In this document: piece after piece, positions 1 to 19,222 of the stretch | Position numbering within the stretch: position 1 is the stretch's first letter | Layout of the letters: each line of letters begins with the position of its first letter | Program-made: the position numbers and the translations under genes | Source: a virus | Taxonomy: Duplodnaviria > Heunggongvirae > Uroviricota > Caudoviricetes | Strand: one strand, 5' to 3' | IMG/VR virus record: IMGVR_UViG_2654588181_000006 | Span: 1-19,222 of that record | DNA length: 19,222 nt | Notes under the pieces: model-generated | Told to the model about the DNA's origin: nothing | The model's input: the letters and a program-made list of their open reading frames with translations, nothing else | Database searches by the model: none

Positions 1-55
1 GGTATCCGTTCTGCTGAAGTGTCATGGCGTTGATTTTACGGTGACTCTTCGACAG

Positions 56-83
56 TGAAAAGAAAAAAGGCCGCAGAGCGGCC
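56..83 (-). terminator. Rho-independent terminator-like hairpin
   Basis: Plus strand 69-83 is ggccgcagagcggcc (6-bp GC stem, 3-nt loop), preceded on the plus strand by an A-run; on the minus strand the hairpin is therefore followed by TTTTTTCTTTT. Lies about 105 bp downstream of the minus-strand cargo gene ending at 190. Confidence 0.45.
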
Positions 84-95
84 ATAAACACAAAC

Positions 96-170
96 AAAAA
101 TCAATAAGTTAGGTAATTATCAAAGACTTACAGACACACAAAAACACAGCCAACCACAACAAATAACAGG
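96..170. repeat. A/CA-rich low-complexity tract at probable prophage boundary
   Basis: Sequence acaaaaatcaataag...acagacacacaaaaacacagccaaccacaacaaataacag is strongly biased to A and C, unlike the flanking coding DNA. Function unknown. Confidence 0.3.
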
Positions 171-189
171 GATGTGGTCACTTTGTGGA

Positions 190-585
190 TCATTCGCTCC
201 CCTCTTTTTCCTTATTTCGTTGAACGCCAATTGCGACACACGTACTAAGCAAATCTTTACATTTCTCTACGTCTTCAGACTTACGCAATTTGATGCTTTT
301 TACAGACTGCGGGCTACTGTCCGTAGCACGATACATCGTTATTTCAATATCATTTCGGTCTAAGAGTCCCATAATGGCTTTTGCAACCTCCACACCCTTC
401 TTCGCGAAATCAAAGAACAGAGCAAGTTTATATGGATTTTCGACGGAAAAAACTTCAATTTTGCTAAAACCAACATCGTGTAGAGAAAAATATTGCTCAA
501 CCTCATCTCGAAGTTCTGGATCGCATACAATGTCTATTCTCCAGTACTGACCTAAATGCAAATCGCTATTAACTGTTTTTTCCAC
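190..585 (-). CDS. Hypothetical cargo protein (131 aa), translationally coupled to the integrase
   Basis: Six-frame ORF 190..606 (minus). A strong RBS AAGGAGG (complement of 591-597) sits 5 nt upstream of an in-frame GTG at 585..583 and overlaps the integrase stop codon (596-598). The stretch is visibly AT-rich compared with the phage core. No family recognised. Confidence 0.55.
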   Translation of the reverse strand: MEKTVNSDLHLGQYWRIDIVCDPELRDEVEQYFSLHDVGFSKIEVFSVENPYKLALFFDFAKKGVEVAKAIMGLLDRNDIEITMYRATDSSPQSVKSIKLRKSEDVEKCKDLLSTCVAIGVQRNKEKEGSE

Positions 586-595
586 AACATCCTCC

Positions 596-1570
596 TTACC
601 CAGCAATAGGATTAAATCTCACCGCATCCTGCAAGTAATCCGGCGCAAGATGGGCATAAATCATCGTTGTCTGAATCTTTGCGTGCCCCAGAATTTTCTG
701 GAGCGTCAGAATATTGCCGCCGTTCATCATGAAATGACTGGCGAAGGTGTGGCGCAGCGCATGAACAGCCTGGCCGTCAGGAACATCAGGTGCGACCGTT
801 TTGATGACATCGCGAACCAATGGATAATCCAGCGTCGGAAACACCAGTTTCCCGCCCCGTTTTTTGATCTTTTCAAACAGGCTTTCAGAAATAGGAACGG
901 TACGGTTTTTGCTGTTCTTCGTTTTTGAAAAAGTGATTCGACAATGAAGAACACGGCGCTGCTCCAGTGCCGCTACCTCGCCCCATCGCGCCCCGGTCGA
1001 CAGAAGGATTTCGACAGCCAGCCGTTCATCGGGATTTTCAGCCAGTGCATCCAGCAACTGAACACATTCAGACTTACTCAGATATCCCATTTCGCGCTCG
1101 TTAACCTTCATTCCTTTAAGGCCTTGAACGGGGTTATCGTTAAGAAAATGGCCGGATGAGATGAGTGCGGTAAACATCGCGCTTAACGCCCCAATCTCTC
1201 GATTTATGGTGCTGGGCTGTATCCCCTGCTCTATCCTGGACACACGTAGCTCGGTGAGCATCGTTGTATTAAGTTTATGCACGCACGGGTCATCCATTGC
1301 TTCACTCAAGCGCAGCAATTTAAGGCGCGTGTTATGCCCTGACTTCATTAGCTGGCCGTGGTATTTCCACCACAAGTCAATAAGCACTGACAGAGGACGG
1401 CGATCAATAGAGTTTCCTTTCCACTCATTGTTATGCTGTTGCGCCAGCACCCACCGCTCATATAAAACTGCATCCGATTTCGTTTTAAATTTTTTGCGAA
1501 TGCGTTTGCCTTTACGCCCCTCAGGGCGCATGTCAAGAAGATACCCTCCCGGAATTGATTTTATGCTCAT
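596..1570 (-). CDS. int: Phage tyrosine integrase (P2/P4-type site-specific recombinase)
   Basis: ORF 596..1720 (minus). C-terminal catalytic signature recognisable: ARWGE (Arg), HALRHTFAS (His-x-x-Arg), TMIYAHL (Tyr). N-terminus GGYLLDMRPEGRKGKRIRKKF resembles the arm-binding domain. Start chosen at ATG 1570..1568 (MSIKSIPGGY); the upstream extension to 1720 would overlap the repressor gene, so the start is uncertain. Confidence 0.9.
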   Translation of the reverse strand: MSIKSIPGGYLLDMRPEGRKGKRIRKKFKTKSDAVLYERWVLAQQHNNEWKGNSIDRRPLSVLIDLWWKYHGQLMKSGHNTRLKLLRLSEAMDDPCVHKLNTTMLTELRVSRIEQGIQPSTINREIGALSAMFTALISSGHFLNDNPVQGLKGMKVNEREMGYLSKSECVQLLDALAENPDERLAVEILLSTGARWGEVAALEQRRVLHCRITFSKTKNSKNRTVPISESLFEKIKKRGGKLVFPTLDYPLVRDVIKTVAPDVPDGQAVHALRHTFASHFMMNGGNILTLQKILGHAKIQTTMIYAHLAPDYLQDAVRFNPIAG

Positions 1571-1619
1571 TCGTGAAACCCCAGCGTTACAAGACCACCA
1601 TGCCCCCAGCGTTCCATGA

Positions 1620-1928
1620 TTAGCCGGGCTGTGTACCAGTCTTGCGGGATTTTTGAGAAGACGATGTGTTTTCTGGCCCATCAGGGGAGAGAGAGGGACT
1701 GATCTGCCCAGCAGCCTCATTTGTTTTTCCCGTCATAAGCCAATTCATGTACTTAAAAAAGCGAGGGTGATTAACAATCTTGATAAGCACTTCGCCCCCT
1801 ATGTTTTCAATCCGCCCCGTTTCATAACGACGCAAAGTGCCGATAGGCACATCAATCAGGCCGCAAAATTCTTCGCGCGTTAAATCCTCTGATTCACGAA
1901 TCACTCTAATTTTTTCACCGATAAGCAT
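1620..1928 (-). CDS. Immunity repressor (P2 C-like, HTH)
   Basis: ORF 1620..1964 (minus) begins with GTG inside the operator; the more plausible start is ATG 1928..1926 (MLIGEKIRVIRESEDLTREEFCGLIDVPIGTLRRYETG), giving about 102 aa. HTH-like segment present. Position between int and the divergent cox matches the P2 int-C-cox layout. Confidence 0.75.
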   Translation of the reverse strand: MLIGEKIRVIRESEDLTREEFCGLIDVPIGTLRRYETGRIENIGGEVLIKIVNHPRFFKYMNWLMTGKTNEAAGQISPSLSPDGPENTSSSQKSRKTGTQPG

Positions 1929-1940
1929 TGACAGTGTTCC

Positions 1941-1986
1941 TATAAGTACACTAAGCTTGCGCACAAGGTGTACTTATAAGTACACC
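1941..1986. promoter_or_regulatory. Immunity-switch operator (three copies of an 11-bp half-site, including a 20-bp perfect palindrome)
   Basis: GGTGTACTTATAAGTACACC at 1967-1986 is a perfect 20-bp palindrome. Its half-site TATAAGTACAC recurs as a direct copy at 1941-1951. It lies in the 96-bp divergent intergenic region between the C-like repressor (start 1928) and the cox-like gene (start 2025). Confidence 0.6.
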
Positions 1987-2024
1987 AAGTCACAAACAAC
2001 CACAGATAGCGCAGGTTATCACAC

Positions 2025-2303
2025 ATGGCAAAAGTCCTGAACACACACGAACAGGCAGACTTTGAGCGTTTAGCAGCGTTCTATCCCTACCGCGATGAGC
2101 ATGGGTTACCAGTACTTGAAGAAAGCCTGAAAGATTACGCAAAGCGTACCAACCAAGCTGTTAACACAGTGAAAAGACAGGCTGACAGAGGTTCAATTCC
2201 CATCAACCAAGATGAAAAGAACTCAAGACGCACAGTAAATCTCTTCGCTCTTTTCCTGAAAACAATCAGGAGCGCAGAAAAATACGTGCAGATGACAAAA
2301 TAA
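2025..2303 (+). CDS. cox: Cox-like excisionase / transcriptional regulator
   Basis: 92-aa ORF, ATG at 2025, divergent from the repressor. The segment DYAKRTNQAVNTVKRQADRGSIPIN matches the pattern I recall for the P2 Cox DNA-binding region (EFAKLIGKSTGAVRRMIDKGKLPVI). Similarity is from memory, not a search. Confidence 0.7.
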   Translation: MAKVLNTHEQADFERLAAFYPYRDEHGLPVLEESLKDYAKRTNQAVNTVKRQADRGSIPINQDEKNSRRTVNLFALFLKTIRSAEKYVQMTK

Positions 2304-2317
2304 CGAGGTGTCATTTT

Positions 2318-2656
2318 ATGCTGAAGCAACGCCGTAATTTTCGTACCGGAACAGAACGCCACGCTAACCGTTTCACTACCAGTGCATCACGCAGCAACAT
2401 CCGCTACAGCCTGAGTGATACACACGCAACGCCGGATGGCTACCCAGTAAAACAAATCGGCGAGCACACCTGGCTGATTGAGAAAGCTGGAATCGTGATC
2501 CACAAATGCCCACGCAATCCGTTTACCGGAAACCGCATTTTTGCATTGAGCTGTGGCGACAATCAGTTCGGGCAGGATTTCACATTATACGAAGCACTTC
2601 GCACGGTTGATCGTCTGCTTCGCGGGCAAAGTTTTATTAAACAGGCTGATTTATAA
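2318..2656 (+). CDS. Hypothetical early protein (112 aa)
   Basis: ORF with ATG at 2318 preceded by GAGGTG (2305-2310); co-directional with cox in the early operon. No family recognised. Confidence 0.55.
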   Translation: MLKQRRNFRTGTERHANRFTTSASRSNIRYSLSDTHATPDGYPVKQIGEHTWLIEKAGIVIHKCPRNPFTGNRIFALSCGDNQFGQDFTLYEALRTVDRLLRGQSFIKQADL

Positions 2657-2666
2657 CAGGTGCTTT

Positions 2667-2954
2667 ATGACCAAAGACCATGCACAAGGTGTATTTATCC
2701 GTTTTATTGATTTTCGCGGTGAACTGTTATTACGTGCATCCGCTATTGACGGAGTGACTCCGGCGGGTAAAAACGGAGCCGACGAAGCCACTTACGTTTA
2801 TCTGAACGGCACGCGACTGCTTGTGGAACTTCCGTACCAGACCGTACGAGAAATCATTAGCGAAGCTGAAAAGGCACGCCAGGTTAATGGCGATGAACCC
2901 TATATCGAAATTATTTGTATGGATTCAGAAGCTGAAATACAGAAAGCAGATTAA
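2667..2954 (+). CDS. Hypothetical early protein (95 aa)
   Basis: ORF 2553..2954 overlaps the previous gene; internal ATG at 2667 (MTKDHAQGV...) follows its stop and is preceded by caggtg. Start inferred. Confidence 0.5.
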   Translation: MTKDHAQGVFIRFIDFRGELLLRASAIDGVTPAGKNGADEATYVYLNGTRLLVELPYQTVREIISEAEKARQVNGDEPYIEIICMDSEAEIQKAD

Positions 2955-2965
2955 AGGGCGTTGTG

Positions 2966-3208
2966 ATGGGCAAAGAATATAAAACTCTCATTAACAAAGC
3001 ACTTGAGCGTTTTTATTTTCGCTTAAGTGCATCAGGCGCTCATGCTGAACGTGCGGCCCGTGACTCATTGACCAGAGCAATCCGAAGTCTGTATGACGTG
3101 GCTTTTTATGCTGATGATCTGGATGCACTTAACGAACTTTCCGAGCTGATCTGTGCCGCAGAATGCGGGGAACATATTGAACCGTATAAGCTGGGAAATA
3201 TCGCATGA
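2966..3208 (+). CDS. Hypothetical early protein (80 aa)
   Basis: ATG at 2966 (the GTG at 2963 is the track start), preceded by aaagggcg. Stop overlaps the next ORF start in ATGA fashion. Confidence 0.5.
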   Translation: MGKEYKTLINKALERFYFRLSASGAHAERAARDSLTRAIRSLYDVAFYADDLDALNELSELICAAECGEHIEPYKLGNIA

Positions 3209-3342
3209 GTATATTTATCTCATGGCTTGTTCTGATTATTTCGGTGGTCTGCGCCATTGGGATTATGCGAATTATTAATTCAGTGAAAAAGATCGAGCGT
3301 TTTTCTCTGATGAATAACGATACAAATAAAGCATCAAATTAA
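3205..3342 (+). CDS. Small predicted membrane protein (45 aa)
   Basis: Not in the ORF track (under 60 aa). ATG 3205-3207 overlaps the previous stop (ATGA coupling). Translation MSIFISWLVLIISVVCAIGIMRIINSVKKIERFSLMNNDTNKASN has one hydrophobic helix followed by a basic tail. Confidence 0.4.
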   Translation: MSIFISWLVLIISVVCAIGIMRIINSVKKIERFSLMNNDTNKASN

Positions 3343-3410
3343 ATAAGAAAACGTGAAAACCATCCGTATTAACGGAGGTATTCGCACACGCAAATAACGG
3401 AGATACAAAA

Positions 3411-3821
3411 ATGCACGCAAAAGAAGAAGGTATCATCAGAGCACTGAAAGAAATTTCAAAGACAGAAAACGAAGTAGCGAAAAAAGCCGTGGCAAATGCA
3501 CATATGGACGTCGCAACCCACACACTGATAGTCGCAAGAGTCACGGCAGAAGCAGCCGAAATTATCGCAAAACAGGATGCTGAACTGGCGGTTCTCAGAA
3601 CACAACCAGTCACCGGACTGGATTTGTCTAACACCGGACGCCTTATTTACACAATTGGCTCGGAGCTACAGCGATACACCATTATCGCCGGATTACAGGA
3701 TAAATACCTGATCACTCCTCACCCCATAAGGGAATCAGAAATTCTGACAAATCTCCGCCTGATAGAACGCTCTCAAGCTGTATTCATTGATGACGCGCAA
3801 CGTGCCGTATTTAACGCATAG
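3411..3821 (+). CDS. Hypothetical early protein (136 aa)
   Basis: ATG at 3411 preceded by acggagat; co-directional in the early operon. No family recognised. Confidence 0.6.
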   Translation: MHAKEEGIIRALKEISKTENEVAKKAVANAHMDVATHTLIVARVTAEAAEIIAKQDAELAVLRTQPVTGLDLSNTGRLIYTIGSELQRYTIIAGLQDKYLITPHPIRESEILTNLRLIERSQAVFIDDAQRAVFNA

Positions 3822-3844
3822 GGTTACTGGACAAAGGGGGCGCA

Positions 3845-4048
3845 ATGGCAATTAAGCATTTTCCCGTCGTTCGCTTTACCTCCAGAGGGCGCGAATACGA
3901 GGTCGACGAACGCCTGATTACCACTATCGACAAACATCGTTCGGAAAAGGATGCACACCACATCTACCTCACTGACGGCACTTACTTCTGCGCCACCAAC
4001 GTGGCGCGAGTAAATCTTATCCGACAGGTACAGGAGCCACGCAGATGA
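3845..4048 (+). CDS. Hypothetical early protein (67 aa)
   Basis: ATG at 3845 preceded by AAGGGGG (3834-3840). Confidence 0.5.
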   Translation: MAIKHFPVVRFTSRGREYEVDERLITTIDKHRSEKDAHHIYLTDGTYFCATNVARVNLIRQVQEPRR

Positions 4049-4311
4049 CCATTCTGGACTACATCGCTACTCATCCGGGGTGTAGCGGCGGAGAGATCGC
4101 CGCAGCACTGAATACCCCAACCACAGCCATTAATGCTGAGTTACGCCGACTTTGGCGCGGCGGCTTAGTCATCAGAACAAACCGCAGCACAGGTGGTCGC
4201 GCTCGCAAAACAGGAGGCCAGGCTTCTTACCACGTAAACCCGATGCCGTTCGGGTGTAGCAATCCACTTACTCACATGTTTAACCGGCTACTGAAGGAAG
4301 CCAGAGCATGA
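4045..4311 (+). CDS. Hypothetical protein (88 aa), possible winged-helix DNA binder
   Basis: ATG 4045 overlaps the previous stop (ATGA) and is preceded by CAGGAG. N-terminus MTILDYIATHPGCSGGEIAAALNTPTTAINAELRRLWRGGLV resembles a winged-HTH; this is inference. Confidence 0.5.
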   Translation: MTILDYIATHPGCSGGEIAAALNTPTTAINAELRRLWRGGLVIRTNRSTGGRARKTGGQASYHVNPMPFGCSNPLTHMFNRLLKEARA

Positions 4312-4376
4312 GCACCATCAACCACCAGGAATTACATCCATCATCATTTCCGAGATGCCAACAGGCTCTTCACAGT

Positions 4377-4844
4377 TCAGAAACTGCACAACCAGCAAAT
4401 TAACCTTTCGGAGTAACGCAAATGTTCGCTGGCAGACAACCCAACAGATGCACTCGCTTTGTTTTTTGCGGGCCTGACAAACGCTTTCATGTATGCGCTG
4501 TTCGTTTCTTCCAGATGCAGAATGCGCTCAATGAGGCGTTCAGTACTCATGAAATCCCTTTGCGTAATCAGACGAAGGTAGCTCTGTTTCTGCCAGCACG
4601 CCCATTCGGCAACGCACTCAAACTTACTGCAAAACCAGGAAAAAACAAAAAACGCCAGCCCGCAAAGACTCATCAGGACGGGGAAACCTACGAGAAGAAA
4701 GGAGAATACCGCAGCAATCAGTGCCCCGGCGCGCAACACGGCAGCGGCTTTATTGCTGAGTATGAAAACCATCTCTTCCAGCCAGTAGCTGTACCACAGA
4801 TGGAAAAAAATCTTCTTGTCTGCTTGCTCCATAGCAACAGGCAT
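4377..4844 (-). CDS. Hypothetical membrane protein (155 aa) encoded antisense to the early operon
   Basis: ORF 4377..4850 (minus). ATG at 4844..4842 is preceded by GGAGG with a 7-nt spacer. The protein has a clear hydrophobic hairpin (AGALIAAVFSFLLVGFPVLMSLCGLAFFVFSWF). The plus-strand ORF overlapping it (4422..5537) is low-complexity and looks spurious. Confidence 0.55.
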   Translation of the reverse strand: MPVAMEQADKKIFFHLWYSYWLEEMVFILSNKAAAVLRAGALIAAVFSFLLVGFPVLMSLCGLAFFVFSWFCSKFECVAEWACWQKQSYLRLITQRDFMSTERLIERILHLEETNSAYMKAFVRPAKNKASASVGLSASEHLRYSERLICWLCSF

Positions 4845-5025
4845 AAACAACCTCCATTGTTAATAAACGCCGCTATCCTTCGGCGCATTCCATTTTTGCG
4901 CCGCGATTATACATACTTCAGCACGCAACACAAAAACCGCTTGCCAGCGCTCGTTGAGTCGGGTTACATTTCCGCTGCACCTCATAAAACGGGTGCCGGG
5001 ATTCTCAACCCGCTGACTACACACG

Positions 5026-5057
5026 CGCACAACCGCGCCAGCGGTTTTTTTGTGCGT
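5026..5057 (+). terminator. Terminator-like hairpin with U-tract
   Basis: ACCGC(5032-5036)-gcca-GCGGT(5041-5045) followed by seven T (5045-5051); flanking CGCACA (5026-5031) and TGTGCG (5052-5057) are also complementary. Short stem, so tentative. Confidence 0.3.
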
Positions 5058-5092
5058 ACTGTATTGCCACGTCTTATTCGCGTCAGAATTAT

Positions 5093-5168
5093 GGCGGGGC
5101 GTACGGGGCCGACTTCGGTCGGGCCGGGATCGTGTGTAGCCGGTGTTGAGAACCCCGTACGTCTCGCC
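5093..5168 (+). repeat. Inverted-repeat structured element with an inner C(UUCG)G hairpin
   Basis: GGCGGGGCGTACGGGG (5093-5108) pairs with CCCCGTACGTCTCGCC (5153-5168) at 14 of 16 positions, with a perfect 9-bp core. Inner hairpin CCGAC-TTCG-GTCGG at 5109-5122. The 10-mer GATTCTCAAC occurs at 5000-5009 and 5176-5185, and inverted (9 of 10) at 5145-5154. Confidence 0.35.
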
Positions 5169-5230
5169 ACCCCGAGATTCTCAACTCTGGATGGTGAGTT
5201 TTCAAAACTTACTATACACGAGGCCACGTC

Positions 5231-5461
5231 ATGGCAAACCGCAAGCAACAGCGCGCCCGCGCTGAGCGTATTCACATCCGCAGCGAAATCAACCGCAGAC
5301 TTTTTCGCGCAACACGCGTCGCGCAAATCATGCACATCAATATGTTGCATGAGCGCAGCCACGCACTATCAAACATTTATTCCGCCTCTGTTTTCAGCTA
5401 TCTGGCGGATGATCTGCACGAGCTTCAACAGCTCATCCAGCAGCAAAACAAACTCCATTAA
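5231..5461 (+). CDS. Hypothetical small basic protein (76 aa)
   Basis: ATG 5231 preceded by GAGG (5220-5223). N-terminus MANRKQQRARAERIHIRSEINRR is strongly basic. Lies immediately downstream of the structured region. Confidence 0.45.
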   Translation: MANRKQQRARAERIHIRSEINRRLFRATRVAQIMHINMLHERSHALSNIYSASVFSYLADDLHELQQLIQQQNKLH

Positions 5462-5533
5462 TTCCTGTTCCGGGCCTTTCCTGCACCTTGCGGCGGGAGG
5501 CCTTCGCACATCTGTAACAAGAGGATTGCCGCA

Positions 5534-5899
5534 ATGATTCTCGCCAACGACTTTCTTGAATACCTGCTCAACACAGAGCGTGATCTTGCCGCTCGCGTGC
5601 GTGATCGTTATGACATGTACCTGAAATCCCTGCCTGTACTGCAGCTCGCTGACGGAAAGATTGTTATTGATGGTCGCTACATGATTGACAGCCACGAGGG
5701 AAATTACAGGCTTTACCGCATTGAAGGTGGCACCCCGTCCGTTATTGGCATTTACCAGCGCCCATCCTCTGCAATCGTCGATGTGATTGCCGACAGCATC
5801 CGCATCACACATCGCCATGCCGACACAGAAGACACCGTGCTGGAAATTCAGCGGCTGGCTACAGTCTGCCGCGACACCCTGAATGGCATGACGAAGTAA
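5534..5899 (+). CDS. Hypothetical protein (121 aa) immediately upstream of gene A
   Basis: ATG 5534 preceded by AGAGGA; stop 7 nt before the gpA start. Confidence 0.6.
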   Translation: MILANDFLEYLLNTERDLAARVRDRYDMYLKSLPVLQLADGKIVIDGRYMIDSHEGNYRLYRIEGGTPSVIGIYQRPSSAIVDVIADSIRITHRHADTEDTVLEIQRLATVCRDTLNGMTK

Positions 5900-5905
5900 A
5901 TCACT

Positions 5906-8728
5906 ATGACGGCAGAGTACATCAGGGACTGGCAACAACCGCGCCACGCAGTGGGGCGTGAAGGAACGGGGATCCCCGCTCCTGAATCCGCGCTTTCCTC
6001 CTGGCTGGATGCCTACCGGGCTGAGAACGAGCGCCGCCAGGAAATGGCTGATGCGGCGTTCTCCGCCACACCGCTGGGCAACCTGATTAATAAAAGCCTG
6101 GACGCACAGGAAAAACAGGACAAAACCATCACACTGGCAGGAGACGCCAGAAAACAGGCACGCGGCGCGGTGGATGAAGCCATGGCCTCGCTGCGCCTGC
6201 TGCCGTCCTATCTGCGCGATCCGCTTATTCGCCACCTCTCCTTCCTGCGCAAAAAACAGGAAGCCGATCGCCGGAAAGGCAAAAAGAGCTGGCAGGCGGA
6301 ACGCTATGCACGCGGAACCCTGCGCAAAATATTCGAACGTCTGGATAGCACTGACGGACGCTGGCTGACACCGGGTTATCGCTCCCTTGCCGGACGCGAA
6401 CGCCTGGACGATTTGCTTTACCTGCCGCAGCTCAACAAACACCAGATACAGACGCTGGCCACCATGACGGCGGCGATGTTCAGCAGCACCTTCGAAAAAC
6501 TCTGCGATGGCTTTGGCGCGACCGATGGCGAGCTGACCATGGATGTAACCCTGAAGGCGTATCAGATGCTGGCCCGCATGGCGTTACACCTGCACGCCAT
6601 GCCTCCACATTATGACGCACTGACGACAGACAAAGACCGGAGGAACGAACCGGACACGGAGCTGCTGCCGGGCGCAATCCTTCGCCTGACCTGTGCGGAA
6701 TGGTGGAAACGCAAACTGTGGCTGTTACGTTGCGAGTGGAGAGAAGAACAACTCCGCGCCGCCTGTCTGGTTTCCAGAAAAACATCACCCTATCTGAGCC
6801 AGGACGCGTTAAGCGAGTTTCGCGCACAGCGCGAGAAAACACGCGATTTCCTGAAAAGTTTCATGCTGGAAAATGAAGACGGGTTCACGATTGATCTCGA
6901 GACAGTGTATTACGCGGGAGTAAGTAACCCGGTTCACCGTAAGGCAGAAATGATGGCCACCATGAAGGGGCTGGAACTTCTGGCCGAAGCCCGTGGCGAC
7001 AAAGCGGTGTTTCTGACTGTCACCTGCCCGTCAAAATACCACGCCACAACAGAGAACGGTCATCCGAATCCCAAATGGAACGGGGCCACCATGCGCGACT
7101 CCAGCGATTACCTGGTTAACACGTTTTTTGCAGCGGTCCGCAAGAAACTGAACCGCAACGGCCTGCGCTGGTATGGCATCCGCACGGTGGAGCCTCACCA
7201 TGACGGCACCGTGCACTGGCATATGATGGTCTTTGCTCATCCGGAAGAAATCGACACCATTGTGTCCCACACCCGCGATATTGCCATTCAGGAAGATCGT
7301 CACGAGCTGGGTGATGATATTACCCCACGCTTTAAGGCAGAGTACGTCGACGGTTCGAAAGGTACGCCGACCAGCTACATCGCCACCTACATCGGAAAGA
7401 ACCTGGACAGCCGCGCCGTGGGTGGCATTGACCCGAAAACAAGCAAGCCACGCGTTGATCACGAAACCGGAAAATCAATGGCCGAGAGCGTGGAACGCGC
7501 CATCGGCTGGGCGCGCCTTCACCGCGTCCGCCAGTTCCAGTTCTTTGGTATCCCCTCCCGTCAGGTATGGCGTGAACTCCGCCGCCTTGCCAGTCAGATG
7601 GCCCGCAACCCGGAAGGTCCACAACGTCTGGAAAATGACGCAATGGATGCGGTACTCGCTGCCGCTGATGCCGGGTGTTTTGCCACCTACATTGAGAAAC
7701 AGGGTGGCGTACTTGTTCCACGCAAGGATTACCTGATTCGCACCGCCTACGACCTCGCAGAAGAGCTGAACGATTACGGCGAGCAAAGCGTACAGATTTA
7801 CGGGATCTGGTCGCCACAAATCGGGGAATCTTCCCGCGTGTGCACGCACCCGGATAACTGGAAGCTGGTAAGACGTAAACCGGAAGCGGAAGACAGCGCC
7901 CGCGAAAATGGTTTTGACCTTCAGGGCGGCCCTGCCGCCCCTTGGACTCGTGGCAATAACTGTCCCCGTGTACAGGAAACGGACAACAACGGGACAGAAC
8001 AGCCGGAAGAACGGCCAGCACCGTGGCCGCAGCTCCCTGACGGCGTTGAAGTGAACGAATGGATGCGCTCACTGAAACGGCACGAACGCCGGGCGCTGAC
8101 GCGTTCGCTTCGTGACAAACAGGCAAAAAACAGCAGTGATGAAATGCAGAGCTGGACACAGAGCCGCAAACAGCAGCGGCCTTTGCCTGATAACCACGAA
8201 TTACTCGCTAAAGAATGGCGGGAGTCTGCTGAATCTCTCGGCCTGCATATCGGTGAACAACAGATGCAGCACCTGTTACGGGGCGGCAGTCTGTGCGTTG
8301 ACGGCAGCATCATTGCACCGCAGGGATTTGAAATTGTACGCAAACCGGATACCCGCCCGGACAGCCGAATCACGCAGCTCTGGCAGCGCCTGAGCCGTAA
8401 TCATGGCATAAGCAGCACGGAGATCCGCCATAACCCGGTCGCCAGCTATCTGGCACAGCTGGGGGCATCAGACCCTGAAGCCGCCGCACGCCTGGCATCC
8501 ACACTTCAGCAGGACCAGAACACCATGAAAACACCCGTTACCGTGCTTTCTGACATGCTGCGCGCCATCCGCGACGCAGAGCACGCACAGAGAATCAGTG
8601 AAACCACTGAACGCGCCAGCCGCAAAGCAGACCTGCTGCGGGGTAGCCTGACCAGTGGAAACAAAAAACAGACAGAAACGGGACTCACGAATCCCGTAAA
8701 TGAGCAAAAAACGCGCAGCGATATATGA
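5906..8728 (+). CDS. A: Rolling-circle replication initiation endonuclease (P2 gpA family)
   Basis: 940-aa ORF. HUH motif VHWHMMV at 7211-7231 and paired tyrosines in SYIATYIGKN (Y-x3-Y, 7376-7399) match the HUH relaxase/Rep catalytic arrangement of P2 A. Position after the cox-proximal early genes fits P2 synteny. Longer than the roughly 760 aa I recall for P2 A. Confidence 0.9.
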   Translation: MTAEYIRDWQQPRHAVGREGTGIPAPESALSSWLDAYRAENERRQEMADAAFSATPLGNLINKSLDAQEKQDKTITLAGDARKQARGAVDEAMASLRLLPSYLRDPLIRHLSFLRKKQEADRRKGKKSWQAERYARGTLRKIFERLDSTDGRWLTPGYRSLAGRERLDDLLYLPQLNKHQIQTLATMTAAMFSSTFEKLCDGFGATDGELTMDVTLKAYQMLARMALHLHAMPPHYDALTTDKDRRNEPDTELLPGAILRLTCAEWWKRKLWLLRCEWREEQLRAACLVSRKTSPYLSQDALSEFRAQREKTRDFLKSFMLENEDGFTIDLETVYYAGVSNPVHRKAEMMATMKGLELLAEARGDKAVFLTVTCPSKYHATTENGHPNPKWNGATMRDSSDYLVNTFFAAVRKKLNRNGLRWYGIRTVEPHHDGTVHWHMMVFAHPEEIDTIVSHTRDIAIQEDRHELGDDITPRFKAEYVDGSKGTPTSYIATYIGKNLDSRAVGGIDPKTSKPRVDHETGKSMAESVERAIGWARLHRVRQFQFFGIPSRQVWRELRRLASQMARNPEGPQRLENDAMDAVLAAADAGCFATYIEKQGGVLVPRKDYLIRTAYDLAEELNDYGEQSVQIYGIWSPQIGESSRVCTHPDNWKLVRRKPEAEDSARENGFDLQGGPAAPWTRGNNCPRVQETDNNGTEQPEERPAPWPQLPDGVEVNEWMRSLKRHERRALTRSLRDKQAKNSSDEMQSWTQSRKQQRPLPDNHELLAKEWRESAESLGLHIGEQQMQHLLRGGSLCVDGSIIAPQGFEIVRKPDTRPDSRITQLWQRLSRNHGISSTEIRHNPVASYLAQLGASDPEAAARLASTLQQDQNTMKTPVTVLSDMLRAIRDAEHAQRISETTERASRKADLLRGSLTSGNKKQTETGLTNPVNEQKTRSDI

Positions 8729-8773
8729 AGCGCGCACAAAACAGGCAAAAACGGGATTTCAGAATCCCGTAAA
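8665..8773 (+). repeat. Two 36-bp direct repeats, each with an internal hairpin
   Basis: aaaacagacagaaacgggactcacgaatcccgtaaa (8665-8700) versus aaaacaggcaaaaacgggatttcagaatcccgtaaa (8738-8773), 30 of 36 identical. Each contains the inverted repeat ACGGGA...TCCCGT; most mismatches fall in the loop. The first copy overlaps the 3' end of gene A, the second lies in the intergenic region upstream of the ParM-like gene. Confidence 0.5.
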
Positions 8774-8804
8774 CGATTAATTAATCAACATAAGGAAAAG
8801 CGAC

Positions 8805-9737
8805 ATGAAAATTTGTATCGACGACGGCTCCACCAACATCAAGCTGGCATGGACTGAGAACGGCGAACGCCGCAACGCCATCAGCCCGAACAGCTTCAAG
8901 TCGGAATGGTCTGCGCCGTTCGGCGGCACGCAGCCCGCGAACTACATGCTTGATGGCGTGCGCTATGGTTTTGATCCGGTCAGCGATCGCTTTGTCCAGA
9001 CGACCGACACGCAATACCAGTACAGCGATGTGAATGTCATTGCCATTCATCACGCGCTGGTCAAATCAGGCATCACGCCACAGGAGGTGGATGTGGTTGT
9101 CACCCTGCCACTGAGCGAGTATTTCGACACAAACGCACAGCCGGACATGGCCAACATCAACCGCAAAAAAGCGAACGTTATGCGCCCGGTGGAGTACCAG
9201 AACGGCGAAGCATTCACTATCCGTAACGTGCGGGTTATGCCTGAATCCATTCCGGCTGGCTTTAAGGCACTGGCTGACATGAGTCCGTTTGAATCCCTGC
9301 TGATTGTGGATTTGGGCGGAACCACGCTGGATGTGGCAAAGGTTCAGGGGCAACTGGCAGGTATCAGCCAGGTGTTTTGCGATCCACACGTAGGCGTTTC
9401 TCTGATGGCCGATGCCGTACTGTCGGTGATGGCCACTAACGGTATGCGCACCAGTCACCACATCGCCAATACCATTATCGAACATCGCCATGATGAAGCC
9501 TGGCTGCGCCAGCACATCCACAATGACGCGCATTACGCCAGCCTGATGGCGGTTATTCGTGAAAAGGAAGAAACACTGAAACAACGCGTGATCCGCGCGC
9601 TGGCGGGTTTTTCGGGTTACGGGAAGTTACAGGAACTGATGCCACTGGCGATCGTATGGCCTCCGCCACCGGGCGGGAGCTGGCCGCAACAACAGGGACC
9701 AGCGCCGGAGGCAGCGGAGCCGGGACCACGGGTGTGA
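8805..9737 (+). CDS. ParM/StbA-like actin-family ATPase, 3' end apparently truncated or replaced
   Basis: N-terminus MKICIDDGSTNIKLAW closely matches the ParM start (MLVFIDDGSTNIKLQW, from memory), with further blocks SPNSFK, QYSDVNV..HHAL, PESIPAGF, DLGGTT, IIEHRHD and LAGFSGYGK. After about residue 270 (near nt 9626) the reading frame turns proline-rich (LAIVWPPPPGGSWPQQQGPAPEAAEPGPRV) and overlaps the convergent tape-measure ORF, so the actin-fold C-terminus is probably missing. Confidence 0.65.
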   Translation: MKICIDDGSTNIKLAWTENGERRNAISPNSFKSEWSAPFGGTQPANYMLDGVRYGFDPVSDRFVQTTDTQYQYSDVNVIAIHHALVKSGITPQEVDVVVTLPLSEYFDTNAQPDMANINRKKANVMRPVEYQNGEAFTIRNVRVMPESIPAGFKALADMSPFESLLIVDLGGTTLDVAKVQGQLAGISQVFCDPHVGVSLMADAVLSVMATNGMRTSHHIANTIIEHRHDEAWLRQHIHNDAHYASLMAVIREKEETLKQRVIRALAGFSGYGKLQELMPLAIVWPPPPGGSWPQQQGPAPEAAEPGPRV

Positions 9738-12267
9738 TATTAATTGCGGGGGCAGGCTTACTGACCTGTGCAATCTTTCGCTCCTGCCACTCCCCACGAA
9801 CAGCAAGTGCGCGGGGCAGGTTCTTAAAGACAATATCGCCGGGGCCAATACGTTTTTTTGTCTCATCAACCAGCTTACCTGTGTTATCAGCAATTTTGCT
9901 GAGTCTGCGTAGCGTCCCGGTATTGCTGTCTGTGAGTGGTTTGTTGTCTTTGGGTTTATCACCCCCGGTGCCATTGCCATTTTCCACAGGCTTCGGCGGA
10001 TTGATTTTCGCCAGGTCCCCCTGAAGCAAGGCAACCTTGTCCTGAAGAATGGCCGCACGCTGTGCGTCTTCGATTTTCTTGCGCGCCCTTTCCGCTTCAT
10101 CCGGAAGGACGCCAAGTTTTTCAAGTATCCACGCCAGCGTATCCAGTAGCATTTTTGCAGGTGTCAGAACAAGCTGTAACGCACCGCCAAGAACGTTACC
10201 GAATATCTCGCCAGCACTGGTACATTTATCCAGCGTTTCCTTGCTGGACTCCATCGGTGACAGCAGCGATTTAAACCAGTTAAACACCTGACTGATCCCG
10301 CTTCCGATTGCGTCAAAAACAGGGCCAAACCGTTCAAAGGTTTCGCGCAACGGAGCCAGCCGTTCCATAATCCCGCTGAACACCCCGGCATAAAACGCCT
10401 TAATGGGTTCCCAGTATTTCCAGATGAGAACCGCCGCAGCCACAAACGCAGCAGCAATCAATCCGACCGGACTGAACAGCGCCCCGATAGCACCCCCCAG
10501 CAAAGAAACGGAACCCGTCACCATTCCCCATAGTGCTGGCAGGACCCTGACAGCATTCATTGATCCGGTCAGGAGAGAAAAACCAAGACGCAGTTTTGCC
10601 AGCGGGCCAGCAAGCACACCAATAGCCAGCGACAACGAGCCAACCGTTGCAGTCATTGCCAGCAACGCACCGCCTGCTATCAGTAGCTGGCGCGTCAGTA
10701 CCGGATGGGCCTGCGCCAGCGAGGTGATTTTTTCAAGCACCCGCGTGAGCCACTGCGTGACAGAACGCAGCGGACCGTCAACCAGATCACTGATGCGAAT
10801 ACGAAGACCTTCCCATGCGCTGTCGAGATTTTTCAGGTCCCCATCAAGATTATCGGCCATTACTTTTGCAACGCGATCGGCCTCTCCCCTTGCCCCCTGC
10901 AATTCTCTGGTCAGTTTTTGCAGCTCTCCTGAACCAGCCGCCGCAACAAGCGTCTGCAAACCAACGAACGCCTCTTCTCCGGCGATGTCCTTGAAGAAGG
11001 AAACCTGGTCCACCTGTCCGTATTTTTGTGTCGCCTTATAGAGATCAAGCAGCACATCCTCCATCGGGCGCATTTTGCCTCTGGCGTCAGCAACTGACAC
11101 TCCCAGCTCTTTCAGCGCATCAGCCGCAGCTTTTGGCGGTGATGCAAGGCGGGACAGACTTGCGCGCATGGCCGTACCAGCATCGCTTCCACGAAGGCCA
11201 TTATTGGCAAGCATCCCGGCCATGGCTGCCGCTTCTTCAAGACTGATACCAAGTTTTGCGGCAACCGGACCGGTATACTTCATGGTTTCGCCCAGCGCGC
11301 GTAAATCAGTATTGGTCCGGGTGAATGCCGCTGTCAGCGTATCGCCAACCCGGTCCATTTGATCGGCTGTCAGGTTGAACTGTGTGAGGATATTGGAGCC
11401 TATATCAGCCGTCTCGCCGAGTTCGACGCCACCTGCCAGCGCCATATTAAGAACACCGGGCAATGCGGCCTGAATGGCCTGCGGAGTAAAACCAGCCATT
11501 GCAAGAAATGCCTGTCCACTGGCGGCATCGCCTGCGGTGAACTGCGTTTCAGAGCCAAGTTTTAACGCCTGCTCACGCAGCGCCTTAAACTGCGGGCTGT
11601 TCTGGTCGATTCGCGTCAGTGCCTGAACGCGGGACATCTCTTTGCCGAACCCGATCGCAGGCTGCAAAAAACGCCCGGCAGCATAGCCGCCCGCCGCTGC
11701 CGCACCAATTGCCAGCGCACCACCTGTTTTCAGTTTTCCCGCTGTTTCCTGCGCGCGCGAATACCGCTCACGCGCCCGCGTTACACGCGCAAGCGCCTGC
11801 CGTTCGCGTTCAAGCTGGTTGTTGTACTGTTCGGTGCGTCTGATGGCCTGCTGGATGGTGTTATCGCTGCCTGTCAGGGAAATGCCGTGGCGTTTCAGCT
11901 CTCCGCCAAGTTCCCGCATTTTCTGAATTTCCCGTGTGCGCGATTCATTCAGGCGTTCAAGCCGGGTGCTTAACTGCTGCATCAGCTTTTGTTGTTTTTC
12001 GCTGAGCACTGTACCCGTGCGTTGTAACTGATTAAGGGCATTAAGCTGGCGTCGTGCTTTCAATATGCCAGCATCCGCTTTACTGACAGCGTCACGGGCG
12101 CGCTCAAATGAACGCGCCTGACGCTCGAGATTTTTGATCGCCCCCTGCGTTCGCTGGATGGAGTCACCAAACTGCCCCATCAGGCGGCAGGCGTTTTCGG
12201 CAGGCCGGGTCAGCCTGTCAACGGCGCTGAAAGCGACCCGGATATCAAGAGTCTTCATTATCTGCAT
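9553..12267 (-). CDS. T: Tail tape measure protein (P2 gpT-like)
   Basis: 904-aa ORF: N-terminal coiled-coil region, Gly/Ala-rich hydrophobic central segments, and position directly downstream of the E/E' chaperone pair with a 23-nt overlap. The last 70 or so residues are P/A/V-rich and read antisense into the ParM-like gene, so the native 3' end is uncertain. Confidence 0.85.
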   Translation of the reverse strand: MQIMKTLDIRVAFSAVDRLTRPAENACRLMGQFGDSIQRTQGAIKNLERQARSFERARDAVSKADAGILKARRQLNALNQLQRTGTVLSEKQQKLMQQLSTRLERLNESRTREIQKMRELGGELKRHGISLTGSDNTIQQAIRRTEQYNNQLERERQALARVTRARERYSRAQETAGKLKTGGALAIGAAAAGGYAAGRFLQPAIGFGKEMSRVQALTRIDQNSPQFKALREQALKLGSETQFTAGDAASGQAFLAMAGFTPQAIQAALPGVLNMALAGGVELGETADIGSNILTQFNLTADQMDRVGDTLTAAFTRTNTDLRALGETMKYTGPVAAKLGISLEEAAAMAGMLANNGLRGSDAGTAMRASLSRLASPPKAAADALKELGVSVADARGKMRPMEDVLLDLYKATQKYGQVDQVSFFKDIAGEEAFVGLQTLVAAAGSGELQKLTRELQGARGEADRVAKVMADNLDGDLKNLDSAWEGLRIRISDLVDGPLRSVTQWLTRVLEKITSLAQAHPVLTRQLLIAGGALLAMTATVGSLSLAIGVLAGPLAKLRLGFSLLTGSMNAVRVLPALWGMVTGSVSLLGGAIGALFSPVGLIAAAFVAAAVLIWKYWEPIKAFYAGVFSGIMERLAPLRETFERFGPVFDAIGSGISQVFNWFKSLLSPMESSKETLDKCTSAGEIFGNVLGGALQLVLTPAKMLLDTLAWILEKLGVLPDEAERARKKIEDAQRAAILQDKVALLQGDLAKINPPKPVENGNGTGGDKPKDNKPLTDSNTGTLRRLSKIADNTGKLVDETKKRIGPGDIVFKNLPRALAVRGEWQERKIAQVSKPAPAINITPVVPAPLPPALVPVVAASSRPVAEAIRSPVASVPVTSRNPKNPPARGSRVVSVFLPFHE

Positions 12268-12783
12268 TCCCGCTGCGAAGTGCCGCCCGCTCGCGCCAGC
12301 TAACCACTTCGCCGGGCGTCATCATGAAGATTTCGGCGGGCGACCAGTTAAAAATGGCGGCAATATCCGCCACCAGATCTTCGATGTGCTCAAAGCACAC
12401 CAGGGTGATTACGCTGCCGTCTCCTGCACGCTCTTCGCGCCAGAGTCTGGCTCGCTCATAAAATTTACAGCCACAGCGCACAACTGAATAAAATCGCGTG
12501 ACGACATTTTTTTAATCATCACTTCATCCAGTCGTGGCGAGGTCACGCGAGGCAACAGCGTAAACATGGTATCCGCTTTCAGATTCAGCACATCAGACAG
12601 CGACAGACCACGCAGGGATCCAGCCTGCTCAATAGCCCCGGTGATCTCCACATACGTGATTTTTTCGCCACCACGCTCAATTGGTCGGGTCAGTTTTACG
12701 CCACGTTCGACAGCCATATCCTCGCCTGCCGTCACATCATCCGCCACGGTGTTATTCCGGGTTTCAGTATCGATGTCTTTCAT
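12245..12783 (-). CDS. Tail assembly chaperone E+E' (programmed -1 frameshift product)
   Basis: An ORF in the -1 frame (12245..12481) overlaps the 3' part of E. That frame opens just after a run of seven A on the minus strand (plus 12507-12513), a plausible slippery site inside E codons ATT-AAA-AAA-ATG. The arrangement mirrors lambda G/GT and P2 E/E'. Confidence 0.6.
12409..12783 (-). CDS. E: Tail assembly chaperone gpE-like
   Basis: 124-aa ORF; ATG 12783..12781 preceded by AAGGAG with a 7-nt spacer. Located between FII and T and carries the overlapping E' frame. Confidence 0.7.
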   Translation of the reverse strand: MKDIDTETRNNTVADDVTAGEDMAVERGVKLTRPIERGGEKITYVEITGAIEQAGSLRGLSLSDVLNLKADTMFTLLPRVTSPRLDEVMIKKMSSRDFIQLCAVAVNFMSEPDSGAKSVQETAA

Positions 12784-12838
12784 CAGTTGTCTCCTTTTCA
12801 GTCAGAGGCGACGCACTGCGCCGCCTGCATATTACTTA

Positions 12839-13351
12839 TCAGCCAAGCCCAAGCGCGGAACGGATACGGTCAGGCACAATGTCCTTGCCGTCCTTCCGGT
12901 AGATGTGGTTCAACAGGTCGATTTCCCACAGCGGGCGATCGTTAACGCTCAGCTTGTAGTAGGTGTTTTTGACAGCGTAAGTGTGTGATGTGGCTTCGCC
13001 CTGTTTGGCTTCCCCCATATCAATTTCCGTCACACGCCCGCGCATCTCGATTTCATACAGATCACTTTCTGCATCGGTGTAGTATTCACCCGCAAAACGC
13101 AGCAACGTGCCGTCAATCGTGCCGCCATATTTAAGGAACAGCTCACGAACTGCGCCCCCCATGACAAAACTCGCATCAAGCGCAGAATCATCAAGACCGA
13201 GGTCGATACTCACCGCCCCCATCATGCCACCGCCACGATAGCTTTCAGTTTTGCGCGTCAGTTTAGGTGGAGTGACGGACGTCACCTTACCCACTTCGTT
13301 TTCACCATTCACAAACAGCGTAAAAAAGCGAAGATGTTTTGGTACAGCCAT
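12839..13351 (-). CDS. FII: Tail tube protein (P2 gpFII-like)
   Basis: 170-aa ORF. Segments TPPKLTRKTESYRGGGMMGAV and YYKLSVNDRPLWEIDLLN match the FII pattern I recall. Start overlaps the FI stop (TGATG). Confidence 0.85.
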   Translation of the reverse strand: MAVPKHLRFFTLFVNGENEVGKVTSVTPPKLTRKTESYRGGGMMGAVSIDLGLDDSALDASFVMGGAVRELFLKYGGTIDGTLLRFAGEYYTDAESDLYEIEMRGRVTEIDMGEAKQGEATSHTYAVKNTYYKLSVNDRPLWEIDLLNHIYRKDGKDIVPDRIRSALGLG

Positions 13352-14535
13352 CAGACACCTCCCAACACCGCAAATGCGGGATCAAAGTATTCATCAGTAA
13401 ACGTCTGGTAAAGCTCCATATCTTCCAGCGGAGGAACGGGCGTATATTTGTAGCGAATACGCACACGCCCCTGACGTAAATCCGTGGTGCTGTTATCCAC
13501 CACGTCATACCAGCACGACGCGCCAATCAGTTTCCCGGCAGTAACCAGTGAATCCAGTTTTGCCCTGATGGCACTGATAACATCCTTCACGTTCGCAGGC
13601 GTCAGTGGACTGTCGATGGTTTCAAACTGCGCTTCCGCAATTGAATCAGCCAGCACCTGTGCGGTTCGGGTATACACCTCAAAGATGTAGGCGTTCGTTT
13701 CCGGTGTGCGGTTGCCCCAGAAGCGGAACCCGTTGCGACGAATAATGGTCGTGATTTCTTTGTTGTTGAGGCTGTTGGCATCGCTGTCTTCGGCCTGCAA
13801 CGACCAGAACACATGCCTCGACATCCCCAGCACATTTTTAACCGGAACGTTGGACAGTGATTTATGCCAGCCCTGCTCATGGTCAATGTACGCACGAAGG
13901 CCGCACGCATAGGCAGGCGCGGGGAACGTTTCGTTTTTGCCACTTTTCGGGTTGTAGGCGATGAAGTCCGGCCATAAGAGCATCACCTCACGTTCGTTGA
14001 ATTTCTGGCGGTAGGTAATCGCCTCAGCCATCGTGTTACAGCCGTAACATGAGGCATACACAAACGCGCGCAGTTTACCTGCGATCACGCACAGGGATTT
14101 TGTTACAGCCTCCGTGTCCAGCTCCGGCGCGGCCAGAATACGCGGACGGTATCCGATGCTTTCATCCTGCTCTGCAACAAGCAGCGCAAACATCCCCGTA
14201 TAGCTGCCGTCATCCTCAGAACCACCGATAACCAGTTGATCCTGCGTCTTTCCGTCTTCTTCTTTGTGTTCAGCCACGCGAACGACGATCACCTTTGTGC
14301 TCACCTGGTCTGCAATGGCCTTAAGCGCACGATAAAGCGTCCCCGTTGTCCCGCATTTTCCCAGCACGTCATTGACGCGGGTCAGCAGTGTGGGCTTGTT
14401 CAGCGGGAACAGCTTCGCGTCCGCATCATCCGCCGTTGCCACGATACCGATAACGCTGGAATCAACATCGTTAATCGCTGTTACCAGGTCGGTATTTTCC
14501 GTAACACGGGCACCATGAAAACGAGTTTCACTCAT
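13351..14535 (-). CDS. FI: Contractile tail sheath protein (P2 gpFI-like)
   Basis: 394-aa ORF with conserved sheath blocks FPLNKP, KLRAFVYASCYGC, YRQKFNEREVMLLWPDF, IDHEQGWHKSLSNV, IRRNGFRFWGNRT, YTRTAQVLADSIAEA and YKYTPVPPLE. Confidence 0.9.
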   Translation of the reverse strand: MSETRFHGARVTENTDLVTAINDVDSSVIGIVATADDADAKLFPLNKPTLLTRVNDVLGKCGTTGTLYRALKAIADQVSTKVIVVRVAEHKEEDGKTQDQLVIGGSEDDGSYTGMFALLVAEQDESIGYRPRILAAPELDTEAVTKSLCVIAGKLRAFVYASCYGCNTMAEAITYRQKFNEREVMLLWPDFIAYNPKSGKNETFPAPAYACGLRAYIDHEQGWHKSLSNVPVKNVLGMSRHVFWSLQAEDSDANSLNNKEITTIIRRNGFRFWGNRTPETNAYIFEVYTRTAQVLADSIAEAQFETIDSPLTPANVKDVISAIRAKLDSLVTAGKLIGASCWYDVVDNSTTDLRQGRVRIRYKYTPVPPLEDMELYQTFTDEYFDPAFAVLGGV

Positions 14536-14692
14536 AGCTTCAGCCCCTTGTATCCGTTAAATGATTCGGCAACAATCATCACCCACCACGCGCGTAATCT
14601 CACCCCTGCGCCGTTCTCCCGACCCGGCGACAACAAAAAGCAGTAACCCCCTCCGCACGCACATGCGACCATGTCGCACAGGGAGGGAACAG

Positions 14693-15802
14693 ATGACCGA
14701 CACCACCATGCAATTGCTCAGTCAGGGCACAGACCCCGTGAAAATGCCGGATTTTGATATTCTCGCGGAGGGTAAAACGCTGTCAGGCGTGGCAGAGCGC
14801 CTGATGAGCCTGTCACTGACCGACAACCGGGGATTTGAGGCGGACCAGCTCGCCGTCACGCTGGATGATGCGGATGGTCAGTTGCAGCTACCGCCACGGG
14901 GCGCGCGCCTGACGGTTCTCATTGGCTGGAAAGGAGAACCGCTGACAGAAAAAGGCACTTACATTGTTGATGAAATCGCTCACGAAGGACCGCCGGACAG
15001 GCTGACTGTTTCAGCCAGAAGCGCAGATTTTCGGGATGAATTTAACGTTAAACGTGAGGTGTCCTGGCATGATGTGACCGTTGAACGCGTGGTATCCGCC
15101 ATCGCTCATCGGTACGGCCTGAAACCGCAAATCAGCGAAATGCTGATGGATATCGAAATCGACCACGCCGACCAGACTGAAGAAAGCGACATGTCCTTCC
15201 TTACGCGCATGGCGGAAATGCTGGGCGCAATCACCACGGTAAAAAGCGGTAATCTGTTATTCATCATGCCCGGTGGTGGCGTGAACGCACAGGGTCAGCC
15301 GTTGCCATCGTTTGCCATCACACGCAGCAGCGGCGATCGCCATCAGTTCCGCATTGCTGACCGCGAGGCGTATACGGGTGTACGCGCCTACTGGCTTGAT
15401 CTTAATTACGGGAAAAAGAAAAAAGTCAGCGTGAAACGCCGCAAACCGCCAAAACCCAAAAAGGAGAAAAGTAGCAGCCGTGAAGGTGATTATATGGAAG
15501 GCGCGGAAGGCAATGTGTTTGTGTTACGCAAGACTTATCAAAACGAGCAGGCAGCAAGACGCGCAGCGGCGGCAAAGTGGCAGCAGCTACAACGCGGAGC
15601 CGCAGCGTTCTCCATCACACTGGCACGTGGACGCGCAGAACTCTACCCCGAAATGCATGGCACGGTAACAGGATTTAAAAGCGAGATTGATAATCAGGAC
15701 TGGATTATTGCGAAAGCCGAGCACACCATTGATAACAGCGGCTTTACCACGCAGCTTGAGCTTGAAGCAAAAATCCCGGAGTGGATAGCAGAAACAGAGT
15801 AA
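14693..15802 (+). CDS. D: Tail protein D (phage late control gene D family)
   Basis: ORF 14561..15802; start chosen at ATG 14693 preceded by GGGAGGGA (14681-14688). Blocks LTDNRGFEADQL, GWKGEPL, ARSADFR, SWHD, DQTEESDMSFL, YTGVRAYW, LARGRAELYPE and GFTTQLELE fit the gpD family. It is on the opposite strand from FI-FII-E-T, unlike canonical P2. Confidence 0.8.
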   Translation: MTDTTMQLLSQGTDPVKMPDFDILAEGKTLSGVAERLMSLSLTDNRGFEADQLAVTLDDADGQLQLPPRGARLTVLIGWKGEPLTEKGTYIVDEIAHEGPPDRLTVSARSADFRDEFNVKREVSWHDVTVERVVSAIAHRYGLKPQISEMLMDIEIDHADQTEESDMSFLTRMAEMLGAITTVKSGNLLFIMPGGGVNAQGQPLPSFAITRSSGDRHQFRIADREAYTGVRAYWLDLNYGKKKKVSVKRRKPPKPKKEKSSSREGDYMEGAEGNVFVLRKTYQNEQAARRAAAAKWQQLQRGAAAFSITLARGRAELYPEMHGTVTGFKSEIDNQDWIIAKAEHTIDNSGFTTQLELEAKIPEWIAETE

Positions 15803-15890
15803 ACAACTTAAATGTATAAGCTAAGATATTAGCTGGAACGCTTGCTGCACAGAGGCAGCCCCAATTTGACAATCACTTCTATGACAGAAG

Positions 15891-15913
15891 CGCTACCTTA
15901 TTATAAGGTAGCG
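15891..15913. repeat. 23-bp perfect palindrome
   Basis: CGCTACCTTAT-T-ATAAGGTAGCG is perfectly self-complementary around a central T. It sits 89 bp downstream of the D stop, at the edge of the AT-rich island. Confidence 0.5.
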
Positions 15914-16054
15914 TAGATTGAGCAATCTATATCGTGCTAAAAACACATGTTGAATATTTAGATATCGATGTGATATTAACGTTATATCAAGAGAGTTAAT
16001 GTTCTACCGAACCTTATTATCAGAGTTTATTATAGATAAACAATTACTATCAAT

Positions 16055-16113
16055 AAGAGCCACGCACGCAATATTTTGAGGCTGTGGCTCTTATCTGTGA
16101 ACCTACGAGGTTC
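16055..16113 (-). terminator. Tandem stem-loops immediately downstream of the ATPase gene
   Basis: GAACC-tacga-GGTTC at 16099-16113 starts 2 nt after the ATPase stop; AAGAGCCAC (16055-16063) pairs with GTGGCTCTT (16084-16092). No clean U-tract, so terminator function is tentative. Confidence 0.35.
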
Positions 16114-16114
16114 G

Positions 16115-18253
16115 TCAGGCAATCTCGCGACCAACATCGTCATTTGCCGCAAAAGCTGATAGTAACAAATTATCACACTCAGTTATGACATATTCTGGAA
16201 TGAGATCGAATCTAGCCGGATCCAGCTGGCAGATAAACTCATTTTCGATATGATAGGTTTCATTAATAAATTTCTGAATTACAGAGTTTGTATGCTCAAT
16301 ACCCATTAACCTGAAAACTTGCAATTTTTCGTAGCTACTTTTGCAACTGAAATAAAGCGTGGTGAGAAAGTTTTCGCAGGTGATTTTTGCTAGCTCTACC
16401 TTATAGTTGAAATCTGGAATATGATTAATTATTTCGTGACAACCTAAATTTTCACTAACTTCTGACATTAACGAATATTCCCCGTCGATCTTCGCCAAGC
16501 GCCTATCCTCCAGAAATTCCCGCTTATGAAAAAGATTTGAAAGCACTTGATAGGCATCCCCCAGATCATCAAGGATTTCGTAATGACGGCGAAGATATAT
16601 CAACTTAATAATATCGTCACTCACAGACTGTAGAGCCGATGTGCAGATTTGAGCAAAAGTTTTGATATCCGAATTTGAAATTGGTTGCTCTGTAATAACA
16701 CCATTACTGTAGCGGAGATAAGCTGCTGAAACTTGATTATCAAATTGCTGCCTAACAGCGCGAATAGTATCGATGATTGGCTCAACATCATGCGTCAACA
16801 TCAGCACTGTTTTACTCTTAAGACAATCAGATGGCTCTCTACGAAAAAGCATTTCAAGAATCGCAAACTTCTTATTTTTATCGAACGAGGAAATGGGATC
16901 ATCCAAAATAATCAGACTTGGTTTTCTAGAAAGACATTCATACATGAAGAGCACGAGGGCAAACGCATTTCTTTCACCGTAACTTAGATGTTGGCTACCA
17001 CCAGTGACGACATCTGTATGATCTACATGATAGAGTTGTAGTCGTGGCTGTGCATCGTCTGTTATCCGCACACGGTAACGATAACCAGCATAGGATAGAA
17101 AATCATTGATATTTTTTTGGTGCTTTATAACGAGCTGGCGTACTTTATTCCGCTGCTGATTCAGTTTACCCTGAAGTGGTCCAGCGCTTGCAATTAGATC
17201 AGTCAGAGAAGTATTGAGTGCATCAACAATACGTGTGGTTTCTTCTGATTGAAGTTCAGTAAAGAAGTCCAGATTCAACTTGTAAGAGGCGAGTTTAGCA
17301 GCTACATCGTCTCCTTCTGTGAAGCTAAATCCGGAAAGCGTTTTAAGCACGGTAAGTTTATCTATTAGATCATCTGTTTGAGATTTAAGGGTGATAAGAT
17401 ATGTTTCATGCTGCTGCTCAAGACCATTAGGAAGGGTTGTGATTTCTTTAAGACGATCACGGGCAGAGTCAGTAAGGTAAATTCCTAAACGCTGAATGAC
17501 ATCAACAAGCTCCATCAAATTTTTGATGACAGCTTGGTCATATTCTACTCCAACCTGTTGAATTCGTTGTTGTTGTTGTTCGGTAGATTCACTACTGCAA
17601 TAAGGACAGTACTCACCCGCAAGTTCACCAAACTCTGTTAGCCCTTTTGTCTGCCAAGCAATCCACTGCACACTTTTATTACTAGTTATCATGTTTCTGT
17701 ACGGTTCAAGTGCGGCAGGGATATGAAGAAGTTTATTACCTCCAGCAAGCGCTTTCATACCCTTTGTACTTTTACTAAGAGCAGATGCTGCAGTGACTTT
17801 AAATGCACTGGATAAAACAGTGAGATCGCTCAATAGGGTTTCCAGTTGTGTATGCTCGGTAAACACCTGACGGATCGTCGAAATAATTAATTCTATTTCA
17901 CTCTCTGTTCTGATATACGCGTCAGTTTTGATTAATATATCGAAACTGTTGGCTACAAGCTCATCCTGACGGAATGTGAACTGGCTAACATACTCCTCAT
18001 TGAAACACATTATATTATCTAGTTGTTCCATTCCGGTCACAGAGGGCGCAACATTATCGGGGTTATTTGCCCTGAATTTAAAAGGAAGTAATTCTGCCAA
18101 ACAAGCTTCCTGCCCAGGCAAACTGAACTGCATCGCCCGAGCAATAGTGCTTTTCCCTGTACCATTCGGCGCAAAACGAATATTCAACTTTTTTTCGGCT
18201 AGAGAAACAGTAGCAAAGTCAATGCTATTACAGTAACTAATTTCAATTTCCAT
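16115..18253 (-). CDS. ABC/Rad50-type ATPase with CxxC zinc hook and C-terminal putative nuclease domain (RloC/PrrC-like architecture); candidate anti-phage defence protein
   Basis: 712-aa ORF; ATG 18253..18251 preceded by AAGAAGG with a 7-nt spacer. Walker A APNGTGKST (18146-18172); about 380 aa of predicted coiled coil containing EYCPYCSS (CxxC, 17597-17608); signature-like LSYGERN (16967-16987); Walker B LIILDD (16898-16915); H-loop LTHD; then a roughly 225-aa C-terminal domain with a candidate Rx5H motif RLMGIEH (16292-16312). The gene is visibly AT-rich and opposite in orientation to the flanking D and ogr. Confidence 0.8.
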   Translation of the reverse strand: MEIEISYCNSIDFATVSLAEKKLNIRFAPNGTGKSTIARAMQFSLPGQEACLAELLPFKFRANNPDNVAPSVTGMEQLDNIMCFNEEYVSQFTFRQDELVANSFDILIKTDAYIRTESEIELIISTIRQVFTEHTQLETLLSDLTVLSSAFKVTAASALSKSTKGMKALAGGNKLLHIPAALEPYRNMITSNKSVQWIAWQTKGLTEFGELAGEYCPYCSSESTEQQQQRIQQVGVEYDQAVIKNLMELVDVIQRLGIYLTDSARDRLKEITTLPNGLEQQHETYLITLKSQTDDLIDKLTVLKTLSGFSFTEGDDVAAKLASYKLNLDFFTELQSEETTRIVDALNTSLTDLIASAGPLQGKLNQQRNKVRQLVIKHQKNINDFLSYAGYRYRVRITDDAQPRLQLYHVDHTDVVTGGSQHLSYGERNAFALVLFMYECLSRKPSLIILDDPISSFDKNKKFAILEMLFRREPSDCLKSKTVLMLTHDVEPIIDTIRAVRQQFDNQVSAAYLRYSNGVITEQPISNSDIKTFAQICTSALQSVSDDIIKLIYLRRHYEILDDLGDAYQVLSNLFHKREFLEDRRLAKIDGEYSLMSEVSENLGCHEIINHIPDFNYKVELAKITCENFLTTLYFSCKSSYEKLQVFRLMGIEHTNSVIQKFINETYHIENEFICQLDPARFDLIPEYVITECDNLLLSAFAANDDVGREIA

Positions 18254-18425
18254 TTTTTTGCCTTCTTATTACGTTAGTAAGGCAATCACAATACCAACAA
18301 TTCATTAATAAGTTTACTGCTGGATTCAAAACAAACCAACTTGTGTCACAATATTTAAATTCTATACAGCTTTTCCGTTTCTCCCCCCTTATGAATGAGG
18401 GTTCTATTGCAAGCCTTTCGAGCAT
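18243..18425 (-). CDS. Possible small Cys-rich upstream ORF (60 aa) overlapping the ATPase start
   Basis: The ORF ends 11 nt inside the ATPase gene (stop complement of 18243-18245). Contains several Cys (CWYCDC). RBS weak (AGGAA, 10-nt spacer). Could be a leader peptide or spurious. Confidence 0.25.
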   Translation of the reverse strand: MLERLAIEPSFIRGEKRKSCIEFKYCDTSWFVLNPAVNLLMNCWYCDCLTNVIRRQKNGN

Positions 18426-18501
18426 AAAGCATCAGTTCCTAGTACATATCGTGGCTTTTCTTACAATTGAGCGCATGGCCTGTTTTTCCATTTATTTGTA
18501 T

Positions 18502-18531
18502 GTGACATAAGCAAAATCACTTTTTTATAGT
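18502..18531 (+). promoter_or_regulatory. Candidate sigma70 promoter for ogr
   Basis: GTGACA (18502-18507), 18-bp spacer, TATAGT (18526-18531), about 100 bp upstream of the ogr ATG. Confidence 0.3.
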
Positions 18532-18630
18532 AAAAATGTACATCCTCCTCTCGACAAAAGCTGTCTGGCAGTTGGAGCTTGAGTCAAGACAACTTAAAAT
18601 AGCGACAGCACCACGTTAAGGGAGGTCGCT

Positions 18631-18891
18631 ATGTTCCGTTGTCCGCTTTGTGGCGCATCTGCCCGTATCCGCACAAGTCGCCCTGAAAATGATTCGAATA
18701 CCGTGCGGCAAAAATATTACCAGTGTAACAACCTGGAATGCGGCGTATGCTTCTCAACACTGGAAGCCTTCCATAAATTCACATCGAAACACGCCTCCAG
18801 CGCTCACTCTTCGGAGAGTATCCCTTGGCATGATCTGCCAGCTTCACACAGAGGAAACAATCAGATGAGTTTGCCCTTACCTCAGAATTAA
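18631..18891 (+). CDS. ogr: Ogr/Delta-type zinc-finger late transcription activator
   Basis: N-terminus MFRCPLCGASARIRTSR...YYQCNNLECGV has the C-x2-C-x(24)-C-x4-C spacing and resembles P2 Ogr (MFHCPLCQHAAHARTSR...YHQCQNVNC, from memory). ATG 18631 preceded by AAGGGAGG. Confidence 0.8.
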   Translation: MFRCPLCGASARIRTSRPENDSNTVRQKYYQCNNLECGVCFSTLEAFHKFTSKHASSAHSSESIPWHDLPASHRGNNQMSLPLPQN

Positions 18892-18951
18892 CAGGCAGAA
18901 TTGCCGGAGTAACAAAAAAGCGATAGATTACGCGCGGGTGCCTTTCGGCTG

Positions 18952-19215
18952 ATGGTCGGAGGGAATACCCGAAGGCCAGATGTGGAAAGGCCCCGGAAAA
19001 CATCTCTGTTTAACCGAGGCCCTAACCGCATTACCTTGACAAGTGAAAGGTTAGCGCCTCTCCGGAAAAGGAGCAAGTGCTATGTCGCAAAAATCGCTTA
19101 CGGCCATCACGTTCTGCGTGACGGCAATCCTCATCATCTGGATGTTGCACGGTTCGCTGTGCGAAATACGGATGAGCTTCTGGGGAGCGGAGTTTGCGGC
19201 GTTCTTACAGTGTAA
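18952..19215 (+). CDS. mok-like overlapping reading frame
   Basis: An 87-codon frame starts about 130 nt upstream of the hok-like gene and ends 7 nt before its stop, in a different frame. This mirrors the mok/hok overlap of hok/sok loci. Its true start is not determined. Confidence 0.35.
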   Translation: MVGGNTRRPDVERPRKTSLFNRGPNRITLTSERLAPLRKRSKCYVAKIAYGHHVLRDGNPHHLDVARFAVRNTDELLGSGVCGVLTV

Positions 19216-19222
19216 GCAGTAA
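19082..19222 (+). CDS. hok: Hok/Gef-family type I toxin (46 aa)
   Basis: Not in the ORF track (under 60 aa). ATG 19082 preceded by AAGGAG. Translation MSQKSLTAITFCVTAILIIWMLHGSLCEIRMSFWGAEFAAFLQCKQ has one TM helix followed by SLCEIR and E-x-AAF-x-x-C, as in Hok (KSLCEIR, EVAAFMA) and HokA (SLCELH, ELAAFLACK), recalled from memory. Stop at 19220-19222 is the last codon of the window. Confidence 0.75.
   Translation: MSQKSLTAITFCVTAILIIWMLHGSLCEIRMSFWGAEFAAFLQCKQ

Follow-up and report, generated by a model that had tools for sequence, protein, structure and literature searches.

A cargo gene in the int-att interval of a P2-like Escherichia coli prophage, with a candidate role in phage exclusion

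What is a small, AT-rich open reading frame (ORF) doing between the integrase gene (int) of a prophage and its attachment site, and what might its product do? The question is raised by the ORF at one end of the window, i.e., the whole stretch of 19,222 nucleotides that was analysed and to which all positions refer (Table 1). It belongs to a P2-like prophage of E. coli that has integrated at a site flanked by ihfA and btuC. The ORF is an ordinary cargo gene, probably part of the lysogenic operon, in an already published minor P2 hotspot. The best explanation as a whole is that of an accessory gene expressed with the Pc operon and serving in exclusion or defence, to which, taken in its entirety, we give about an even chance of being right.

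Table 1. Features around the int-att interval of the prophage
Feature	Positions	Strand	Description
att core (attL, prophage/host junction)	59-83	minus	duplicate of the intrinsic terminator of host ihfA, with stem 83-69 (GGCCGCTCTGCGGCC) and T-run 68-59
P' arm spacer of attP	84-172		AT-rich, 34% GC; kept whichever cargo is beyond
Two direct arm-type Int-binding repeats	173-191	plus	TGTGGTCA at 173-180 and TGTGGATC at 184-191; read from the sequence
Cargo ORF	190-585	minus	GTG start codon; soluble product of 131 aa with pI 5.15, predicted to fold as two-layer alpha/beta
int/cargo junction	586-598	minus	int stop TAA 598-596, Shine-Dalgarno AAGGAGG 597-591, spacer ATGTT 590-586
int, P2-family tyrosine integrase, 324 aa	596-1570	minus	Pfam Int_N + Phage_integrase; phrog_1; RefSeq annotation of the E2348/69 relative
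C-type immunity repressor (HTH)	1620-1928	minus	Pfam HTH_3, phrog_147, annotation
Switch region, C / cox-like gene	1929-2024		two copies of a direct repeat, TATAAGTACAC (1941-1951, 1975-1985), as putative C operators
Cox-like excisionase/repressor, candidate directionality factor	2025-2303	plus	phrog_11533 (E 1e-54); phrog_575 'Cox-like excisionase and repressor' (E 1e-7)

The frame of 131 codons runs from a GTG at 585-583 to a TGA at 192-190. In the program-made ORF list the frame is longer and begins with a TTG at 606 (138 aa), but all homologues of the ORF start at M-E/K-K-T, which is the position of the GTG and not that of the TTG. The AAGGAGG sequence shares the two last bases of the int stop codon and is separated from the GTG by the 5-nt spacer ATGTT. 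The initial annotation had described a 131-aa ORF directly 3' of int on the same strand, richer in AT than int, with AAGGAGG over the int stop and a GTG 5 nt further on; the coordinates agree, both translation signals lie at that place, and the GC content is 39.6% in the ORF (GC3 35.6%) against 49.1% in int (GC3 52.9%) and 50.6% in the whole window, only 8.5% of 396-bp windows being equally AT-rich. The base composition of the ORF differs from that of int in three orthologous loci too, and GC content across all orthologues is 38-41% for the ORF versus 52-53% for int.

On the side opposite to int, a terminator scan detected a terminator 106 nt beyond the ORF stop. A terminator at the prophage edge, about 105 bp past the ORF, had been proposed from the outset, and its place at the prophage/host junction stands; the refinement is that it is a copy of the host ihfA terminator and not phage sequence. 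Because window positions 1-83 match all 5426 of 5426 complete E. coli genomes, and because attL, attR and the unoccupied site have AAGAAAAAAGGCCGCAGAGCGGCC in common, the terminator of the att core is a duplication of the one belonging to ihfA. Further inward, the two repeats TGTGGTCA and TGTGGATC agree with the arm consensus of P2-type integrases, tgTGGaCa (PMC3448106). The ORF lies within the element bounded by the att sites, with the int stop on one side of it and the arm sites of attP on the other, and its stop codon (190-192) overlaps the second repeat; it thus fills exactly the interval from the last codons of int to the P' arm.

This interval behaves as a slot for exchangeable cargo. 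The int/arm module is present in 306 of the 5426 complete E. coli genomes, and 152 of these 306 have the cargo ORF. The remaining module carriers hold in the same slot an unrelated two-gene cassette, encoding a Zn-ribbon protein and a tail-anchored coiled-coil protein, neither of which shows a relationship to the ORF family. Cassettes B, C and D are flanked by 98-99% identical int and by an identical arm, and window positions 84-197 are 98% identical in prophages with other cassettes. The breakpoints fall at ...AGATTTAATCC in int and at GATCCACAAAGTGACCAC on the att side, the latter arm block forming the att-side boundary of every cassette; the slot is bounded by the final four or five int codons and by the P' arm-type Int-binding repeats. 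Each cassette type supplies its own int tail together with a ribosome-binding site (RBS) placed 2-11 nt ahead of the first start codon. A circular P2-like element of Klebsiella has the same slot and arm block. In phage Wphi, int and ogr are separated by 273 bp that include attP and are free of genes; as cargo is missing there, the slot is dispensable, as is also seen in the prophages with this int, about half of which hold other cargo.

In a survey published in 2026 (NAR; PMC13586616), the int-att interval of P2-like prophages is listed as a minor defence hotspot and accounts for 3% of P2 defence systems. Unrelated alternative cassettes between near-identical int and arm sequences strengthen the cargo reading, and together with the hotspot survey (PMC13586616) they bear out the initial proposal that the int-to-att interval holds cargo here; that the ORF is a moron in the P2-like int-att hotspot is very probable indeed. 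The published hotspot likewise has unrelated cassettes between conserved flanks, and its host range agrees with that of the present slot, i.e., E. coli, Salmonella and Klebsiella (PMC13586616; for P2/P4 hotspots more generally, Rousset et al. 2022, PMC9122126). By contrast, the published int-att hotspot is defined by recognised defence systems, and neither the ORF nor the alternative cassette matches any of them. Three elements of the present description are not among the passages considered of PMC13586616 and PMC9122126: the exact boundaries of the slot (last int codons and arm repeat), the design with an RBS at the int stop, and a sister family on the opposite side of attP. Cargo is carried here within the integration module without disturbing attP, of which the locus provides a tidy example.

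In P2, C is the first gene of a lysogenic operon that includes int, both being expressed from Pc (PMC3936717). By analogy, the switch region is presumed to hold Pc and Pe; a simple promoter scan of 1929-2024 detected no strong minus-strand promoter consensus. The promoter scan recognised no promoter belonging to the cargo ORF itself either. The ORF would thus be the last gene transcribed from a lysogenic Pc-C-int operon, and by comparison with P2 its expression is probably driven by Pc. From this place in the operon and the absence of a promoter of its own, we infer that the gene is expressed in the lysogen. The C-int-ORF transcript would stop at the ihfA terminator copy of the att core, which would also keep read-through out of btuC. 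Translation would start from the strong Shine-Dalgarno sequence that overlaps the int stop. Judging from this geometry, coupling to the translation of int is plausible, and at most plausible, because no significant RNA structure sequesters the RBS at the junction (z = 0.46); no Rfam family was found within 1-700. The proposed cargo design would therefore combine an own RBS at the int stop, a borrowed lysogenic promoter and a host terminator copied in the att core.

Looking for the gene at the same position in relatives, as initially suggested, located it in other E. coli, in Salmonella and in a greA-adjacent prophage, with an int-ORF gap of 10-11 nt in each. Among these same-position orthologues, dN/dS is 0.20-0.30 at dS 0.6-1.4, which identifies the ORF as a real gene under purifying selection; the value for int is 0.06-0.08 at similar dS. 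The ORF and int have co-diverged in E. coli, in Salmonella and in the prophage that occupies a different att site. Across many genera, 43 full-length homologues agree in length and in the position of the start. An exhaustive HMM search of 1.84 billion representatives returned 16 matches, the credible ones all being members of the ORF family, and of 5.8 billion clusters searched with a profile, 69 matched, all from Enterobacterales and all 'hypothetical'. The long co-divergence and this wide spread suggest a stable accessory gene of the phage rather than defence cargo with a fast turnover.

The initial annotation had recognised no motif, and the sensitive homology and structure searches that followed gave no functional lead. 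Neither Pfam nor NCBIfam matched the ORF, PADLOC-DB 2.0 yielded no family even at E <= 10, and a Pfam search with the 43 members of the family (E <= 1) gave nothing indicative of function. A sequence profile search of the PDB with the family returned a single match at E 0.47, i.e., no relative. The ORF matches phrog_14142 over its full length (E 4.4e-70; residues 1-128 aligned to positions 1-128 of a 128-position profile), but this membership says nothing on mechanism, as the family is without annotated function and without a member in sequenced phage records. Indeed, neither blastn and tblastn with the ORF nor tblastn with a remote homologue found the family in 50,697 sequenced phage records; this absence says little either way, since the int lineage is missing there too (at most 56% identity to sequenced phage isolates). 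Two AlphaFold models (pLDDT 74.9 and 81.6) predict the order b-a-b-b-a-b-b-a-b, a six-stranded alpha/beta sandwich, and Foldseek of the model against BFVD returned nothing at E <= 0.001. No catalytic signature was seen in the product. In the literature, accession WP_000416304 was found in no paper, the supplements consulted of Rousset et al. 2022 (PMC9122126) list neither this accession nor those of the cassettes, and nothing useful was found on DUF1640 in defence.

Of the conceivable roles of the ORF product, phage exclusion is the most likely one, and the protein makes a fair candidate for a novel factor of this kind. We nevertheless hold only tentatively, somewhat short of an even chance, that it serves to exclude competing phages or satellites or to defend against them. 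As a small soluble alpha/beta protein, it would act in the lysogen by binding some target. At the main P4 hotspot, six of eight sampled genes of unknown function gave phage protection (PMC13586616). Among the closest parallels are the classical conversion genes of P2, old, tin and fun(Z), which are non-essential, compositionally foreign, lysogen-expressed and able to exclude other phages (summarised in PMC9122126). The cargo ORF resembles them as a foreign prophage gene; they differ from it in locus (the gpA-Q interval and the tail region), show no sequence relationship to it and are far larger or enzymatic. For the ORF, exclusion is a candidate role. Counted in favour of defence is the retention of the ORF in degraded prophages: the present window is without head, lysis and baseplate genes and has kept it, some O111 strains keep it beside a truncated int, and Pectobacterium prophage remnants still carry a homologue. 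Also in favour is the PADLOC candidate system PDC-S06, which the same prophage carries at another variable site. Counted against defence are the lack of any PADLOC, Pfam, NCBIfam, PDB or BFVD relative, the long co-divergence with int in a family widespread in Enterobacterales P2-like prophages, and the fact that a lone 131-aa soluble protein without enzymatic or membrane feature would be an unusual effector.

A rival reading is a role in counter-defence or establishment. The protein would be produced from Pc along with Int within minutes of infection, at the choice of lysogeny, and would neutralise an immunity component of the host or of a resident prophage through binding or sequestration. 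A small, mildly acidic, soluble product with an orphan fold and no enzymatic motif is typical of phage inhibitors, the gene is linked to int, which is required at establishment only, and its amino-acid sequence changes faster than that of int. We consider this role unlikely: the product resembles no solved anti-defence protein, the gene stays intact in defective prophages that are no longer able to infect, and the membrane-anchored protein of the alternative cassette is a better fit to lysogen-expressed exclusion.

Quite unlikely, in our estimate, is that the ORF encodes a lysogenic-conversion factor whose effect would be on the physiology of the host, be it stress, metabolism, virulence or regulation, rather than on its susceptibility to phages. 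Its moron position in the lysogenic operon would suit such a factor, as would its frequency in pathogenic lineages (E2348/69, O111, O104:H4, ETEC). Its fold class also resembles that of the small-ligand-binding ACT, PII-like and CutA domains, but the similarity to these ferredoxin-like domains is low (Z <= 5.7 with the better model, the top match being a designed protein), and the ORF model differs from them by extra strands and by the absence of any sequence signal or ligand-binding motif.

The position of the gene next to the arm sites brings up a further reading, in which the product is an accessory factor of attP/Int recombination or the gene insulates att from transcription. In the int-side members of the family, the stop codon overlaps the P' arm repeats that the gene adjoins. 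Remote homologues (~30% identity) lie on the opposite attP flank of other P2-like prophages, just inside the P arm near hok/ogr, at raiA, dsbB, mlaA, ihfA and further sites, always in the orientation of int. Even so, this reading is very unlikely. Near-identical int and arm sequences also occur with the unrelated cassette, P2 and Wphi integrate with an empty slot, the prophage already has a Cox-like directionality factor, the ORF product is without DNA-binding fold or motif, and 5'-truncated copies are common in the family. Both att flanks also carry other cargo (pemIK, hok, a methylase remnant), so that hotspots explain the adjacency of the ORF to att. For the family as a whole, we regard as highly improbable an attP-associated factor that would modulate integration and excision by Int, or couple transcription through att to the state of the prophage; the basis for it is that both branches abut arm-type Int sites, at no fewer than five integration sites, in the orientation of int. 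If true, it would define a novel type of accessory protein in phages with tyrosine recombinases.

That the ORF is non-functional, whether as a fortuitous reading frame, as a pseudogene in decay or as a piece of an interrupted host gene, is scarcely credible: it is AT-rich with a non-ATG start and no known domain, and a few truncated variants are known (P0002, P0004, P0006, P0007, P0011), but dN/dS stays at 0.20-0.30 over dS up to 1.4, the 43 full-length homologues keep length and start, the fold is predicted with confidence (pLDDT 81.6), and a host origin is rejected since host sequence reaches only to 83 and nothing of the ORF is present at the unoccupied ihfA-btuC site. Several specific assignments of the product were also rejected. 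A PD-(D/E)xK nuclease built on the conserved D79/E81/E83/K99/R101 fails for want of the ExK motif and of fold support, and a Zn site at H10/C21/C45/C109 is contradicted by a common E. coli variant with V45. A recombination directionality factor of the Cox/Xis/Apl type is inconsistent with the alpha/beta fold, the absence of a match to any HTH family and the Cox-like gene at 2025-2303. The ORF stands alone in the interval from int to the arm repeats, which does not fit a toxin-antitoxin module, and Pfam and NCBIfam returned no toxin or antitoxin domain for it.

If the ORF or the alternative cassette does exclude phages, the slot would be a compact source of one- and two-gene immunity factors, and one that is easy to mine, because its boundaries, the int codons ...AGATTTAATCC and the GATCCACAAAGTGACCAC arm repeat, are exact. 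The practical value is modest: the locus offers a testable candidate in well-studied strains (E2348/69) and no new principle.

The 131-codon gene that directly follows int is an uncharacterised cargo gene of the int-att hotspot of P2-like prophages, a hotspot that is itself already known. The window is E. coli chromosome running from directly upstream of btuC into a P2-like prophage. Its positions 1-2000 are 99.5-99.7% identical to the closest complete genomes, among them EPEC strain E2348/69, whose RefSeq order reads btuC, hypothetical protein (131 aa, WP_000416304.1), phage integrase, HTH repressor and, further on, replication endonuclease. Positions 1-83 are found in 5426 of 5426 complete E. 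coli genomes, and in the same set the sequence past position 83 is restricted to genomes with this prophage family. Where no prophage is inserted, the order is ihfA, its terminator, btuC. When the empty site was compared with the left junction (window) and the right junction (E2348/69), all three were found to contain AAGAAAAAAGGCCGCAGAGCGGCC, which corresponds to the intrinsic terminator of ihfA (stem-loop plus A/T run). This sharing indicates that the terminator at the prophage edge is the att core, a host-derived sequence duplicated upon integration. Two direct repeats inside the prophage fit the published arm-type consensus of P2-type integrases, tgTGGaCa (PMC3448106), and the other arm in E2348/69 carries a similar pair, TGTGGACG...CGTGGAAC. 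Because this prophage family integrates beside btuC, the BtuC permease counted as a phage auxiliary metabolic gene in a 2026 survey of P2-like viruses (PMC13100340) may be a prophage-boundary artefact.

The initial annotation had described the gene as a same-strand ORF, more AT-rich than int, with a ribosome-binding site on the int stop codon, a GTG start 5 nt further on, and an end about 105 bp before a terminator. All of this holds. The spacer is ATGTT, the GC content is 39.6% (GC3 35.6%) against 49.1% (GC3 52.9%) for int and 50.6% for the window, and the stop codon, which overlaps the final bases of the second arm repeat, lies 106 nt from the stem of the terminator, i.e., the att-core copy of that of ihfA. 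In a simple consensus scan, neither the int-ORF interval nor the 3′ part of int showed a promoter on the minus strand, and the RNA of the int/ORF junction has no significant structure (z = 0.46). The geometry would allow translational coupling to int but does not prove it.

Features of the window and of comparison loci from other genomes or elements (L handles)
Feature	Locus	Position	Strand	Remarks
Terminator at prophage edge	window	stem 83-69, T-run 68-59	minus	terminator scan
Arm-type direct repeats	window	TGTGGTCA 173-180; TGTGGATC 184-191		90-108 bp inside prophage; read from sequence
Cargo ORF	window	GTG 585-583 to TGA 192-190	minus	131 codons
Shine-Dalgarno AAGGAGG	window	597-591	minus	overlaps int stop
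int	window	596-1570	minus	Pfam Int_N + Phage_integrase; TAA 598-596
C-like repressor	window	1620-1928
Direct repeat TATAAGTACAC	window	1941-1951; 1975-1985		34 bp apart; C/cox intergenic (switch) region
Cox-like gene	window	2025-2303
isrK	window	4977-5051	plus	Rfam, 61.8 bits
C4 antisense RNA	window	5087-5174	plus	Rfam, 76.8 bits
gpA	window	5906-8728
ParM-like actin-family gene	window	8805-9737		after gpA; overlaps tape-measure gene
Truncated tape-measure gene	window	9553-12267	minus
AAA_13/ABC-type ATPase, 712 aa	window	16115-18253	minus	between gpD and ogr
Two-gene Zn-ribbon/coiled-coil system	L003; L014; L015; L036	4209-5008; 410-1448; 409-1084; 2973-3788		at least four diverged versions
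5′-truncated family copies	L030; L027-L029; NZ_CM149560.1	4880-5174; 5001-5174; 2187335-2187685
P-arm hairpin	L022; L020; L030; L005	6560-6600; 6516-6545; 4838-4866; about 17995-18025
Methyltransferase remnant	L020	6560-6700	minus	motif DPFMGSGTT

As the initial annotation had proposed to check, the gene occupies the same position in related prophages. Orthologues with a 10-11 nt gap after int are present at the btuC site in other E. coli (77% amino-acid identity) and in Salmonella (61%), and in a prophage beside a greA/greB-family gene (46-47%). Their start codons differ (GTG, GTG, ATG, TTG). All 3′ ends read ...TGATCCACAAAGTG(A/G)CCAC, which joins the stop codon to the arm repeat, and all have a GC content of 38-41% versus 52-53% for int. 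Nei-Gojobori comparison of the three orthologues with the window gene gave dN/dS values of 0.20, 0.24 and 0.30 (dS 0.64, 1.23 and 1.40), against 0.08, 0.08 and 0.06 (dS 0.86, 1.28 and 1.48) for int in the matching pairs. Selection therefore constrains the ORF, but three to five times more weakly than int, and since its synonymous divergence tracks that of int, their linkage is old. This is a real, selected gene, long carried along with int.

What fills the interval between int and the arm repeats is exchanged between prophages. The int/arm query was matched in 306 of the 5426 complete E. coli genomes, 152 of which carry the ORF (counted where one place covers at least 80% of the query). In the remainder, int is 98-99% identical and the arm unchanged, with other genes in between: pairs encoding 120 + 145 aa, 166 + 145 aa (the latter ‘DUF1640’; O157:H7 and O145 strains) or 127 + 99 aa. 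All three cassettes represent a single two-gene system in different versions. Its first protein carries two CxxCG zinc-ribbon knuckles and a FFRFLxEK motif, and the second, annotated DUF1640 in some cases, has a coiled coil and a C-terminal membrane anchor. The proteins have no match above noise in Pfam, NCBIfam or PADLOC, and the system is a candidate exclusion system. From prophage to prophage, homology ends at (T)GATCCACAAAGTGACCAC on the att side and after ...AGATTTAATCC, four to five codons ahead of the int stop, on the int side. Each cassette brings its own int tail and ribosome-binding site (AAGGAGG, AGGAGG, GGGAGG or GAAGG), 2-10 nt before the first start codon. A circular 32-kb P2-like element of Klebsiella has int (56% identical), a 3-nt gap, the zinc-ribbon and coiled-coil/membrane genes and then TGATCCACAAAGTGTCCAC, a design which places the cargo inside the mobile unit. 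In phage Wphi, int is separated from ogr by 273 bp and the slot is empty. Moron-type cargo, as first suggested for this interval, is supported by this exchange and by a published study, which describes the int-att interval of P2-like prophages as a minor hotspot, atypical yet real (PMC13586616); Rousset et al. 2022 treat the main hotspots of P2 and P4 (PMC9122126).

Homology searching and structure prediction, as the initial annotation had recommended, gave no functional match. The protein matches phrog_14142 over its full length (E 4e-70), its sole named match and a family without assigned function. The 131-residue protein (pI 5.15) has no hydrophobic segment, and its AlphaFold model (43-sequence alignment; pLDDT 81.6, pTM 0.75) has the order b-a-b-b-a-b-b-a-b. 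Foldseek against viral structures returned nothing at E <= 0.001, and a profile search of PDB sequences and a Pfam search with every family member were empty. Among 1.84 billion representative proteins, exhaustive HMM searching yielded 16 matches, about 11 of them credible family members, and a profile search of 5.8 billion clusters yielded 69, none named and all from Enterobacterales (Escherichia, Salmonella, Citrobacter, Enterobacter, Klebsiella, Raoultella, Yokenella, Kosakonia, Pectobacterium, Yersinia and Pantoea). The family conserves the motif IMGLL(N/D)RNDxEIE and charged residues D79, E81, E83, K99 and R101 on adjacent strands, none of which could be assigned to any known active site. 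H10, C21, C45 and C109 hardly vary across the family, but the presence of V45 in the common E. coli variant speaks against any obligatory metal site.

Family members 45-78% identical to the window protein are located after int; the other end of the prophage holds members of about 30-39% identity, most of them 128 aa long. There, the order is host gene (raiA, dsbB, mlaA or others), att core, arm repeats, hairpin, ORF, and hok and/or ogr reading oppositely; one Citrobacter locus has the raiA stop, the terminator (core), GTCCACATATCGACCACAT (arm repeats), a second terminator-like hairpin, a ribosome-binding site and ATG. In the circular phage, the family ORF lies between hok/ogr and int and has the same transcription direction as int in both arrangements, with the crossover point downstream of it in one and upstream in the other. 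Other cargo of this flank comprises pemIK, hok and a DNA methyltransferase remnant; the remnant lies between the P-arm and a remote homologue (L020), and the pemIK pair in the equivalent flank of two further loci (L009, L010). Remnant and pemIK together make the hok/ogr side of attP a cargo site as well. We read the two arrangements as two cargo hotspots flanking attP rather than as a functional tie to recombination.

Truncated copies of the remote branch, called as 57-aa ORFs from the invariant M72 (MGLLNRND), are widespread beside hok. In an E. coli prophage at the ihfA site (L030), the copy is flanked by hok and by the attR-side arm repeats/hairpin, and upstream homology reaches family position 45 and no further; other copies (L027-L029) lie beside hok at different host sites. 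In one complete genome, MEI7BO1-21, a truncated hok-side copy coexists with the full int-side gene. Just inside the P-arm repeats, several P2-like prophages share a conserved hairpin followed by TTTGTCTTAT (AAGCCCGC...GCGGGCTT; in L022, AAAAACCCC...GGGGTTTTTT), oriented such that it would stop transcripts crossing att from the host gene or from int. In L022, it lies about 15 nt ahead of the start of the remote homologue, hence no promoter is visible for that gene.

In P2, the lysogenic promoter Pc drives expression of both repressor C and Int and is itself repressed by Cox (PMC3936717). The window has the same layout, with a C-like repressor, a switch region whose TATAAGTACAC repeats are probably operators of the repressor, and a Cox-like gene. 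The ORF would be the final cistron of a Pc-C-int operon, and so its product would be made both at establishment and in the lysogen; translation would begin at the ribosome-binding site on the int stop and the transcript would end at the att-core terminator. Phage or satellite exclusion is tentatively the likeliest single role, on the grounds of the hotspot position, of retention in defective prophages (the window prophage, where gpA leads to a truncated tape-measure gene and head, lysis and baseplate genes are absent; O111 strains with a truncated int; Pectobacterium remnants with a homologue) and of the hit rate for unknown hotspot genes: in the main P4 hotspot, six of eight randomly chosen ones protected against phages, according to PMC13586616. 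Counter-defence, acting at establishment, is unlikely, conversion of host physiology slightly more so, and an att-linked role, which the two-hotspot reading disfavours, is improbable. That a gene under such selection has no function is hardly credible. The gene favoured here as an exclusion candidate offers no new principle; its interest is that of a clean, testable candidate with an orphan fold in an exactly modular slot.

The window prophage is defective: the terminase, portal, capsid, lysis and baseplate genes of its E2348/69 relative are missing, which leaves an element of about 19.5 kb instead of about 36.5 kb. Along its full length, the 712-aa ATPase matches PDC-S06, a candidate system in PADLOC (E 2e-277), and E2348/69 has a different gene (221 aa) at this position, which makes it a further variable cargo site. 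A mechanically listed ORF (4422-5537) spans the tandem isrK and C4 RNAs; its product matches the Ash domain weakly (E 2.7e-4, short of the Pfam cutoff). The region resembles a C4-controlled module of P1/P7 type within the early region of a P2-like phage.

Follow-up and report, generated by a model that had tools for sequence, protein, structure and literature searches.

The window – the whole stretch of 19,222 nucleotides that was analysed – carries the early operon of a P2-family phage on its plus strand, and ahead of the replication genes of this operon lie a gene on the opposite strand, a repeat-rich intergenic region and a gene for a small basic protein. All the features that a sequence-only reading had listed here are present, displaced by a few bases at most. 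The genes and larger elements are:

4045–4311: MarR-type gene, directly before the next ORF
4308–4403, plus strand: remnant ORF of 31 codons, its start overlapping the stop of the MarR-type gene (ATGA); stop TAA 4401–4403
4336–4927: variable cargo segment (unit B), with the membrane-protein gene and its promoter region; variable relative to P88 and PV468777
4377–4844, minus strand: membrane-protein gene, 155 aa; ATG 4844; GGAGG 4851–4855, 6 nt before the ATG
4851–4933, minus strand: candidate expression signals of the membrane-protein gene, by consensus only (−35 TTGTGT 4933–4928, 16 nt, −10 TATAAT 4911–4906, Shine–Dalgarno GGAGG 4855–4851)
4422–5537, plus strand: eta-like or Ash-frame ORF, 371 codons; GGAG 4410–4413, ATG 4422; stop TGA 5535–5537
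4928–5461: putative P4-type antisense-RNA switch (unit A), a conserved part of P88-like P2-family phages
4977–5051, plus strand: IsrK/SeqA-type RNA (Rfam RF01394, 61.8 bits against a gathering score of 50)
5087–5174, plus strand: C4/CI-type antisense RNA (Rfam RF01695, full-length model match, 76.8 bits against a gathering score of 45)
5173–5223, plus strand: SeqC-type target region, the leader of the following gene
5231–5461, plus strand: epsilon-like anti-repressor homologue ('derepression protein'), 76 aa, basic
5534–5899, plus strand: orf121, positional equivalent of P2 Orf83, with a weak DUF5405 match
5906–8728, plus strand: replication endonuclease gene A (Phage_GPA, E 2e-131)

The left part of this region is a variable slot. 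Homology to P88 and PV468777 breaks off at 4328–4335 and returns at 4928, and bases 4928–5600 form a conserved core in P88-like (Xuanwuvirus, P2-family) prophages. The left flank that meets this junction varies, other P88-like loci having at least seven different ones. Bases 4300–4335 are 100% identical to the wHTH/Ea22-like junction of other genomes, and the first codons of the 31-codon remnant match the Ea22-like gene that occupies the same position in other P88-like phages – a gene present in full (104 aa, starting MSTINHQEL) in locus L125. P2 has no antisense gene at this position, as had been pointed out, and it lacks both RNAs too. The early operon of PV468777 has an annotated antisense CDS of 63 aa, itself unverified, which no plus-strand ORF covers.

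The occupant of the slot in the window is a genuine minus-strand gene, with the ribosome-binding site and the two-helix hairpin that had been described for it. RefSeq annotates the same minus-strand gene in other genomes, the protein matches PHROG 6315 over its full length (E 7e-29), and its variable sites, falling 36/12/14 at codon positions 3/2/1, show the pattern of a protein under selection. The ORF might be taken for the shadow of a real plus-strand gene, as annotated for gp08 of Yersinia phage vB_YenM_42.18: in every P2-like context the membrane gene lies wholly within a plus-strand ORF, and that strand is the one annotated in one RefSeq record. We nevertheless consider this extremely improbable, as third-position bias is found in the minus frame, all 15 pairs are more alike in that frame than in the opposite one, the conserved motifs, hydrophobic hairpin and PHROG match all belong to the minus frame, and one homologue has its opposite strand closed by seven stops.

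The product of this minus-strand gene is predicted to be a two-helix inner-membrane protein. A single 43-residue hydrophobic stretch with a GFP turn (residues 33–75), modelled by AF2 as a long helical hairpin (pLDDT 74.8), is accompanied by an N-terminal helix with the motif W-x-S-Y-W-L-E and by a C-terminal helical domain, basic and some 80 residues long. Homology searches, which placed the small basic protein in the P4 epsilon family (see below), gave the membrane protein no named relative: there was no Pfam match at E 0.1 or better and no PADLOC match, NCBIfam returned only far-sub-threshold matches, a word-indexed homologue search retrieved close relatives only, a full HMMER search against 1.84 billion representatives yielded 11 clusters, all without a name, and the AF2 model had no Foldseek match with E < 0.1 in PDB or BFVD. 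A SLATT-type 2TM effector was considered and rejected, the best Foldseek matches in BFVD (E 0.23–2.5, TM 0.24–0.52) not being significant. The most plausible role, that of a lysogen-expressed effector of the exclusion or abortive-infection type, is a guess and, taken by itself, unlikely to be right.

As to expression, the putative promoter of the membrane gene stands back to back with that of the IsrK RNA, with 7 bp between the −35 boxes. Its −10 box is kept as TAGAAT in the diverged L019 lineage; the promoter scan did not list the site, as TTGTGT matches no more than three of six consensus bases. The 5′ UTR has no unusual structure (z −0.2), and there is no terminator-like hairpin downstream of 4377 on the membrane-gene side.

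To the right of this gene, the gap of 4845–5230 does measure the 386 bp once given for a non-coding stretch, but it holds two RNA genes and a promoter and is traversed by the ORF at 4422–5537. Both RNAs score above their Rfam gathering thresholds, so the 'structured ncRNA or leader' once offered as an alternative is what the region contains; judged by its sequence, it is a known phage antisense-RNA switch built from an IsrK/SeqA and a C4/CI RNA. Rfam also finds the IsrK–C4 tandem in P88, PV468777 and a second P2-like prophage, and in P4 and N15. The RNAs are unannotated in the RefSeq records, one of which has a probably spurious antisense CDS and another an 'ash family' pseudo-feature. The smaller elements of the switch, all on the plus strand, are:

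4941–4946 and 4964–4969: PisrK, candidate sigma-70 promoter (TTGCCA, 17 nt, TTACAT), with a presumed start at G4977
5002–5009 (core; extended 4997–5009): site b1 in the IsrK RNA
5017–5025: site a1 in the IsrK RNA, CTACACACG
5031–5046 (stem) and 5045–5051 (U7): intrinsic terminator of IsrK, included in the RF01394 match
5092–5108 and 5153–5169: closing stem of C4, 17 nt, 88% complementary, enclosing a C(UUCG)G hairpin
5131–5139: C4 loop a′, CGUGUGUAG (CGTGTGTAG in the pair listing)
5145–5152: C4 single-stranded stretch b′, GUUGAGAA
5178–5185 (core): site b2, in the leader of the epsilon-like gene
5212–5221: site a2, CUAUACACGA (CTATACACGA in the pair listing), overlapping the Shine–Dalgarno GAGG 5220–5223

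Both hexamers of PisrK are invariant among 22 distinct P88-like sequences, with the spacer between them in two very different versions, and TTACAT ends 7 nt before 4977. The terminator-like hairpin with its T7 tract lies at the end of the IsrK match, and because C4 lies downstream of this good intrinsic terminator, it needs read-through or transcripts from the early promoter Pe. A promoter scan found a second promoter-like site just before C4 (5064–5092), which conservation cannot assess because the entire stretch is conserved; a transcript starting from it would truncate C4. Of a LexA box near PisrK, the half site CTGT alone is visible in the sequence.

The repeats find their explanation in the pairing of these RNAs. 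Two direct copies of GATTCTCAAC lie at 5000–5009 and 5176–5185 and an inverted one, matching in nine of ten bases (GTTGAGAAcC), at 5145–5154; the three copies, all of them seen before, are target sites plus a C4 loop, and the inverted repeat noted around the C(UUCG)G hairpin is the closing stem of C4, whose mature form probably spans about 5092–5170. A second complementary set had escaped the sequence-only reading: CTACACACG (5017–5025) and CTATACACGA (5212–5221) against CGTGTGTAG (5131–5139). Loop a′ is complementary to a1 and a2, and b′ (5145–5152) to b1 (5002–5009) and b2 (5178–5185). In the window, the a′–a2 pairing includes one G·U, the b′–b pairing consists of eight perfect base pairs followed by an A·C mismatch, and the a′ loop against the leader at 5206–5226 gives −19.7 kcal/mol. 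GAGG 5220–5223, in which a2 ends, sits 7 nt before the ATG of the epsilon-like gene at 5231.

Comparison across loci bears this arrangement out. When 49 distinct loop types are compared, each of the two C4 loops co-varies with a site upstream and a site downstream, cognate loop–target Watson–Crick runs average 7.1–8.6 nt (4.7–5.1 nt for non-cognate ones), the target sites keep fixed offsets, and the last bases of the downstream a site belong to the Shine–Dalgarno sequence; sequence variation among 34 P88-like sequences is concentrated in the six loop and target sites. With 49 types in a sample of about 130 loci, loops and target sites form a combinatorial specificity code. The C4 fold is conserved as well, the stems carrying compensatory changes while the repeats co-vary: over 64 distinct sequences, 99.5% of cells in 27 pairs are paired and 11 pairs show double changes, helix 3 being uninformative in this test since it was preset by the search pattern; slid controls are 34–46% paired, and the covariation score is 0.403 against 0.19 for shuffles. 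We rely on loop-level pairing and co-variation because the full-length duplex energies are uninformative, C4 with the leader giving −53.8 against −40.6 ± 5.3 for mononucleotide shuffles of the target, and C4 with IsrK being indistinct from shuffles (40 of 500 equally low).

The gene behind this leader had been read correctly as one for a 76-aa basic protein (pI 11.2); its suggested function, that of a small DNA- or RNA-binding regulator, is not supported. By sequence, the protein belongs to the P4 epsilon derepression family, whose founder binds the C repressor and cannot itself bind DNA (PMC2995052). It scores 29.2 bits on Pfam PF25738, a margin of only about 2 bits over the gathering score of 27 (P4 epsilon itself scores 170 bits), shares 30% identity with P4 epsilon over 50 aa (BLASTP E 4e-7) and matches PHROG 3688 (E 2e-43); the variable sites of its gene (31/24/52) show third-position bias in its own frame. 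The C repressor of the window is 41% identical to P2 C (E 1e-24) and retains Trp64 and Thr67, the latter the epsilon-contact residue (roles of both residues from PMC2995052). Homology of orf121 to P4 ORF151 was considered and rejected (BLASTP E 0.18).

With the parts identified, the question is whether membrane effector, structured region and small basic protein form one moron module, acquired together and mutually regulating. The block 4377–5334 is 91.8% identical in a second, more distant P2-like prophage, L004, whose gene A is only 52% identical; there the membrane gene has moved jointly with IsrK, C4 and the beginning of the epsilon-like gene; the membrane-gene and IsrK promoters are back to back; and family members of 33–39% identity lie just upstream of IsrK in three more loci (L019, L106 and L125). 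Against this, the membrane gene is missing beside the RNAs and the epsilon-like gene in P88, PV468777 and some 55 further loci of the sample, and the RNA module (IsrK, C4 and the epsilon-like gene) is found in 1154 of 5426 complete E. coli genomes (about 21%, including O157 and UTI89), the membrane gene in 12. Homologues of the membrane family, conversely, stand in a Yersinia P2-like phage, in a Mu-like prophage and beside Dam methylase genes where C4 is absent, and the homology break at 4928 falls between the units. A single module is therefore very improbable.

The features noted at this locus are instead split between two separate, juxtaposed units, and a single inserted module is not supported. 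'Moron-like' fits the membrane gene, with its variable slot, its rarity and its promoter-like site; it does not fit the RNAs and the 76-aa gene, a conserved core that is there with or without it. By its distribution, the membrane gene appears to be a rare, separately acquired passenger from a tiny family. That unit A is a P4-type RNA switch and, jointly, that unit B is separate from it is in our judgement highly probable.

A reading frame overlies both units. The minus-strand gene does lie inside the plus-strand operon that it was said to interrupt, yet a stop-free plus-strand frame is maintained across the region. From ATG 4422, near the upstream stop TAA 4401–4403, the 371-codon ORF runs codon-aligned antisense to the membrane gene, passes over PisrK, IsrK, C4 and the target sites, crosses the epsilon-like gene in the +1 frame and ends in a TGA (5535–5537) that overlaps the ATG of the next gene at 5534. 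This is the eta layout: a start upstream of the internal promoter and a span over seqA, CI and seqC. P88-like loci without the cargo gene have an ATG at −185, at most 15 nt from the upstream stop. Across 123 unique loci, the Ash frame almost always remains free of stops between −215, or a point still further upstream, and +313..+433, with the remaining two frames closed within the RNAs, and it stays open across three diverged epsilon variants (null P 0.126, 0.015 and 0.05, approximate values because the lineages are homologous).

The frame could be open because it encodes a functional regulatory protein of the Ash/Bro network, in which case conservation would reflect this protein and not RNA genes. 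Residues 182–273 match Pfam PF10554 Phage_ASH at 21.8 bits, below the gathering score of 26 (P4 'cI' reaches 59.7 bits and N15 gp32 28 bits), residues 164–296 match the 'transcriptional regulator' families PHROG 821, 995 and 6928 (E 7e-19 to 4e-17), the frame is open in almost all homologues behind a plausible Shine–Dalgarno and ATG, and translation of Gifsy-1 orf45 from a conserved AUG at the 5′ edge of C4 has been demonstrated (PMC4825925). The substitutions point the other way: over IsrK, C4 and the leader, variable sites fall 32/33/32 with no codon periodicity, over the epsilon-like gene they follow another frame and over the membrane gene the other strand, where amino-acid identity in the long frame is always below that of the membrane-protein frame. 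Furthermore, the stems carry compensatory changes, the hypervariable sites are the RNA pairing sites, and the P4 immunity factor is an RNA (PMC10111431). A functional Ash protein is thus very improbable, and the 371-codon frame appears to be kept open without being conserved as protein.

The codons of the membrane gene bear on why the frame is open. Among its 153 Leu and Ser codons in five early-operon lineages, none is TTA, CTA or TCA; family members in other contexts have 9 among 61 (Fisher 8e-6) and the other window genes 105 among 821 (7e-9), these P values again being approximate. We put the chance that the plus-strand frame has been selected only to stay open, overprinting the antisense cargo gene and the RNA switch so that ribosome transit overrides the block, at not far short of even. 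Somewhat less probable, though well within reach, is that codon bias or shared ancestry has left its stretch over the membrane gene open as a by-product, untranslated and without a role: TTA, CTA and TCA are scarce elsewhere too (0 of 121 codons in orf121, 1 of 170 in the tail tube gene), stop-free codon-aligned antisense runs of 120–226 codons occur in some other window genes (226 in gene A), the lineages are homologues, and L134, outside the early operon, is also nearly free of these codons. Set against this by-product reading, beside the codon counts, are the neighbouring early genes, which show the highest rates of TTA, CTA and TCA (0.19–0.33), the unbroken junction with the eta-like frame in five loci, and the sole TTA retained at a conserved site, which in two different contexts is the stop of the upstream plus-strand gene; the open frame of L134, for its part, lies directly downstream of a Dam gene and in the same direction.

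A mechanism can be built for the window's phage by analogy with P4, P1 and Gifsy-1, starting from what is established – the RNA and protein identities, the complementarity and co-variation, the conserved promoter hexamers, the cargo boundaries and the stop-free frame. The steps of expression, processing, termination and binding at this switch are all ones that we infer from those systems, and we regard them as rather probable. In a lysogen, the early promoter Pe would be shut by the P2-type C repressor and the internal PisrK would fire at about 4977; most transcripts would end at the U7 terminator, yielding an IsrK/SeqA RNA of about 75 nt, and those reading through would be processed to a C4/CI RNA of about 78 nt. 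Loops a′ and b′ would pair with the leader sites a2 and b2, the Shine–Dalgarno of the epsilon-like gene would be covered and translation prevented, and the untranslated RNA would be terminated before orf121 and gene A (5534–8728), which would thus depend on passage through the switch. Because b1 and a1 are the same two sites, IsrK may compete for C4 in cis or in trans and set the threshold of the switch. Relief of the block would allow the epsilon-like protein to derepress the prophage by binding the P2-type C repressor that the phage itself encodes.

On transcripts from Pe, ribosomes would cross the cargo gene, the IsrK terminator and C4 via the open frame, as they do for P4 eta. Their transit along this 371-codon 'spacer', the product of which would be irrelevant, would prevent Rho-dependent polarity over the antisense insert, and translation of the open frame would make early lytic transcription insensitive to the RNA immunity. 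The replication genes would then be expressed in lytic growth and not from the internal promoter in the lysogen. As the window's prophage has lost about 18 kb of structural genes, its copy of the switch may be a relic.

Nothing new is needed for the structured region, which is known from P4, P1, N15 and Gifsy-1, and the membrane gene has its own parallels in prophage morons such as P2 tin and old or lambda sieB and rexB: it is small, on the opposite strand and near a promoter-like site, encodes a membrane protein, is present in few relatives and adjoins a recombination junction. It differs from them in that no terminator was found, in lacking similarity to characterised exclusion or defence proteins and in being embedded in, rather than placed between, the reading frames of the host operon.

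In the immI regions of P1 and P7 (c4 RNA, icd, ant) and in N15 (CA RNA, antA–C), an RNA of the C4 family is processed from the transcript of the very genes that it controls, pairing of its two loops hides the ribosome-binding site of the nearest downstream gene, and the output is an anti-repressor directed against the primary repressor. Typical of the family is a stable RNA of about 77 nt, processed by RNase P, that represses the downstream genes in vivo. The window shares this layout, and Rfam finds the C4-family RNA in N15, whose b′ stretch GUUGAGAA is identical to that of the window; but the protein that the window's RNA would control is of the epsilon family and not of the Ant/KilA/Bro type, and the module lies inside the early replication operon and not in a separate immunity locus.

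Gifsy-1 of Salmonella (IsrK, STnc1160, orf45, AnrP) has an IsrK-type RNA made from a promoter of its own and ended by a leaky terminator, a read-through mRNA kept translationally silent by pairing of IsrK sequences with downstream sequences, a stable processed RNA downstream of IsrK and an anti-repressor as output; P4 SeqA has been named a structural homologue of IsrK (PMC4825925). In Gifsy-1, ribosomes gain access to the anti-repressor gene by translational coupling with orf45, which begins at the conserved AUG on the 5′ edge of C4; the corresponding frame in the window stays open over 148 codons, and its end does not coincide with the start of the anti-repressor. Gifsy-1 is, moreover, lambdoid, and its downstream effect runs through AntQ.

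The closest parallel is the P4 immunity region (PLE, seqA, CI RNA, seqC, eta/kil, epsilon, alpha operon), which has the same two Rfam families in the same order, from seqA, CI and seqC to epsilon and a replication gene. In P4 as in the window, the CI RNA has two loops whose complementary sites lie both upstream and downstream, and a long ORF ('cI' or eta) spans promoter and RNAs, followed by an epsilon-family gene and then by replication genes. Transcripts from the internal constitutive promoter of P4 are terminated via CI pairing, which eta translation from the upstream promoter overrides (PMC10111431). The differences are also clear: the window's element is a P2-family phage with its own C repressor and Cox, not a satellite; its replication gene encodes an A-type endonuclease, not the alpha primase; its epsilon-like gene, of 76 aa, starts right at the seqC-type site, in the place of P4 kil, and in another frame than the eta-like ORF, which runs through to the next gene; the site spacing is −73/−88 (−147/−163 in P4), and the specificity loops differ too. 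The eta-like frame also reaches 430 nt further upstream than in P4, through the antisense gene. If it is indeed kept open for ribosome transit, the eta principle of P4 would extend to helper-type phages, a passenger gene inserted backwards would evolve under constraint from the other strand, and its stop-free opposite strand would offer a testable example of selection for translation as such.

P88-type phages of the P2 family carry, inside their own early operon, the immunity-and-derepression cassette of the satellite P4, including an epsilon homologue and a P2-type C repressor with the epsilon-contact residue. The shared cassette points to a common origin for the means by which the satellite derepresses its helper and the switch by which the helper itself is induced, and raises the possibility of RNA-level cross-immunity between helpers and satellites.

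In and around the backwards membrane-protein gene, all the features that a sequence-only reading had named are present, together with two that it had overlooked: a second set of complementary sites and a long plus-strand open reading frame that spans the entire region.

Features of the region (window coordinates)
4377–4844, minus strand: membrane-protein ORF, GGAGG 6 nt 5′ of the ATG
386 bp: gap from the membrane-protein ORF to the next annotated gene
5031–5046: hairpin followed by T7, the predicted IsrK terminator
5000–5009 and 5176–5185: direct copies of GATTCTCAAC
5145–5154: inverted copy of GATTCTCAAC, 9/10 match
5092–5108 and 5153–5169: 17-nt inverted repeat enclosing C(UUCG)G
5231–5461: 76-aa ORF, pI 11.2
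5017–5025, 5131–5139 and 5212–5221: second complementary site set
4422–5537, plus strand: 371-codon ORF

The structured stretch is, on the basis of its Rfam matches, two known RNA genes: IsrK (isrK, RF01394, 4977–5051; 61.8 bits against a gathering score of 50) and C4 antisense RNA (RF01695, 5087–5174; 76.8 bits against 45). The elements first seen by eye thus stand but acquire identities: the 'terminator-like hairpin' is the terminator of IsrK, the inverted repeat – described as 16 bp – is the closing stem of C4, and the three GATTCTCAAC copies are a site in IsrK (b1), the single-stranded b′ segment of C4 and a site in the downstream leader (b2). The same tandem occurs in P88 (NC_026014), in PV468777 and in a second, more distant P2-like prophage, as well as in the satellite P4 – where the counterparts are SeqA and the CI immunity RNA – and in phage N15. 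In the Gifsy-1 paper, P4 SeqA is given as the structural homologue of IsrK, and a stable processed RNA, STnc1160, is reported downstream of IsrK (PMC4825925). According to a 2023 paper, CI and seqA relatives are what the two Rfam profiles pick up (PMC10111431). The two RNA genes are absent from the annotation of every RefSeq record examined. P88 carries instead a 'hypothetical protein' CDS (gp13, 5033–5221, minus strand) antisense to IsrK and C4, which is probably spurious, and in PV468777 a misc_feature 'similar to ash family protein' (4420–4680) covers both RNAs.

Both the structure of C4 and its targeting are supported by co-variation. A search pattern for the C4 core returned 120 viral contigs; among 64 distinct C4 sequences, 99.5% of cells are standard pairs in the Rfam structure and 11 pairs have changed on both sides, giving a covariation score of 0.403 (0.19 in shuffles, with slid controls only 34–46% paired; helix 3, being fixed by the search pattern, is uninformative here). 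In 49 distinct segment combinations, each of the exposed C4 segments, a′ and b′, has a perfect 7–10 nt complement upstream, inside IsrK, and another downstream, at fixed offsets, and Watson–Crick runs average 7.1–8.6 nt for cognate partners versus 4.7–5.1 nt for non-cognate ones. Nearly all the variation that 34 P88-like sequences show in this otherwise highly conserved stretch falls in the six pairing sites. The downstream a site (a2) ends in a Shine–Dalgarno sequence, CUAUACACGA (5212–5221) overlapping the GAGG (5220–5223) located 7 nt 5′ of the ATG at 5231. In the window, pairing of the a′ loop is perfect at the upstream site and includes one G·U pair at the downstream site; one other locus (L113) has a fully Watson–Crick version of the latter.

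Reassortment has joined the a and b segments in many ways: loci L008–L127, in which the sites lie at −73/−88 and +33/+67 from the C4 core, show 49 types built on 30 a loops. N15 has exactly the b′ segment of the window (GUUGAGAA), and P88-like phages share the system, with partly similar loops, with P4-like satellites. RNA-level cross-immunity, between helper and satellite or between phages, looks possible.

The 76-aa protein encoded next to these RNAs matches the Pfam family PF25738, 'Derepression' (29.2 bits; gathering score 27), and P4 epsilon, the full-length founder of that family (170 bits), with 30% identity over 50 residues (E = 4e-7); variable sites in its frame show third-position bias (31/24/52). 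In P4, E/epsilon serves as an anti-repressor; it binds P2 C and cannot by itself bind DNA (PMC2995052). Because of this relationship, the DNA- or RNA-binding regulator initially proposed is not the best reading of the small protein. The C repressor of the window retains Trp64 and Thr67, the latter being the residue altered in an epsilon-insensitive sos mutant (PMC2995052). P4 and the window also share their gene order – seqA, CI, seqC, epsilon, then a replication gene. As for orf121, a relationship to P4 ORF151 was considered and rejected, the two being unrelated; its positional counterpart is P2 Orf83.

The prophage whose early region holds these elements belongs to the P2 family and is of the P88/Xuanwuvirus type; its nearest records come from P88-like phages and from prophages of E. 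coli. E. coli O103:H2 12009 (NC_013353) and strain 100181 are lysogens for a prophage of this type. Its gene order is integrase, P2-type C repressor (1620–1928, minus strand; 41% identity to P2 C, E = 1e-24), Cox, small early genes, a MarR-type gene, the region studied, orf121, replication endonuclease A and ParM. Within 8805–12267, the ParM ORF (310 aa; 319 in P88) then continues directly into the minus-strand tape-measure ORF (904 aa; 935 in P88) at its 3′ end, and the roughly 18 kb of structural genes that P88 has between these two (portal, terminase, capsid, lysis, baseplate, fibre, invertase and gpU) are gone, so the element cannot make virions. At the prophage end, past the gpD gene, there is an AAA_13 ATPase of 712 aa (16115–18253, minus strand), a full-length match to the PADLOC candidate defence family PDC-S06 (E = 2e-277).

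Ahead of IsrK lies a predicted promoter, PisrK – TTGCCA (4941–4946), 17 nt, TTACAT (4964–4969) – positioned 7 nt 5′ of G4977, where the IsrK match begins. Its hexamers are invariant among 22 distinct sequences and its spacer exists in two very different versions; judging by sequence, its counterparts are probably PLE of P4 and PisrK of Gifsy-1, both of them internal constitutive promoters. A second sigma-70-like site, TTGCCA-17-AATTAT (5064–5092), sits directly 5′ of C4, and a start from there would fall inside the C4 stem; its AATTAT belongs to the conserved C4 5′ flank that also holds the AUG used by Gifsy-1 orf45. Just 5′ of the PisrK −35 element, the 17-nt segment ACACAAAAACCGCTTGC (4928–4944), present only in transcripts arriving from the upstream early promoter Pe, is 88% complementary to the 3′ arm and U-tract of the IsrK terminator (5037–5053) and could be an anti-terminator arm or a weak minus-strand terminator.

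By analogy with homologous systems, the switch most likely works as follows. In the lysogen, Pe would be repressed by C, while PisrK would give rise to short IsrK and, upon read-through of the U7 terminator, to a transcript processed to C4. By pairing with b2 and a2, C4 would mask the ribosome-binding site of the epsilon-like gene, and the untranslated RNA would then be terminated ahead of orf121 and gene A. Having the same sites, IsrK would compete for C4, either in cis or in trans; this is how the anti-repressor of Gifsy-1 is activated when IsrK is in excess (PMC4825925). Once released, the epsilon-like protein would put C out of action and so turn on the prophage.

The backwards membrane-protein gene is real, and it is cargo separate from this switch. 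Homology to P88 and PV468777 ends at 4328–4335 and restarts at 4928, the slot being occupied in those two by an Ea22-like, lipoprotein or hypothetical gene, and the 31-codon ORF at 4308–4403 is the beheaded start of an Ea22-like gene. Of 5426 complete E. coli genomes, 12 carry the membrane gene and 1154 the module of RNAs and epsilon-like gene. The block 4377–5334 is 91.8% identical in the distant P2-like prophage, so the cargo gene and the switch can travel together; they are nonetheless separable. Variable sites in the membrane gene show third-position bias (36/12/14), and on its strand a promoter-like TTGTGT-16-TATAAT stands back to back with PisrK.

The encoded protein matches PHROG 6315 over its full length and contains a single 43-residue hydrophobic stretch with a GFP turn; its AF2 model (pLDDT 74.8) has three short helices in addition to a long helical hairpin. 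Its relatives, down to 21% identity, keep a W-x-S-Y-W-L-E motif and other invariant residues; they form a tiny, uncharacterised family, with 11 clusters among 1.84 billion representatives, whose genes always run against the direction of a prophage operon, either within it or at its border (P2-like early operons of several lineages, a Mu-like prophage, and beside Dam methylase genes). Pfam, PADLOC and structure searches gave no functional lead, and a role in exclusion or abortive infection would be a guess from position and architecture. In Yersinia phage vB_YenM_42.18 (NC_070913), a conserved homologue (29.7% identity, tblastn) lies unannotated and wholly inside RefSeq gp08 (2950–3615, 221 aa, early-operon strand), on the opposite strand. 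In the Mu-like prophage (GCA_024597935.1, 4001–4462), a 27%-identical member lies in backwards orientation, with the lysis genes on one side and the terminase/portal genes on the other; it has seven TTA/TCA codons and its opposite strand is closed.

The long plus-strand ORF begins 18 nt past the TAA of the remnant ORF, with a suitably spaced GGAG, and ends in an ATGA overlap with orf121. Its middle part scores 21.8 bits on Pfam Phage_ASH, under the threshold of 26, and matches PHROG 'transcriptional regulator' families with E = 7e-19 exactly over IsrK and C4. Phage_ASH includes the historical P4 'cI protein' ORF (part of eta) and N15 gp32; together with PHROGs 821, 995 and 6928 ('transcriptional regulator/repressor'), it matches the translated SeqA–CI region of the window (4965–5240), P4 (8168–8584) and N15 (2600–2890). 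Variable sites over the RNAs show no codon periodicity in the long-ORF frame (32/33/32), and these families may therefore largely represent conserved RNA sequence plus an open frame. Where the ORF overlaps the epsilon-like and membrane genes, variation follows their frames, and its amino-acid identity is below that of the membrane frame in 15 of 15 pairs. The long ORF shows no selection on its amino acids.

The frame itself is open. In nearly all of 123 unique loci it extends from at least 215 nt upstream of the C4 core to 313–433 nt downstream, the other two frames being closed within the RNAs, and no stop interrupts it in any of three diverged epsilon variants (synonymous-recoding null probabilities 0.126, 0.015 and 0.05). 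In the membrane gene of five early-operon lineages (26–50% identical and not strictly independent), none of 153 Leu and Ser codons is TTA, CTA or TCA, leaving out one conserved TTA at which the preceding plus-strand gene stops; the counts are 9 of 61 in family members from other contexts (Fisher, 8e-6) and 105 of 821 in other window genes (7e-9). Long stop-free antisense runs also occur in some other genes. According to the summary of Forti et al. (1999) in PMC10111431, P4 eta is translated only from an upstream promoter, in coupling with the gene before it, and this translation keeps immunity-dependent termination from occurring, an account that fits the long ORF of the window. Chances are about even that ribosomes on Pe transcripts translate the long frame through the backwards cargo gene and on through the IsrK terminator and C4, which would make early lytic expression of gene A independent of RNA immunity.

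P2 itself lacks the module, and the literature searched, whose coverage is incomplete, contained no description of it in P88-like phages. Novelty is conceivable for one feature alone, the stop-free opposite strand of the cargo gene. Both the RNA switch and the epsilon-like gene fall into families already described, and the switch belongs to the same mechanism class as those of P4, P1 immI, N15 and Gifsy-1.

Follow-up and report, generated by a model that had tools for sequence, protein, structure and literature searches.

The stretch of viral DNA analysed here (the window, 19,222 nt) evidently carries a defective prophage of the P88 type (Xuanwuvirus, P2 family), which in our reading keeps the left part of its own type II DNA-partition cassette and was left with a dead copy by one deletion of about 18.6 kb. 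We give this reading a probability of about 80%: sequence comparison establishes the family of the protein, its truncation, the deletion, the cassette boundary and the conservation of the sites, and the part that we infer is the working of the intact cassette, namely ParR binding to the dyads, co-transcription with gene A and the biological role. The window itself matters little, as a broken copy of a common, annotated cassette whose state is explained by one large deletion in a decaying prophage. The wider question is why an integrating P2-family phage, seen in roughly one in four E. coli genomes and also in several further genera, retains a plasmid partition motor. What is gained here is the cassette boundary at ~8617 and a two-site centromere candidate that is unlike R1 parC in architecture, together with a set of natural controls, namely prophages with the same gpA and other cargo, and prophages in which parM is knocked out.

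Table 1. Features of the window around the partition remnant
Feature	Position	Strand	Details and basis
Gene A (gpA), rolling-circle replication endonuclease, 940 aa	5906..8728	+	Pfam Phage_GPA, E 2e-131
Cis region specific to the cassette, 5' of parM; candidate for a reduced parC	8617..8804		Divergence in other-cargo prophages
Repeat 1 (42 nt)	8662..8703		Holds dyad 8679-8696 CGGGACTCACGAATCCCG; 126 nt 5' of parM ATG; inside gpA ORF
Repeat 2 (42 nt)	8735..8776		Holds dyad 8752-8769 CGGGATTTCAGAATCCCG; 53 nt 5' of parM ATG
ORF (truncated parM and fusion tail), 310 aa	8805..9737	+	Starts MKICIDDGSTNIKLAW
parM, codons 1-273 of 319	8805..9623	+	Pfam; P88 ParM identity over 273 aa
Fusion tail, 37 unrelated codons and stop	9624..9737	+	Antisense strand of tape-measure gene; P88 alignment
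Deletion junction, 9-bp microhomology GGTTACGGG	9615..9623		P88 9674 joined to 28265; blastn and three-way alignment
Tape-measure gene, 3'-truncated	9553..12267	-	Pfam PhageMin_Tail, E 3.6e-56; P88 C-terminus comparison

Truncated parM and the deletion

First of all, the ORF at 8805 belongs to the ParM family. Both Pfam domains that make up the curated-threshold signature of a ParM/StbA actin-like ATPase are present: StbA_N matches over 1-157 of 158 (E 1.7e-82, 275.5 bits against a curated cut-off of 24.6 bits), and the ParM C-terminal domain scores 163.6 bits (cut-off 27.4 bits), its match covering profile positions 1-116 of 159 and stopping at residue 274; NCBIfam gave no ParM or ParR match above its cut-off. 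Residues 1-273 are identical to P88 ParM in the alignment, in agreement with a preliminary description that had followed ParM-like blocks to about residue 270, and the last 37 residues bear no relation to it. The phosphate-1 (DDGST, residues 6-10) and phosphate-2 (DLGGTT, 169-174) motifs are kept; the adenosine motif GGGA and the C-terminal segment are gone, leaving neither the full motif set nor a full-length fold, and the invariant ParM columns G279-A282, P305, Q306 and G312 all lie beyond the break at codon 273. Intact P88 ParM, on the other hand, has 319 residues and all motifs, and matches the R1 ParM structure 1mwk over residues 2-316 (E 9e-93). A full-length protein of some non-ParM family, which the preliminary description had named as a refuting case, is thus not what the ORF encodes: the protein is truncated, and is a ParM both by Pfam and by the 1mwk match of its P88 homologue.

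Second, the truncation coincides with a single deletion. Five collinear blocks of 83-97% identity join the window and P88 across the early and late regions (blastn); window 4928-9623 corresponds to P88 4979-9674 and window 9615-15810 to P88 28265-34441, leaving P88 coordinates 9675-28264 missing. The junction lies in a 9-bp microhomology, across which a single deletion took place. Lost with it are parR and the genes for portal, terminase, capsid, lysis, baseplate, fibres, invertase and gpU; the portal gene has no match anywhere in the window, and the prophage does not hold a complete set of virion and lysis genes. Codon 273 of parM is joined to the antisense 3' end of the tape-measure gene, whose last ~55 native codons are in turn swapped for ~20 codons read antisense through parM; the 37-codon tail of the 310-aa ORF is, to judge by these alignments, a fusion artefact. 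Elsewhere, the window also has an integrase region other than that of P88, and an additional PDC-S06 gene near ogr.

The preliminary description had correctly recognized a disrupted 3' end, which proves to be homology stopping at 273 of 319 codons, and the lack of a ParR partner (no ParR-like sequence in the whole window, tblastn E > 0.3), so that no adaptor gene lies directly downstream of parM as in ParMRC systems. It had taken the loss of the C-terminus as decay; the missing ParR and the missing ParM C-terminus are instead both due to the one deletion, and the 273 retained codons differ from P88 by 8 synonymous and no amino-acid changes. Because the GGGA motif and parR were cut away, the window cassette appears to be dead, an ordinary non-functional remnant that forms the front half of a DNA-segregation cassette of the plasmid type (two repeats and ParM). 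It is highly improbable that the 310-aa fusion still works, say by blocking the ParM filaments of related plasmids or phages in a dominant-negative manner, and was retained for that reason. The unchanged 273 residues, the open ORF and the intact cis sites would suit such a role, but the lack of amino-acid changes also fits recency, given only 8 synonymous differences, and the fusion is without the invariant GGGA motif and C-terminal segment. Furthermore, the only records of this exact fusion protein come from GCA_900103855.1 (labelled Shigella sonnei) and one sequencing run, and none of 5,426 complete E. coli genomes has the parM/tape-measure junction; this rarity, two assemblies in all, points to a recent accident rather than a selected form.

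Cassette boundary and paired dyads

The gpA of the window is 97.7% identical to that of P88, and its homology to the gpA of prophages with other cargo ends at ~8616. The last ~37 gpA codons, from ~8617, thus belong to the par cassette and not to the conserved gpA body: two prophages with the same gpA and an AAA-ATPase plus S8-peptidase cargo (L141 and L142) diverge at ~8616 and are without the dyad motif, while positions 8600-9623 match Xuanwuvirus cassettes (P88, Citrobacter phage phiSM, 520873 and others) at 97-99% nucleotide identity. Positions 8617-9623 can accordingly be read as the left part of the lineage's own type II partition cassette, in the order parC-like repeats, parM, parR. Repeat 1, as a correction, sits within the gpA ORF rather than between the genes. 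parM starts 76 bp after gene A on the same strand, and neither a σ70-like promoter nor a + strand terminator was found in 8617-8804.

As previously described, two 36-nt direct repeats (8665-8700 and 8738-8773) share 30 of 36 positions; they extend to 42 nt (81% identical, spacing 73), and each contains the ACGGGA-N8-TCCCGT inverted repeat, which occurs in the window only at 8678-8697 and 8751-8770 (0.01 expected by chance). The palindrome arms measure 8 nt (ACGGGAyT / AATCCCGT) around a 4-nt centre. Since this centre holds three of the six differences between the repeats, while one affects an arm and the other two the A-rich leader, the earlier statement that substitutions are concentrated in the loop is half right. 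A search allowing at most one mismatch gives four matches against 0.96 expected, and the sole dyad copy that is not upstream of parM is an exact match, put down to chance, within the tape-measure gene of P88. The dyad core GGG-N11-CCC recurs twice per locus, 72-73 bp apart and at a fixed distance to parM, in phages of Escherichia, Plesiomonas and Hafnia, at -126/-53 from the parM ATG in Escherichia and Salmonella, -132/-60 in Plesiomonas and -129/-56 in Hafnia. A fuller motif, YGGGWY-N5-WAHCCCR, defined post hoc on those very six sites, is found at just two places in each locus and has no match in 382 kb of loci that are not gpA-linked. The Serratia lineage has no dyad, and carries other palindromes at similar positions. 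The half-site AA(A/T)CCC resembles the R1-type iteron AAACCCA, and the 200 bp upstream of P88 parM contain no hexamer occurring more than three times.

Most likely, then, the two dyads are a reduced parC, that is, candidate ParR-binding sites; the earlier suggestion of a centromere-like or operator site remains the best candidate. No promoter was found between or after the sites, unlike in R1 parC, which leaves the autoregulatory side of the parC analogy unsupported. ParRs of the ribbon-helix-helix type are known for binding direct repeats, and R1 parC has 10 iterons where the phage has only two dyads; another binding protein can therefore be envisaged, be it Cox, C, Ogr, gpA or a host factor, or the dyads could be relics of cargo-swapping recombination after gene A. 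Such origins would agree with 20-bp palindromes having a free 4-bp centre, which are typical for helix-turn-helix dimers, and with the position of the dyads only 45 nt from the cassette boundary, ParR binding being itself putative. We nevertheless regard them as unlikely: apart from the chance copy in P88, the dyads co-occur only with parMR, their distance is fixed to the parM ATG and not to the gpA stop in three genera, and other-cargo prophages with the same gpA and early region have none. The P2-type origin, moreover, lies ~700 bp off, where the best match to the P2 ori 30-mer (window 7930, 22 of 30) falls in a 44-bp block (7928-7971) that is ~91% conserved across many P2-like phages. A replication origin or single-strand initiation signal was rejected for the repeats themselves, as the nick site is in that block and the repeats go with the par cassette rather than with gpA.

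The same palindromes could act as RNA hairpins, either as the terminator of gene A or as two tandem minus-strand terminators that shield gene A from antisense transcription, a reading that we consider very unlikely. Both hairpins have good predicted folds (-9 to -10.7 kcal/mol, z -2.4 to -3.6), and when the minus strand is read the two 8-bp stems each run into a T-rich tail and are classed as terminator-like; the terminator scan, however, returned 3 sites against 1.6 expected in shuffles, which is within chance. A gene A terminator is rejected: no T run follows either hairpin on the + strand, hairpin 1 precedes the gpA stop codon, and the dyads recur in three genera, whereas the refuting case put forward earlier was an ordinary, non-conserved terminator. 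The minus-strand version was favoured by the T-rich tails and by G·U-compatible variants at site 1, but the variants at site 2 fit the opposite strand; among 86 close copies, the single transitions allow wobble pairing on one strand at one site and on the other strand at the other site, with 0 compensatory doubles. Pair counting likewise gives no covariation (81% paired against 78.9% in shuffles, 140/500); the close IMG/VR relatives are 99-100% identical and thus unfit for covariation analysis, and their use was confined to allele variation and dN/dS. The sites of Plesiomonas and Hafnia can pair at GGG/CCC only and have no T tail, and in intact P88 the nearest minus-strand gene reading toward the region is the portal gene, 2.5 kb away; for these reasons minus-strand terminators were rejected as well. 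The repeats thus lack the hairpin with U tract and conserved structure of an intrinsic terminator, and a known RNA family is discarded, as Rfam has no match for the hairpins.

Intact relatives and the proposed role

In P88, parM (8856-9815) is followed after 4 bp by a gene for a 103-aa PF10784 (Plasmid_stab_B) protein (9820-10131; YP_009113061), which provides the intact copy with a downstream ParR-like gene that the preliminary description had proposed to look for. The N-terminus (RRISFYL) and C-terminus (NxxALFP) of this protein align with R1 ParR, by which the gene can be taken to encode an R1-type ParR; a PDB sequence search found no ParR relative. In intact relatives generally, the PF10784 gene starts at most ~5 bp from the parM stop or overlaps it, and since a cognate ParR lies 4 bp downstream, the idea of a repurposed actin-like protein becomes unnecessary. 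The order gpA-parM-parR ... portal is also found in Plesiomonas, Hafnia and Serratia prophages. The gpA-linked ParMs of the four genera form one clade in a neighbour-joining tree and are 58-63% identical to P88 ParM, whereas identity is 55% or less for the remaining full-length homologues sampled, none of them gpA-linked and many carrying a plasmid label. Of the earlier proposal of a module captured from a plasmid or phage-plasmid, the type II remnant thus stands, with no sign of recent plasmid capture. The nearest other phage ParM, and the only other phage match, is that of the P1-like phage D6 (47.8% identity).

The preliminary description had also called a ParM in an integrated P2-like prophage unusual, which is overturned: the gpA-repeats-parM junction is present in 1,289 of 5,426 complete E. 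coli genomes (~24%), is routinely annotated, and a putative partition system has been reported in about a quarter of P2-like phages (Rousset et al. 2022). The cassette is therefore a common P88-like cargo that NCBI annotation already labels; in our literature search, no functional work on a ParM of P88, Peduoviridae or Xuanwuvirus came up. With a median dN/dS of 0.047 over 68 intact alleles, parM is under strong purifying selection (dN/dS ~0.05), and it has been inactivated repeatedly among natural prophages. A defence system was rejected: P88 ParM, ParR and the two ORFs downstream of parR have no PADLOC match.

In the intact cassette, parM and parR would probably be co-transcribed with gene A. 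ParR, a predicted ribbon-helix-helix adaptor with a C-terminal ParM-binding tail, would bind the two dyads, whose 73-bp spacing is ~7 helical turns, and ParM-ATP filaments captured by ParR would then push sister circular phage genomes apart. Segregation would presumably act while the phage is episomal, whether after infection, after induction or in a plasmid-like state. We tentatively suggest, at somewhat less than even odds, that P88-type phages (of at least Escherichia/Salmonella/Citrobacter, Plesiomonas and Hafnia) have retained a streamlined ParMRC, in which the centromere would consist of two dyad ParR sites, partly inside gene A and with no promoter of its own, and a motor expressed with the replication genes would act on monomeric circles in the episomal phase, like AlpAC in CGP3, rather than maintain a plasmid. 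If so, the window keeps an intact minimal centromere beside a dead motor.

Low-copy plasmid persistence of P88-like phages, a phage-plasmid lifestyle instead of genome positioning during infection or induction, is a possible but rather doubtful role. Plasmid-like persistence was suggested by Rousset et al. (2022), one complete 34.5-kb P88-like genome with integrase is filed as a circular plasmid (pZ1323PEC0009-2), and the nearest other phage ParM is the one in D6; the circular contig, however, could equally arise from spontaneous induction. Among the 1,534 places found in complete E. coli genomes, 1,532 are chromosomal and 2 are on plasmids, and the integrase is kept in all elements examined. 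A rolling-circle initiator such as gene A, furthermore, does not readily account for the stable maintenance of a theta-type plasmid. Finally, the position of parM, on the gene A strand and 76 bp behind that gene, with neither a promoter nor a terminator found between, predicts expression with the early lytic operon and hence repression in lysogens.

Comparison with known systems

The closest relative in kind is the type II ParMRC (parA/stb) of R1/R100, with a ParM homologous over its full length to that of P88, a ParR of the same PF10784 family in which the ribbon-helix-helix N-terminus and C-terminal ParM-binding tail align, and the same order of cis site, parM and parR. The two are also alike in the ribosome-binding region (CATAAGGA) and in the CCC half-site (AAxCCC against iteron AAACCCA). 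R1-type parC, as seen in locus L106, arranges its ~11-bp direct iterons in two groups of five that lie 94 bp from each other and flank a TTGACA promoter, a layout that the window does not have; the phage site, on the other hand, has two single 18-20-bp inverted repeats 72-73 bp apart and no detectable promoter, the first within the gpA ORF. The R1/R100 system resides on a plasmid and the phage cassette on an integrating phage, and the window copy is truncated and without ParR. P88 and other Xuanwuvirus cassettes share with the window the repeats and the position after gene A; parM codons 274-319, parR and the 18.6 kb of late genes are found only in the intact copies.

The slot is that of the P2 cargo hotspot (orf91, tin, old) between gene A and the portal gene Q, in which one cassette replaces another from a left boundary that falls within the gene A 3' end. 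In P2, tin and old serve in defence, lie on the opposite strand with their own promoter and are expressed in lysogens, whereas parMR lies on the gene A strand, lacks a PADLOC match and belongs to a DNA-segregation family. Phage-plasmids such as P1 (ParAB-parS) and D6 (StbA-type ParM) also bear a segregation machine, but live as plasmids for which integration is not the norm, while P88-like phages have an integrase and are >99% chromosomal. By analogy, the best functional precedent for the intact P88-type cassette may be AlpC/AlpA/alpS of CGP3 in Corynebacterium glutamicum, likewise an integrated prophage with an actin-like filament former and a DNA-binding adaptor with upstream sites, whose alp genes are reported to be induced early and to be required if the excised, circular phage DNA is to replicate efficiently (PMC4446434). 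AlpC, however, comes from another actin-like family than ParM, and AlpA is an adaptor of another kind; the P88 type is known from sequence, and the window copy is non-functional.

The truncated cassette and its deletion junction

A ParM-like open reading frame (ORF) was proposed in the preliminary description, and profile searches bear this out: Pfam StbA_N is covered as a whole domain (E 1.7e-82), followed by positions 1-116 of the 159 of the ParM C-terminal domain, where the match stops at residue 274. Aligned to the intact reference, Escherichia phage P88, homology ends at residue 273; residues 1-273 are those of P88 ParM and the other 37 are antisense tape-measure sequence, leaving a protein without the GGGA motif and the C-terminal segment. 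The disrupted 3' end and missing ParR partner reported earlier are thus real, neither ParR nor portal sequence being found in the window. Since ParR is gone and ParM lacks these parts, the partition cassette of the window cannot work.

Nucleotide searches match window 8600-9623 to P88 and other Xuanwuvirus (Peduoviridae) genomes at 97-99% identity, and window 9615-9800 to their tape-measure gene. Window 4928-9623 corresponds to P88 4979-9674 and window 9615-15810 to P88 28265-34441, the two blocks overlapping by 9 bp (GGTTACGGG, window 9615-9623) in a microhomology junction. As these blocks adjoin, the comparison indicates a deletion of about 18.6 kb (P88 9675-28264), which holds parM codons 274-319, parR, four small ORFs, portal, terminase, capsid, lysis, baseplate, tail fibres, invertase and gpU; the last ~55 residues of the tape-measure protein are also gone. 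The exact fusion protein is recorded only as SDN88082.1 (GCA_900103855.1, labelled Shigella sonnei) and in one sequencing run, the junction occurs in 0 of 5,426 complete E. coli genomes, and the retained parM differs from P88 by 8 synonymous and no non-synonymous changes; the deletion is therefore rare and recent. The suggested remnant of a partition module stands, while its "decay" is one large deletion.

Elsewhere in the remnant, a 2.8-kb insertion relative to P88 (window 15810-18591) lies between the gpD-like gene and ogr, and the ATPase encoded there probably serves against phages, as cargo that the defective prophage has kept. The integrase/repressor end (window 1-2354) has no nucleotide similarity to P88, and the prophage is flanked in its source contig by a FecCD-family permease/glutathione-peroxidase gene pair and a 99-aa HU/IHF-family gene; its attachment site therefore probably differs from that of P88.

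Features of the window, with dyad positions in related loci
Feature	Position	Strand	Remarks
Integrase ORF	596-1720	-	
Repeat 1	8662-8703		42 nt
Repeat 2	8735-8776		42 nt; direct, 81% identical to repeat 1, spacing 73 (repeat finder)
ParM ORF	8805-9737	+	310 aa; N-terminus MKICIDDGSTNIKLAW
Tape-measure ORF (PhageMin_Tail)	9553-12267	-	904 aa; overlaps 3' end of ParM ORF
AAA_13/ABC-type ATPase	16115-18253	-	712 aa; PADLOC PDC-S06 (candidate defence family), E 2e-277, full length
Ogr/Delta late activator gene	18631-18891		right end of remnant
hok/gef-family toxin gene	19082-19222		right end of remnant; cut by window end
Dyads, Escherichia/Salmonella/E. albertii	-126 / -53 from parM ATG		spacing 73
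Dyads, Plesiomonas	-132 / -60 from parM ATG		spacing 72
Dyads, Hafnia	-129 / -56 from parM ATG		spacing 73

The intact cassette, its boundary and its history

An intact copy with a downstream ParR-like gene is present in P88, where parM (319 aa) is followed after 4 bp by a 103-aa protein of PF10784 (Plasmid_stab_B, the ParR/StbB family of plasmid R1; E 1.6e-24). P88 ParM aligns over residues 2-316 with the R1 ParM crystal-structure sequence (E 9e-93), and the phage and R1 ParRs align in the N-terminal ribbon-helix-helix strand (RRISFYL vs RTIAFKL) and the C-terminal tail (NxxALFP vs NAMKLIN). By sequence, the P88 genes are a complete type II partition gene pair. An Escherichia albertii locus (L086, 4965-5279) is a mosaic within the cassette: its ParM is 100% identical to that of P88 and its ParR only 53-57%, with the N-terminal strand unaltered, differences spread through the remaining protein and the dyad sites conserved.

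Two E. coli prophages (L141 and L142) share the same gpA, the gene A product, and carry an AAA-ATPase and an S8-peptidase as cargo. Their homology to the window is lost at about 8616 (their position 3917), their gpA ends in a different 18-codon tail and the dyad is absent. This settles ownership: both repeats and roughly the last 37 gpA codons are assigned to the par cassette. As the last 18-37 codons vary with the cargo, the gpA C-terminal tail is cassette-supplied, and the swappable cargo slot has its left boundary within the 3' end of gene A.

The presence of the cassette in P2-like phages has been annotated and published before, Rousset et al. noting a putative partition system in about a quarter of these phages; no functional study was found in the literature. 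The description of a ParM in an integrated P2-like prophage as unusual does not hold, the gpA-repeats-parM junction occurring in 1,289 of 5,426 complete E. coli genomes, with a chromosomal location in nearly all cases. The order gpA-parM-parR ... portal recurs in Plesiomonas, Hafnia and Serratia prophages (ParM 58-63% identical), gpA-linked ParMs all fall in one clade separate from loci not linked to gpA (a neighbour-joining tree without support values), and median dN/dS is 0.047 over 68 intact alleles. The cassette is therefore old in the P88-type lineage and under purifying selection; one such clade across several genera speaks against a recent capture from a plasmid. Despite this selection, parM knockouts recur in individual prophages, and the gene is recurrently lost after integration: a split form (188 + 130 aa) sits in an otherwise complete prophage and belongs to a 90%-identity cluster of 555 member sequences, and another deletion fuses parM to tail gene I. 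Both are independent inactivations in E. coli prophages (L144, 6001-6960; L143, 6001-7188).

The upstream repeats as a candidate centromere

We consider that the repeats most likely are a reduced ParR-binding centromere, at a probability of roughly two-thirds. They are 30/36 identical over 8665-8700 and 8738-8773, as first described; each holds a palindrome, and ACGGGA-N8-TCCCGT occurs at those two places only in the window (0.01 expected). Repeat 1 lies within the 940-aa gene A ORF (5906-8728). An 18-bp dyad, YGGGWY-N5-WAHCCCR, occurs exactly twice per gpA-linked par locus in Escherichia/Salmonella/E. albertii, Plesiomonas and Hafnia, with none in the rest of these loci and 0 in 382 kb of loci not linked to gpA; since those sites also served to define the pattern, what is informative is how specific it is and how constant its geometry, not the matching itself. 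The conserved feature is DNA-level architecture; two dyads are tied to the cassette and to the parM start, and the earlier suggestion of centromere-like repeats is probably right. The Serratia lineage differs: its ParR strand reads NRKISFYL, a slight change, and different palindromes occupy comparable positions, a single case compatible with co-variation.

A terminator for gene A, the alternative raised earlier, is rejected: neither hairpin is followed by a T run on the plus strand, and hairpin 1 comes before the gene A stop codon. Both hairpins scored as terminator-like on the minus strand, a reading we reject on three counts. First, in 86 close copies conservation is seen in the arms and free variation in the central 4 nt, with no compensatory double changes; the single transitions are compatible with wobble pairing on the minus strand at site 1 but on the plus strand at site 2. 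Second, across genera GGG/CCC alone stays pairable, and pair counts are no higher than in shuffles (81% vs 78.9%; 140/500). Third, the T tail is absent in Plesiomonas and Hafnia. The hairpins have no Rfam match. Nor are the repeats the origin, since the P2 nick-site sequence has its counterpart at window 7930 (22/30); the 44-bp block 7928-7971 within gene A, whose conservation is about 91% in many P2-like phages, distant ones (Klebsiella, Salmonella SopEPhi, Yersinia) included, is likely the replication origin.

Just upstream of the parM Shine-Dalgarno sequence, the motif ATTAATCAA (window 8777-8788; equivalents in loci L082 and L083) is kept in Escherichia, Plesiomonas and Hafnia cassettes within a spacer that is not alignable; it may be a weak -10 element or another binding site.

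Proposed working and comparison with known systems

In intact elements, parM follows gene A on one strand at a distance of 76 bp, neither a promoter nor a terminator was detected in the interval, and parM would probably be expressed together with the early replication genes. Dimers of ParR would bind the two dyads on the same helix face (73 bp is about 7 turns), and ParM-ATP filaments, held by ParR tails, would drive sister phage circles away from each other. The products of P2-type replication are monomeric circles, suitable as substrates. That the cassette instead serves plasmid-like carriage of the phage strikes us as rather unlikely: one P88-like genome of 34.5 kb has been deposited as a circular plasmid, but the cassette is overwhelmingly chromosomal in complete E. 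coli genomes, and an integrase is present in the complete elements examined. The genome so deposited (L140; NZ_CP148288.1, pZ1323PEC0009-2), a complete, non-mobilizable "plasmid" with integrase, parM and parR from an E. coli of a cat, reflects episomal carriage or else a phage that had excised and was replicating when caught by assembly.

Only the left boundary of the par cassette and the candidate two-dyad centromere are new here; interest is low for the window itself and moderate for the role of ParMRC in integrating phages. Segregation of phage circles has a precedent in AlpAC of prophage CGP3, an actin-like protein and adaptor which are reported to be induced early and without which the excised phage does not replicate efficiently (PMC4446434). 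In other ParM loci not linked to gpA, locus-specific hexamers occur in 3-5 copies or more, unlike in the phage region. The R1-type iteron AAACCCA can be likened to the phage half-site AA(A/T)CCC, and R1 and phage parM have the ribosome-binding region CATAAGGA in common. In R1-type parC, however, a TTGACA promoter is flanked by 2 x 5 direct iterons set 94 bp apart, whereas the phage upstream region, in which no promoter-like site was detected, has two inverted-repeat sites.

Follow-up and report, generated by a model that had tools for sequence, protein, structure and literature searches.

The window analysed here, the whole of a 19,222-bp stretch of DNA, very probably represents almost all of a defective prophage, 19.5 kb long and belonging to the P88 group (Peduoviridae, Xuanwuvirus), residing at the btuC-ihfA site of E. 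coli, and combines a divergent tail gene layout native to that group with one deletion of about 18.6 kb. The features concerned are as follows, with coordinates referring to the window.

59-157: attL, a 99-bp direct repeat that matches its second copy, attR (L005 20681-20779), at 99%; attR lies about 260 bp past the window end, just before ihfA
596-1570, minus strand: tyrosine integrase, of a type unlike that of P88 (44% amino acid identity) and the same as in the E. coli 1303 prophage
1620-1928, minus strand: C-type HTH repressor
2025-2303, plus strand: cox-like ORF, divergent from the C repressor gene
5906-8728, plus strand: full-length gpA replication endonuclease of 940 aa, sharing 97.7% identity with P88 gpA
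8805-9737, plus strand: truncated ParM fusion ORF, with native residues 1-273 of 319 followed by 37 novel residues from the T antisense strand
9553-12258, minus strand: truncated tape measure T, with native residues 1 to ~881 of 935 followed by 20 novel residues from the parM antisense strand
9615-9623: deletion junction, a single copy of GGTTACGGG
12245-12400, minus strand: E' (PF06528 GpE) frame, overlapping the T start
12409-12783, minus strand: gpE tail assembly chaperone
12839-13351, minus strand: FII tail tube, full length (170 aa)
13351-14535, minus strand: FI tail sheath, full length (394 aa)
14536-14692: native divergent FI-D spacer, 157 bp
14693-15802, plus strand: full-length gpD (PF05954) of 369 aa, sharing 98% identity with P88 D
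15803-18630: insertion of low-GC cargo DNA between D and ogr, with the direct repeat ACAACTTAAA on either side
16115-18253, minus strand: 712-aa AAA_13 ATPase, matching the PADLOC candidate defence family PDC-S06
18631-18891, plus strand: ogr/delta zinc-finger late activator (PF04606)
19082-19222, plus strand: hok/gef-family toxin gene at the right prophage end

The element is inserted between btuC and ihfA of an E. coli draft genome, and the att flanks duplicated beside the integrase as a 99-bp direct repeat mark it as an integrated prophage. Every retained segment from 2.3 kb onward is 92-97% identical at the nucleotide level to the Xuanwuvirus phages P88 (NC_026014) and P884B11 (NC_049391), with 91.9-96.6% identity to the former and 93.9-96.1% to the latter over window positions 4928-15810 and 18590-19222. 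The likeness to P88 extends to gene order, the 157-bp FI-D spacer and the parM, gpA, E/E', D, ogr and hok genes, whereas the int/C/cox module and the att site differ from those of P88 and the window has an additional 2.8-kb D-ogr cargo. Outside parM and T, every gene shared with P88 is full length by tblastn. A full-length prophage of E. coli 1303 (NZ_CP009166, 1960.3-1996.7 kb) occupies the same btuC-ihfA site, with an integrase 99% identical to that of the window and 96-98% identity elsewhere; unlike the window, it keeps the whole 18.5-kb morphogenesis block, and TOPRIM-containing cargo separates its parR from the portal gene. For FI, FII, E, T, D and ogr, the window and the P2/186 type have homologues at 34-48% amino acid identity. 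In the E/E' region, A_AAT_TTT at 12466-12460 is a candidate -1 slippery heptamer.

In the annotated P2 record the genes run in the order FI-FII-E-E'-T-U-D-ogr, all in the same direction and within a single F operon, in agreement with the P2 synteny given in an earlier sequence-only reading of this DNA. The window departs from that synteny, and the ORF coordinates bear out the arrangement described in that reading: the minus strand carries FI, FII, E/E' and T, the plus strand carries D and ogr, and FI and D diverge across a spacer of exactly 157 bp. In the window D and ogr are not adjacent, being separated by the 2.8-kb insertion. The records of P88 and P884B11 give the order invertase, then U, T, E', E, FII and FI on the minus strand, then D on the plus strand; only the P884B11 record has an annotated ogr following D. 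The head-to-head FI/D junction is nearly base-for-base alike in the window and these two phages, occurs in 13 phage records, and the divergent layout is present in all 80 of the related IMG/VR contigs, with a spacer of 156-157 bp; it recurs in two more distant Peduoviridae lineages, represented by the Klebsiella Reipivirus ST16-OXA48phi5.4 and the Serratia phage KSP20. P88 itself is inducible, forms plaques and has been imaged by EM (PMC5285337). Since the junction is present in viable P88-group phages, in every one of these IMG/VR relatives and in distant lineages, it is ancestral to a clade of viable phages, and the divergent FI...U / D-ogr order is, judged by this distribution, native to the P88 group and not an inversion scar of the present prophage. 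While P2 thus has one co-directional operon, the P88 group has the FI...U block inverted and D-ogr as a separate divergent unit. A literature search found no paper explicitly describing the P88-type tail gene orientation.

At 14615-14632 the spacer between FI and D holds GTTGT-N12-AGA, an Ogr-box-like element read from the minus strand, and it has conserved -10-like boxes at about 14571-14580 (minus strand) and 14667-14672 (plus strand); transcription is predicted to start near 14565-14568 (minus strand) and 14679 (plus strand). The GTTGT-N12 type of late promoter box is shared by P2 and the window. The element was recognised only via alignment to the annotated P2 sites and its conservation across genera. 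A one-mismatch match in 157 bp is expected about 0.65 times, by our estimate, and is not significant alone; a scan of the window with the exact pattern TGT-N12-ACA gave no match within the spacer. Sigma-70 promoter and terminator scans of the spacer found nothing, which is expected of activator-dependent late promoters. The element is a probable Ogr box common to both putative promoters, and in this group the F operon of P2 appears as two separate, divergent late units that one central Ogr-type box serves, an arrangement analogous to the P2 pP/pO pair.

The region around 9.6 kb has another origin. Window positions 4928-9623 are co-linear with P88 4979-9674 (96.6% identity) and positions 9615-15810 with P88 28265-34441 (91.9%), so that the two P88-matching segments overlap in the window by exactly 9 bp, and a three-way alignment places the switch point at GGTTACGGG. 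This 9-mer occurs exactly twice in P88, at 9666 and 28265 on the same strand, 18.6 kb apart, and likewise twice, in the same orientation, in the full-length E. coli 1303 prophage, where the copies are 18,465 bp apart; in both, one copy lies in parM and the other in T. The window has a single copy, at the junction. P88 coordinates from about 9675 to 28264 are missing, and by tblastn the 27 P88 genes gp18-gp44, from the ParR-like gene to gpU, are gone as one contiguous block. Two copies of the repeat in the parental arrangement against one at the junction are consistent with a microhomology-mediated deletion, although the repeat does not prove the mechanism, shared 9-mers being common by chance (35 observed between the parM and T regions against about 16 expected). 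The copies of GGTTACGGG in parM and near the T 3' end recombined, most likely by RecA-independent slippage or illegitimate recombination at the microhomology, with removal of some 18.6 kb. Beyond the junction, each of the truncated ORFs, parM and T, now continues on the antisense strand of the other as far as a chance stop codon, which accounts for their convergent overlap and for the odd P/G/A-rich ParM tail. The overlap, noted earlier from the letters, is indeed 185 bp between the ParM-like ORF (8805-9737, plus strand) and T (ending at 9553, minus strand); the remark that both frames turn P/A-rich there holds, the ParM tail beyond residue 273 reading KLQELMPLAIVWPPPPGGSWPQQQGPAPEAAEPGPRV. 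The interpretation of the overlap as an inversion breakpoint fails. On the evidence of the alignments, the 9553-9800 region is a deletion junction.

This event took with it the ParR-like gene, the expected cos region and the portal, terminase, scaffold, capsid, head-completion and lysis genes, as well as those for tail completion, baseplate, fibres, the invertase and gpU. The lack of head, lysis and baseplate genes had already been pointed out and is confirmed by tblastn, as is that of gpU: queries from P88, P2 and the E. coli 1303 prophage gave nothing in the window below E=3. We infer the loss of cos with the deleted block from the ends of the linear P884B11 record; similarity to P2 cos gave no meaningful match in the window, P88 or the 1303 prophage, which is uninformative as P88 itself is without a match. 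Retained are the integrase, the C/cox switch, gpA, the sheath and tube, most of T, D, ogr, the candidate defence ATPase and hok. A full virion, lysis and packaging set is thus lacking, with gp18-gp44 missing and T and ParM truncated, and the remnant is predicted to be unable to build virions, to lyse the host for their release or to package them, in line with the earlier description of a cryptic prophage that cannot form virions.

It is very unlikely, if conceivable, that the remnant has been retained as a useful decoy, in which the Ogr of an invading P2- or P88-like phage, or the delta of a P4-like satellite, would switch on a dead-end tail set and thereby poison the tail assembly of the invader. 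The kept ogr gene and the apparently intact, bidirectional Ogr-dependent FI/D promoter could serve this role, the set so expressed being the sheath, the tube, a C-terminally scrambled tape measure and D, without gpU. If so, it would act beside the PDC-S06 ATPase, the immunity conferred by the C repressor and hok addiction.

That the reduced element is a selected functional entity of another kind, whether tailocin-like, satellite-like or a domesticated defence island keeping the sheath, tube, D and ogr, is highly improbable. The intact state of all retained genes and the presence of the candidate defence ATPase and hok would fit such a role, the FI-T-D block likewise persists in other E. coli P88-like remnants that have lost head and fibre genes, and conserved defence genes are on record for defective P2-like elements (PMC13586616). 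However, a very recent deletion would equally leave genes intact. With the baseplate, fibre and lysis genes and gpU missing and T truncated, a contractile particle should not assemble; an R-type tailocin was considered and rejected, the window having only the sheath, tube, chaperones, truncated T and D, without V, W, J, I, H, G, R, S, U, X, holin and endolysin. No satellite-type genes were found among the Pfam and PHROG matches of the window, and the privacy of the junction to one strain gives no sign of spread or selection.

Two assemblies carry the junction. NCBI GCA_900103855.1 (in a 243-kb contig) matches the full 19,222 bases of the window at 100% identity, and the Logan assembly of SRR4218895 (in a 96-kb contig) is 100% identical over its 11,285-base overlap with the window. 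It is on these assemblies that the junction rests, and both may derive from the same isolate. The junction was absent from all 5,426 complete E. coli genomes, from the GTDB representative genomes, from IMG/VR and from the JGI metagenomes, and so is known, across all collections searched, from one strain only. This uniqueness to a single source would fit an assembly artefact, with a complete P88-like prophage present and 18.6 kb skipped by the assembler, a possibility also raised in the sequence-only reading. Such an artefact is nevertheless hard to credit: two different pipelines place the junction inside long contigs, the flanks are the expected btuC and ihfA, and a repeat of 9 bp falls far below the k-mer or overlap length of any assembler. 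With the k=31 that Logan uses, reads must span the junction. Since no gene other than parM and T is truncated and a single strain carries the junction, the deletion looks recent and private to that strain.

The proposal made from the letters alone was a cryptic prophage with at least one inversion, with breakpoints near 9626-9800 and 14536-14692, plus large deletions. This would mean a P2/186-type prophage whose FI-T block was inverted within its own lineage and which lost gpU and the head, lysis and baseplate genes in several separate deletions. Compared to P2 the block is truly inverted and gpU is missing, but the proposal is extremely improbable in the light of P88. One of its two breakpoints is the FI/D junction, whose sequence viable P88-group phages and all 80 relatives share almost to the base, and the other joins parM to T directly and co-linearly with P88. 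The deletions reduce to one between 9-bp direct repeats, which accounts for all missing genes including gpU, since gpU lies directly downstream of T in P88-group phages and falls within the single deleted block. Short inverted repeats, which had been suggested as a check on the two junctions, were searched for in the window and in P88; only short, chance-level pairs were found, none of them joining 9553-9800 to 14536-14692. A family of intact phages with the same gene order, named in that reading as the finding that would make the arrangement native, does exist for the FI/D layout, while the T/ParM junction is a deletion scar. In annotation, the divergent FI...U / D-ogr order is thus best treated as normal P88-group Peduoviridae architecture, which a P2 template should not score as a rearrangement.

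Serine invertases strongly disfavour deletion, the repeats at the junction are direct 9-mers within coding sequence, and the junction flanks score at most 8 against the gix consensus compared to 22-24 for the true crossover sites of P88. An origin of the junction at pseudo-sites of the phage's own Gin/Cin-type invertase, instead of by microhomology slippage, was therefore rejected and is barely credible, even though the invertase gene lies within the deleted block, beside gpU, and the central deletion of a defective P88-like copy in Citrobacter rodentium abuts its invertase gene (PMC6456863).

The single deletion favoured here has parallels in the group. Of 5426 complete E. coli genomes, 1403, or roughly one in four, contain detectable P88-group DNA. 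CRPr20 of C. rodentium, a defective P88-like/PhiSM-like prophage, has lost the central morphogenesis block and kept both ends (PMC6456863), as have P88-group remnants in E. coli GF31 and XJ34. The breakpoints of these elements differ from that of the window and arose independently, and none has the parM/T junction. The importance of the present case is small, as one further instance of prophage decay via what is probably a single microhomology-mediated deletion.

The cargo between D and ogr is shared with the E. coli 1303 prophage, in which the same AAA ATPase cargo is found at 99.9% identity. The D-ogr intergenic slot behaves as a variable cargo/defence hotspot in the P88 group.

ORF mapping and family searches identify a P2-like element in the window, with the following features.

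596-1570, minus strand: int
beside int, minus strand: C-type repressor gene
plus strand: cox-like gene, then the early operon with gpA as its last gene
4977-5051, 5087-5174 and 5231-5461, plus strand: isrK, C4 antisense RNA and PF25738 region (Rfam and family matches)
5906-8728, plus strand: gpA
8805-9737, plus strand: ParM-like ORF
9553-12258, minus strand: T (tape measure)
12245-12400, minus strand: E' (tail assembly chaperone)
12409-12783, minus strand: E (tail assembly chaperone)
12839-13351, minus strand: FII (tube)
13351-14535, minus strand: FI (sheath)
14693-15802, plus strand: D
16115-18253, minus strand: 712-aa ORF in the D-ogr interval
18631-18891, plus strand: ogr
19082-19222, plus strand: hok

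The coordinates of the sequence-only reading, its 157-bp FI-D spacer and its 185-bp ParM/T overlap are all exact on this map, and the canonical P2 gene order that it used agrees with the annotated P2 record. gpU and every head, lysis and baseplate gene are absent, as it had claimed. It had further proposed that the FI-T block was inverted in this prophage, with a breakpoint at FI/D, but the FI/D half of that arrangement is found in intact phages. The best megablast matches among phage records are phages of the P88 group (genus Xuanwuvirus), and in both P88 (NC_026014) and P884B11 (NC_049391) the annotated order is H, G, the invertible G'/H' and the invertase, followed by U, T, E', E, FII and FI on the minus strand and D on the plus strand; ogr is annotated 3' of D in P884B11, and hok in both. 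Their FI-D spacer is likewise 157 bp and almost identical to that of the window. P88 is mitomycin C-inducible and plaque-forming, with a one-step growth curve and EM images (PMC5285337), and PhiSM, a related phage of Citrobacter rodentium, is active too (PMC6456863). The head-to-head FI/D arrangement is present in 13 phage records (at least 80% of the junction-spanning query covered), in all 80 related IMG/VR contigs (spacers of 156-157 bp) and, at ~70% protein identity, in Klebsiella ST16-OXA48phi5.4 (Reipivirus) and Serratia KSP20. Because viable P88-group phages and wider relatives share it, the FI-U inversion relative to P2 is an old trait of a viable Peduoviridae clade and not decay in this prophage. 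For the FI/D half of its claim, this is the outcome that the sequence-only reading had itself named as refuting. Public phage records already show the P88-group order of genes. A search for inverted repeats at the two proposed breakpoints, suggested by the same reading, found none pairing 9553-9800 with 14536-14692.

The ParM/T convergence, the other proposed inversion breakpoint, is instead a deletion scar (9615-9623), both sides being co-linear with P88. Window positions 4928-9623 match P88 4979-9674 and 9615-15810 match P88 28265-34441, the two blastn alignments sharing 9 bp of the window. A three-way alignment places the switch point between the P88 segments at GGTTACGGG, a 9-mer with exactly two copies in P88 (9666 and 28265, same strand) and one in the window. 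The best comparator, a full-length prophage of ~36 kb in E. coli 1303 that shares the btuC-ihfA site, the integrase (99%) and the cargo ATPase (99.9%) with the window prophage, has both copies, 18,465 bp apart. With all 52 annotated CDS listed for P88 as tblastn queries, gp18 (ParR-like) to gp44 (gpU) are missing from the window as a single block, ParM keeps its first 273 of 319 residues and T its first ~881 of 935, while the remaining shared genes are all full length. A single deletion therefore explains the loss of gpU and all capsid, lysis, baseplate and fibre genes, for which large deletions had been invoked. Past the junction, the ParM frame runs 37 codons through the antisense of T (KLQELMPLAIVWPPPPGGSWPQQQGPAPEAAEPGPRV) and the T frame 20 codons through that of parM, which fully explains the ORF overlap and the odd composition on the ParM side. 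The P/A-rich turn described for both frames at ~9626-9800 holds for ParM, as T-antisense codons; the T frame there is native T sequence.

Collapse of a 9-bp direct repeat to one copy is a classical signature of microhomology-mediated deletion, and we infer such an event here, in which slippage or illegitimate recombination at the repeat would have left one copy. As 9-mers common to both junction regions are plentiful (35 observed, ~16 expected), the deletion site was opportunistic. The P88-type invertase was rejected as the agent: the junction flanks reach at most 8 against the gix consensus, the true crossover sites 22-24, the latter lying in the inverted repeat 23822-23886/26862-26926 of P88.

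That the junction is an assembly artefact is highly improbable, since it occurs within long contigs of two assemblies from different pipelines, and a 9-bp repeat is too short to mislead assemblers using k-mers of at least 31. A locus from GCA_900103855.1 (FNIS01000004.1, 243 kb) contains the window at 1197-20418 with 100% identity, and a 96-kb contig of the Logan assembly of SRR4218895 is also identical to it from window position 7938 on. The prophage is integrated between btuC and ihfA, with a 99-bp att repeat at 59-157 and again ~260 bp past the window end; part of the window is matched in 5,426/5,426 complete E. coli genomes, which identifies the flank as E. coli. The junction was not found in these genomes, 1,403 of which match at least one half of the junction-spanning query, nor in GTDB representatives, IMG/VR or JGI metagenomes. 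A recent deletion is indicated by the private distribution of the junction and by the intact state of every gene that remains. The E. coli P88-like remnants GF31 (scaffold to fibre lost) and XJ34 (terminase to fibre lost) have central deletions unlike that of the window, and C. rodentium CRPr20 has yet another (PMC6456863). Loss of the middle segment is a recurrent, ordinary event in P88-group prophages, and this allele is new but trivial. In E. coli 1303, GF31 and XJ34, the PGAP annotation of gpD consists of a shortened CDS ('VgrG/Pvc8 family') and a small pseudogene, a split that may be an annotation artefact.

The element both behaves as and is a defective P88-group prophage, falling short of full membership only in lacking a complete virion module. 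With the portal, terminase, capsid, lysis, baseplate, fibre and gpU genes gone and the T C-terminus scrambled, it should be unable to make particles, in line with the earlier suggestion that it cannot form virions alone. cos was probably within the deleted block, as the linear P884B11 record ends just outside the portal gene; comparison with P2 cos gave no meaningful match in P88, the E. coli 1303 prophage or the window. The last 46 residues of ParM are gone, as is the ParR-like protein that partners it. The retention of int, C/cox, gpA, ogr, a candidate defence gene and hok suggests that immunity, addiction, defence and possibly excision and replication may persist. It is very unlikely that the remnant is selectively kept, its Ogr-responsive dead-end tail set disturbing superinfecting relatives. 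A tailocin identity is rejected (baseplate, fibres, lysis genes and gpU are all missing), and no satellite hallmarks were found in the element.

Alignment of the FI-D spacers of the window, P88, Reipivirus and KSP20 shows poor conservation (63% mean column identity) outside one invariant block, GACAACAA. In FI sense this reads GTTGT-N12-AGA in the window (14632-14615) and Reipivirus, and GTTGT-N12-ACA in KSP20; the three annotated activator sites of P2 (GTTGT-N12-CCA twice, GTTGT-N12-CAA) align with it. The GTTGT half of this Ogr-box-like element is invariant across Xuanwuvirus, Reipivirus and Serratia KSP20. Its centre (14623.5) lies ~56-59 bp from a -10-like box on either side, both conserved:

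~14571-14580, minus strand: -10-like box
14667-14672, plus strand: -10-like box GACCAT

The arrangement mirrors the P2 pP/pO pair, with one common site 55 bp from each start. One central Ogr box would drive pF (FI...U) and a separate pD (D, towards ogr). From the conservation and position of the block, we give a single box common to both divergent promoters an even chance; the TGT-N12-ACA match with one mismatch is not significant alone.

Between D and ogr lies a 2.8-kb low-GC insertion (15803-18630; GC 0.37-0.41) flanked by the direct repeat ACAACTTAAA. Its 712-aa ORF is an AAA_13 ATPase and matches PDC-S06, a candidate defence family in PADLOC (E 2e-277). The slot is variable: empty (40-42 bp) in 42 of 69 IMG/VR relatives, with inserts of 14 different sizes in the other 27, and holding PIN-domain or other genes in E. 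coli genomes. The P2 hotspot literature consulted names the cos-proximal gpA-gpQ, Z/fun, several minor hotspots and an unspecified one 'within the tail genes', and does not explicitly name D-ogr. The cos-proximal hotspot of the E. coli 1303 prophage (NZ_CP009166, 1960.3-1996.7 kb) carries a TOPRIM-domain gene pair. A sigma-70-like promoter (GTGACA-18-TATAGT, 18502-18531, plus strand, 10/12 matches) at the right cargo edge, ~100 nt upstream of ogr, may mean that the insertion supplies or replaces the ogr promoter.

In the early operon, Rfam matches to isrK (61.8 bits) and C4 antisense RNA (76.8 bits) lie just upstream of the 'Derepression' ORF (PF25738). This module looks like a P1/P4-style antisense-RNA-controlled antirepressor within a P2-like phage, and may be related to the mitomycin C inducibility of P88. 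A 371-aa ORF (4422-5537) with weak Ash/regulator matches overlaps these RNAs and as a whole is probably not a real gene. The E. coli 1303 prophage shares with the window an ORF of ~131 aa (190-585, minus strand) that lies between attL and the integrase and has no Pfam match; in P2-like prophages, the att-int interval has been reported to be a minor defence hotspot (PMC13586616). Finally, a candidate -1 frameshift heptamer, A_AAT_TTT (12460-12466, minus strand), lies inside gpE ~17 codons ahead of its stop and would fuse E to the E' frame (PF06528) overlapping the T start, consistent with the conserved tail-chaperone frameshift.

Follow-up and report, generated by a model that had tools for sequence, protein, structure and literature searches.

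A mobile one-gene cassette between prophage genes D and ogr encodes a PDC-S06 ATPase that may be an abortive-infection protein

The window analyzed here, a 19,222-nt stretch of viral DNA, contains a single gene between the tail gene D and ogr that encodes a 712-aa protein of the PADLOC candidate family PDC-S06. Our preferred reading, to which we give a probability of roughly 0.45, is that this gene is a horizontally acquired one-gene cassette whose product brings about abortive infection on its own, as a protein of the RloC/PrrC type. RloC, known from Geobacillus kaustophilus and Acinetobacter baylyi, combines a Rad50-like zinc-hook ABC ATPase with an anticodon nuclease, and PrrC is a tRNA-Lys anticodon nuclease encoded within the EcoprrI type Ic restriction-modification (R-M) locus. 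The 712-aa protein is most likely an RNase that is gated by its ATPase and acts by abortive infection; its defence activity, trigger, nuclease activity and RNA target are all points that we infer.

The mechanism we propose is as follows. The switch would be a Rad50/SMC-class AAA_13 ABC head with a PrrC-like Asp-Asp Walker B, split by a helical insert that carries at its tip the invariant CPxC, a putative zinc hook; because each chain has only two Cys, zinc binding would need two protomers. Upon infection a DNA-level cue would be sensed; by analogy with RloC and PrrC, free DNA ends or damaged DNA could serve as this cue, as could a type I restriction enzyme being lost or inhibited. The C-terminal helical module would then be set free when ATP is bound or hydrolysed, and it would cut RNA without a metal cofactor, probably tRNA anticodon loops, with the invariant His668 together with Lys661/Asn664 and Arg555/Glu559 as candidate catalytic residues. 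Translation would stop, and the infection would abort.

The insertion and its cassette

In phage P88, gene D is directly followed by ogr without an insert. Homology between the P88 backbone and the window ends at position 15813 and restarts at 18591, and therefore the insertion spans positions 15814..18590 (2.78 kb; no strand assigned). It is flanked by tail gene D (late control D/VgrG-like; 14561..15802, + strand), which is annotated in strain 1303 and phage P88, and by the gene for the ogr/Delta zinc-finger late activator (18631..18891, + strand), identified by its ORF, its annotation and the Pfam Ogr_Delta match at locus L149. The GC content is 0.37-0.41 in windows over about 15750-18750 versus 0.52-0.58 in the flanking phage genes, with means of 0.39 for the island and 0.55 for the backbone. 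These results confirm the AT-rich island that the sequence-only reading had placed between D and ogr at 15803-18630, close to the borders found here, and also its single 712-aa gene on the strand opposite to both flanks.

In other E. coli, the D-ogr gap is polymorphic, containing GmrSD, PIN, ComF, YecA or DUF3800 genes or being empty, and it is most likely a variable cargo site of P2/P88-like prophages. The prophage in the window looks deleted and defective, yet it has kept the cassette. No hsd (R-M) genes and no gene for an SbcD, Mre11 or LmuA partner are present within the 19,222-nt window.

Comparison by blastn delimited a mobile one-gene cassette (15882..18479, - strand) that consists of the CDS with about 226 nt upstream and about 233 nt downstream. 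The match with locus L093 covers window positions 18479..15882 at 84.8% identity, and those with loci L096 and L098 are shorter. Nucleotide identities of 78-85% are retained by the cassette in unrelated mobile contexts; together with the clean insertion relative to P88 and the low GC content, this bears out the proposed horizontal acquisition.

The CDS (16115..18253, - strand; ORF list and annotation) starts with ATG, and its product is identical to WP_000402003.1, which is annotated as "AAA family ATPase". A Shine-Dalgarno sequence, AAGAAGG (18261..18267, - strand), is located 7 nt 5' of the start codon, and its A-rich AAGG block is kept in L093, L096 and L098. The gene thus has its own ribosome-binding site, as had been noted, but a reasonable rather than an exceptional one. 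Alignment with the same three loci showed that the non-coding leader (18254..18479, - strand), including the block TTGTGACACAAG..GGTTTGTTTTGA, is conserved and likely to be the promoter region. A 60-aa ORF at 18243..18425 was rejected as a gene, since a 14-nt indel breaks its frame and it is missing from L096; it has no match among the neighbour ORFs. Downstream, 21 nt past the stop codon, the shared cassette contains a hairpin with an 11-bp stem (ATAAGAGCCAC ... GTGGCTCTTAT; 16053..16094, - strand), which is a candidate terminator, though it was not called by a consensus terminator scan.

ATPase head and hook insert

All motifs that had been read from the sequence are present, and most of them are conserved; those of the ABC ATPase and the CPxC hook are invariant in the family. 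Conservation was counted in 120 close homologs and in a deeper set of 84 sequences that extends down to about 30% identity. Among the 120 close homologs, N30, G31, G33 and K34 of the Walker A/P-loop APNGTGKST (residues 28-36; 18146..18172, - strand) are invariant, as are Q421, L423, S424, G426 and E427 of the ABC signature Q421-H-L-S-Y-G-E427 (16973..16993, - strand), positions L450 through D458 of the Walker B LIILDD with the D-loop PISSFD (residues 447-458; 16880..16915, - strand), and T487 and H488 of the H-loop L-T-H488-D (16787..16798, - strand).

A helical insert of about 280 aa (residues about 105-390; 17084..17941, - strand), delimited using the AlphaFold2 secondary structure, interrupts the head. 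It contains the Rad50-type zinc-hook motif C216-P-Y-C219 (17597..17608, - strand), whose residues C216, P217 and C219 each occur in 82 of the 84 deeper sequences. According to the model, the motif lies on a short hairpin (213-224) between helices 194-212 and 225-237. The CxxC had been described as the centre of a long coiled coil; the motif itself stood up well, but it is off-centre, with about 110 aa on its N-terminal and about 170 aa on its C-terminal side, and the insert is modelled as many helices.

The full-length AlphaFold2 model has a mean pLDDT of 81.6, and its best PDB matches in a fold search are the heads of SMC, Rad50, SbcC, RecN and LmuB, RecF heads being returned as well, which places the predicted fold in the Rad50/SMC class. 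The protein shares with Rad50, SbcC and SMC proteins the fold of the ATPase head and, with Rad50 and SbcC, the CPxC hook, but its insert is far shorter, its Walker B ends in Asp-Asp and it has an additional conserved C-terminal module. The ATPase of PrrC is likewise of the AAA_13 type and has Asp-Asp in its Walker B, and its H-loop lies 35 residues downstream, compared with 36 here; the essential ATPase residues of PrrC are Asp215/Asp216/His251 (PMC3025547). On the other hand, PrrC is a protein of about 390 aa (340-420) with an uninterrupted ABC domain that lacks any coiled-coil or hook insert, unlike the 712-aa protein with its insert.

Family membership and the C-terminal module

The protein is a member of PDC-S06: model PDLC04889 matches it over its full length (E = 2.1e-277, 920 bits, residues 1-698 versus profile positions 1-688 of 693), and the C-terminus alone gives E = 1.4e-75. 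The remaining PDC-S06 models match the ATPase only; PDC-S06 lumps about a dozen AAA_13 subfamilies with differing C-terminal domains. The family is already catalogued as a computational candidate anti-phage family, and we found no experimental work on it in the literature; the papers found to name PDC-S06 give it as a list entry only.

The ATPase belongs to AAA_13, the Pfam family of PrrC and RloC, with a score of 64.3 bits (cut-off 36). The alignment stops at the H-loop, at profile position 572, whereas that of genuine PrrC, which is in AAA_13 too, covers positions 493-688 including the nuclease motifs. Genuine PrrC also matches other PDC-S06 models weakly. The PADLOC PrrC model PDLC02360, which gives 3.7e-147 on genuine PrrC, does not match the 712-aa protein even at E <= 1. 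NCBIfam returned generic ABC matches only, a PHROG family matches the protein, and weak PADLOC matches were obtained to the LmuB (2.8e-13, partial) and AriA models. The protein is neither PrrC nor a canonical RloC.

The C-terminus contains a family-specific, mostly alpha-helical module (residues about 528-702; 16148..16672, - strand), which is the candidate effector. Such a module had been predicted with a length of about 225 aa; it is indeed present, but it comprises about 175 aa, and the ABC head extends into residues 490-527 (strands 508-524). The module is conserved as strongly as the ATPase, and the residues that never vary in it (R555, R648, K661, H668 and N671) are polar. Neither Pfam nor NCBIfam nor the PDB sequences gave a significant match to it, nor did any nuclease fold or family, and comparison of the whole domain with the PrrC nuclease domain by hhalign gave a non-significant probability of 0.5%. 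The earlier reading was right to single it out as the likeliest place for novelty.

The essential nuclease residues of PrrC are R320-x3-E324 and R349-x2-N352-x3-H356 (PMC3025547). Two conserved motifs of the C-terminal module resemble these segments (LRRxYE/LRNLYE and KFINETYH/RIINFTSH) and have equal internal spacing (R555-x3-E559; K661-x2-N664-x3-H668). Motif 1 (R555-R-H-Y-E559 versus PrrC R320-N-L-Y-E324; 16577..16591, - strand) has R555 in 84/84 and E559 in 77/84 sequences, with Asp in 6 more, and was aligned by hhalign to RNLYE of PrrC (P = 0.013). Motif 2 (K661-F-I-N664-E-T-Y-H668-I-E670-N671-E versus PrrC R349-I-I-N352-F-T-S-H356; 16238..16273, - strand) has K661 in 82/84, N664 in 68/84, H668 in 84/84, E670 in 77/84 and N671 in 82/84 sequences. 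When scanned with sliding profiles of the PrrC motifs, motif 1 ranked 1 of 170 (P = 0.011) and motif 2 ranked 1 of 169 (P = 0.019), although non-equivalent positions also give ungapped windows with similar scores. The gap between the two motifs is about 100 residues here, versus 25 in PrrC and 36-52 in RloC.

A different string, RLMGIEH (residues 648-654; 16292..16312, - strand), had been put forward as an Rx5H motif. It is not a motif and occurs by chance: although R648 never varies, E653 and H654 fall within a lineage-specific indel loop, position 654 being occupied by V (56), A (29) or I (14) in 99 of the 120 close homologs and residues 652-655 being a gap in 72-76 of the 84 deeper ones. 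Since Rx5H is not conserved, an H654A mutant would be uninformative. The canonical HEPN pattern Rx4-6H, in which the Arg is followed by a polar residue, was not found in the module; the conserved candidate is K661-F-x5-H668, which has Lys for Arg, followed by the non-polar Phe. ABC ATPases of the APECO1_4465 type are described as frequent in integrated prophages and as having a C-terminal HEPN domain; they have been listed alongside PrrC and RloC, and their joint table entry gives R-M and Fic/DOC neighbourhoods (Anantharaman et al. 2013). If APECO1_4465 is of the same family, the HEPN assignment would gain independent published support, and the novelty would fall.

Distribution and alternative explanations

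Near-identical DNA is present in 1 of 5,426 complete E. coli genomes, and the exact protein is additionally encoded in one draft assembly. Full-length copies are found on 780 of 72,556 plasmids, and no homolog is present in 50,697 deposited phage genomes. Its nearest relatives (84-89% identity) are located in an AlpA/PRTase island, in an ssrA-adjacent island and in a Mrr/Abi_2/OLD cluster; a diverged copy on an E. coli plasmid lies next to CBASS, HsdR and VapBC. Neighbours of the family gene include CBASS, Mrr, Abi_2, OLD-like and type I R-M genes. In a set of 80 family loci from many phyla, any single neighbour family is present at no more than 10 loci, in agreement with the proposed single-gene status, and there is no obligate partner gene. 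The gene travels by itself, as a cassette, from one defence hotspot to another in prophages, satellites and plasmids. The proposal that it is a defence candidate gains from these neighbours, from the PDC-S06 match and from the GmrSD and PIN genes that occupy the D-ogr gap elsewhere.

Type I R-M genes embed the family gene at 12 of the 80 loci (about 15-20%), always in the same orientation, in the order hsdM-hsdS-gene-(SLFN)-hsdR or hsdR-hsdM-hsdS-gene. The embedding hsdM-hsdS-gene-hsdR is PrrC-like; PrrC, however, is always linked to R-M genes, whereas a minority of the family loci are embedded and the window lacks such genes. Fic/DOC neighbours are present at 4/80 loci, and an R-M and Fic/DOC neighbourhood has been published for ABC-HEPN genes of the PrrC/RloC type (PMC3710099). 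The clustered sbcD and sbcC families occur at 6 of the 80 loci, sbcDC adjoining the gene at about that number, and sbcD-sbcC is directly downstream in L014, L015, L018, L027 and the Legionella locus L002.

This repeated adjacency to sbcD-sbcC and type I R-M genes would fit an alternative that we regard as unlikely, in which the C-terminal module is not a nuclease but a sensor or adaptor that binds, for example, SbcCD, a phage protein or a type I R-M subunit, while the ATPase clamps DNA or recruits host nucleases. The lack of a significant nuclease match, the resemblance of the head to Rad50, SMC and LmuB, and the weak LmuB and AriA matches are consistent with it. Yet R-M and SbcCD genes are absent near most loci and the cassette moves alone. 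Moreover, sensor domains of defence systems tend to diverge fast, but this module equals the ATPase in conservation; the residues invariant in it (Arg, Lys, His, Asn and Glu) are typical of a metal-independent RNase site, and the insert is much shorter than the coiled coils found in SMC proteins that entrap DNA. As to Lamassu, whose LmuB shares the head fold, no LmuA effector gene is present in the window and none is conserved among the 80 loci.

It is improbable that the protein is a true RloC orthologue diverged in sequence, that is, a wobble-nucleotide-excising anticodon nuclease, even though a member with 56% identity is called "wobble nucleotide-excising tRNase" in one JGI record. RloC, compared through its published description, has the same three-part architecture of a split ABC head, a CxxC-bearing helical insert and a C-terminal module, and the RloC-like domain order that had been recognized earlier is supported. 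RloC proteins are likewise stand-alone and laterally mobile AAA_13-type ATPases of 658-897 aa, a range that includes 712 aa, with R-M linkage at about 10-15% of loci (8/73 published versus 12/80 here), and the R-x3-E motif is shared. However, the RloC triad is Arg-X3-Glu-X36-52-His (PMC2610378), and no conserved His is present 36-52 residues past E559: the invariant H668 follows 108 residues after it, and the partly conserved H576 (59/84) only 16. The His-bearing motif begins with Lys instead of Arg, and the C-terminal domain is larger, a sequence orphan and outside the AAA_13 match, which reaches position 572 compared with 688 for PrrC. PADLOC also holds a separate subfamily model, the other PDC-S06 models matching the ATPase only. 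Together with the silent PADLOC PrrC model, these differences argue against orthology to RloC, which had been considered from the sequence, or to PrrC.

The prevalence of the gene on large, mainly conjugative plasmids, which hold most E. coli copies (741 of the 837 places at which E. coli genomes carry it; conjugative plasmids account for 625 of 911), would agree with an addiction or stabilisation module of mobile elements, a latent toxin penalising plasmid or prophage loss or damage. Its retention by an apparently defective prophage and the copy adjoining vapBC point the same way. We nevertheless consider this distinctly improbable: no cognate antitoxin or partner gene was found at the 80 loci, in the leader or among the neighbour ORFs, and the neighbours are mostly bona fide anti-phage systems, an association on which PADLOC's candidate call rests. 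Addiction and defence roles are not mutually exclusive.

Finally, a housekeeping DNA-repair ATPase of the SbcC/RecN/RecF type that is in the prophage by chance would explain the fold matches and the generic NCBIfam result, but this already disfavoured explanation is very improbable, because the gene is patchy, with near-identical DNA in a single complete E. coli genome, the Rad50/SbcC comparison is weakened by the insert of only about 280 aa, the window without SbcD and the few sbcDC-adjacent loci, the Walker B has the Asp-Asp of PrrC instead of Asp-Glu, the conserved C-terminal module is absent from repair ATPases, and the gene lies in an AT-rich insertion that moves between mobile elements.

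A one-gene cassette between tail gene D and ogr

The sequence-only reading had placed an AT-rich island at 15803-18630, between tail gene D (14561..15802, +) and ogr (18631..18891, +). As expected, windowed GC content is 0.37-0.41 over ~15750-18750 versus 0.52-0.58 in the adjoining phage genes (mean values, 0.39 for the island and 0.55 for the backbone). In P88, a phage without an insert at this site, D and ogr are nearly adjacent, and homology to the window ends at 15813 and restarts at 18591. These breakpoints make the island a clean insertion of 2.78 kb, and they differ from the proposed borders by no more than a few tens of bases. The sole long ORF of the region (16115..18253, -; ATG start) encodes a 712-aa protein, WP_000402003.1, here called the ATPase. 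The Shine-Dalgarno sequence AAGAAGG is located 7 nt 5' of its ATG, and an 11-bp hairpin begins 21 nt past its stop codon; consensus promoter and terminator scans did not reveal a convincing promoter of its own for the gene.

The DNA common to relatives consists of the coding sequence together with ~226 nt upstream and ~233 nt downstream, and the unit is therefore a one-gene cassette carrying its own regulatory DNA. A 60-aa ORF (18243..18425) that overlaps the start of the ATPase gene was considered as a hidden partner or antitoxin and rejected: it is similar to nothing, is disrupted by a 14-nt indel in an 85%-identical cassette and is missing from another relative. A perfect 23-nt palindrome, CGCTACCTTATTATAAGGTAGCG, is present at ~15893-15915, between the end of D and the ATPase gene and just within the shared cassette; it may serve as a terminator acting in both directions, as a recombination site or as an operator.

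The ATPase and its C-terminal module

The ATPase gene holds up as a foreign, single-gene defence candidate, and the RloC-like domain architecture attributed to its product is present. All of the motifs quoted in the sequence-only reading occur in the protein, and we gauged motif conservation in 120 close homologs and in 84 homologs reaching down to ~30% identity. The Walker A core, C216-P-x-C219, Q421xLSxGE, LDDP and TH488 are invariant or nearly so; judged by its motifs, the ATPase is catalytically intact, with a PrrC-like Asp-Asp Walker B. Of the long coiled coil with a central CxxC that had been predicted, the AlphaFold2 model (mean pLDDT 81.6) retains a helical insert, but this is made up of many helices over ~280 aa, and the CxxC is located on a short hairpin somewhat off-centre in it. 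The candidate nuclease motif RLMGIEH (R648...H654) did not hold. Arg648 is invariant; His654 is replaced by Val, Ala or Ile in 99 of the 120 close homologs, and residues 652-655 are missing in 72-76 of the 84 deeper ones, so that an unconserved H654 within an indel loop rules out this pair as the catalytic motif.

The ATPase is a member of the PADLOC candidate system PDC-S06: the subfamily model PDLC04889 matches it over its full length (E = 2.1e-277) and also matches the C-terminal 223 residues alone (1.4e-75). It is thus already catalogued computationally but uncharacterised, and we found no experimental study of the family in the literature. Its RefSeq product name is "AAA family ATPase", NCBIfam gave generic ABC matches only, PHROG 2801, which also matches, is of unknown function, and the Pfam AAA_13 match (64 bits, cut-off 36) stops at the H-loop. 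The family is large, comprising over 3,800 database clusters and carried by no fewer than 475 species-level genomes, and it is conserved to an unusual degree, with full-length identity at 55-59% in Proteobacteria, Chlorobi, Cyanobacteria and other groups. When the C-terminal domain was searched exhaustively on its own, 408 cluster representatives were obtained; among the 150 matches listed, 83 are proteins of 630-860 aa in which it occupies residues ~500-700, and the architecture is therefore fixed, while the shorter matches look like gene fragments.

The C-terminal module (residues ~528-702) is an orphan at the sequence level. It matches no Pfam or NCBIfam family, Pfam searched with 32 divergent versions of it gave singleton noise without a recurring family (E <= 10), a profile search of PDB sequences gave only noise, and Foldseek found no match to its model in the PDB. 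Within it, R555 and H668 are conserved in all 84 homologs, followed by R648 (83), K661 and N671 (82 each), K643 (81), E559 (77, plus 6 with Asp), E670 (77), R556 (76) and N664 (68).

The nuclease residues that are essential in PrrC and kept in RloC are R320-N321-x2-E324 and R349-x2-N352-x3-H356 (PMC3025547). The ATPase family has R555-R-x2-E559 and K661-x2-N664-x3-H668, with the same internal spacings and Lys for Arg, but its two motifs are ~100 residues apart, as against 25 in PrrC. Genuine PrrC genes were recovered from metagenomes with a back-translated EcoPrrC peptide; their motif strings are LLRNLYE and RIINFTSH, and those of the ATPase are YLRRHYE and KFINETYH. In the motif-1 segment, hhalign paired R555 and E559 with the PrrC Arg and Glu (P = 0.013), and when PrrC motif profiles were slid over the whole domain, the predicted sites ranked first of ~170 positions (shuffle P 0.011 and 0.019). 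Because the whole-domain hhalign against the PrrC nuclease domain is not significant (0.5% probability) and an all-against-all scan gave similar scores also at non-equivalent positions, we consider a PrrC-like active site in the module suggestive, not established. Full-length hhalign of the family against PrrC was unreliable past Walker A, since both profiles are shallow.

We propose, with a probability of roughly 0.45, that the protein carries out abortive infection by itself, with an ABC ATPase as the gate to an RNase at its C-terminus. Anatomy, conservation, mobility and neighbourhoods are what the analysis shows; defence activity, trigger, catalysis and target are what we infer: the ATPase, with its Asp-Asp Walker B, would gate the RNase; the zinc hook would contribute two Cys per chain, so that zinc binding would imply dimerisation; the trigger may be DNA ends or damage, or the loss of type I restriction, by analogy with RloC and PrrC; and the target would probably be tRNA anticodon loops. 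We tentatively raise the possibility that the module is an unrecognised effector domain, which would make this very widespread family a third, uncharacterised branch of Rad50-hook/ABC-ATPase-gated RNase defence beside PrrC and RloC. This reading jointly covers a strongly remodelled, insert-expanded HEPN fold with a Lys-x2-Asn-x3-His site and an unrelated new RNase fold; the canonical HEPN Rx4-6H motif was not found in the ATPase. Should the proposed gating model be right, a mechanism, that of a DNA-sensing zinc-hook ATPase gating an RNase, would become available for a candidate defence gene that is among the most frequent in Enterobacteria still awaiting validation; the small class of PrrC and RloC would grow by a third branch, and Rad50-like hook-to-effector signalling would gain a tractable single-gene model. 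For annotation, the candidate catalytic residues R555, E559, K661, N664 and H668 replace the misleading R648/H654 pair.

An orphan domain could instead be a non-catalytic adaptor, the protein acting via its SMC-like ATPase, which seems unlikely beside residues as constant as R555 and H668. True RloC orthology, to which the hook and the domain order would point, is quite unlikely: judged by the published description of RloC, the ATPase is not a canonical member, as it lacks the defining triad R-x3-E-x36-52-H (PMC2610378). Nor is it PrrC, since the PADLOC PrrC model (3.7e-147 on genuine PrrC) does not match it and it has twice the size of PrrC, with an insert. The C-terminal effector domain differs from those of both RloC and PrrC; AAA_13 extends on PrrC through the nuclease motifs to profile position 688, but on the ATPase only to 572. 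A tblastn search of plasmids for RloC/PrrC reached only the ATPase family. A prophage-borne ABC-HEPN family, APECO1_4465, was described in 2013 (PMC3710099); the 50-kb APEC O1 region reached via its gi number contains core genes only.

Mobility and genomic neighbourhoods of the family

Near-identical DNA is present in one of 5,426 complete E. coli genomes, that of strain 1303, and the exact protein was also found in one draft assembly, in the same ihfA-hok-ogr-gene-D context. The D-ogr junction occurs in 1,202 E. coli genomes. About two-thirds of an evenly spaced sample of these junctions are empty, and other gaps hold PIN-domain, GmrSD, ComF, YecA-family, DUF3800 or hypothetical genes (loci L008 and L009; E. 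coli matches H98-H149). Given these alternative cargos or none, the gap is documented as a variable, polymorphic single-gene cargo site of P88-like prophages. It differs from the cos-proximal P2 hotspot of Rousset et al. (PMC9122126) and is consistent with the extra P2 hotspots in a 2026 preprint.

Relatives at 84-89% identity occupy quite different mobile contexts, namely an AlpA/PRTase island, an ssrA/SmpB-adjacent island with a Pox_D5 primase, and an Enterobacter cluster with Mrr, Abi_2 and OLD-like genes. The horizontal acquisition proposed earlier is borne out by these unrelated contexts, the clean insertion and the GC content of 0.39 versus 0.55. Diverged copies (~53% aa identity) are present in full length on 780 plasmids out of 72,556, chiefly conjugative plasmids of enterobacteria, and have matches, some of them fragments only, in ~800 of the 5,426 E. 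coli genomes (~15%); the family's matches in E. coli are mostly on conjugative plasmids. On plasmid p2_0.1, a diverged copy adjoins CBASS (SMODS + S-4TM), HsdR, VapBC and a DUF3800 gene, and this group makes up a plasmid defence islet.

Annotation-free clustering of adjacent ORFs at 80 loci from many phyla revealed no neighbour family in more than 10 loci. Therefore, there is no obligate partner, in agreement with the single-gene system that had been proposed. An addiction module, which carriage by mobile elements would suit, is improbable. The recurrent neighbours are HsdR and HsdM (10 loci each), HsdS (9), SbcD, SbcC and a Schlafen/AlbA_2 protein (6 each) and Fic/DOC (4). At the R-M-linked loci, the ATPase gene is always co-oriented, either as hsdM-hsdS-gene-(SLFN)-hsdR or 3' of hsdR-hsdM-hsdS. 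The embedded order is the prrC arrangement in the EcoprrI locus, and the R-M linkage (12/80) resembles that published for RloC (8/73; PMC2610378). R-M and Fic/DOC neighbourhoods were also listed for PrrC/RloC-type ABC-HEPN genes by Anantharaman et al. (PMC3710099).

Four loci (L019, L036, L038 and L041) share an operon that starts with hsdM-hsdS-(77-aa protein MAKGKNQHVVKHPDGWAVKG...)-family gene and continues with a Schlafen/AlbA_2-HATPase_c_4 protein, hsdR and a YgjP metallopeptidase; it resembles a defence operon of several layers around type I R-M. A small ORF ("u93") 5' of the gene in R-M-embedded loci was rejected as a general partner, being present only in five closely related operons.

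At five other loci (L002, L014, L015, L018 and L027; Legionella, Desulfocapsa, Deltaproteobacteria and Nitrospirae), the family gene directly precedes sbcD-sbcC in the same orientation, and a type I hsdR often comes before it. Such a pairing of a Rad50-like hook ATPase with the SbcCD of the cell suggests that the two are functionally coupled, and the family may guard type I restriction enzymes or SbcCD, its recurrent insertion neighbours. With insertions in type I R-M operons and beside sbcDC, the old idea of anticodon nucleases as a backup to restriction becomes directly testable in a new family. The nearest solved structures to the full-length model are the SMC, Rad50, SbcC, RecN and Lamassu LmuB heads; a housekeeping repair ATPase is hardly credible for a gene that moves between mobile elements.

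The remainder of the window

The left half of the window (1-9740) is a prophage early region with an integrase (596-1720, -), a repressor (1620-1964, -), regulators, a gpA-type nickase (5906-8728, +) and a ParM-like partition gene (8805-9737, +). At ~9553-9740, it directly abuts the 3' end of the tape-measure gene (9553-12267, -), and int and ogr are only ~18 kb apart, in an element without head, lysis, baseplate or fibre genes. Because this junction is found in none of the complete E. coli genomes, the element is either a deleted, defective prophage that retained the cassette, or the product of a join made in assembling the contig. The whole window does not correspond to the strain 1303 prophage, with which it is colinear only from position 9615.

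Rfam gave strong matches to isrK (61.8 bits, 4977-5051, +) and C4 antisense RNA (76.8 bits, 5087-5174, +), and this part of the early region resembles a c4-type antisense immunity element in the style of P1/P7. Both matches fall within a mechanically called 371-aa ORF (4422-5537), which may be over-called and whose matches in PHROG are labelled "transcriptional regulator".

The tail genes T, E, FII and FI (9553-14535, -) are on the strand opposite to D (14561-15802, +) and ogr, unlike in classical P2. This tail-gene arrangement recurs in strain 1303, and P88 (Xuanwuvirus) shares the sheath(-)/D(+) junction; the backbone is accordingly of the P88 type and not strictly P2. Shortly past ogr, a Hok/Gef-family toxin gene (19082-19222, +) runs off the end of the window; it lies at the prophage/chromosome border beside ihfA and is kept in strain 1303, P88 and other lysogens.

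Follow-up and report, generated by a model that had tools for sequence, protein, structure and literature searches.

The right-hand end of the 19,222-nt stretch of phage DNA analyzed here (hereafter, the window) very probably carries a hok/sok-type type I toxin–antitoxin moron, located at the ogr/attR end of a P2-like (P88/Xuanwuvirus-type) prophage, for which a mechanism like that of plasmid R1 hok/sok is proposed. The locus as a whole is an ordinary, already known element, and its identification as Hok is correct. Its discovery value is low, as RefSeq and phage records annotate the gene and the exact ORF has been catalogued along with a toxicity test. The peptide family, the conservation of the locus, the two alternative folds of the mRNA and the homology to the R1 promoters and hairpin come from the present analysis, while toxicity and the R1 mechanism are taken from the literature. 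The coordinates of the features are collected in Table 1.

Table 1. Features of the hok/sok-type locus, in positions of the window.
Feature	Position	Strand	Remarks
Candidate hok promoter, −35 TTGCCG	18901–18906	+	Read from the sequence; 10 nt past the ogr stop; 17-nt spacer to −10
hok promoter, −10 TAGATT (TANNNT type)	18924–18929	+	Aligns with R1 hok −10 TATGAT, at equal distance from +1
Predicted hok mRNA, 5′ 287 nt	18936–19222	+	Rfam RF01794 match starts at 18936; aligns with R1 +1
tac element GGGUGCCUUUCGGCU	18936–18950	+	Pairs with fbi (full-length MFE) or with ucb (truncated RNA)
mok-like open frame, 87 codons	18952–19215	+	−1 frame; judged fortuitous
ucb box GGAAAGGCCCC	18984–18994	+	Alternative partner of tac and of the GAGG region; truncated-RNA MFE
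Closed hairpin of full-length mRNA, GGCCCCGG...CCGAGGCC	18989–19021	+	Its complement is the Sok terminator hairpin
GAGG	19016–19019	+	Positional equivalent of the R1 mok Shine-Dalgarno sequence; alignment with R1
Sok-target hairpin of truncated mRNA, GAGGC-CUAACC ... GGUUAG-GCCUC	19016–19060	+	Truncated MFE; hypervariable loop 19028–19048
dcb/anti-SD stretch GCGCCUCUCC	19054–19063	+	Partner of the hok SD region (full-length fold) or of GAGGC (truncated fold)
hok Shine-Dalgarno sequence AAGGAG	19068–19073	+	Read from the sequence; ATG 8 nt downstream
hok coding sequence, 46 aa	19082–19222	+	Pfam HOK_GEF above threshold; RefSeq WP_000078916.1
Predicted Sok RNA, ~56 nt	18985–19040	−	3′ end uncertain (18978–18986); R1 homology and folding
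Sok promoter, −10 TAACCT	19048–19053	−	Aligns with R1 TATCCT; invariant in 41 loci
Sok promoter, −35 TTGCTC	19071–19076	−	17 nt from −10; corresponds to R1 TTGCGC; TTG invariant in 41 loci

The 46-aa Hok peptide

An earlier note, made from the DNA letters, had described a 46-aa ORF with the Hok hallmark, preceded by AAGGAG, overlapped by an upstream frame and located directly after ogr. All these elements are present as described; the last base of ogr is 18891, and its product is recognized by Pfam Ogr_Delta (52.6 bits). The ORF at 19082–19222 translates to MSQKSLTAITFCVTAILIIWMLHGSLCEIRMSFWGAEFAAFLQCKQ. The proposal that it encodes a Hok-type toxin is borne out by significant alignments: Pfam PF01848 (HOK_GEF) matches with 29.9 bits, above its gathering score of 22 (E 4e-7; profile positions 5–42 of 42), PHROG 251 matches with E 1.3e-22, and BLASTP aligns 31 aa with R1 Hok at 39% identity (E 5e-7). 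The NCBIfam HokA model (NF007290) is also matched (E 2e-8), with 34 bits versus an equivalog cut-off of 89, which is not reached. To judge from these matches, the ORF is a real Hok-family toxin gene, and the 46-aa peptide is neither HokA nor any of the named K-12 paralogs.

Hok/Gef toxins are peptides of about 50 aa that have a transmembrane helix near the N-terminus, and the 46-aa peptide conforms to this pattern, its hydrophobic stretch comprising residues 6–24. Residues M1, C16, T18, L30, C31, E32 and E41 are given as conserved in more than 80% of Hok peptides in the Hok diversity catalogue of Escalera-Maurer et al. (2026 preprint; bioRxiv 10.1101/2025.08.07.668861), and all seven have counterparts here (M1, C12, T14, L26, C27, E28 and E37). 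The reference used for R1 was an R1-type plasmid copy, and the R1 Hok sequence was confirmed by 100% plasmid matches annotated as Hok toxin. Both peptides share the conserved core C..T...LCE...E.AAF; R1 Hok is 52 aa long and ends in AYESGK, whereas the peptide from the window has 46 aa and a C-terminal Cys (LQCKQ). Within the close clade of the gene, 14 of the 16 polymorphic codons are purely synonymous and dN/dS is 0–0.08, also for alleles that have no mok frame. Hok is under strong purifying selection.

The same catalogue includes construct 72_1621 (LRP137, pAZ3-72_1621), identical in DNA and protein to 19082–19222, so that this member of cluster 72 shows no difference from the ORF of the window. 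Hok 60%-identity cluster 72, with members 72_1621 and 72_1589, is labelled high-abundance, and the SD predicted there for the identical ORF is 'GGAGC' (bioRxiv 10.1101/2025.08.07.668861). According to the text of the preprint, only 19_179, 60_1482 and 69_1540 were non-toxic among the 45 homologs tested; 72_1621 is among the 42 of 45 reported to be toxic under arabinose induction, in an assay that consists in arabinose over-expression of the ORF with a standard SD. The toxicity assay that the earlier note had suggested had hence already been performed, by over-expression of the identical ORF. Mok, Sok and mRNA structure were, as stated in that text, deliberately outside the analysis, and no Mok prediction was attempted (bioRxiv 10.1101/2025.08.07.668861).

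Distribution of the locus

Among 5426 complete E. coli genomes, 1754 (about one third) carry the 441-nt locus, at up to 9 places per genome, and the annotation given there is 'Hok/Gef family protein'. The last 623 bases of the window are 100% identical to the chromosome of E. coli 1303, in which the gene (WP_000078916.1, 'Hok/Gef family protein' in RefSeq) immediately follows ogr and precedes ihfA. Phage P88 and other Xuanwuvirus (Peduoviridae) show 94–96% DNA identity over 623 nt and annotate the gene as 'MokW-like host killing'. The P88-type gene is likewise located after ogr, at the end of the genome; it differs in the Sok-target loop (CATATCTACCTTAAG versus CCGCATTACCTTGAC in the window), in a mok frame that is closed and in one amino acid (A15V). 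Apart from the position after ogr, which is found in P2-like prophages at different attachment sites, the locus is seen in lambdoid and Stx prophages, where it follows lom or lies between tail genes, and beside an L31 paralog.

The search for relatives outside the Enterobacteriaceae returned only Escherichia and Salmonella, plus two probably contaminated records. The latter are Firmicutes-labelled assemblies, a Planococcaceae MAG (L014) and Vagococcus sp. (L015), each with a 98%-identical copy of the E. coli prophage locus, most likely by contamination of those assemblies.

A further prophage-borne hok/sok is hokW-sokW of the Stx2 prophage Sp5, for which toxin and antitoxin activities have been shown experimentally (PMC8621323). 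HokW differs from the peptide studied here: it has 51 aa (MKQQKAM...DYESEK) and belongs to cluster 35 together with HokD (primers in PMC8621323; preprint Table S2). Identity of the locus with hokW-sokW of Sp5 was considered and rejected, as the primers encode MKQQKAM...DYESEK, a HokD-like peptide of another cluster. The label 'MokW-like' attached to the 46-aa clade is a PHROG name and not an identity. In phages 933W (L012, 570–710), Sp5 and VT2-Sakai, a copy of the 46-aa Hok clade lies downstream of lom in addition to hokW-sokW; this copy is unannotated in several records.

The predicted hok promoter and mRNA

The R1 hok −10 box, TATGAT, spans −12 to −7 (PMC9841398). In relatives from other contexts, TACATT, TAAATT or TACAGT occupies the position of the hok −10 box. 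The assignment of TTGCCG as the hok −35 box is weak, because this motif is not conserved where the locus has other contexts. The consensus promoter scan called no hok promoter, the candidate matching at 8 of 12 positions only, and it did not call the Sok −10 box either (3 of 6 positions match). As the consensus promoter and terminator scans returned nothing for either hok or Sok, the assignments rest on R1 homology and on conservation.

The full hok transcript is predicted to have about 409 nt and to extend some 122 nt past the end of the window. For its 3′ part, the E. coli 1303 copy was used, as a proxy for the 3′ UTR only, given that strain 1303 matches just the right-hand part of the window. 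Past the hok stop, a 3′ hairpin is followed in this copy by AAGGCACCC, which is the 5′ GGGUGCCUU in reverse complement, and this in turn by a terminator that includes a T run; fbi box and terminator are located 52–122 nt beyond the hok stop codon. The suspicion voiced in the earlier note, that downstream elements had been cut off at the window edge, was therefore well founded: both lie just outside and are present in the 1303 copy. The window ends at the hok stop, and the contigs L023, L025, L029 and those of about 45 other IMG/VR loci end exactly 3 nt past it. When the prophage boundary is called at the last gene, the hok mRNA loses its fbi box and its terminator, that is, prophage callers cut the locus at the hok stop and drop elements that the mechanism needs.

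Rfam model RF01794 matches the plus strand at 18936–19095 over its full length (E 2.7e-8 for the whole window), with 48.4 bits, below the gathering score of 59. The model is named 'sok', and it ends in the hok AUG; it hence represents the sense hok leader and not the antisense RNA. As the model has hok-leader sense orientation, its plus-strand match does not locate Sok. On this alignment, the leader in the window is taken to be a divergent member of the RF01794 leader family.

The predicted Sok RNA

At the sequence level, the Sok gene is predicted to run from 19040 to about 18985 on the minus strand under its own promoter, inside the stretch around 18950–19050 in which the earlier note had expected it, with boxes that align with those of the R1 Sok promoter. 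That note had also suggested looking on this strand for a promoter and a terminator; an R1-like promoter, a terminator-type hairpin and a predicted RNA of about 56 nt are there, but the consensus scan found no canonical terminator after Sok. The predicted RNA consists of a 17-nt single-stranded 5′ tail (19040–19024), a hairpin (19023–18987) and UUUC. It folds with −21.5 kcal/mol (z −3.6, ranging to −4.1), and R1 Sok, folded alike, shows the same architecture. The sequence of the tail would allow it to base-pair with the hypervariable loop of the target hairpin. Among relatives, a second version of the top of the Sok hairpin occurs, in which the changes are fully compensated.

The Sok-target loop (19024–19048; columns ~101–125 of alignment A2) is the only hypervariable stretch of the leader. 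It occurs in at least six sequence types, which combine mosaically with two types of the neighboring hairpin top, and all loop types inspected have a YUNR-type tetranucleotide at a constant position. The hypervariable and mosaic character of the loop suggests recombination and the existence of distinct specificity groups, which would avoid cross-talk between several copies per genome.

Alternative folds of the hok mRNA

The full-length 409-nt RNA folds with −179.9 kcal/mol (z −7.6). In this predicted structure the hok SD forms pairs with the anti-SD and the ucb:GAGG hairpin is in its closed form, while nucleotides 1–15 pair with ...AGGUCGAUAAGGCACCC at the 3′ end, giving a 15-pair 5′–3′ closure. 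Its tac–fbi core is formed by GGGUGCCUU and AAGGCACCC, fbi being read from the identical copy outside the window. Upon removal of the 70 nt at the 3′ end, tac switches to ucb in the predicted fold, and GAGGC-CUAACC pairs with GGUUAG-GCCUC, exposing the variable loop complementary to the Sok tail. A search for tac and fbi by folding, as proposed in the earlier note, thus finds tac in the window and fbi in the E. coli 1303 copy, and both alternative folds could be computed.

Pairs were counted in an alignment of 41 loci, 40 of them distinct. In the 40 distinct loci, 93.2% of the full-length structure is paired versus 36–45% in slid controls, and the truncated structure is paired to 94.7%, the tac–fbi helix to 94.6%, the tac–ucb helix to 98.7% and the Sok-target helix to 99.3%, all these percentages being inflated by the derivation of the structures from one of the aligned sequences. 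In the full-length structure, 29 pairs are changed on both sides versus 16.4 in shuffles, and none of 500 shuffles reaches 29. The tac–ucb helix is almost invariant, and the changes in the Sok-target helix are one-sided only. As tac is invariant in the clade, the tac–fbi helix shows G-C to G-U changes only, fbi varying exclusively from C to U and keeping G-U pairs. A compensated tac/fbi pair is seen only in comparison with R1, which has GGCGCUU/AAGCGCC, in contrast to GGGUGCC/GGCACCC in the window. The tops of the closed hairpin among relatives are AAACA/UGUUU and GUUAAC/GUUGAC, both fully paired.

The leader can be matched base by base to that of R1 hok/sok at the −10 box, +1, tac, the ucb:GAGG hairpin with its C-A mismatch, and dcb. 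The two loci also share the Sok −35 and −10 boxes with their 17-nt spacing, the 3′ hairpin, an fbi box complementary to the 5′ end and the switch between a full-length and a truncated fold; the R1 locus is borne by a plasmid, whereas that of the window lies on a prophage.

Opening energies were compared with R1 as control. The predicted cost of opening the GAGG region falls upon truncation from 17.5 to 13.3 kcal/mol in the window, versus 18.0 to 12.6 in R1. Opening the hok ribosome-binding site (RBS) is predicted to cost 9–15 kcal/mol, and about 9–11 for the allele of the window, versus 18.3, unchanged, in R1. Neither the ensemble unpaired probabilities nor the opening energies show an effect of truncation on the hok RBS, which is predicted to be still closed. 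Direct unmasking of the hok SD by 3′ truncation, which would make mok unnecessary, is hinted at by the truncated MFE and was rejected, as ensemble and opening energies show no change at the RBS.

In the full-length fold, the Sok-target loop (~19033–19047; A2 columns 109–123) pairs with a segment just 3′ of the post-stop hairpin (341–354). This helix between the loop and the 3′ UTR has the most both-side changes (6 of 12 pairs), and in the model a covarying long-range helix thus seems to hide the Sok target as long as the RNA is full-length.

The mok-like frame

The earlier note had taken the open frame at 18952–19215 as mok-like, a reading that we do not maintain. The ATG of this frame (18952, corresponding to mRNA +17) is located in the tac stem, has no Shine-Dalgarno sequence and aligns with an ATG of R1 that is not that of mok. 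R1 mok starts at +116, 7 nt after GAGG, and in the window no ATG follows GAGG. The predicted product has no match in Pfam, NCBIfam or PHROGs.

Conservation was surveyed in 97 loci with 37 distinct upstream regions, a sample biased towards near-identical prophages. In window-type alleles, the −1 frame is open from −169 or −130. In P88-type alleles and many relatives it is open only from −43, −28 or −16, lacks a start codon and in many cases ends 58 nt short of the hok stop. No ATG, GTG or TTG ORF reaching within 20 nt of the hok ATG is found in 13 of the 37 distinct regions (26 of the 97 loci); where an upstream ORF is present, it starts at −130, −103, −100, −46 or −28. A synonymous TGC/TGT polymorphism at Cys27 of hok toggles a stop in the mok frame. 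The best positional analog of R1 mok is a TTG at 19036, in the Sok-target loop, 16 nt from GAGG, which is absent in many relatives. A short leader ORF starting at ATG 18980 was rejected as a mok substitute, since it has 19, 8, 1 or more than 60 codons depending on the allele.

As the frame 18952–19215 lacks an SD, starts in the tac stem, is not conserved and has no family match, we regard it as probably fortuitous. The mok frame is thus an unreliable hallmark in the 46-aa clade. The lack of conservation of the mok frame, together with an RBS that is predicted to be closed after truncation, leaves one step of the R1 mechanism without an identified counterpart. A tentative reading, to which we give rather low credence, is that this common prophage Hok clade keeps the R1-type RNA switch and Sok and has lost a dedicated mok, Hok being licensed without the textbook mok–hok coupling.

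Proposed mechanism and role of the locus

By analogy with R1, a weak promoter (−10 TAGATT, +1 at 18936) would give rise to a stable hok mRNA of about 409 nt. In the full-length RNA, tac–fbi pairing would free ucb, which would hold the GAGG/Sok-target region in a hairpin, and access to the hok ribosome-binding site would be blocked as well, so that this RNA would be neither translated nor bound by Sok. Slow trimming of the 3′ end would remove fbi; tac would then pair with ucb, and the GAGGC-CUAACC hairpin would present its variable loop. Sok, about 56 nt long and made from the opposite strand, would bind the loop by its 17-nt tail, and the duplex would be destroyed (by RNase III in R1). When the unstable Sok is no longer synthesized, either by loss of the element or by transcription shut-off, for example upon phage infection or induction, the processed mRNA would be translated, and the 46-aa Hok would insert in the inner membrane and kill or arrest the cell. 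The transcript ends, the 3′ processing, the expression of Sok, the RNase III cleavage, the trigger and the licensing of Hok we infer.

How, and whether, Hok is made from such a locus can be read in several ways. That the ORF is open by chance and resembles Hok only fortuitously in its motif has practically nothing in its favor beyond its small size, and is refuted by the Pfam, PHROG and Rfam scores, by the spread over 1754 genomes and by the conservation of Hok. It is improbable, to a far lesser degree, that the locus is a silenced or decaying copy, with a peptide that is toxic when forced and never made from its native locus. Silence has been proposed for the K-12 chromosomal hok loci. The absent or variable mok frame and the weak promoters would fit with it, and toxicity is, as far as the preprint describes it, known only from arabinose over-expression with a standard SD (bioRxiv 10.1101/2025.08.07.668861); however, all RNA elements have stayed intact and show high conservation across some 1750 genomes, purifying selection acts on the peptide, and there is neither an IS insertion nor a frameshift. 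A more serious possibility, though one that we still consider doubtful, is that the 46-aa clade (cluster 72) works without mok, Hok being licensed directly or by any short upstream ORF. The upstream regions in which no ORF reaches hok argue for it, as do the varying start of the ORF where one exists, the purifying selection on Hok that holds in frame-less alleles too, the synonymous polymorphism at Cys27 and the lower cost of opening the hok RBS as compared with R1. Against it, truncation does not lower the predicted RBS opening energy and the GAGG region still acts like the mok initiation region of R1; moreover, the allele of the window does have open frames, including that from TTG 19036, and the survey draws on a biased sample in which non-canonical starts are possible.

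For the R1-like toxin–antitoxin locus, stabilization of the prophage is not the sole role to be considered. It is conceivable, if on the unlikely side, that the locus acts instead in earlier lysis and release after induction, or in abortive infection. R1 hok/sok reportedly gives abortive infection against T4, and a candidate defense ATPase of family PDC-S06 (920 bits) adjoins the locus. In addition, hokW-sokW doubles the release of Sp5, and its Sok disappears on induction (PMC8621323), but HokW, a HokD-like peptide of 51 aa, falls in another Hok cluster. Prophages are about 4-fold enriched in hok genes, yet the preprint, in its reported analysis of defense systems, found no enrichment of hok near them (bioRxiv 10.1101/2025.08.07.668861). 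The sequence does not discriminate between these roles, and stabilization, lysis assistance and abortive infection are all three compatible with it.

Other features of the window

The ATPase mentioned above is encoded on the minus strand at 16115–18253, between gpD and ogr. It is a 712-aa AAA_13 ATPase that matches PADLOC candidate defense family PDC-S06 over its full length, with weaker matches to LmuB, AbiLi and AriA, and is probably an anti-phage moron beside the hok locus.

The gene content of the window includes integrase, gpA, tail sheath, tube, tape measure, gpD and ogr; genes for head, lysis or baseplate functions are absent from it. None of the complete E. coli genomes covers at least 80% of the window. 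E. coli 1303 was rejected as its source, as only the right-hand part matches and the 1303 prophage is a complete P2-like one. Taken together, the missing head, lysis and baseplate genes, the lack of a genome with such coverage and the completeness of the 1303 prophage suggest either that a P2-like element has undergone deletion or rearrangement, or that the contig is chimeric. The ORF for a ParM/StbA-type actin-like segregation protein (8805–9737, plus strand) follows gpA, the replication gene, and shares 185 nt with the 3′ end of the tape-measure gene (9553–12267, minus strand).

A 371-aa ORF at 4422–5537 has no Pfam match. Within it or overlapping it, isrK (61.8 bits) and C4 antisense RNA (76.8 bits) lie side by side at 4977–5174 (plus strand), both above the Rfam gathering thresholds, and this pair resembles the immunity RNA arrangement of P1/P7/P4 type, here in a P2-like element.
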